A stretch of DNA of 32,000 bases from Thermodesulfobacterium commune DSM 2178 (GTDB lineage Bacteria > Desulfobacterota > Thermodesulfobacteria > Thermodesulfobacteriales > Thermodesulfobacteriaceae). The notes beneath the pieces were generated by a model that was not told the DNA's origin, searched no databases, and was given only the letters and a program-made list of their open reading frames with translations. A program made the translations under genes and the position numbers. The stretch is from NCBI RefSeq assembly GCF_000734015.1, contig NZ_CP008796.1:960001-992000 (forward strand), read 5' to 3'. Positions 1-32,000 of the stretch are shown one piece after another (within the stretch, counting starts at the first letter, position 1; every line of letters begins with the position of its first letter).

Positions 1-173
1 TTACCCATGCCTATCTCAGAGAACATAGACTTAACTTCTGGTTTACCGTAGTCCTCCCTTCAGAAGAAACCTTACCAAACTTTATCAAAAATCTATCTGA
101 TAAATATCAAATAGAAATCAAAAGTTTTCCTATGGTAAAAAAGTTTAAGGCTAAGGCTGTTTTTACCCTCTAA
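1..173 (+). CDS. 3' end of a gene truncated by the window edge; AsnC/Lrp-fold C-terminal domain, siroheme decarboxylase (AhbA/AhbB/NirDL)-like
   Basis: Frame 3 is open from the window edge to TAA 171-173. It reads THAYLREHRLNFWFTVVLPSEETLPNFIKNLSDKYQIEIKSFPMVKKFKAKAVFTL. The H-x-Y-x-R ... N-x-WFT ... FK pattern matches my memory of the C-terminal end of Ahb/NirDL-type proteins. Only 56 codons are visible. Confidence 0.4.
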   Translation, partial: THAYLREHRLNFWFTVVLPSEETLPNFIKNLSDKYQIEIKSFPMVKKFKAKAVFTL

Positions 174-177
174 TCTT

Positions 178-1194
178 TTATTTCATCGCAGCTCCAGCCA
201 CTGTACCCATTACGCTGATAGGAACCTGCTCTTCTACCCCTTTGGCTGCTCTGTTAACACTTCTAAGGGTCTTTTTAGCCTCTACATAAAGAGAATCGTC
301 TTTTAAAAGTTTACCTAACGTCCCTTCTCCTCTTTCTATCCGTGCGGTTATGTCTTTTAGGTTGGTAGATATTTGTTTCAATTCTTTGTAGAGCCTTTCG
401 TCATTGATCAGTTTCCCTAAAGTCCCCTCTCCTTTTTCAAGTTTCTTTGAAACTTTCTCTAAATGAGCCACTGTTTGGGTAAGGGTTTTGTAAAGTTGGT
501 CGTCTTTAACCAGTTTTCCAAGGGTCCCCTGTCCGCTTTCTATTTGTCTGGCTATAGTTTTTAGATGTTCTGTGGTTTCTTTGAGGTTTACATATAAACT
601 ATCATCTGTAACCAATTTTCCTAAACTACCTTGCCCTTTCTCTATTTTAGCGGCGATACCTTTGAAACTTTCTGAGGCTTCTTTTATGTTTGCTACTAAA
701 ATCTTTAAGTTTTGTCTACCTTCCTCAGTACCTAAAAGCTCTTTTAACCCTTCTACCGTAGGTCCGATGTTAGCCAACAGATCATCCACAGAGACTGCAC
801 TGTGAGCATTGGCTATCATACTTTCAGGCTTAAGATAGTTTTTAGAAAGTCCTGGCTTTAACTCTACAAATTTATCTCCTAATACCCCATAAGTTTTTAC
901 ATAAGCCTCTGCGTCTTCCTGGACTTTGTATTTACTATAGATTAAAAGTTCTACTTTAGCCTTTCCTTCAGGGGTAAGCTCTATGTTCCCTACCTTCCCT
1001 ATATTCACCCCAGCCATCTCTATCTTGGCTCCTTTGGCAAGCCCTGAGACATTTTCAAAAACCGCATAAAGCTTATAGCTATCCTTTGGAGTAAAAGCCT
1101 CTTCTCCTAACTTAAAGGTAAGATAAAGGAGGGCTAAAATACCTATAAAAACAAAAAAACCAACTTTTATCTCAGTAGAGCCTTTTACTGCCAT
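178..1194 (-). CDS. mlaD: MlaD/MCE-family ABC transporter periplasmic component (lipid-asymmetry type transporter)
   Basis: 338-aa ORF with SD AAGGAGGTG just upstream of ATG 1194. It has an N-terminal TM anchor (VGFFVFIGILALLYL) followed by an MCE-type core (YKLYAVFENVSGLAKGAKIEMAGVNIGKVGNIEL). It lies directly downstream of mlaE-mlaF on the same strand. The C-terminal half is four 34-aa repeats. Confidence 0.85.
   Translation of the reverse strand: MAVKGSTEIKVGFFVFIGILALLYLTFKLGEEAFTPKDSYKLYAVFENVSGLAKGAKIEMAGVNIGKVGNIELTPEGKAKVELLIYSKYKVQEDAEAYVKTYGVLGDKFVELKPGLSKNYLKPESMIANAHSAVSVDDLLANIGPTVEGLKELLGTEEGRQNLKILVANIKEASESFKGIAAKIEKGQGSLGKLVTDDSLYVNLKETTEHLKTIARQIESGQGTLGKLVKDDQLYKTLTQTVAHLEKVSKKLEKGEGTLGKLINDERLYKELKQISTNLKDITARIERGEGTLGKLLKDDSLYVEAKKTLRSVNRAAKGVEEQVPISVMGTVAGAAMK
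238..645 (-). repeat. Four tandem 34-codon repeats inside mlaD (aa 184-319)
   Basis: The four units are IEKGQGSLGKLVTDDSLYVNLKETTEHLKTIARQ / IESGQGTLGKLVKDDQLYKTLTQTVAHLEKVSKK / LEKGEGTLGKLINDERLYKELKQISTNLKDITAR / IERGEGTLGKLLKDDSLYVEAKKTLRSVNRAAKG. The core G-x-G-[ST]-LGKL-x-x-D-[DE]-x-LY is conserved in all four. Confidence 0.9.
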
Positions 1195-1213
1195 GTTTTC
1201 ACCTCCTTATAGC

Positions 1214-1942
1214 CTATAATAAAGCACTTCTTAAAAAGTTCTGAATAAACTCTTCTTCTGCCTGCTTAATCTCATCAGGGGTACCAAACTTTAAGATAAT
1301 ACCCTGATGTAAAAAGGCGATATAATCTGCAAATTTTAAAGCTAAAGCTACGTCATGACTTATGATAGCACAGGTAAGCTGGTATTTTTCTTTTATGTCT
1401 TTTATGAGTTGTAAGATCGAAACCTGTAAGATAGGGTCAAGCCCGGTGGTGGGTTCATCAAAAAGAATAACCTTAGGTTTTAAAGCAAGGGTTCTAGCCA
1501 AAGCTGCCCTTTTTTTCATACCTCCTGAAAGTTCAGAGGGGAATTTATCCTTTGAGGCAAGAAGTCCTACAGCGTCTAAAAGTTCTTCTACCTGAGAATT
1601 GATTTCTTTAGCGCTTAACTTGAAATGTTCTTTTAAAGGGAAAGCCACGTTTTCTCCCACCGTCATAGAATCAAATAAAGCTCCTTCTTGGAATAAGAAG
1701 CCTATATTTCTTCTAACCTTTTGCAACTCCTTTTCCGAAAGTTTAGTAATATCCTGGTTTTCAAACCAGATCTCTCCAGCATCAGGCTTAATTAAACCTA
1801 CGATATGTTTCAAAAGAACACTTTTTCCAGTACCACTTTGTCCCATGATAAAAGTTATACAGTTTTCAGGTATAGTAAGGTCTACCCCTTTTAACACCTC
1901 AAATCCGTTAAAACTTTTTCTAAGTCCCTTGATAACTATCAT
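1214..1942 (-). CDS. mlaF: ABC transporter ATP-binding protein, MlaF-like
   Basis: Walker A GQSGTGKS, signature LSGGMKKR, Walker B VILFDEPTTGLD and H-loop ISHD are present. SD GAGGT lies upstream of ATG 1942. The gene sits between mlaE and mlaD. Confidence 0.9.
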   Translation of the reverse strand: MIVIKGLRKSFNGFEVLKGVDLTIPENCITFIMGQSGTGKSVLLKHIVGLIKPDAGEIWFENQDITKLSEKELQKVRRNIGFLFQEGALFDSMTVGENVAFPLKEHFKLSAKEINSQVEELLDAVGLLASKDKFPSELSGGMKKRAALARTLALKPKVILFDEPTTGLDPILQVSILQLIKDIKEKYQLTCAIISHDVALALKFADYIAFLHQGIILKFGTPDEIKQAEEEFIQNFLRSALL

Positions 1943-1950
1943 CTATACCT

Positions 1951-2718
1951 CTAAAAGAAAAGAGTAGTTAAGATGTAATCCATCACCAAAATACCTACGG
2001 TAGACACCACCACCGCCTCGGTAGTAGCCCTTCCAACCCCTTCAGCTCCTCCTGTTACGTTATAACCTTTATAACCACATACACTTACCAAAAAAGCTCC
2101 AAAAAAGATAGATTTTAGGATACCACTCATGATGTCTTTAAATTCTACCATGTCAGTCATCCTGGCAGTAAGTAACCCAGGGTCTATTTTTACCAAAAAA
2201 ACCCCTACCACATAACCTCCGGCGATACCAATCAAATCTGCTATGGCTGTAAGTAAGGGTAAAACTAAAATAGCAGCCCAAAGCCTTGGGCTGACGAGAT
2301 ACTGAATTGGGTTAACAGCCATTATTTTTAAAGCATCTATCTGCTCTGTAATCCTCATACTTCCAATCTCAGCACAGATAGCAGAACCCGCTCTTGCCAC
2401 CACCACGATGGCTGTAAGCACAGAACCTAACTCTCTAGTAAGGGTTAAAGCTACAGCACCACCCAAGATACTTTGAGAACCTACTTTGGAAAGAGCAATG
2501 TTAACCTGATAGGCTGTAACCATCCCAGAAAAAAGCGCGGTAAGAAATACTACCAAAAAGGACTTAACCCCTATAAATTCCATATGTTTAATTAAATGCT
2601 TGAGTCGAAAAGGGGGAGTAAAGAAATAAATCAAACTCTTTAGAAAAAAGAGGAAAATTCCCCCTGAATCTTCGAGAACCTTAAGAAAACCTCTTCCTAA
2701 GAACCTTAAGACGTTCAT
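1951..2718 (-). CDS. mlaE: MlaE/YrbE-family ABC transporter permease
   Basis: 255-aa multi-TM protein carrying the family hallmark [56 protein letters not shown]. Its start ATG overlaps the ilvD stop (ATGA at 2715-2718). Confidence 0.9.
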
Positions 2719-4370
2719 TCTAATATAGCCCCTCTTGAACTTGATTGTACTAAACTATGATATTTTTTCAATACTCCTTCTAATTTTTTCTTCAAAGGTT
2801 TCCATTTCTTCTTACGTTCCTCAAGTTCCCTTTCTGAAACTTTGAGTTCAAGCTTTCTCTGGGGTATGTCTATTTCTATCAGATCTCCTTCTTTAACCAA
2901 AGCAATAGGACCTCCCTCTGCAGCCTCAGGAGACACATGTCCTATACAAGCCCCTTGGGTGCCTCCACTAAATCTTCCGTCGGTAATAAGGGCTACAGAA
3001 CCACCCAAACCCATTCCTATTATAGCTGAAGTAGGAGAAAGCATCTCCCTCATCCCAGGCCCCCCTTTAGGGCCTTCATATCTTATGACTACAACGTCAC
3101 CTTTTTTAATCTTCCCGGCTAATATAGCCTGATAGGCCTCCTCTTCAGAGTCAAAAACCCTTGCAGGACCAACATGTTTTAACATCTCAGGCAAAACGGC
3201 ACTGGTCTTAACCACCGCTCCCTCAGGGGCTAAGTTTCCATAAAGCACGGCGATACCACCCTCTTTATGGTAGGGATTTTCTACCGGTCTTATAACCTCT
3301 CTATCTAAAACCTCTACGTCCTTTAAAAGTTGTTTTAATGTTTTTCCTGAAACTGTTTTTACATCCAGGTGGATAAGGTTCAACTTGGAAAGCTCCTTTA
3401 AAACCGCTGGTATCCCTCCAGCAAAATGCAAATCCACCACGCTATGGTAACCTGCTGGGATAAGCTTAGCAAGTACCGGGGTTTTCTTAGAAATTTCATC
3501 AAACACCTTCAAATCTAAGTCTACCTTAGCTTCTCTAGCTATAGCCATAAGATGTAATACTGTGTTAGTGGAACACCCAAGTGCCATATCAACGGCTATA
3601 GCATTTTCAAAAGACTTTCTGTTGATGATCTTTCTTGGAGTAATTCCTTTTTCTACAAGCTCTACGATTTTCCTTCCTGTTTCCTTGGCTAAACGGATAC
3701 GGTCAGCAAACACGGCAGGGATGGTTCCGTTGCCTGGTAAAGCTATTCCTATAGCCTCAGACAAACAGTTCATCGAGTTAGCAGTAAACATTCCCGCACA
3801 AGAACCACAGGTAGGACAAGCACAACTCTCAAGTTCTTTTAGCTCTTCTTCTGTCATGGCTTTTTTCTGAACCTTTCCGATGGCTTCAAACACAGAAATA
3901 AGGTTAACTTTCTGACCTTTATACAGTCCTGTAAGCATGGGGCCACCTGCTATCAGGATAGAGGGAATGTTTACCCTAAAAGCTGCCATCATCATGCCAG
4001 GAGTGATTTTATCACAGCTTGTAACCAGTACCAGACCATCAAAGGCATGGGCATGGGCCATGATTTCTATAGAGTCTGCGATGATATCTCTACTCGGAAG
4101 AGAATAGCGCATTCCTTCATGGTTCATGGCAATCCCATCGCAAACCCCTATAACCCCAAACTCAACAGGCACCCCTCCTGCTTCTCTTACCCCAGCTTTA
4201 ACCGCCTCTACGATCTGTCTTAAATGTATATGCCCTGGGATGATCTCGTTAAAAGAATTAGCAATTCCTATAAGAGGCTTGTTAAGTTCGTTGTCTGTAA
4301 ACCCTAACGCTTTTAGTAAAGACCTATGGGGAGCCCTCTCTATACCTTTTTTAATCCGATCGCTTCTCAT
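2715..4370 (-). CDS. ilvD: Dihydroxy-acid dehydratase
   Basis: ILVD/EDD family pattern throughout: [66 protein letters not shown] moved the start to ATG 4370, which is preceded by GGAGGA-caac. The extra 20 codons of the tracked ORF (to 4430) have no SD and are not part of the conserved N-terminus. Confidence 0.95.
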
Positions 4371-4479
4371 GTTGTCCTCCACTATTAGTGGTATCTTTGT
4401 TATTTTATTGAAATTAAACCTTGCTGTCAAGAAAAAATGTATTAAATTTTAAGAAAAATTTTTATTAGGGGGATTTTTT

Positions 4480-4704
4480 ATGATTAAAGATGCAGTAGAA
4501 CAAGCCTTAGCTAAAGTAAGGCCTATGTTGCAGGCTGATGGTGGAGACGTAGAGCTTGTAGAGGTTACTCCAGAAGGGGTGGTAAAGGTTAGGTTAAAAG
4601 GTGCTTGTGGTTCTTGCCCCATGTCTACCATGACCCTAAAAATGGGTATCGAAAGATACTTAAAAAAAGAGGTCCCTGAGGTAACAGAAGTAGTAGCCGT
4701 TTAA
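4480..4704 (+). CDS. NifU C-terminal (Nfu-type) Fe-S cluster scaffold/carrier domain protein
   Basis: 74-aa protein reading [17 protein letters not shown]...[15 protein letters not shown]. The CxxC motif is typical of the Nfu/NifU C-terminal domain. SD GGGGGA lies upstream. Confidence 0.85.
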
Positions 4705-4742
4705 TTGATATTTTAAAAATAGTCTAAAAGGGGTATAAAGGT

Positions 4743-5009
4743 ATGGCCAGGGTTACGATAGAAGATTGTCTAAAAAAAGTACCAGGCAGGTTTAGATTGG
4801 TACACTTAGCCATAGAAAGGGTTAAACAATTAAAAGAAGGGGCTGAACCTCTTGTACAGGCAGACAACAAAGAGATTGTGTTAGCTCTTAGAGAAATTGC
4901 CGCGGGATTAGTTACTTTTGAAAACATAAAACAGCTTGGTAAAAAAGAAAAAACCTCCTCTCCTTACGAACTAACCGAGATCTTAAAGCAAAAAAGTTCT
5001 TCTAAATAA
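4743..5009 (+). CDS. rpoZ: DNA-directed RNA polymerase subunit omega
   Basis: [38 protein letters not shown] matches the conserved omega N-terminus (MARvTvEDc...nRF.Lv..a..Ra.ql). Confidence 0.9.
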
Positions 5010-5017
5010 AGGAAAGA

Positions 5018-6163
5018 ATGTCTTACAAAGATTTTTATGAAATTTTAGGGGTTCCAAGAAACGCCTCTCAAGAAGAAATAAAAAGAGCTTATAGAAGACT
5101 TGCGCTCAAATATCATCCTGATAAAAACCCAGGTAATAAAGAGGCTGAGGAAAAATTTAAGGAAATTTCTGAAGCCTATCAAGTGCTTTCTGACCCTGAA
5201 AAAAGAGCTATCTATGATACTTACGGTTATTCAGGGCTTACTTCTTCTGGTCATAGAAGGTTTGAAGATGTAGGAGATATTTTCAAAACATTTTCTGACA
5301 TTTTTGAGGAGTTTTTTGGTTTTACCTTTGAAGAAAAAAGTCATACCAGACCACGAGATGGAGCTGACCTTTCATATGAAGTAGCAGTAGACTTAGAGGA
5401 CCTTTTTACAGATAAAGAAATTACGCTTGACATAGAAAAATTGGACCTATGTGAAGATTGTGGGGGATTAGGCTATAATCCTGATAAAGGTTTAAAGATT
5501 TGTGAAACCTGTAATGGTAAAGGGAAAATTGTCTACACCGAAGGATTTTTTAGGATTGCTTATGCTTGTCCAGATTGCAGAGGCAGAGGTTCTACTTATG
5601 TAGAAATCTGTAAGAAATGCAACGGGTCGGGAAGGGCTTGGAAGAAAAAGCAAATAAAGGTAGTTATCCCTGCTGGGGTAGAGGATGGGACTATTTTACG
5701 GATCTACGGCGAGGGAGAGGCTGGGCTTTATGGAGGTAGGCCAGGAGACCTTTATCTTAGGGTAAAAGTCAAACCACATCCTCTTTTTTACAGAGAAAAA
5801 TCTAATCTTATAGGAAATTTAAAGATAAACTTTGTTTCTGCAATTTTAGGAGATGAAGTTAAAGTACCCTTTTTTAAAGAAACCCTATCTGTAAAAATAC
5901 CCCCAGGGTCTCAACCAGGGGATGAACTTGTTATAGAAAATAAAGGACTTCCTGACCCTAAAACCAAGAAAAGAGGAGACCTTATCCTAAGATTACAGGT
6001 AGAGCTTCCCCATAACGTTAGCGAAGAAACAAAAAAACTTTTACAAAAGATAGCTGAAAAAGAAAAAATCGACGGTTCAACCAACAGATTAGAACCATAT
6101 CAACAGGAGAAAAAAAAGAAAAAAGAAAGTTTTTGGAAAAAGTTTATTTTTGGAAGTAGATAA
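5018..6163 (+). CDS. dnaJ: Molecular chaperone DnaJ (type I, with zinc-finger domain)
   Basis: J domain with HPD (YHPDKNP). Four CxxCxGxG motifs are present ([32 protein letters not shown]), followed by C-terminal substrate-binding domains. There is an unusual Lys-rich tail ([20 protein letters not shown]) encoded by A-runs at 6110-6124. Confidence 0.9.
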
Positions 6164-6663
6164 TGGCTGGTTTTACCCATTTAGACTCCCAAGGCAATCT
6201 TTTTATGGTAGATGTAGGAGGAAAACCTGCGACTGAGAGAATAGCCATAGCTAAAGCTGAGGTAGTCTTTCCTGAAGAGATCTACCCTAAGGTGATATCC
6301 CAAGATATCCCTAAGGGAGATTTCTTAGCCTGTGCTAAGGTTGCAGGAATTTTAGGGGCTAAAAAGACTTCTGAGCTTATACCTCTTTGCCATCCTTTGC
6401 CCATCTCTAAGGTAGACCTTAATTTTAGGTTTATTCCTGAAAGGTATGTGCTTGAAATCGAGGGGATGGTAAAGACTGTAGGACAAACCGGGGTAGAGAT
6501 GGAGGCCTTGACCGCAGTAAGCATTGCTGCTCTTACCGTTTATGATATGTGTAAAGCCCTTGATAAGCGTATCAAAATCACCAACATCAGGTTGGTTTAT
6601 AAAACTGGTGGAAAAAGTGGTGAAGTAGTATTAGAAGAACAACCTGGAAAGGAGGATTTTTGA
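6163..6663 (+). CDS. moaC: Cyclic pyranopterin monophosphate synthase MoaC
   Basis: FTHLDSQGNLFMVDVGGKPATERIAIA and LIPLCHPLPI...GVEMEALTAVSIAALTVYDMCKA are MoaC hallmarks. The start overlaps the dnaJ stop by 1 nt (TAATG). Confidence 0.92.
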   Translation: MAGFTHLDSQGNLFMVDVGGKPATERIAIAKAEVVFPEEIYPKVISQDIPKGDFLACAKVAGILGAKKTSELIPLCHPLPISKVDLNFRFIPERYVLEIEGMVKTVGQTGVEMEALTAVSIAALTVYDMCKALDKRIKITNIRLVYKTGGKSGEVVLEEQPGKEDF

Positions 6664-7025
6664 TGGATAAGGAAAAATTAGCCATGTTCAAAGAACTTTT
6701 GCTTAAACGCCGCGAAGAAATTCTAAAGGATGTTTTAGAAACCAAAAAAGAGTTGGTGGAAGAGTATGAACCTTTAGCAGACGCCATCGATCAGGCTACA
6801 CGTGAGAGTAATCTGGCTTTTGAGTTAAGACTAAGAGACAGAGAACAAAAACTGTTAAAAAAGATAGACAAAGCCCTAAAAAAAATAGAAGATGGGACCT
6901 ATGGAATATGTGAAGCCTGCGGAGAAGAAATAGACGAAAAAAGGCTTCTTGCAAGACCTGAGGCCACCCTTTGTATTGAATGTAAAAAAGCCCAGGAAAG
7001 GATGGAAAAAATCAGAGGAGAATAA
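6663..7025 (+). CDS. dksA: DksA/TraR-family C4 zinc-finger RNA polymerase-binding protein
   Basis: The coiled-coil region carries a DxxDxA tip motif (DAIDQA). The C-terminal zinc finger is CEACGEEI...CIECK. I prefer ATG 6663 (SD GGAAAGGAGGA upstream; TGATG overlap with the moaC stop) over the TTG at 6660 used by the ORF track. Confidence 0.85.
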   Translation: MDKEKLAMFKELLLKRREEILKDVLETKKELVEEYEPLADAIDQATRESNLAFELRLRDREQKLLKKIDKALKKIEDGTYGICEACGEEIDEKRLLARPEATLCIECKKAQERMEKIRGE

Positions 7026-7041
7026 ATAATCTAAAAACTTC

Positions 7042-10000
7042 GTGAGGAATCAAGATAGATTTATCGAAATTCTTGAGGTTACACAGAATAACCTCAAGGG
7101 ATTTAGTTTAAAACTTCCTTTTTATCATCTGATAGCAGTTACCGGTGTTTCTGGGGCTGGAAAATCGAGTTTAGTTTTTGACACCCTTTTTGCCGAAGGC
7201 CAGAGACGTTATATAGAAACCTTTTCTTCGTATGTAAGACAGTTTTTCGAAAAACTCCCCAGACCTAAGGTTAAAGCTATCTTAAACATCCCCCCAGCTT
7301 TAGCCTTTCCTCAAGGAAATAGCATCAAAACTTCACGTTCTACGGTAGCTACCCTTACTGAAATTAGCCATTTTACCAAGATGCTTTATTATTACAACGG
7401 GGTCCCTTTTTGTCCTAACTGTAAAAAATACCTTCTACCTCAAACCCCACAGTCTATAGCCAAAGAGATTATCGAAAAATTTTATCAGGTACCACTCTAC
7501 CTCATAGTTCCTCAAAAACCGCAAGAAAGCTTTGAGCACCTCAAAGAAGGTCTACTTGCTGCAGGATTTTCAAGGGTCTTTTTAGATGGGAAGGTATGTG
7601 AAATAGACGAGATAGAAAAAGTCCCTGAAGAAATAGAATTAGTCATACATAGACTTAAGCCTACGGAAAAAGACCTCTTTGATCTTATATCCTCTTTAGA
7701 ACTCGGTTTTAAACTTTCTCCCTGGATCAAAGTTAGAACTATTTATGGAGAAGAGGCATATTATACCCAAGAAAAAAACTGTCCTCAGTGTGGACTTAAA
7801 ATACCCGAAAAAACCCCCAATTTATTCTCGTTTAACAGCTCGTTAGGGGCTTGCCCTGAATGCAAAGGGTTTGGAAACCTGTTAGTCTTAGACTTTGAGG
7901 CCTTGGTAAAACATCCAGAAAAACCTGCAACCAAAGGCGCTATCCCTATCCTTGATTTTCCTTTTTTGTTTGAGGTAAAACTGGACCTGATAGAGTTTTT
8001 AAGGACTAAAAACATAAACTTAAACCTTCCCTTTAAAGACCTCCCTGAAGAAATTAAGCAAAAAATCTTTTGGGGCGAAGGGGATTGGTACGGACTGAAA
8101 GAGCTTATAGACTGGCTTGAAAGTAAACGTTATAAACCCCATATAAGGATCCTTCTTTCAAAACTAAGAAGAGAAGTAAGCTGTCCTGTATGTAAAGGAA
8201 CCAGGTTTAACCCTCAAGCCTTGATGTTTTATGTCAACGGGTTAAACATCGGAGATTTTTACAGTTTAGAAATTAAAGAAGCGGTTAAGTTTATTCAAAA
8301 CTTTTTAGAACAAAAACCTCAGCCTGCGGAAGAGAGGCTGGCTAAAGAAATATTAAAACGTCTCTCCTATCTTGAAGAAGTAGGGCTTTCCTACCTTACC
8401 CTTAACCGAGCAAGCAAAACCCTTTCTGGTGGAGAAACCAGCAGATGTCTTCTAACAAGAGCTCTTTCCTCTAACTTAGTAGAAACCCTTTACTTGATAG
8501 ATGAGCCAACTACTGGACTTCATCCCAGAGATACCCAAAAAGTGTTAAAACTTCTTGAAAGATTGGTTTCTCAAAAAAACACTGTGGTGGTAGTAGAACA
8601 CGATCCAGAGATCATTACTCAAGCGGACCTTTTGATAGACTTAGGTCCAGAGGGAGGGGAAAAAGGAGGTCATCTATTATTTTTTGGACCTCCAAAAAAT
8701 ATTTTTAACACAAATACTCCTACAGCTGAAGCTTTAACCGAGATAAGCCAAAAAAGAACCTATTCTTTAACCCACTTTCAACCCTCAGGTTTTATCAGAT
8801 TTTATGGAGCTAAGAAAAACAACCTAAAAGGATTCTCTTTTTCTCTTCCGCTAAAAGCGATTACCTGCATAGTAGGGGTATCAGGGTCTGGTAAGTCTAC
8901 CCTTTTAGAAGATATAATTTATCAAGGCCTGGTCGACGCAAAGAATAAACATCCTTTAAAAACCTGTGAAAAGATCGAGGGAGTCAACCGGATCGACCAG
9001 GTGTTATACCTTACTCAGGAACCACTGGCTCGGTCCCCTCGCTCGGTAGTAGCAACCTATTTAGACATCATGGTATATTTAAGGAAGCTTCTTGCAAGTA
9101 CTAATACCGCAAAAAGTTTGGGATATACTGAAACTTGGTTTTCTTTTAACTCAGAACATGCCCAGTGTCCTGCATGCAAAGGTCTTGGTTTTGAGATAAT
9201 AGAGATGCAATTTTTATCAGACCTAACCATCCCCTGTGAGGTTTGTAAGGGGACCCGATTTAGGGAAGAGATTTTAGAAGTCAGATGGAGAGGGAAAAAC
9301 ATCGCTGAAATGTTAGACCTTACCGTAGAACAGGCTTTAGAGTTCTTCTCAGGACATACACCTCTCAAAAAAACCCTCACCCTCTTAAAAAATCTTGGGA
9401 TAGGATATCTCAAACTGGGGCAACCCCTTTCTACTCTTTCGGGAGGAGAAGCCCAAAGACTAAAAATAGCGGAATTACTCTCGAAAATAAAAGGAGAAAA
9501 ATGTCTAATCCTTCTTGATGAACCCACGGTGGGCCTTCATCTAAAAGATATAGAAAAACTGATTTCTTCTTTAAACTACTTAAAAAGCTTAGGGCACACG
9601 GTGGTAATAGTAGAACATCATCCCGAAGTTATCTTAAACTCTGATTGGATACTGGAGCTTGGTCCTGGGGGCGGAGAAGAGGGAGGAGAACTTCTTTTCC
9701 AAGGGCCCTTTTCTGAGTTTATCAAAAATCCAGAAGTACAGACTCAAACCTCTGTTTATCTAACAGAATATCTCGATGGCCTAAACCTTAAAGATAAAGC
9801 CGAAGCCCCCAAAAACTATCGCTACGACGAAGATCTTATAAAACTCAGAGGGATTAGGCATCATAACTTAAAAAACATAGACTTAAACCTACCAAGGAAA
9901 CAGTTGATAGTAATCACCGGGGTTTCTGGTTCTGGAAAATCTACCCTTGCGTTTGATGTGGTGTTTGCGGAAGGGCAAAGAAGATTTTTAGAAACTTTAC

Positions 10001-12291
10001 CCACTTATTTGAAACAGTTTTTTAAGCTTTATGAAGAGATAGATTATGATCTCATTTCAGGGATACCGCCTACGGTAGCGTTAGAACAGCGGTCAGGAGA
10101 ACTTTCTCCCAAATCTACGGTAGGGACTATTACCGAGATCCTTCCTTATCTTAGGCTTCTTTATTCTAAGGTTAGCAAGGCCTACTGTCCTAAATGTGAA
10201 AGGGAGCTAAAACCTCATGAACCAAAGGAGTTGTTTGACTTAGCTTTAGAGTTTTTAAAAAAAGAAAAAGCTTCAAACATTACCCTTCTTGCTCCTTTGG
10301 TAAAACACAGAAAAGGAATCTACAAAAATCTGTTTGATAAACTGCTTGCCAACCTATATCATAAGGTCAGAATAAACGGAGAATTCTACCACATTCCTCC
10401 TATCCCTGCTCTTTCAAGGTTTAAAGAATATACGATTGAGGTGGTGTTAGCTCAAGAAATAGATTGGCAAGAAGAGTGGTTTGAAAAGATTTTTTACAAA
10501 GGGCTTGAACTTGGAAAAGGAGAGGTTTTGATAAAAACCGATAAAAGGGAAGTACTTTTTAGTCAAAAAAGAACCTGCTCTTTATGTGGAATAAGTCTTC
10601 CTGAACCAGACCCGTTGCTTTTTGCCTTTAATTCAAAGGTAGGAGCTTGTCCTAATTGTGGAGGACTTGGTAGACTTGAAGAAAAACCATGCCCTGATTG
10701 TAACGGTTCAAGATATCGTAAAGAGGTTTTTTCTTATAAAATTAACGGAATTTCTTTGCCTGAATTGTCTAACTTAAGTCTCTACGAAGTAAAAAAATTT
10801 TTAGAGGGACTTAAGTTTGAAGGTATACAACAAAAAATAGCCGAAGAACTAATTTCTGAAACTCTCTCAAGACTTAATTATTTAATAGACTTAGGTGTAG
10901 GATATCTTACCTTAGGTAGGTCTGCAGACACCCTATCTTCAGGAGAAGCCAAAAGGGTAAGAATTTCAGCAGAAATAGGTAGCAATCTCACAGGGGTAGC
11001 CTATATCCTCGATGAACCTACCATCGGGCTTCATCCTAAGGATACACAAAAATTAATAGAGGTGTTAAAAAAACTCAGGGATAAAGGAAATACCTTGATA
11101 GTAGTTGAACATGACGAAGATACGATTTTGGCAAGCGACTTTATAGTAGACTTGGGACCAGGAGGAGGAAAAAGAGGAGGACAGGTACTTTTTAGCGGAC
11201 CTTCTAAAGAATTTTTAAGATCTTCCTCACCTACAGCTGAAGTAATTAAAGATCCAAACAGAAAAACCCTAAAAAGTTTTAAGCGCAATCCTAAGGAATT
11301 CTTAGTACTTAAAGAGGCTTCTCTAAGAAACCTTAAAAATATCAACGTTTCTTTTCCCTTAAACGCTCTTACGGTAGTAGTAGGAGTTTCAGGCTCAGGG
11401 AAGTCTACTTTATTAGAGGAATGCCTTTACGAAAATCTAAAAAGACTTTTAGAGGGAGAAAAAAACGTTATTTACGGTTTAAAAAACATAGAAAACTGGG
11501 AAAAAATCAAAAGGGTATATTTAGTAGACCACCAACCTATAGGAAACACCCCAAAATCTACCCCTGCTACCTATGTAGGAGTTTTTACCGACATCAGAAA
11601 GGCCTTTGCCAACACTTTATTGGCTAAACAACGAGGTTACAAAGAAGGCAGATTTTCCTTTAATACCAAAGAAGGGCAGTGTCCTTATTGCAATGGACAG
11701 GGATATGAAAAGATAGAGATTAAATTTTTACCTGCAGTTTATCAAAAATGTGAATACTGTGGAGGTAAACGATATAATCCAGAAACCTTAGAAATTTTGT
11801 TAAAAAATAAAAACATCGCAGAGGTCCTTGAGATGGACTTTGCTGAAGCTGTAGAATTTTTCAGCAACTACCCCTCGATCCAACATAAGCTTAAAATCCT
11901 TTGCGATATTGGCCTTGACTATCTAACCTTAGGACAGCCAAGTCCAACCTTGTCTGGAGGAGAAGCTCAGAGGATAAAGCTTGCCAAAGAGTTTATCAAG
12001 TCTTCTCAACCTGGGAACCTTTATCTTCTTGATGAGCCTACCACAGGACTTCACATAAAAGACGTAGAAAAATTAGCAGAACTCTTACAAGGTTTAATCC
12101 AGAAAGGGCATACAGTAATCGTGATAGAACATAACCTTGAACTTATCAAATGGGCAGACTGGGTGGTAGAACTTGGACCTGAAGGAGGAGAAAAAGGAGG
12201 AGAAATCCTTTTTCAAGGTCCGATAGAAGATTTCTTAAAAGCTTCTACCCCTACCTCTAAAATCCTTAAAAAATATCTTAAGTTGACCTAA
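7042..12291 (+). CDS. Tandem (double-length) UvrA-like excinuclease ABC subunit A: two complete UvrA modules in one 1,749-aa polypeptide
   Basis: Uninterrupted ORF from GTG 7042. There are four Walker A sites: GVSGAGKS at 7144-7167 and GVSGSGKS at 8875-8898, 9919-9942 and 11383-11406. There are four signature motifs: LSGGETSR, LSGGEAQR, LSSGEAKR, LSGGEAQR. There are four Walker B sites of the DEPT-x-GLH type. UvrA-type CxxC zinc modules occur in both halves, and both halves start with the UvrA N-terminus (...NLK..-L.LP...L...TGVSG.GKS.L.FD..FAEGQRR..ET). Module 1 is about aa 1-920 and module 2 about aa 930-1749. Confidence 0.9.
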   Translation: MRNQDRFIEILEVTQNNLKGFSLKLPFYHLIAVTGVSGAGKSSLVFDTLFAEGQRRYIETFSSYVRQFFEKLPRPKVKAILNIPPALAFPQGNSIKTSRSTVATLTEISHFTKMLYYYNGVPFCPNCKKYLLPQTPQSIAKEIIEKFYQVPLYLIVPQKPQESFEHLKEGLLAAGFSRVFLDGKVCEIDEIEKVPEEIELVIHRLKPTEKDLFDLISSLELGFKLSPWIKVRTIYGEEAYYTQEKNCPQCGLKIPEKTPNLFSFNSSLGACPECKGFGNLLVLDFEALVKHPEKPATKGAIPILDFPFLFEVKLDLIEFLRTKNINLNLPFKDLPEEIKQKIFWGEGDWYGLKELIDWLESKRYKPHIRILLSKLRREVSCPVCKGTRFNPQALMFYVNGLNIGDFYSLEIKEAVKFIQNFLEQKPQPAEERLAKEILKRLSYLEEVGLSYLTLNRASKTLSGGETSRCLLTRALSSNLVETLYLIDEPTTGLHPRDTQKVLKLLERLVSQKNTVVVVEHDPEIITQADLLIDLGPEGGEKGGHLLFFGPPKNIFNTNTPTAEALTEISQKRTYSLTHFQPSGFIRFYGAKKNNLKGFSFSLPLKAITCIVGVSGSGKSTLLEDIIYQGLVDAKNKHPLKTCEKIEGVNRIDQVLYLTQEPLARSPRSVVATYLDIMVYLRKLLASTNTAKSLGYTETWFSFNSEHAQCPACKGLGFEIIEMQFLSDLTIPCEVCKGTRFREEILEVRWRGKNIAEMLDLTVEQALEFFSGHTPLKKTLTLLKNLGIGYLKLGQPLSTLSGGEAQRLKIAELLSKIKGEKCLILLDEPTVGLHLKDIEKLISSLNYLKSLGHTVVIVEHHPEVILNSDWILELGPGGGEEGGELLFQGPFSEFIKNPEVQTQTSVYLTEYLDGLNLKDKAEAPKNYRYDEDLIKLRGIRHHNLKNIDLNLPRKQLIVITGVSGSGKSTLAFDVVFAEGQRRFLETLPTYLKQFFKLYEEIDYDLISGIPPTVALEQRSGELSPKSTVGTITEILPYLRLLYSKVSKAYCPKCERELKPHEPKELFDLALEFLKKEKASNITLLAPLVKHRKGIYKNLFDKLLANLYHKVRINGEFYHIPPIPALSRFKEYTIEVVLAQEIDWQEEWFEKIFYKGLELGKGEVLIKTDKREVLFSQKRTCSLCGISLPEPDPLLFAFNSKVGACPNCGGLGRLEEKPCPDCNGSRYRKEVFSYKINGISLPELSNLSLYEVKKFLEGLKFEGIQQKIAEELISETLSRLNYLIDLGVGYLTLGRSADTLSSGEAKRVRISAEIGSNLTGVAYILDEPTIGLHPKDTQKLIEVLKKLRDKGNTLIVVEHDEDTILASDFIVDLGPGGGKRGGQVLFSGPSKEFLRSSSPTAEVIKDPNRKTLKSFKRNPKEFLVLKEASLRNLKNINVSFPLNALTVVVGVSGSGKSTLLEECLYENLKRLLEGEKNVIYGLKNIENWEKIKRVYLVDHQPIGNTPKSTPATYVGVFTDIRKAFANTLLAKQRGYKEGRFSFNTKEGQCPYCNGQGYEKIEIKFLPAVYQKCEYCGGKRYNPETLEILLKNKNIAEVLEMDFAEAVEFFSNYPSIQHKLKILCDIGLDYLTLGQPSPTLSGGEAQRIKLAKEFIKSSQPGNLYLLDEPTTGLHIKDVEKLAELLQGLIQKGHTVIVIEHNLELIKWADWVVELGPEGGEKGGEILFQGPIEDFLKASTPTSKILKKYLKLT

Positions 12292-12317
12292 ATCAAGGTT
12301 TTTTTTATTTAGGTCAG
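12285..12317 (+). terminator. Candidate hairpin terminator overlapping the uvrA-like stop codon
   Basis: TGACCTAAAT (12285-12294) pairs perfectly with ATTTAGGTCA (12308-12317). The 13-nt loop is U-rich and a T-rich tract follows. The stem is AT-rich, so stability in a thermophile is doubtful. Confidence 0.3.
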
Positions 12318-12366
12318 TTTATATTTTAACTAAACTTATAAAAAATAAAAAGGAGGGCATATATCG

Positions 12367-13032
12367 ATGAAAGCCTCTAAGATTATAGAAATAGACGAGG
12401 AACTCTGCAATGGATGTGGTCAGTGTGTAATTGCCTGCCACGAAGGGGCGATAGCTATCGTCAATGGCAAGGCTAAGCTTGTAGCAGAAGAGGTATGTGA
12501 CGGGCTTGGGGCTTGCATAGGTGAATGTCCTACCGGTGCTATAAAACTTATAGAAAAACCTCAAACTTCCTCTTTCTTACCTTGTGGATGTCCCTCTCAT
12601 CAAATTAAAGAGTTTATTCCTAAAAACCAACCTACTGGTGCAACCGAAATACCTTCTTCCCTTTCTCATTGGCCGGTTAAACTTAGATTAGTCCCGCCTT
12701 CTGCTAAATTTTTAAAGGGAGCTAATCTATTGATTTGTGCAGACTGTGTAGCCGTAGCTTATCCCCACCTTCATACCCATCTTCTTCCTGGCAAGAAAAT
12801 CCTAACGGGATGTCCTAAGTTTGACCCACCTGAGTTATACTGGGAAAATTTATCTGAGATTTTACATCAAGCCCAACCGAATGGTTTAGAAATAGCCATC
12901 ATGGAAGTGCCTTGTTGCAAAAATTTGGTTAAACTGCTCTTAGACGTAAGAAAAACTTTAAGCCAAAAACTTCCCTTTAAGGTCTACACCATTAGTATAG
13001 ACGGAAGGCTTAAAGATATAGAGGAGGTTTAA
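12367..13032 (+). CDS. Uncharacterised Fe-S protein: N-terminal 2x[4Fe-4S]-ferredoxin-like domain plus Cys-rich C-terminal domain
   Basis: The first motif is C14-x2-C17-x2-C20-x3-C24. The second is atypical, C44-x5-C50-x3-C54-P. Further cysteines follow: C73-x-C75, C124-x2-C127, C149 (GCPKFD) and C183-C184 (MEVPCC). SD AAGGAGGG lies upstream of ATG 12367. Confidence 0.7.
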   Translation: MKASKIIEIDEELCNGCGQCVIACHEGAIAIVNGKAKLVAEEVCDGLGACIGECPTGAIKLIEKPQTSSFLPCGCPSHQIKEFIPKNQPTGATEIPSSLSHWPVKLRLVPPSAKFLKGANLLICADCVAVAYPHLHTHLLPGKKILTGCPKFDPPELYWENLSEILHQAQPNGLEIAIMEVPCCKNLVKLLLDVRKTLSQKLPFKVYTISIDGRLKDIEEV

Positions 13033-13035
13033 AGG

Positions 13036-13701
13036 ATGAAACAAGATATGGTTATGCCCTATGGAATTTCATCTGTAGCTTACGAGATTATTACCTGCTT
13101 TGGTCCAAAAGGATGTCCTAACGCTATAAACCGTCCTCTCGAGCTTATAAAAACCCTTGAAAATGTACTTAAAAACTCTCAACTGGATGATTTTATAAAA
13201 AACAAACTAAAAGGGCAACCTTTAAAACCCCATCACCGGTTTAAAGTCTCCATTTCAGACTGTCCGAACGGGTGTTCCCAGCTTTATATCGCTGACTTTG
13301 GAATCCATAGTTTTGTTAAAATAAAACACGATGATAGTTTGTGCACTCTATGTGACAATTGTGTAATTTCTTGTGAGGAAGGGGCGATTAAAAAAGTCGA
13401 TCAAAAAATTGTAATAGACAATAAAAAATGTATAGGATGTGGTGGATGTATAAAAGCTTGTCCTGAAGGAGCTATAAAAGAAACCTATAGAGGTTATAAA
13501 ATCTACGTCGGAGGGAAACTGGGGAGACATCCAAGACTGGCTTCCTTTTTAACCAAGGCTTCACCTGAAGAAGTTCCGGTTTACTTGAAAAACTTGATAG
13601 AGTTTTACCAAAACCACAACGAAAAAGGAGAAAGGGTGGGGGCTATGATAGAAAAGATGGGATGGCAAAAGGTAAAAAAACTTTTAAACCAAAAATCCTA
13701 A
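13036..13701 (+). CDS. Small sulfite/nitrite-reductase-like siroheme-[4Fe-4S] protein with inserted 2x[4Fe-4S] ferredoxin domain (low-molecular-weight SiR / Dsr-like protein type)
   Basis: C21-x5-C27 ... C76-x3-C80 (HHRFKVSISDCPNGCSQLYIADFG) reproduces the Cys-X5-Cys-Xn-Cys-X3-Cys signature of sulfite/nitrite reductase hemoproteins. The ferredoxin insert is C103-x2-C106-x2-C109-x3-C113 and C132-x2-C135-x2-C138-x3-C142-P, followed by GGKLGR. SD GAGGAGG lies 8 nt upstream, and the start is 3 nt after the upstream stop. Confidence 0.6.
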   Translation: MKQDMVMPYGISSVAYEIITCFGPKGCPNAINRPLELIKTLENVLKNSQLDDFIKNKLKGQPLKPHHRFKVSISDCPNGCSQLYIADFGIHSFVKIKHDDSLCTLCDNCVISCEEGAIKKVDQKIVIDNKKCIGCGGCIKACPEGAIKETYRGYKIYVGGKLGRHPRLASFLTKASPEEVPVYLKNLIEFYQNHNEKGERVGAMIEKMGWQKVKKLLNQKS

Positions 13702-13711
13702 ACCTAATTTT

Positions 13712-14425
13712 TTATAAACCAACTGCCTTTTTTAAAAGTTTAACTTCTTCTTCAGAAAGAGGAACTATTTCTGATGGTTTGAGTTCTCCTAATTCAACAG
13801 GACCTATCGCTATCCTTTTTAAACCTACAACCTTATAGCCTAAGCTTCCAAACATTCTTTTTATCAAATGATATCTCCCTTCCCTAACCTCTATCTTTAT
13901 CCACCTTTTAGTCTCATCTAAAAAAGAAGCTGTACACGGTAAGGTCTTGCCGTCAGAAAGCTCAACCCCTTGTTCTATCTTTTTCAGGTCTAATTCAGTT
14001 ATTTCTTTATCCAGCCAAACCTGATAGGTCTTAACAAGCTTCCATTTAGGATGCATCATCCTATGGGCAAGAACACCATCATCAGTAAAGATTAGCAGTC
14101 CTTCCGCATCCTTATCAAGTCTTCCCACAGGAAAAATCCTGTTTAATCCTGGCAGATCCTTAGGAAGAAAATCCATTACCGTAAGGTCCTTGTCTGACTT
14201 AGAGGTAACACACCCTCTGGGTTTATAGAATTTATAATAAAAACCTTCTACCTTACCCCTAACTTCTTTTCCGTCGATCTGAACCACATCCTTTTCAAGG
14301 TTAACCTTTACCCCTGGGTCTGTTACCTTTATACCGTTAATCGTAACCCTACCCCTTTTGATTAAAAGAGCTACCTCTTTTCTTGAACCAATCCCAAGTT
14401 TAGAAAGAAATTTATCTAAGCGCAT
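13712..14425 (-). CDS. Pseudouridine synthase, RsuA/RluB family (S4 domain + catalytic domain)
   Basis: S4 RNA-binding N-terminus ([34 protein letters not shown]). The catalytic motif is [17 protein letters not shown]. It lies 8 nt downstream of polA on the same strand. Confidence 0.88.
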   Translation of the reverse strand: [237 protein letters not shown]

Positions 14426-14433
14426 CCTTTCAC

Positions 14434-17031
14434 CTATTTACATTCAGCCCAAGACTTACCAAAGGCAAAATTAACCTTAATAGGTACTTTCAGAACATAA
14501 TCAAGGCCTAAAAAACTGAAAGGAGCTTCCATCACCGAAGGAGCTATATCCTTTATCACCTCTACTTCTTCTTCTGGCACCTCAAGAAGAAGTTCGTCGT
14601 GAATTTGTAAAAGAAGACGGGACTTTAGCTTTTTCTGTTTAATTTGCCTATAAAGGGCTACCATAGCTACCTTGATAAGGTCTGCGGCAGAGCCTTGTAT
14701 CGGGGTATTTACTGCCATGCGAAACCCTAAGTCTCTTACAGTTTTATCAGAACTAAATACTTCAGGAATATAACGTTTTCTCCCGGCTAAGGTCTTAACA
14801 TACCCATGGTTTTTAACAAATTCTATCGTTTCTTCTATGTATTTTTTAACACCAGGATACCGCTGGAAATACCTTGTTATGATCTCTTCTGCCTCTTTTA
14901 CCGAAATTCTAAGCTCTTTACTTAAGCCGTAAGGACTCATCCCATAGGCAATCCCAAAGTTTATAGCCTTGCTAACCCTTCTCATTTCAGGGGTTACTTT
15001 ATCAGGAGTTACCCCAAATACCTCACAGGCTGTAAAGGTATGGATGTCCTGCCCTTCATTAAAGGCCTTTATAAGATTTTCGTCTTCAGAAAAATGAGCT
15101 AAAATCCTGAGTTCTATTTGTGAGTAGTCTAAACTACAAAGCCACCAGCCTTCTTCTGCTATAAATACTCTGCGAATTTCTAAACCTTCCTCTCCTTTTA
15201 TGGGAATGTTTTGCAGGTTTGGGTTTTGCGAACTAATCCTACCTGTGGCTGTTCCTGTTTGGTTAAACTCTGTGTGAATACGAGAAGTAAGGGGTCTGAC
15301 ATACCTTAAAAAAGGCTCAAGGTAGGTGCTCAATATTTTCTGAGTAGTACGATATTGCAAAAGAAGCCTGGCAAAGGGATGTAAAGGAGCTAGTTCTTCA
15401 AGCACCTCTGCGTCGGTAGAAGGAGCCGAACTTTTAGGAGTCCTTTTTATAGAAGGGAGATTCAGTTTATTAAAGAGGATTTCACCTACCTCTCTTGAAG
15501 AACGAGGATTAAATCTTTTTCCCGCAATCTTAAAAAGTTCTTCTTCGAGTTCTTTTATTTTCTCTCGATATTGTTGTACTAAAGTTTTTACATAAACCAA
15601 ATCAATCTTTATCCCAACTTCTTCCATCTCGTTTAAAACCATACTTAAAGGTGCCTCTACCTTAAACAACCAAGAAGAAAGCCCCTCTTCTTCTAACCTT
15701 GCTAAAAGCTCTTTACCTAACCTTCTTAAACTGACTACCTTTATCCTTGATAATTCTTCAGAAACCCTGTTTATTCCGTTAAGATTTAGGTCTAAGTATT
15801 CCTGAAATAAAAAGTTTAAATCATAAGCCTTTAATCCGGGATTTAAAAGATAAGCTGCTAACTTTACGTCTAAGGGATGAGAAAATGAAATCTTGTAGTT
15901 TTTAAGCCAGTTTTTGTAGTCATAAACCACATAAATACCTTGTTCCTCAGCCAATCTTTTACACTCTTCTAAAGTCAACCTATAGACCTCTTCTTCAGAA
16001 AAAGAAATCAAAAAATCCGAAGGCTGCAAATTACCAAAAAGGCCTTTATTTAGATTTTCAGGCAAAACAGCTATTACCGAGTCTTTTTTTACCGTATTAA
16101 ATAAATCTGGATGGGCTTTTCTTATCTTTGGTGGTTTTGGTAAAGTTTCTTGGGGTAAAGAAAGCTCTGAAAGAAGTTTTCTAAACTCAAGTTCTTTAAA
16201 AAGGGCTTTAAGTGTAGGATAGTCAGGGTCTTTTCTTCGATAGAATTCAAGGTCCTCTGAAGGGAGAGGGGCTTCCAGATTGAGCTTAATAAGATCAAGG
16301 TTTTTAAACACCTGTTCTTGATATTTTCTCAAATTTTCTCTTATTTTTTTAGAAGAAATTAAAGAAAGATTGTCATAAATCCCTGTCAAGGTCTTAAATT
16401 TTATGAGCAACTCTTTAGCGGTTTTTTCTCCTATCCCTGGGACTCCGGGTATGTTATCGCTTTTATCACCTACCAAAGCTCTAAATTCAGGGAAAAGCTC
16501 TGGGGAAAATCCATATTTTTGAATAAAACCTTCTTTATCTAAAAAAACTTCTCTTACCGGGTCATAAATCCTTACTCTATCAGAAACAAGAGCATATAAG
16601 TCTTTATCCCCAGCCACTATGATAGCCTTATGAGAAGTTTCTGTTGATGGAGACAAGATAAATCTTTTGACAAAACTTGCTATCAAGTCGTCCGCTTCAT
16701 ATCCAGGAGCTGAAACCAAAGGAATCCCTAAAGCAGAAATGATTTTTTTTATGTAAGGTATTTGGATCTTTAGATCGTCTGGCATTTGAGGCCTGGTAGC
16801 CTTATATCCTTCGTAAGCCTTATGTCTAAATGTAGGCTCTTTTTCATCCATAAACCAGACTATATACTCAGGGTCCCATTCTTTTAAAATTTTAAGTACC
16901 ATCTGAGTGACACCGAAAACAGCTTTGGTAGGTAGCCCTTTAGAAGTAGCTAAATATCCAGGAATAGCAAAATAAGCTCTATAGATAAAAGAGGCCCCAT
17001 CTATAAGAATTATTTCTTTTTTGTCTACCAT
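14434..17031 (-). CDS. polA: DNA polymerase I (5'-nuclease + vestigial 3'-5' exonuclease + polymerase domains)
   Basis: The 5'-nuclease region reads GDKSDNIPGVPGIGEKTA. Pol motif A is SLDYSQIELRILAH, motif B is RRVSKAINFGIAYG and motif C is QIHDELLLE. SD AGGAGGTG lies upstream of ATG 17031. Confidence 0.95.
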   Translation of the reverse strand: MVDKKEIILIDGASFIYRAYFAIPGYLATSKGLPTKAVFGVTQMVLKILKEWDPEYIVWFMDEKEPTFRHKAYEGYKATRPQMPDDLKIQIPYIKKIISALGIPLVSAPGYEADDLIASFVKRFILSPSTETSHKAIIVAGDKDLYALVSDRVRIYDPVREVFLDKEGFIQKYGFSPELFPEFRALVGDKSDNIPGVPGIGEKTAKELLIKFKTLTGIYDNLSLISSKKIRENLRKYQEQVFKNLDLIKLNLEAPLPSEDLEFYRRKDPDYPTLKALFKELEFRKLLSELSLPQETLPKPPKIRKAHPDLFNTVKKDSVIAVLPENLNKGLFGNLQPSDFLISFSEEEVYRLTLEECKRLAEEQGIYVVYDYKNWLKNYKISFSHPLDVKLAAYLLNPGLKAYDLNFLFQEYLDLNLNGINRVSEELSRIKVVSLRRLGKELLARLEEEGLSSWLFKVEAPLSMVLNEMEEVGIKIDLVYVKTLVQQYREKIKELEEELFKIAGKRFNPRSSREVGEILFNKLNLPSIKRTPKSSAPSTDAEVLEELAPLHPFARLLLQYRTTQKILSTYLEPFLRYVRPLTSRIHTEFNQTGTATGRISSQNPNLQNIPIKGEEGLEIRRVFIAEEGWWLCSLDYSQIELRILAHFSEDENLIKAFNEGQDIHTFTACEVFGVTPDKVTPEMRRVSKAINFGIAYGMSPYGLSKELRISVKEAEEIITRYFQRYPGVKKYIEETIEFVKNHGYVKTLAGRKRYIPEVFSSDKTVRDLGFRMAVNTPIQGSAADLIKVAMVALYRQIKQKKLKSRLLLQIHDELLLEVPEEEVEVIKDIAPSVMEAPFSFLGLDYVLKVPIKVNFAFGKSWAECK

Positions 17032-17118
17032 GTAGCCTTCACCTCCTAGTTAGGTACCTTAAAATTTAATCTATTTTATCAAAAATAAAACTTAAAAAAC
17101 AGAACGCACTTCTTTAGT

Positions 17119-17146
17119 TTGGCTATTTATTTTTTTATGGTATATT
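17119..17146 (+). promoter_or_regulatory. Candidate sigma-70-type promoter for the CBS/COG1900 pair
   Basis: TTGGCT (17119-17124), a 16-nt spacer, then an extended -10 TGgTATATT (17138-17146). It lies 30 nt upstream of ATG 17177. The background is AT-rich, so chance matches are likely. Confidence 0.3.
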
Positions 17147-17176
17147 TAATTAAAAAATTTCATCCAAGGGAAAAAA

Positions 17177-17776
17177 ATGAAAGTTAAAAACTGGATGATT
17201 ACTGATGTGGTGGTTGCCTTTCCTGACGATACAGTAGAAAAGGCTATTCAGCTGATGAAAAAACACTCTATCAGGCACCTTCCTATAGTAGACAGAGACA
17301 GAGAAAAGTTGATAGGGTTGGTGACTGAAAGTGAGTTGAGAGCCTATCTTAATCCAGAAAAGCTAAAACTTTCTCTTAAAGAGGTTATGATCTTAAACCC
17401 AATTACCGTAGACCCCGATACTTACATAGACGAGGCAGCTAAGCTTATTTATAAGTATAAAATCGGTGGGCTGCCTGTGGTTAGCCAAGGTAAATTAGTA
17501 GGTATCATAACCGTTACTGACATTTTAGAATCTTTTATAGAACTTATGGGGATTTTAAGGGCCTCTTCTCGTTTAGACGTTATTCCTAAAAATGGTAACT
17601 TAGATGATGTGTTAGAGACCATCAGAAAAAACGGAGGCAAAGTTATTTCGATAGGAATGGATGTTAACTTTGAAGGAGAAAGGGTTTATTTTATAAGATT
17701 AGAAAAAATATCCTTAGATAAGATAGCTTCTGAGCTTGAAGTAGCAGGTCATAAAATAATATCCATTATCGATTAG
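17177..17776 (+). CDS. CBS-pair domain protein with C-terminal ACT-like domain (AcuB-like regulatory protein)
   Basis: Two CBS motifs are present (VVVAFPDDTVEKAIQLMKKHSIRHLPIV... and NPITVDPDTYIDEAAKLIYKYKIGGLPVVSQGKLVGIITVTDIL). They are followed by a roughly 70-aa ACT-like beta-alpha-beta-beta-alpha-beta tail. Confidence 0.8.
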   Translation: MKVKNWMITDVVVAFPDDTVEKAIQLMKKHSIRHLPIVDRDREKLIGLVTESELRAYLNPEKLKLSLKEVMILNPITVDPDTYIDEAAKLIYKYKIGGLPVVSQGKLVGIITVTDILESFIELMGILRASSRLDVIPKNGNLDDVLETIRKNGGKVISIGMDVNFEGERVYFIRLEKISLDKIASELEVAGHKIISIID

Positions 17777-17786
17777 GAGGTTTCCA

Positions 17787-18977
17787 ATGGAAGGAGAATT
17801 CAAAGTTAAGAAAACCATAGAAGATATTAATAAAAGGATTGAAAAAGGAGAAGCTGTAGTTCTTACAGCTGAAGAGTTTGTAAGTTTAGTTAAAGAGGTA
17901 GGGCCTGTTACAGCGGCTAAAGAGGTAGATGTAGTCACCACCGGGACCTTTTCACCGATGTGTTCTTCTGGGGCTTTTCTAAACTTTGGACATACCTCTC
18001 CCACGATAAAAGCCTATAGGATTTGGTTAAACGATGTGCCAGCCTATGGGGGACTTGCGGCTGTAGACCTTTACATCGGGGCTACTGAACCTAGAGAAGA
18101 CGACCCTCTTAACAAAGTTTTTCCGGGGCAGTTTTTATACGGTGGTGGACATGTTATCCACGACTTAGTTGCCGGAAAAAAAATTCATCTAAGGGCCTTA
18201 GGTTATGGGACCCATTGTTATCCTAGAAAATCTTTTGAAAAAGAGTTCACTATTCATGAGTTAGTAGATGCCATTCTTTGCAACCCAAGGAATGCTTATC
18301 AAAACTATAATTGTGCCATCAATCTTTCAGATAAAATACTTTATACCTACATGGGTGTGTTAAAACCTAACCTTGGTAATGCCAACTATGCAACTGCAGG
18401 ATGTCTTTCTCCCTTGTTAAAAGATCCTTATCTAAAAACCATAGGGATAGGGACAAGGATTTTCTTAGGAGGAGCCAAAGGGTATGTGATTTGGGCTGGG
18501 ACCCAGCATAAAACCGAAGTTAAAAGAACACCTAAAGGGGCACCTATACAACCTGCAGCTACCCTTATGGTTATCGGAAATCTCAAAGAAATGTCCCCAG
18601 AATGGTTGGTAGGAACAAGTCATATAGGCTATGGATGTTCTTTGGCAGTAGGATTAGGTATACCTATTCCTATCCTGAATGAACAGGTGGCTGAATGGGC
18701 AGGACTCTCTGACGAAGACCTTTTTACCCAGGTAATAGACTACTCCTATGACTATCCTAACGGAATAAAAAGAAACTACGGGATCGTAAGTTATGCAGAA
18801 CTGAAAAGTGGAAAAATAACCGTCTTAGGAAAAGAGGTCCCTACCTTTCCTATTTCAAGCCTTCCTAAAGCCAGAAAAATAGCTGAAATCCTTAAAAACT
18901 GGATTAAACAGGGAGAGATGTTGTTAACAGAACCAGTTAGCCCCTTATCTGGGGCTAAACTTTTTCCGATGAGATAA
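17787..18977 (+). CDS. COG1900/DUF39-family homocysteine biosynthesis protein (sulfide-dependent route, MA1821/MJ0100 N-domain type)
   Basis: The 396-aa length and N-terminal pattern (KTIEDINKRIEKGEAVVLTAEEF...VDVVTTGTFSPMCSSGAFLNFGH..., GGGHVIHDLVAGK) match my memory of the COG1900 family. Its start is 10 nt after the CBS gene stop. Confidence 0.7.
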   Translation: MEGEFKVKKTIEDINKRIEKGEAVVLTAEEFVSLVKEVGPVTAAKEVDVVTTGTFSPMCSSGAFLNFGHTSPTIKAYRIWLNDVPAYGGLAAVDLYIGATEPREDDPLNKVFPGQFLYGGGHVIHDLVAGKKIHLRALGYGTHCYPRKSFEKEFTIHELVDAILCNPRNAYQNYNCAINLSDKILYTYMGVLKPNLGNANYATAGCLSPLLKDPYLKTIGIGTRIFLGGAKGYVIWAGTQHKTEVKRTPKGAPIQPAATLMVIGNLKEMSPEWLVGTSHIGYGCSLAVGLGIPIPILNEQVAEWAGLSDEDLFTQVIDYSYDYPNGIKRNYGIVSYAELKSGKITVLGKEVPTFPISSLPKARKIAEILKNWIKQGEMLLTEPVSPLSGAKLFPMR

Positions 18978-18999
18978 AGTCTAAAAAGGAGGATTTTCG

Positions 19000-19365
19000 A
19001 TGGAAACTATTTTAACGGTTTTACAGTTAATAGTAGCCATATTGATAATTTTGATTGTTTTGATAAACGTAACCAAAGGTTCAGAATACGGTGCGGTGTT
19101 TAGAGGGGCTGAGGCCATCTTTGGTGGTGCAGGCCCCACTAGCTTTTTAAACAAAGTAACGATGATTTTGGTGTTGGTATTTTTTTTAAACTCTATCTTA
19201 CTCACCAAAATCCACACCAGCAAAAATAAAACAGAAATTCCTGTCGTCCCTACCCCTCAAACTCAAACACCCTCTCCTTCTTCTATTCCTACCCCAACTA
19301 CCCCTCAAAATATTCCGGTGCCTCCTCAAATTCCTTCTTCTACCTCAGAAAAACCTAAAAACTAA
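19000..19365 (+). CDS. secG: Preprotein translocase subunit SecG with Pro/Thr/Ser-rich C-terminal extension
   Basis: Two TM helices flank a Gly-rich loop (KGSEYGAVFRGAEAIFGGAGPTSFLNKVT), as in SecG. SD AAAGGAGGA lies upstream. The tail at aa 85-121 is P/T/S/Q-rich. Confidence 0.65.
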   Translation: METILTVLQLIVAILIILIVLINVTKGSEYGAVFRGAEAIFGGAGPTSFLNKVTMILVLVFFLNSILLTKIHTSKNKTEIPVVPTPQTQTPSPSSIPTPTTPQNIPVPPQIPSSTSEKPKN

Positions 19366-19373
19366 TTTTAAAA

Positions 19374-20546
19374 ATGAAAAATTTAGTAATACTTGGTGTT
19401 ACAGGTTCTATAGGAAATTCTACGCTTAAGGTGGTTCAAGCCTATCCTGAAAGGTTTAGAATTTTAGGAGCCTCTTGTCGTAGCAAAATTGAGGCCTTAA
19501 CGAAAATTGCCAGCTCCTTTAAAATTCCTTATTTGGTGGTAGAAGATTTTTCTTCAGCTGAAAAGTTAAAAAAGTCTCTTGATTATAAAGCTGAGGTCTT
19601 GGTCGGAGAAGAAGGGCTTAAAACCTTAGTCCAATTAGATGAGGCTCACATAATAGTCATAGGAATTTCTGGGATAAAAGCCCTTTTACCCACCTATTAT
19701 GCTTTAAAGGCAGGCAAACGAGTAGCCATAGCTAACAAAGAAAGTTTGATCGTAGCTGGGGAGATTTTAAAGGAAGTGGCTAAAGAAGCTAAAGCCGAGC
19801 TTTTGCCGGTTGACAGCGAACATTCTTCGATTTTTCAGCTTTTACAGAAAGAAAAAAAAGAACAGGTTAAGAGAATTATCCTTACAGCCTCAGGTGGGCC
19901 TTTTTATCGTCTACCTTTAGAGGAGTTTGTTAAAATTACCCCAGAGATGGCGGTGAAACACCCGAACTGGAAGATGGGAGCCAAAATATCGGTAGATTCT
20001 GCTACCCTTATGAATAAGGGTTTTGAAGTTCTTGAAGCTAAGGTCCTTTTTGACTTTCCCTTGGAAAAGATAGAGGTACTTATCCATCCTCAAAGTTTAG
20101 TTCATGGTTTGGTTGAGTTGATAGACGGAAGTATTTTAATGCACCTTAGCTTTCCTGACATGCAACTGCCTATTTCTTATGCCTTAAACTATCCTGAAAG
20201 GATTGAACTTCAGGTACCTAAGGTTCAACTGGAGAAAATTGGCAGTTTAGTTTTTGAGGCTCCTGACCTTGAGAAATTCCCCTGCCTTAAGCTTGCTTAT
20301 GAAGCAGGACAAAAAGGAGGGGTTTATCCTCTTATCCTTGAGGCAGCTGATGAGGTGGTGGTAGAGGCTTTCTTGCAAAAAAGAATTACCTTTGATAAAA
20401 TTCCTTATTTTCTTGCAAAAACCCTAGATGGGTTTAAAATACCAGAAAGGCCTTCAGGGGGGGAAGATTTATCTTTTCTTTTAACCTTACATAAAGAAGT
20501 TTGTCTTTATACAGAAAAGCTGATAAAAGGGAATAAAACATGCTAA
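19374..20546 (+). CDS. dxr: 1-deoxy-D-xylulose 5-phosphate reductoisomerase
   Basis: ILGVTGSIGNSTLKV (NADPH site), LPVDSEHSSIFQ, and ILTASGGPF...HPNWKMGAKISVDSATLMNKGFEVLEA are Dxr hallmarks. Confidence 0.95.
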   Translation: MKNLVILGVTGSIGNSTLKVVQAYPERFRILGASCRSKIEALTKIASSFKIPYLVVEDFSSAEKLKKSLDYKAEVLVGEEGLKTLVQLDEAHIIVIGISGIKALLPTYYALKAGKRVAIANKESLIVAGEILKEVAKEAKAELLPVDSEHSSIFQLLQKEKKEQVKRIILTASGGPFYRLPLEEFVKITPEMAVKHPNWKMGAKISVDSATLMNKGFEVLEAKVLFDFPLEKIEVLIHPQSLVHGLVELIDGSILMHLSFPDMQLPISYALNYPERIELQVPKVQLEKIGSLVFEAPDLEKFPCLKLAYEAGQKGGVYPLILEAADEVVVEAFLQKRITFDKIPYFLAKTLDGFKIPERPSGGEDLSFLLTLHKEVCLYTEKLIKGNKTC

Positions 20547-21619
20547 CAGTAATTATAGCTTTATTAGTAATCGGTGTACTTATTTTTGTTCATGAGTTAG
20601 GTCATTTTATAGCAGCTAAGCTTATGGGGGTCAAAGTAGAGATTTTTTCATTAGGCTTTGGGCCCAAAATTATCGGTTTTAAAGCAGGAGAGACTGAATA
20701 CAGGGTGTCTGCCTTTCCTTTAGGTGGATACGTTAAACTTTATGGGGAACATCCTGAAACGTTGCCTTCGGTAGTCGAAAAAGACAAAGCTTTTGCCTTT
20801 AAAAAGCCTTGGCAAAAAGCGTTTATCGTGGTTGCAGGCCCTTTGGCTAATTTTATCCTCCCTGTCCTTCTATTTTGGTTTCTTTTTTGGGCCTCTGGTT
20901 CTTATCTTCTTTCTACCAAAATAGGAGAGGTTTTACCTGGTTCTCCAGCTGAAAAAGCGGGTCTTGCTCCTGGAGATGAAATCATAGAAGTAAACGGCAA
21001 AAAGGTCAAGTCTTTTGACCAGCTTATCCTATATCTAAAAAGCCAGGAGATGGTAAAAGAAGTTTCCCTTAAAATAAAGAGAAACTCTCAAGAGTTAGAG
21101 GTAAAAATCATTCCTGAGATGAAAGAAGGATACAACCTCTTTGGGAAAAAAACTCAGGTGCCTTTTATCGGTGTCAAGTCAACCCAAGAGGTAGTTCATC
21201 AAAGGCACGGTTTTATTGAATCCTTTGTCCTTGCTGTAGAAAAGGTAGTAGACATCACTACCCTTACCTTCGTAGCTATCTTTAAGCTCTTTACAGGAGA
21301 ATTGCCTTTTTCTACGTTAGGAGGTCCTATTACCATCGGGAAAATGGCAGGAGATACAGCTAAACTAGGGATTTATCCTCTTATTTCTTTTACTGGGCTT
21401 CTTTCGATCAACTTAGGGATTATAAACCTTCTCCCTTTACCTATGCTTGACGGAGGCCATTTAGTCATTTTTGGTATAGAGGCCATCAGAGGAAAACCTT
21501 TATCCCTAAAAACCCAAGAGCTTATCCTTAAAATAGGACTTTTTATCATCATTGCTCTAAGTATAGCTGTGTTTTACAACGACATCCTTAAACTTCTTAG
21601 CGGATGGAAACTCCCTTAG
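20540..21619 (+). CDS. rseP: RIP (site-2) zinc metalloprotease RseP
   Basis: HELGH zinc motif in TM1, a PDZ domain (GSPAEKAGLAPGDEIIEVNGK) and a C-terminal NLLPLPMLDGGH motif. The classic dxr-rseP synteny is present, with a 7-nt overlap with dxr. Confidence 0.93.
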   Translation: MLTVIIALLVIGVLIFVHELGHFIAAKLMGVKVEIFSLGFGPKIIGFKAGETEYRVSAFPLGGYVKLYGEHPETLPSVVEKDKAFAFKKPWQKAFIVVAGPLANFILPVLLFWFLFWASGSYLLSTKIGEVLPGSPAEKAGLAPGDEIIEVNGKKVKSFDQLILYLKSQEMVKEVSLKIKRNSQELEVKIIPEMKEGYNLFGKKTQVPFIGVKSTQEVVHQRHGFIESFVLAVEKVVDITTLTFVAIFKLFTGELPFSTLGGPITIGKMAGDTAKLGIYPLISFTGLLSINLGIINLLPLPMLDGGHLVIFGIEAIRGKPLSLKTQELILKIGLFIIIALSIAVFYNDILKLLSGWKLP

Positions 21620-22302
21620 TTTTAGCTATAGAAACAGCAGGGAAGTCTGGAGGTATAGCCCTTATAAAAGATAAGTTGTTAGGGGCTGTTACCTTAAGAT
21701 CCTCTCAGTCTTATTCTCAGATAATCTTTCAGTGTTTAACTTTTTTTGAAAAAAACTTAGGATTAGACCTAAAGTCCATAGACTACTATGCCATAGACCT
21801 TGGTCCAGGCAGTTTTACTGGACTAAGAGTTGGGCTTTCGGTGCTAAAGGGATTAAGTTTAGCCTTCCCTAAACCTGTGATACCTTTTGTTAGCCTTGAA
21901 GTGCTTGCGGTAGAAACCTTTCCAACAAACTTACCTGTGGTATCTCTGATAGATGCCTATAGCCAAGAAGTTTTTTTAGGTGTCTATAGATGGGAGGAAA
22001 ATAACCTAAAAACAAAGATTTCTCCTGTTTGCGTCTCAGTCAGAAATATACCTGATTTGATAAAAGAACCTACCTGGTTTGTTGGTGAAACCTTAGAAAA
22101 ATGGGAAACCTATCTGAAAGAGAGGTTAGGTCCTAATTTTTTAAAATGGCCTTTTACGATAGGTCTTACCTTGGAAAATGTGGCCAAACTGGTTTATTTA
22201 AAGCTAAAAAATAACGAATTTGAACTAAAATCTGCAGAAGATTTACTTCCTTTGTATTTAAAGGCATCTGAAGCAGAAAGAAAACGAGGCGATAAAAAAT
22301 GA
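21604..22302 (+). CDS. tsaB: tRNA t6A37 threonylcarbamoyltransferase complex dimerisation subunit TsaB (YeaZ)
   Basis: LAIETAGKSGGIALI...YYAIDLGPGSFTGLRVGLSVLKGLSLA matches the TsaB/YeaZ pattern. It overlaps rseP by 16 nt. Confidence 0.85.
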   Translation: METPLVLAIETAGKSGGIALIKDKLLGAVTLRSSQSYSQIIFQCLTFFEKNLGLDLKSIDYYAIDLGPGSFTGLRVGLSVLKGLSLAFPKPVIPFVSLEVLAVETFPTNLPVVSLIDAYSQEVFLGVYRWEENNLKTKISPVCVSVRNIPDLIKEPTWFVGETLEKWETYLKERLGPNFLKWPFTIGLTLENVAKLVYLKLKNNEFELKSAEDLLPLYLKASEAERKRGDKK

Positions 22303-23285
22303 TCCTTTTCTTGTTAAAAAGATTTCTGGTGTTCTTGATAACCCTTTTTGGGATTACTGTCATTAGTTTTTCAGTCATTCATTTAGCCCCAGGAGGCCCT
22401 TTAAGTCCTATCACTGATTTCAATCCTAAGATTACCCCAGAATATCGAGAAAGATTGGTCAAAATGTATGGTCTTGACAAACCACTTTATGTTCAATATT
22501 GGGAATGGCTAAAAAAAGCCGCCAAGTTTGATTTTGGGCGTTCTTTTTCCCCAGACCAAAGACCAGTATGGGATAAAATCAAAGAAAGACTTCCGGTTAC
22601 TTTACTTTTAAATCTCCTTTCTTTAATTTTAATCTTTATGATTTCTGTACCGTTAGGGGTTTTGGGGGCTGTAAAAGCTGGAAGTTGGGTTGATCGAATA
22701 TTAACCATAGTGGTATTTTTGGGTTATGCTATGCCCAGTTTTTGGCTGGCTATCATTCTTATGATGATTTTCGGGGTAAAACTTCAATGGCTTCCTATTT
22801 CTGGGCTACATTCCACCTTAGGTTATGAAGAGATGAACTTCTTTGAAAAATTATGGGACTGGACCAAACACCTGATTTGTCCCCTTTTTGTGGCTACCTT
22901 CGGAGGGATTGCAGGTATCTCAAGATATGTGAGAAATTCTATGGTAGAAGTACTAAAGGCTGACTATATTCTTTTTGCCAGGGCTAAAGGAATTTCAGAA
23001 AAAGAAGTAATCTATAAACATGCCCTAAGAAACGCCCTTTTACCCCTTATTACCATCTTAGGTCTTTCTTTACCTGGGCTGGTAGGAGGGAGTGTTATCT
23101 TTGAAACCATTTTTGGTATACCTGGAGTAGGGCAGCTAATGTGGCAAGCGGTGATGGCAAGGGATTACCCTGTTATCATGGCCAACCTTTTCCTGGTAGC
23201 TGTGCTTACTTTGATAGGGAACTTTTTAGCAGACATAGGATATGCTCTGGCAGACCCAAGAATAAGGCTTGGAGATAAACATTAA
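22299..23285 (+). CDS. ABC transporter permease, OppB/DppB type
   Basis: The N-terminus reads KRFLVFLITLFGITVISFSVIHLAPGGP. The protein has six TM segments and the EAA-like loop region ARAKGISEKEVIYKHALRNALLPLIT. It has an ATGA overlap with tsaB. Confidence 0.88.
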   Translation: MILFLLKRFLVFLITLFGITVISFSVIHLAPGGPLSPITDFNPKITPEYRERLVKMYGLDKPLYVQYWEWLKKAAKFDFGRSFSPDQRPVWDKIKERLPVTLLLNLLSLILIFMISVPLGVLGAVKAGSWVDRILTIVVFLGYAMPSFWLAIILMMIFGVKLQWLPISGLHSTLGYEEMNFFEKLWDWTKHLICPLFVATFGGIAGISRYVRNSMVEVLKADYILFARAKGISEKEVIYKHALRNALLPLITILGLSLPGLVGGSVIFETIFGIPGVGQLMWQAVMARDYPVIMANLFLVAVLTLIGNFLADIGYALADPRIRLGDKH

Positions 23286-23287
23286 TA

Positions 23288-24118
23288 ATGTCTTTAATAA
23301 AAGAGTTGTTAAAACATCGTTTAGGAACGGCTTCTTTAATAATCATTTTATTTTTAGCTGTTTTGGCTGTTTTTGCTCCTTATATAGCCCCTTATGACCC
23401 TTTGGAAATAAACGTAGACAACATACTTCAACCACCTTCCTTAGACCATCCCTTAGGAACTGACCTTTTAGGAAGAGACGTGTTAAGCCGTATGATCTAT
23501 GCCTCTCGGATCTCACTTGAGGTAAGTTTGGTGGCAGTAGGATTATCTCTGATGATAGGGGTAGTCTTAGGAGCGATAGCCGGCTACTTTGGAGGGTGGG
23601 TTGACCTGATTATTTGCAGGTTTATTGACATCATGCTTTGTTTCCCCACCATATTTTTGGTTTTAGCTATGGTAGCTTATTTAGAACCATCTATCGTTAC
23701 CATCATGGTGGTAATAGGTGCTACCAGCTGGATGGGATTAGCTCGTTTAGTAAGAGCTGAAATTTTATCCTTAAAAGAAAGAGACTTTGTGTTGATAGCT
23801 AAAACCTATGGGGCATCATCCTTAAGGATTTTATTTAAACATCTCATACCTAATGCCCTACCACCTATTTTGGTCTCTGCTTCCTTAGGACTTGGACAAG
23901 CCATTTTGATAGAATCTGCCCTTTCCTTTCTTGGAATAGGGGTACAGCCTCCCATCCCTTCCTGGGGGAATATGTTGATAGACGGTAAAGAGACCTTAGA
24001 AGTAGCCTGGTGGCTTTCCTTTTACCCAGGGATGGCTATTTTGATAACAGTTCTTGCGTTTACCATACTTGGAGAAACTCTACAGGAAATTTTAAATCCT
24101 AAAAGGAAAGAAAGATGA
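23288..24118 (+). CDS. ABC transporter permease, OppC/DppC type
   Basis: The OppC N-terminal pattern is PPSLDHPLGTDLLGRDVLSRMIYASRISL. The EAA-like loop is AKTYGASSLRILFKHLIPNALPPILV. Confidence 0.88.
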   Translation: MSLIKELLKHRLGTASLIIILFLAVLAVFAPYIAPYDPLEINVDNILQPPSLDHPLGTDLLGRDVLSRMIYASRISLEVSLVAVGLSLMIGVVLGAIAGYFGGWVDLIICRFIDIMLCFPTIFLVLAMVAYLEPSIVTIMVVIGATSWMGLARLVRAEILSLKERDFVLIAKTYGASSLRILFKHLIPNALPPILVSASLGLGQAILIESALSFLGIGVQPPIPSWGNMLIDGKETLEVAWWLSFYPGMAILITVLAFTILGETLQEILNPKRKER

Positions 24119-24135
24119 AAAGAAAAGAACATAGA

Positions 24136-24222
24136 TGGTGCCGAGGGCGGGACTCGAACCCGCACGGACCGACGTCCACTAGCCCCTCAAGCCAGCGCGT
24201 CTACCAATTCCGCCACCTCGGC
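24136..24222 (-). tRNA. tRNA-Leu (anticodon GAG), 87 nt, CCA encoded
   Basis: The reverse complement reads GCCGAGGTGGCGGAATTGGTAGACGCGCTGGCTTGAGGGGCTAGTGGACGTCGGTCCGTGCGGGTTCGAGTCCCGCCCTCGGCACCA. The acceptor stem is GCCGAGG/CCTCGGC. The anticodon stem is CTGGC/GCTAG with loop TTGAGGG. There is a long variable arm, and the T-arm is GCGGG-TTCGAGT-CCCGC. Confidence 0.95.
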
Positions 24223-24234
24223 GTATTGAGTAAT

Positions 24235-24262
24235 AATATATTATCCTTTTTTGGTTTGTCAA
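24235..24262 (-). promoter_or_regulatory. Near-consensus sigma-70-type promoter for tRNA-Leu
   Basis: The minus strand reads TTGACA (24262-24257), a 16-nt spacer, then TATATT (24240-24235). The mature tRNA 5' end (24222) lies 12 nt downstream of the -10. Confidence 0.6.
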
Positions 24263-24363
24263 GACGGATTAAACCCTTTGTTTAAGTAATTTTTTATATG
24301 ATTTAAGTTAACCCTTTAACTTTTTGAGACTTACACTTTCGAAAAAGTTTAGGAGGACCTTTT

Positions 24364-24981
24364 ATGGAATTTTTAAAAGATTTTGTGCAATATTTTTTAC
24401 TTTTTTTTGAAAAAAGTAGTTATTTAGGTGTATTTTTTTTGATGACCCTTGAGTCTACTTTAATTCCTATCCCAAGTGAAATAATCATCCCTCCTGCTGC
24501 TTACCTTGCCTATCAGGGTAAACTTTCCCTTTGGGGTGTTATCCTGGCAGGTACGTTAGGTAGTTGGGCTGGAGCTCTTATCAATTATTTTTTAGCCCTT
24601 AAGTTTGGTCGTCCGATGTTTTTAAGGTTTGTCAAACGATATGGTAAGTATATACTCCTAACCGAATACTCCTTTCAAAAAATGGAAAAATTTTGGGATC
24701 AACATGGGCATATCAGTACCTTCATAGGAAGGCTCCTTCCAGGACTTAGACATGTCATCTCTATCCCAGCGGGTTTTGCCAGGATGGGACTTTTTCTGTT
24801 TTCTTTTTATACCCTATTGGGTGCGCTACTTTGGTGTAGCTTCCTTGGTTTTTGTGGATATTTTTTTGGAAAAAACGAAGAACTTCTTAAAACTTACTTA
24901 GAACGTGGCTCTATAGGAATAGTAATCTTTTGTGGGGTGATTTTGGGACTTTATATCTGGTTCAAACTAAAAAGAAAATAG
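24364..24981 (+). CDS. DedA-family inner-membrane protein
   Basis: 205-aa multi-TM protein with the DedA/SNARE-associated pattern (FFLMTLESTLIPIPSEIIIPPAAYLA ... GSWAGALINYFLALKFGRP ... GRLLPGLRHVISIPAG). SD AGGAGGA lies upstream. Confidence 0.8.
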   Translation: MEFLKDFVQYFLLFFEKSSYLGVFFLMTLESTLIPIPSEIIIPPAAYLAYQGKLSLWGVILAGTLGSWAGALINYFLALKFGRPMFLRFVKRYGKYILLTEYSFQKMEKFWDQHGHISTFIGRLLPGLRHVISIPAGFARMGLFLFSFYTLLGALLWCSFLGFCGYFFGKNEELLKTYLERGSIGIVIFCGVILGLYIWFKLKRK

Positions 24982-24986
24982 ACTGT

Positions 24987-25643
24987 TTAATTACTTTGAG
25001 CTTGAATAACTCTTACGTCTTTAGGAGGTGAAAACTGAAAAAGGCTGTCTTTAAGGGATTTATTGTATTGCAAGTTGTTAAAAATTATCCTTAAGGTTTC
25101 TCCTGAAGCCATGTTCAAGATAACCTCTTTAACCTCTCCAGACTTAGGATTTACCACTAAAGAAATCCTTCTTACCTTCTGGTCGTTGTTAGCAGTTAAA
25201 AAGTTTAGTTTCCAAAAATCGTTATCCAAGGTTTGAAAACTTTCAACTTTTAGGTCTGTTTTAATATTTCCCCTTCCGGTCATAAATCCCAGGGCTAATT
25301 TAGAACCAAAGGTTGTGCCTGAAGGATAAACCAAGGCTTGTTTTTCTTCTGGATAGTAAAAGTATATACTTTTTCCAGAAGATATGATAAAAAGTTTTTG
25401 GGGCCTGTAGTATTCCCAACGAAATTTGCCAGGTTTTTTAATCCAGAGTCTACCTGAAGACACCTCTTTATGGCCTTGAGAAATATAGGCTTCCTGGATA
25501 AATTCTGCTTCAAGCGTCTGTATTGTTTGATAAAAATCTTGGATATGGTCTATGACCTCGTCTACAGTTTGGGCCTTAAGACTAAAGGGATTTGCGAGGG
25601 CCAATAACAGGGCGAGGACGAACACCATCACTTGGGCCAACAA
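24987..25643 (-). CDS. lolA: Outer-membrane lipoprotein carrier LolA-like periplasmic protein
   Basis: A hydrophobic signal-like N-terminus (VMVFVLALLLALANPFSLKA/Q) is followed by a LolA-type pattern (LEAEFIQE...SSGRLWIKKPGKFRWEY). It sits immediately downstream of ftsK, as in E. coli. The start is a TTG preceded by GGAGGAGGAAGG. The signal peptide lacks a basic n-region. Confidence 0.65.
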   Translation of the reverse strand: MLAQVMVFVLALLLALANPFSLKAQTVDEVIDHIQDFYQTIQTLEAEFIQEAYISQGHKEVSSGRLWIKKPGKFRWEYYRPQKLFIISSGKSIYFYYPEEKQALVYPSGTTFGSKLALGFMTGRGNIKTDLKVESFQTLDNDFWKLNFLTANNDQKVRRISLVVNPKSGEVKEVILNMASGETLRIIFNNLQYNKSLKDSLFQFSPPKDVRVIQAQSN

Positions 25644-27702
25644 TACCTTCCTCCTCCATACGTTCTACCAACCTTGCAGCTCGGTTGTAACCTATCCTAA
25701 GCTTCCTTTGAAGCATCGATACAGAAATTTTACCATACTGATAGGCAATTTTCAAGGCAGCTTCATATAGTTTGTCATCTTCGTAATCGCTTTCCTCTTC
25801 AAGAGAAATAGGTTCTTCGTCTTCTATCTCCTCTAAGTTGGCTAAATACTCAGGTTCTCCGATAGATTTAAGGTAATCTACCAAAAGTTTCACCTCTTCT
25901 TCTGAAACATAAGGGCCATGGATCCTTTGTAGATAAGATGATCCAGGAGGCATAAAAAGCATATCTCCTGCCCCTAAAAGCCTTTCCGCTCCCTGGGTAT
26001 CAAGTATAGTTCTTGAGTCTACTTTAGAGGTAACTTGAAAGGAGATCCTGGCAGGGAAGTTAACCTTGATTAACCCAGTAATCACATCAACCGAGGGTCT
26101 TTGGGTAGCTACCAAGAGATGTATCCCTGCTGCCCTTGCCATCTGAGCCAGTCTAGTAAGTAAGGTTTCTACCTCTTTAGAAGATACCACCATAAGGTCT
26201 GCCAACTCATCGATAATCATCACTAAATAAGGCAGTTTTTCGTCAAACTGTTCGTTATAAGACTCAAGGTTTCTTGCCCCTACCTCCTCAAAAAGGCTAT
26301 ACCGTCTTTCCATCTCTCCTACCAACCATCTTAAAGCCTTAGTAGCCATCTTAGGTTCTAATACCACAGGATGTAATAAATAGGGAATTCCATCGTAAAC
26401 GGAAAGTTCGATCCTTTTAGGATCAATCATCAAAAATCTTACCTCTTCCGGGGTGGCTTTATAGATAAGGCTTAAAATTACGCTGTGTAAAAAGATGCTT
26501 TTTCCAGAACCGGTGCTTCCGGCTATCAAAAGATGAGGCATCTTTTTAAGGTCAGCTACCACAGGAGCTCCTGAAATGTCCTTACCTAAGGCGATGGTAA
26601 GAGGAGACTTAGAACGGATAAAAGCTTCGCTCTGTAAAATATCCTTAAGATATACCCACTCTCTTTTAGGGTTTGAAATTTCGATACCTATCACACTTTT
26701 ACCTGGGATAGGGGCAACGATCCTTACACTTTTAGCAGAAAGCCCCAACGCTAAGTCATCTACCAAGCTCTGGATTTTACTGATTTTAATACCTGGAGCT
26801 GGTCTAAACTCAAATACAGTAATCACAGGGCCTGGAGAAATACCTACTACCTCACCTTCTATACCAAACTCTTTAAGTTTTGAGATCAAAACCAAAGCAC
26901 GTTCTTTTAACTCCTCAGGCCTTATCCGGTAAGAAGAAAGGGGAGGATCTTTAAGTAAATCTACCGGAGGAGGTAATGTTTTTTCAAATTCCTTTATCTG
27001 TGGTTCTTCCTGAGCCCCCTTTTTAGAAATCTTCTCTTTAGTATTATTTTTTGAGTTTAAAGGTTTAATTTCAAAAGACAGAGGTTCCTCAACCGGTTGA
27101 GAAGATATCTTGGTTGAGGAAATCTTTTCAAATTTTCCTTCAAGTTTTTCTTCTGTTTTTTTTATGTCTTTTTTATAGCTAAATTTGGTTAAGATAGATT
27201 TGAAAGTTTTTGGATTAAAGCCTAATCCTACCAAAAAAGAAACAAAAAGAAAGACAAACATTATCATCAAAAAAACAAAATCTCCTACCAAAAGTCTAAA
27301 ATAACCATTTAATTCCCCTATAAAACCTCCGTTTAAAGGAAAACGTCCAAAAAGTAAAAGATTTTTAGTTTCTAAAAGATTAAAAGTATAGCCTACTAAC
27401 ATGCAAAGAGATAAAATCAGAAAAGAAAAACTAAAACCTAACCTTTTGATAGACCCTCCCATTAGTTTTAAGAAAAAGCCTAAAATAAAAAAGACAGGAA
27501 TTAAAAGACTTACTATACCAAAAACAAAATAAAAGAAAGAAGCCGTATAAGCCCCTAAAAGTCCACCCAAATTGTTAATTTCAGTTGCTCCAGAAACACC
27601 TATTCCTGGGTCATAAGGATTATAAGAATAGATGGAAACTAACAGAAAAATAGAAAAAATAAAAAATAAAAAATAACTGAAAAAGACTCGTTTATAGGCC
27701 AA
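25582..27702 (-). CDS. ftsK: DNA translocase FtsK/SpoIIIE
   Basis: N-terminal TM helices and a low-complexity linker are followed by a motor domain with Walker A GSTGSGKS and Walker B [11 protein letters not shown]. The C-terminal gamma winged-helix reads [29 protein letters not shown]. The start is a TTG at 27702 with a weak SD. Confidence 0.93.
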   Translation of the reverse strand: [706 protein letters not shown]

Positions 27703-27763
27703 CTTTCTACAATTTGGGTAATTTTTAATTAAAAATTTAAACCCGTTTTTATTAAAGTGAAAC

Positions 27764-27791
27764 TTGACAAATTTTTATTAAAAATTATAAC
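27764..27791 (+). promoter_or_regulatory. Candidate sigma-70-type promoter for the diguanylate cyclase gene
   Basis: TTGACA (27764-27769), a 16-nt spacer, then TATAAC (27786-27791). It lies about 60 nt upstream of ATG 27851. Confidence 0.4.
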
Positions 27792-27821
27792 ATAACTTCT
27801 GATAAAAACACTATCACATTT

Positions 27822-27851
27822 AGTTTTAGAACGTTAAGTTTTAGAATGTTA
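27822..27851 (+). repeat. Tandem direct 15-mer repeat abutting the start codon of the GGDEF gene
   Basis: AGTTTTAGAACGTTA (27822-27836) and AGTTTTAGAATGTTA (27837-27851) are 14/15 identical. The last base is the A of ATG 27851. Confidence 0.85.
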
Positions 27852-29002
27852 TGAAATATCGCCTTGCTGGATATATCGTTCACAATTTTTTATCTTCCAA
27901 ATCCAAGTTCATATTATTTTTTATAGGATTATCTATATTTTTAGCCCTTTTAGTAGGTTGGATTTCAGCCCGTTGCACCTACCATCAGGTTTTAGAAGTA
28001 GCTACCTTGCATGTAAAGAAAGACCTAAATATGTTTGAAGTTTTATTAAACCTAAAATATCCTGGAGAATGGCAGATATTAAACGGTAGGTTGTATAAAG
28101 GGAAGGTTTTGATCAACGACAACTTTGAGATAGTAGACTTTTTTGAAAAAGCAACAGGAAACACCGCTACTGTGTTTTTAGGCGATACAAGGGTTACTAC
28201 TACCATAAGAAATGAATTAGGCACCCGTATCATAGGAACTAAGGTAAGCCCTCCTGTTGCACAAAGGGTTTTACAACAGGGAAAAGAGTATTATGGTATC
28301 GCAGACATATTAGGAGAAAAATACATCACTGCCTACAAACCTATAAAAGATCCCTCTGGTAAAATTATCGGGATTCTCTATACCGGTATCTCACTTAAAA
28401 AGTTTACCCCTATTCAACAAAAATTCTATCAAAATATAATTATTCCTTATATAGGCTTGGTACTTCTGTTTATCTTGAATGGATTTTTAATCTTTTTCTG
28501 GGCTCGGGCTGTTAATCTTTCTATCATAGACCCTCTTACTAAAGTTTACAACAGAAGATATATAATTCACAAGATTAAACAAGAAGCTTTGAAAAAACAA
28601 ACTCAAAAGGATTATGAATTTTCTGCACTCTTGATAGATGTTGATGATTTCAAAAAGGTAAATGACACCTACGGACACGCTGAAGGAGATAGGGTTTTAA
28701 AAGAAATAACTGAAATAATAAAGCAAAGAATAAGAAATCAGGATATCCTTGGGAGATGGGGAGGAGAAGAATTTATCCTTGTTTGTCCAGAGACGCCTTT
28801 AGAAAAAGCACAAATATTAGCTGATCATCTAAGAAAGTTAATCGAAAAACATAACTTTGGTGAAAAAAAACTTAAGATTACCGCTTCCTTTGGGGTTACT
28901 TCTTGGAAAGACGAAGACACCTTAGATAGCTTTTTAAACAGACTTGATAAAGCCTTATATCAGGGTAAAATCAAAGGTAAAAACTGTGTGGTGATCTTTT
29001 AG
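27851..29002 (+). CDS. Membrane-bound diguanylate cyclase: TM - periplasmic Cache-like sensor - TM - GGDEF
   Basis: TM helices lie at about aa 18-40 and 196-218, flanking a sensor region of about 150 aa. The GGDEF domain has active-site GGEEF and an RxxD I-site (RNQD) five residues upstream. Confidence 0.9.
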   Translation: MKYRLAGYIVHNFLSSKSKFILFFIGLSIFLALLVGWISARCTYHQVLEVATLHVKKDLNMFEVLLNLKYPGEWQILNGRLYKGKVLINDNFEIVDFFEKATGNTATVFLGDTRVTTTIRNELGTRIIGTKVSPPVAQRVLQQGKEYYGIADILGEKYITAYKPIKDPSGKIIGILYTGISLKKFTPIQQKFYQNIIIPYIGLVLLFILNGFLIFFWARAVNLSIIDPLTKVYNRRYIIHKIKQEALKKQTQKDYEFSALLIDVDDFKKVNDTYGHAEGDRVLKEITEIIKQRIRNQDILGRWGGEEFILVCPETPLEKAQILADHLRKLIEKHNFGEKKLKITASFGVTSWKDEDTLDSFLNRLDKALYQGKIKGKNCVVIF

Positions 29003-29047
29003 TTCTATAAAAGTTCCTTTTACAGCACCTGATTAGAGGGTTTTAAA

Positions 29048-30997
29048 ATGCATGCATACAAAGTCTTGTGGATAGATGTAACTCAAAAAACTTGGAAAGT
29101 CAAAAATTATCCGATCCCACCTTACTTAGGTCCTGTAGATATAGGAATACGAATACACTTAGAAGAAGTAGAAAGCTTTAAGGAAGAGGTTTTTTCAGGA
29201 ACTAACGTACTCTTTTTAGGAACCGGACCTTTTGCTGGAGGGAAAATTTTTGGTACACACAGGTTGGTAGCGGTATTTAGAAGTCCAGAAAGTCTTGGCT
29301 TACATGTATCAGAAATGGGTGGGGTAGGCTATAAGTTTGTAAGGTCTGGGGTTAATGGATTTGCCATTTTTGGTAAAAGTCCTGAACCAGTCGTTATTTT
29401 TGTAGAAGGAAGCTCTGAAGGGATAAACCTAAGGTTTGAAACAATAGAAAAAGAAAAACTTGAAGAAATTTATGACAACTATCATGGATATAAAGGAACT
29501 TATGCCCTCACCAAATATCTTTTAGACAATTACTCAGAATTTTTTATTAAAAATAGAGCAAGGGCTGTAGTGGTAGGGGAAGGAGCTTTTTCTACTAAGT
29601 TTGGGTCTTTGGTATCGATAGACATAAACCCTGAAAAAAAAGAGCTTATCCAAGGGAGTGAAGATTTTGCAGGAAGGGCAGGCCCAGGGTCAGTTTTAGC
29701 TCAAGCCCATGGGGTGTTTGGGCTGGTGGTAGGTGGAGAGGCCAGTCCCCAGGTTCCTGAGGTTTTCTCAGATGTTAAAAGATTTGCCAAGTTTTTCCAA
29801 GAAGTTACTTCCAGAGATTATACTTCAGCAGTAAATTCAGCTACCTTAAAATATAGATTTGACCCTAAAATAGGAGCAGGAGGCACCTTTGGGTCTAACT
29901 ATCCTTATTACAAAGAATGGTTGCCTACTTTCTGCTTTAACAGCATCTATCTTAAAAGGGAGTTTCGAAAAAAATTAGCTGACCTTATCCTTTCTTATTA
30001 TTGGAAACCCTTTAAAGAGCTTACCTTTGAACAAGCGAAAACCTGGAAAACCTGTGGAGAGCCCTGTCCGGTGGCGTGTAAAAAAGTTTGGAAGGGTAAA
30101 AAGGTAGACTACGAACCTTTTCAAGGGATTGGGCCTTTAATAGGGGTTTTTAACTTAGACTTAGCCTCAAAGATCGTAGACCTGATAGACCAGAAAGGGC
30201 TTGATGCTATAGGAACAGGCCATGTGGTAATGTTTTTACTTGAAGCTGTACAAAAAGAACTTTTAACCTGCGAAGAGTTAGGAATTTCAGAGCCTCCCTG
30301 TTTGGATCCCTTTAAACTAAATCCTAAGGCCTGGGAAGTTAATGGGAAATTAGCTATCGAGATTATAGAAGGATTAGTTAGTAAGAAAAACAAAATCTTA
30401 TCGCTTATCGCAGAAAAAGGTCTAAGACAGGCGATTAACTACTTAGAAAATCTCTATGAAGACAGAATTACCTCTGTAGGTCTTTCTTTTAGGGATTTAG
30501 CTCTTTATCAACCTTACGGAGAAGGTGGTTATATGACCCCTAATTTTTATTGGACCAAAGGATTTCTTATTCCTATTTTTGTAACAGGGAAGTACTGGAC
30601 AGATTACTGTTTAGCCTTCACTTCTCCAGAAGAGTTTGCTAAACAGGTCTATCAAAGAGCTATCAAAGAACTTAGTCTTTCCAACGCAGCTTTTTGCCGT
30701 TTCCACAGAGGTTGGGCCGAAAACCTCATTCCATCTCTTTACCAACAATTAGGAATATCTGAATATGAAGAAAAAATAAAAGAGGTTTACCGGAACATAG
30801 GAATTTATAACCTTAAGGCTAAAGCCTTACCACAACCATTAGAAAGTGAAAAAGCCATAGACATCTTCTGTACCTTAGCAGAAGAGTTAAGCCTTTCTAA
30901 ATGGTACACTAAGTTTACTAAAAATAAAAAAAGAGCGTACTTAGAATGGTTTGAAAGGTTTTATCTTACCTATCTTTCTTTAGTAGGCATTTCATAA
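29048..30997 (+). CDS. Aldehyde:ferredoxin oxidoreductase-family tungsto/molybdopterin enzyme, glyceraldehyde-3-phosphate:ferredoxin oxidoreductase (GAPOR)-like
   Basis: The AOR N-terminal domain pattern is LFLGTGPFAGGKIFGTHRLVAVFRSPESLGLHVSEMGGVGYKFVRSGVNGFAIFGKS. The cluster motif is C336-x3-C340-x3-C344 (TCGEPCPVACKK) plus C550 (CRFHRGW). The 649-aa length and these motifs match my recollection of archaeal GAPOR rather than classical AOR (C-x2-C-x3-C). Confidence 0.65.
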   Translation: MHAYKVLWIDVTQKTWKVKNYPIPPYLGPVDIGIRIHLEEVESFKEEVFSGTNVLFLGTGPFAGGKIFGTHRLVAVFRSPESLGLHVSEMGGVGYKFVRSGVNGFAIFGKSPEPVVIFVEGSSEGINLRFETIEKEKLEEIYDNYHGYKGTYALTKYLLDNYSEFFIKNRARAVVVGEGAFSTKFGSLVSIDINPEKKELIQGSEDFAGRAGPGSVLAQAHGVFGLVVGGEASPQVPEVFSDVKRFAKFFQEVTSRDYTSAVNSATLKYRFDPKIGAGGTFGSNYPYYKEWLPTFCFNSIYLKREFRKKLADLILSYYWKPFKELTFEQAKTWKTCGEPCPVACKKVWKGKKVDYEPFQGIGPLIGVFNLDLASKIVDLIDQKGLDAIGTGHVVMFLLEAVQKELLTCEELGISEPPCLDPFKLNPKAWEVNGKLAIEIIEGLVSKKNKILSLIAEKGLRQAINYLENLYEDRITSVGLSFRDLALYQPYGEGGYMTPNFYWTKGFLIPIFVTGKYWTDYCLAFTSPEEFAKQVYQRAIKELSLSNAAFCRFHRGWAENLIPSLYQQLGISEYEEKIKEVYRNIGIYNLKAKALPQPLESEKAIDIFCTLAEELSLSKWYTKFTKNKKRAYLEWFERFYLTYLSLVGIS

Positions 30998-31097
30998 AAA
31001 CGTCAAAAAAGCAAGAAATCAAAAGAATTTTATCAAAAAATTTTTGTCAAATTTAAATTATTTAATCTATTATAAAAAAAAATCTGAAAAACTAAAG

Positions 31098-31124
31098 TTG
31101 ACTTTTTTCGCAAAAAACTATAAT
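31098..31124 (+). promoter_or_regulatory. Candidate sigma-70-type promoter for the hydrogenase operon
   Basis: TTGACT (31098-31103), a 15-nt spacer, then consensus TATAAT (31119-31124). It lies 40 nt upstream of ATG 31164. The spacer is shorter than optimal. Confidence 0.4.
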
Positions 31125-31163
31125 CTTTTTTAATTAAAGATAATACAAAGAGGAGGTATGCGT

Positions 31164-32000
31164 ATGTTTAACCTCAAAGACCTTAGTAGAAGAGATTTTT
31201 TAAAGATATGTACCATAGTTACTGCTACGATGGGGCTTCCTGTTTCTATGGTAGAAAAAGTAGAAGCAGCCCTGAAAAAGGGTCCTAAACCTACGGTAGT
31301 ATGGTTGCACTTTATGGAGTGTACCGGATGTACCGAATCGCTTCTCAGGTCTTCACATCCACCTTTAGGAAGGTTTTTGCTTGAAATGGTTAACCTTGAG
31401 TATCATGAGACCTTGATGCCAGCTGCTGGTAAACAGGCAGAAGAGGTGCTTCATGAAACCATCAAAACCTACAAAGGAGAATACATCTGTGTGGTAGAAG
31501 GAGCTGTTTCAACCAAAGACGGTGGTATTTACTGTAAGGTTGGTGGAAGACCTGCAATAGAAATTTTAAAAGAAGTGGCAAAGGATGCTAAGCTGGTTAT
31601 CAACATGGGTACCTGTGCTGCCTTTGGAGGAGTACAAGCAGCTAAACCCAATCCTACAGGTGCGGTAGGTGTGCCTCAGGTTATCGGAAATGAAAAGGTA
31701 ATCAACATACCTGGTTGTCCTCCTAACCCATACAACTTTTTTGCTACCATCAGTTATATCCTTACCTTTGGTAAACTTCCTGAATTAGACAAACTTAGAA
31801 GACCAAAATTTGCTTATGGTAGGCTTATCCATGACCACTGTGAAAGAAGGCCTCACTTTGATGAAGGTCGTTTTGCTGAAGCCTTTGGTGACGAAGGGCA
31901 TAAACAGGGTTATTGTCTATACAAAGTAGGATGCAGAGGGCCTGTTACCTATGCTAACTGTGGTGTGATCAAATTCTGTGATGTGGGTGCCTGGCCAGTC
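31164..32000 (+). CDS. [NiFe] hydrogenase small subunit (Tat-exported, group 1 type), 5' part; runs off the window
   Basis: This ORF is not in the ORF track because it is still open at the window edge. SD AGGAGG (31151-31156) lies 7 nt before ATG 31164. The twin-arginine signal is LSRRDFLK. Hallmark motifs are WLHFMECTGCTESLLRS, GTCAAFGG, PGCPPNP, HDHCERRPHFD and GYCLYKVGCRGPVTYANC. Confidence 0.95.
   Translation, partial: MFNLKDLSRRDFLKICTIVTATMGLPVSMVEKVEAALKKGPKPTVVWLHFMECTGCTESLLRSSHPPLGRFLLEMVNLEYHETLMPAAGKQAEEVLHETIKTYKGEYICVVEGAVSTKDGGIYCKVGGRPAIEILKEVAKDAKLVINMGTCAAFGGVQAAKPNPTGAVGVPQVIGNEKVINIPGCPPNPYNFFATISYILTFGKLPELDKLRRPKFAYGRLIHDHCERRPHFDEGRFAEAFGDEGHKQGYCLYKVGCRGPVTYANCGVIKFCDVGAWPV

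Follow-up and report, generated by a model that had tools for sequence, protein, structure and literature searches.

Judged by its domain content, the double-length UvrA of Thermodesulfobacterium commune is a covalent tandem of two class-I-type UvrA modules. What is new in this analysis is that the two modules have decayed in a complementary manner: sequence comparisons show that the N module still has the insertion domain, together with residues at the UvrB-contact positions, but is without the RKG motif and two DNA-binding arginines, and that the C module presents the reverse picture. With a confidence that is only slightly above even, we read the gene as coding for a housekeeping UvrA-type DNA-damage sensor, in which both protomers of UvrA2 would be held in one chain of about 200 kDa that forms an asymmetric pseudo-dimer.

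The tandem uvrA-uvrA gene occupies positions 7042..12291 on the + strand of the window, the 32,000-nucleotide stretch of DNA that was analysed, and is assigned from its ORF, translation, HMM families and nr match. As the preliminary description had read it, this is a single unbroken ORF of 1,749 aa with a GTG start. In nr the product is matched at 100% identity by ‘excinuclease ABC subunit UvrA [Thermodesulfobacterium commune]’; the gene is real and had been annotated before. Directly 5' lies dksA (6660..7025, +), the last gene of a close-packed run rpoZ-dnaJ-moaC-dksA, which is found in identical order in T. sp. TA1, and polA follows 2 kb downstream of the tandem gene. The GTG indeed stands 16 nt past the dksA stop without a Shine-Dalgarno motif just upstream, and a scan for promoters and terminators around the tandem gene returned none above background. 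The earlier remark that uvrB and uvrC are not nearby holds for the window ORFs scanned against Pfam, a scan that left out the ORFs of at least 100 aa at 19000-19365, 21604-22302, 23288-24118 and 24364-24981 (+) and at 24987-25643 (-); a syntenic relative has SecG and TsaD at the positions of 19000-19365 and 21604-22302. The surroundings are housekeeping, and form neither a biosynthetic nor a defence cluster.

The two modules are connected by a linker at about aa 914-928 (9781..9825, +), which appears as a gap between HMM envelopes and lies within LDGLNLKDKAEAPKNYRYDED. It is about 15-20 aa long and free of in-frame stop codons, and an internal start at the junction was rejected, the linker being without in-frame ATG, GTG or TTG. 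Could two adjacent uvrA genes have been merged here by a sequencing or assembly error? The junction is collinear and in frame, without indels or stops, in T. commune, T. thermophilum DSM 1276, T. hveragerdense DSM 12571 and T. sp. TA1, the last being a complete genome. These four Thermodesulfobacterium assemblies are independent, come from different species and show substitutions spread along the junction; since the reading frame is kept in all of them, the tandem is not an assembly artefact. Moreover, the fused gene and its neighbours occur in identical order in one complete genome and one metagenome contig, and full-length homologues of 1,705-1,981 aa are present in 118 of the 120 clusters listed, the other two being partial sequences. 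No point in favour of such an error was found; it is refuted for practical purposes, its probability being close to nil. A scan of Thermodesulfobacterium genome contigs with query-specific peptides located six orthologous tandem loci. The fusion is old, each module being nearer to canonical UvrA than to its partner module, which agrees with the preliminary description in its preference for an old fusion or duplication over an artefact.

Both modules run through the same domain order, namely ATP-binding I, zinc module 1 with the UvrB-binding domain, zinc module 2, signature I, and NBD-II with zinc module 3. Walker A motifs, identified by motif search and alignment on the + strand, begin at aa 35, 612, 960 and 1448 and belong to the N-module NBD-I (GVSGAGKSS, aa 35-43, 7144..7170), the N-module NBD-II (aa 612-620, 8875..8901), the C-module NBD-I (aa 960-968, 9919..9945) and the C-module NBD-II (aa 1448-1456, 11383..11409). 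They are accompanied by four signature motifs, four Walker B motifs and four H-loops, and twelve CxxC pairs account for three zinc modules in each half, among them C124/C127...C247/C250 and C1049/C1052...C1179/C1182. This inventory, down to the Walker A sites at 7144, 8875, 9919 and 11383, had been given correctly in the preliminary description. In a 44-sequence alignment with identities down to 40%, all Walker A, signature, Walker B and H-loop motifs and the 24 zinc cysteines are invariant; the two modules between them hold four ABC sites, all catalytically intact, and six zinc modules.

Family models place the protein with class I UvrA. Against TIGR00630, the UvrA equivalog with a cut-off of 729.8 bits, the whole protein scores 1,785 bits, the N half 811 and the C half 980. 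Against NF001503 (cut-off 1,147 bits) the whole protein reaches 1,787 bits, and the N half with 803 and the C half with 983 bits each stay below the cut-off. The whole protein thus exceeds the equivalog cut-offs of both models, and each module has the two complete ABC sites and three Cys4 zinc modules of the class. Both modules also match solved UvrA structures full-length, with 704 bits for the N module and 796 bits for the C module against 3pih. With 35-43% identity in pairwise alignment, the halves are only moderately similar to each other, as had been noted by eye.

Because regex parsing proved too brittle for diverse homologues, ten reference modules were used to build an HMM, with which the domain segments were scored. 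The N module (aa 1-913, 7042..9780, +) aligns end-to-end with residues 11-895 of T. maritima UvrA (3pih) and has an occupancy of at least 0.98 in all five segments. By sequence it is a full class-I UvrA architecture and the more divergent of the two modules, its core p-distance to T. maritima UvrA being 0.55 as compared to 0.48 for the C module. The C module (aa 929-1747, 9826..12282, +) aligns with 3pih residues 4-285 and 381-913, and thereby resembles a more canonical-like UvrA from which, however, the insertion domain is missing. The insertion domain of class I UvrA is present in the N module as a DNA-binding domain at aa 275-380 (7864..8181, +; Pfam UvrA_DNA-bind 24.1 bits, occupancy 1.00), which aligns continuously to its 3pih counterpart and is the sole insertion domain of the protein. 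In the C module there is no match to 3pih residues 286-380, the insertion domain of about 95 aa that makes up the DNA clamp and lesion pocket, and the occupancy is 0.04. Sequence, 3pih alignment and HMM agree on the zinc module 2 of the C module, CPNCGGLGRLEEKPCPDC (aa 1203-1220, 10648..10701, +), and since about 10 residues separate its CxxC pairs, the insertion domain is deleted at this point. The preliminary description was therefore mistaken in seeing two complete UvrA architectures.

It was right in stating that both modules retain the segment that corresponds to the UvrB-binding domain. Pfam UvrA_inter, with a cut-off of 23.3 bits, matches the N-module domain at aa 128-246 (7423..7779, +) with 31.5 bits and the C-module domain at aa 1053-1178 (10198..10575, +) with 54.4 bits, a difference which counts against the N-module domain as the UvrB binder. 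The residue pattern is distributed differently. R178, R204 and E220 of the N module stand at what we take to be the positions of E. coli R176, R206 and E222, the numbering being in part presumed, with D214 at the R216 position and RKG absent. The C module retains LAP..RKG (R1090, K1091, G1092) and carries K, V, W and Y at the positions of E. coli R176, R206, R216 and E222. The earlier suggestion that the second module is UvrB-binding-like hence stands for LAP..RKG but fails at R216 and E222, where W and Y stand in the C module and D and E in the N module, and where, among relatives, conservation is seen in the N module and not in the C module. In E. coli, R216A/E222A is a mutant of the UvrB-interaction surface, R712/R722/R724/R730 define a DNA-binding mutant, and UvrA without its insertion domain (ΔID) still supports incision of a short substrate with loss of specificity (PMC3025350). 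Since the N-module equivalent of R216 is D214 in T. commune, the canonical salt bridge is not intact. Two of the four signature-II DNA-binding arginines are lost from the N module, and the C module retains the DNA-binding arginines.

This division is upheld in a survey of 98 close and 22 remote relatives (n=120). RKG is found in the C module of all 98 close relatives, one remote relative has R or K at its first position, and no N module carries it. R206 is present in 119/120 N modules, with an arginine in the C module of just seven of the 98 close relatives, and E222 in the N module of 116/120 relatives. R730 occurs in the C module in 109/120, and the N-module position is never an arginine. 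At the R216 position N modules family-wide often retain the arginine; most Thermodesulfobacteria have E or D there. RKG, R206, E222 and R730 are all present in the canonical UvrA of T. maritima and in that of PDB 9gxk, except that the first RKG position is K in T. maritima. The idea that the halves could specialise thus gains support from the residue tables, and more strongly than the preliminary description could see.

How widespread is this arrangement? Double-length UvrA is not rare: the best 150 representatives of 50%-identity clusters are all two-module UvrAs or fragments thereof, and fall into at least nine domain architectures. The rarity and novelty attributed to the protein were overstated, given that it had already been annotated and that the chlamydial uvrA even has its own NCBIfam model. 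Among 123 complete representatives, the insertion domain is kept in the N module only in 40, in the C module only in five, and is lost from both in two; 30/123 are fusions of two class-II-type modules. In many lineages the linker can be down to about 15 residues long. Core-segment identity within the family is 0.40-0.53 for the N module and 0.43-0.55 for the C module, and the two are about equally conserved. Taken together, the sequence comparisons show a tandem architecture that is conserved, and under purifying selection, across Thermodesulfobacteriaceae and the wider family.

Within this family we define a family A, characterized by a divergent N module with an insertion domain and a canonical-like C module, to which the T. 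commune protein belongs: its modules group with their own kind, and the R206/E222 signature of the N module and the RKG signature of the C module match. In a neighbour-joining tree the N module of the query lies in a clade that holds N modules only (53 of them) and its C module in one that holds C modules only (51), and the 51 proteins that contribute the latter also contribute to the former. The C modules have as their sister the clade that contains canonical UvrA. A midpoint-rooted view of the tree was set aside, as one long branch dominated it. Bootstrap support is moderate, with a mean best-F1 of 0.96 for the N and 0.89 for the C clade and some mixing in 12/40 replicates; this measure was used instead of exact bipartitions, which recur in 0-2/40 owing to rogue taxa.

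Canonical class I UvrAs from E. coli, G. stearothermophilus (2r6f), T. maritima (3pih) and M. tuberculosis (3zqj) share the domain order and the intact ATPase motifs. They differ from the tandem in that the canonical enzyme is a homodimer, whereas the ‘protomers’ of the tandem are covalently joined and non-identical; in that the canonical dimer has two insertion domains and the T. commune protein one; and in that the tandem splits the canonical UvrB-contact and DNA-contact residues between its modules. The chlamydial UvrA (C. trachomatis CT333, 1,786 aa) is likewise a two-module single polypeptide annotated as UvrABC subunit A, and its family is described by NCBIfam NF001885/PRK00635, a model of 1,809 positions with a cut-off of 3,054 bits. 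The T. commune protein scores 1,231 bits against NF001885 in five pieces, below that cut-off, and does not group as chlamydial-type. Its best stretch, aa 1266-1747, pairs with model positions 445-920, so that the C module best matches the first module of the model, and two proteins collinear with NF001885 (P0268 and P0277) have the canonical-like module first. Because the arrangement of modules is reversed, T. commune and chlamydial tandems represent different fusion lineages. Class II UvrAs, such as D. radiodurans UvrA2 (2vf7), DrrC and Ecm16 (7sh1), are also UvrA-fold ABC ATPases that occur as extra paralogues, and tandem fusions of them exist. Both the UvrB-binding domain and zinc module 1 are absent from them (PMC9328131). 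Since each T. commune module possesses these two elements, with occupancies of 0.98 and 1.00, the tandem is not of class II, in line with what the preliminary description had argued.

These features suggest a way in which the protein might work. The N and C modules would fold back together like the canonical head-to-head UvrA dimer, and the outcome would be an obligatorily asymmetric pseudo-dimer. The N-module binding domain and the C-module signature-II would together build one canonical-like UvrB site, with the reciprocal site degenerate, and a single UvrB would be loaded beside the sole insertion domain. For the canonical enzyme it has been described that the two insertion domains (IDs) act asymmetrically and that a UvrA2UvrB1 intermediate exists (PMC11985968). 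The ‘recognition-ID/support-ID’ asymmetry, which the symmetric enzyme would adopt only on damaged DNA, would here be hard-wired. A further step, which is conceivable but which we put forward tentatively and rather doubt, is that sub-functionalisation after the fusion has left a single insertion domain together with a single composite site for UvrB docking, so that exactly one UvrB is loaded on a defined side of the lesion. If this were true, the tandem UvrA would permanently occupy a state that symmetric UvrA2 reaches only transiently, that is UvrA2UvrB1 with ‘recognition’ and ‘support’ insertion domains. A search of the literature for UvrA classes and for duplicated or fused UvrA, tandem forms included, returned no biochemical work on such double proteins, only the chlamydial gene length and papers on class I and II. 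A conceptual analogue may be seen in mismatch repair, where bacterial MutS is a homodimer that is functionally asymmetric and eukaryotic MSH2-MSH6 consists of specialised non-identical halves that arose after duplication. The path from homodimer to specialised halves would be shared, although MutS has an unrelated fold and, unlike the fused UvrA, consists of separate chains.

The protein could instead be an accessory paralogue that works beside a canonical UvrA and is not the sensor of nucleotide excision repair (NER), for example in the tolerance of particular adducts or intercalators. Such roles outside NER are well documented for UvrA paralogues (PMC9328131), and class II UvrAs like DrrC and Ecm16 work independently of UvrB and UvrC. 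The many fusions of two class-II-type modules among the tandem representatives point in the same direction, as does the fact that neither T. commune UvrB-binding domain has the full canonical contact set. One remote relative comes from an Azoarcus MAG and Proteobacteria normally carry a canonical uvrA, so that some members of the family are perhaps accessory paralogues. A second, canonical uvrA might also be present in T. commune, as the contig scan used query-specific peptides and matched orthologous loci only. Yet both modules retain the two elements that class II has lost, each half alone exceeds the TIGR00630 equivalog cut-off, the C-module clade is the sister of the canonical one, and the gene sits among housekeeping genes. 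The 1,786-aa uvrA of C. trachomatis, to our knowledge the only uvrA of that genome, also speaks against an accessory role. We consider this role unlikely, though it deserves to be taken seriously.

A related question is which modules pair. Canonical UvrA dimerises readily and the sequence holds no bar to pairing between chains, be it N with N' and C with C' or domain-swapped, which would give a four-module assembly with eight ATPase sites; a linker of only about 15-20 residues could even disfavour pairing within the chain. However, linkers near the lower end of this range in many lineages suggest that such a length suffices. Complementary residue loss is expected if N always partners C, but not if like pairs with like, and 45/123 architectures have lost one insertion domain versus the two that have lost both. 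Pairing between chains therefore seems improbable to us, more so than an accessory role.

If the tandem UvrA were an accessory paralogue, it would be merely another of many poorly understood UvrA-like proteins. As a damage sensor with both protomers in one chain it would bear on a debated matter, how a symmetric UvrA dimer comes to pass one DNA strand to one UvrB in an asymmetric manner; the stoichiometry, UvrA2B2 or UvrA2B1, is unsettled (PMC11985968). With a thermostable UvrA in a single chain, whose ‘protomers’ are not equivalent, one could mutate the four ATPase sites, the UvrB-binding domains and the insertion domain one at a time, something that no homodimer permits. What evolution has retained in each half can be regarded as a natural experiment that tells apart the elements a complex needs twice from those of which one copy is enough. 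Judging from these sequences, the tandem UvrA may be a natural version of the normal UvrA pair with the asymmetry built in.

The tandem uvrA gene is an uninterrupted open reading frame on the forward strand (7042..12291) that starts with GTG and encodes 1,749 amino acids. The preliminary description had placed this start 16 nt 3' of the dksA stop codon with no Shine-Dalgarno motif, and inspection of the sequence directly upstream bears out both statements; the orthologue in Thermodesulfobacterium sp. TA1, 85% identical and of equal length, starts at the same position. A regular-expression scan locates Walker A motifs at residues 35, 612, 960 and 1448, in exact agreement with the four nucleotide positions proposed earlier, and recovers the four signature motifs and four Walker B and H-loop sets that had been claimed, along with 12 CxxC pairs. 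All ATPase-motif and CxxC residues are invariant in a 44-sequence alignment reaching down to 40% identity. The whole protein scores 1,785 bits with the NCBIfam model TIGR00630 and 1,787 bits with NF001503, and each half exceeds the TIGR00630 cut-off of 729.8 bits (N half, aa 1-892, 811 bits; C half, aa 893-1749, 980 bits). Each half matches UvrA proteins of known structure from end to end.

Could such a gene be an assembly artefact? This is rejected on three grounds: an nr entry, 'excinuclease ABC subunit UvrA [Thermodesulfobacterium commune]', is 100% identical; the same gene and neighbours recur in T. sp. TA1, whose genome is complete, and on a metagenome contig of independent origin; and the junction DNA, although substitutions are dispersed along it, shows no indel or stop in T. 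sp. TA1, T. thermophilum DSM 1276 or T. hveragerdense DSM 12571. The junction is thus in frame in these genomes. A genome scan with query-specific peptides turned up nothing beyond orthologues of the tandem gene. The inspected inter-module linker contains no in-frame start codon.

The gene is flanked upstream by rpoZ, dnaJ, moaC and dksA, and downstream by two Fe-S proteins, a pseudouridine synthase and polA. In T. sp. TA1 (CP043908.1, here L002) an IS110-family transposase (DEDD_Tnp_IS110/Transposase_20; L002:8186-9385) lies between moaC and dksA and therefore separates the dksA-uvrA pair from rpoZ-dnaJ-moaC; neither the window nor the metagenome contig carries it. The Fe-S proteins are two adjacent 221-residue frames directly 3' of uvrA (12367-13701), one with a 4Fe-4S ferredoxin domain only, the other with NIR_SIR (sulfite/nitrite reductase 4Fe-4S) and ferredoxin domains, and the pair is kept in T. 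sp. TA1. Excision repair relies on DNA polymerase I to fill gaps; polA, which encodes this enzyme's 5'-3' exonuclease and family A polymerase domains, is found 2 kb downstream on the opposite strand (14434-17031, -). This proximity, also kept in T. sp. TA1, may be coincidental. Elsewhere in the window, positions 27001-28000 have the lowest G+C (0.283 versus about 0.38 outside this segment), spanning the 5' end of ftsK (- strand) together with the intergenic spacer that precedes a Cache/GGDEF diguanylate cyclase gene.

How common is this architecture? All 120 proteins listed by a first homology search have two modules, among them members of Caldimicrobium, Thermosulfurimonas and Thermosulfuriphilus and an Azoarcus MAG; 118 carry four Walker A sites and 12 CxxC pairs, the other two being partial sequences. 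A search of 1.84 billion cluster representatives, with only the C half as query, gave 8,456 proteins at E<=1e-30; the top 150 of these are without exception two-module proteins or pieces of such proteins (1,009-2,343 aa). We classified the 123 complete proteins among these 150 by presence (+) or absence (-) of the UvrB-binding (UB) and insertion (ID) domains in N module / C module. The type of our query, UB+ID+ / UB+ID-, accounts for 40, UB+ID+ / UB+ID+ for 36, and two class-II-type modules (UB-ID+ / UB-ID+) for 30; the remainder are UB+ID- / UB+ID+ (5), UB+ID+ / UB-ID+ (4), UB+ID+ / UB-ID- (3), UB+ID- / UB+ID- (2) and other architectures (3).

Chlamydia trachomatis also has a double-length uvrA (ct333; 5,361 bp, 1,786 aa; PMC6686042), and NCBIfam holds a 1,809-position model of this type, NF001885. 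The T. commune protein is not of the chlamydial type, as its match to the model is split into five pieces and scores 1,231 bits, below the cut-off of 3,054. The part of NF001885 that its C module fits best is the first module, whereas two representatives are collinear with the model, the canonical-like module coming first. From the homologue survey together with the chlamydial gene and model it follows that double-length UvrA is a known and widespread architecture, already annotated and common in public data. It probably arose more than once. In the literature searched we found no paper on its biochemistry or structure.

Some relatives show further variation. Two of them, P0139 (2,334 aa) and P0143 (2,343 aa), have a second module ending near residue 1,975-1,990, followed by about 350 C-terminal residues outside the coverage of the UvrA module HMM, which may be an additional fused domain. 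The two-module gene of another, P0109 (1,829 aa, both insertion domains), adjoins a reverse gyrase gene, called as two genes on one contig (270 + 851 aa, L003:16339-19759) and as one on a second (1,139 aa, L004:7473-10892), a difference that suggests a frameshift or an assembly difference.

Identity between the halves is 43% in the ATPase region and 35% in the N-terminal part. With the UvrB-binding and insertion domains left out (644 core columns), the two modules differ from each other by a p-distance of 0.57 and from Thermotoga maritima UvrA by 0.55 (N) and 0.48 (C); each lies nearer to the T. maritima protein than to the other module, in line with the earlier reading as an old fusion. In a crude neighbour-joining tree of 258 modules with moderate support, the query N module groups with N modules only, in a clade of 53, and its C module with C modules only, in a clade of 51 from the same 51 proteins; this C clade is sister to the clade holding the two canonical UvrAs. 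In 40 bootstrap replicates the N clade reaches a mean best-F1 of 0.96 and the C clade one of 0.89, and N and C modules mix to some extent in 12 of the replicates; rogue taxa caused an exact-split test of these clades to fail. Within the tandem family the two modules are conserved to a similar degree, so neither is decaying as a whole.

Two complete UvrA architectures had been described, which is true of the N module but not of the C module. While the N half aligns continuously with residues 11-895 of T. maritima UvrA (3pih), the C half matches residues 4-285 and 381-913 and offers no counterpart to 286-380; insertion-domain occupancy, from an HMM built on 10 reference modules, is 1.00 in the N module and 0.04 in the C module. 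The gene thus joins one complete module to one without the insertion domain. In the C module, zinc module 2 has about 10 residues between its two cysteine pairs ('CPNCGGLGRLEEKPCPDC').

What we consider the main new result is a complementary loss of canonical residues, seen on comparing two canonical sequences with both modules of 98 close and 22 remote relatives. The UvrB-binding domain of canonical UvrA combines a LAP..RKG motif with residues equivalent to E. coli R176, R206, R216 and E222. RKG is present in the C module of 98/98 close relatives (its first residue is K in one remote relative) and in none of the 120 N modules. Conversely, the equivalents of R176 (119/120), R206 (119/120) and E222 (116/120) are kept in N modules and show no conservation in C modules, so that the assignment of module 2 as the UvrB-like half holds for the LAP..RKG motif alone. 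The R216 position is arginine in 29/98 close and 22/22 remote N modules, and E or D in most Thermodesulfobacteria (D214 in the query). At these four positions the query N module reads R, R, D, E and its C module K, V, W, Y. In signature II of the query, the equivalents of E. coli R712/R722/R724/R730 are R, K, R, R for the C module and R, K, L, W for the N module; across the relatives, the R730 equivalent is arginine in 109/120 C modules and no N module. This E. coli numbering was derived partly from a T. maritima alignment (R217, E223) and partly from the E. coli sequence, and the equivalences are provisional. In E. coli, R216A/E222A disrupts the UvrB interaction surface and R712A/R722A/R724A/R730A disrupts DNA binding, and UvrA lacking residues 290-400, the insertion domain, retains short-substrate incision with reduced damage specificity (PMC3025350). 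As far as could be found, such complementary specialisation of the two modules is undescribed.

UvrA acts as a head-to-head dimer. On damaged DNA its two insertion domains differ, one serving 'recognition' and the other 'support', and a UvrA2UvrB1 intermediate forms (PMC11985968). We propose that the protein is a single-chain pseudo-dimer whose N module folds back on its C module, and in which either module, because permanently paired, could lose what its partner supplies. The N-module UvrB-binding domain and the C-module signature II would then build a single UvrB site of canonical-like form next to the one insertion domain, its reciprocal counterpart having decayed in both parts; from this single site the model predicts that one UvrB is loaded per molecule. 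Three observations speak against it: the T. commune N module lacks the R216 arginine, the Pfam UvrB-interaction score is higher for the C-module domain (54 bits versus 31), and the linker of about 15-20 residues may fall short of the distance to be spanned. The protein might instead be an accessory paralogue rather than a sensor of nucleotide excision repair, given that many UvrA paralogues have other roles (PMC9328131) and that one tandem-family member comes from a proteobacterial MAG; yet the housekeeping gene context, the UvrB-binding domain in both modules and the canonical-like C module speak against this less likely reading.

Apart from the missing insertion domain and the choice of the UvrB-like half, the preliminary description was right, and the tandem uvrA is real, ancient and conserved. 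With its modules specialised in complementary ways, the tandem UvrA would be a useful natural system for studying a question still under debate in nucleotide excision repair.
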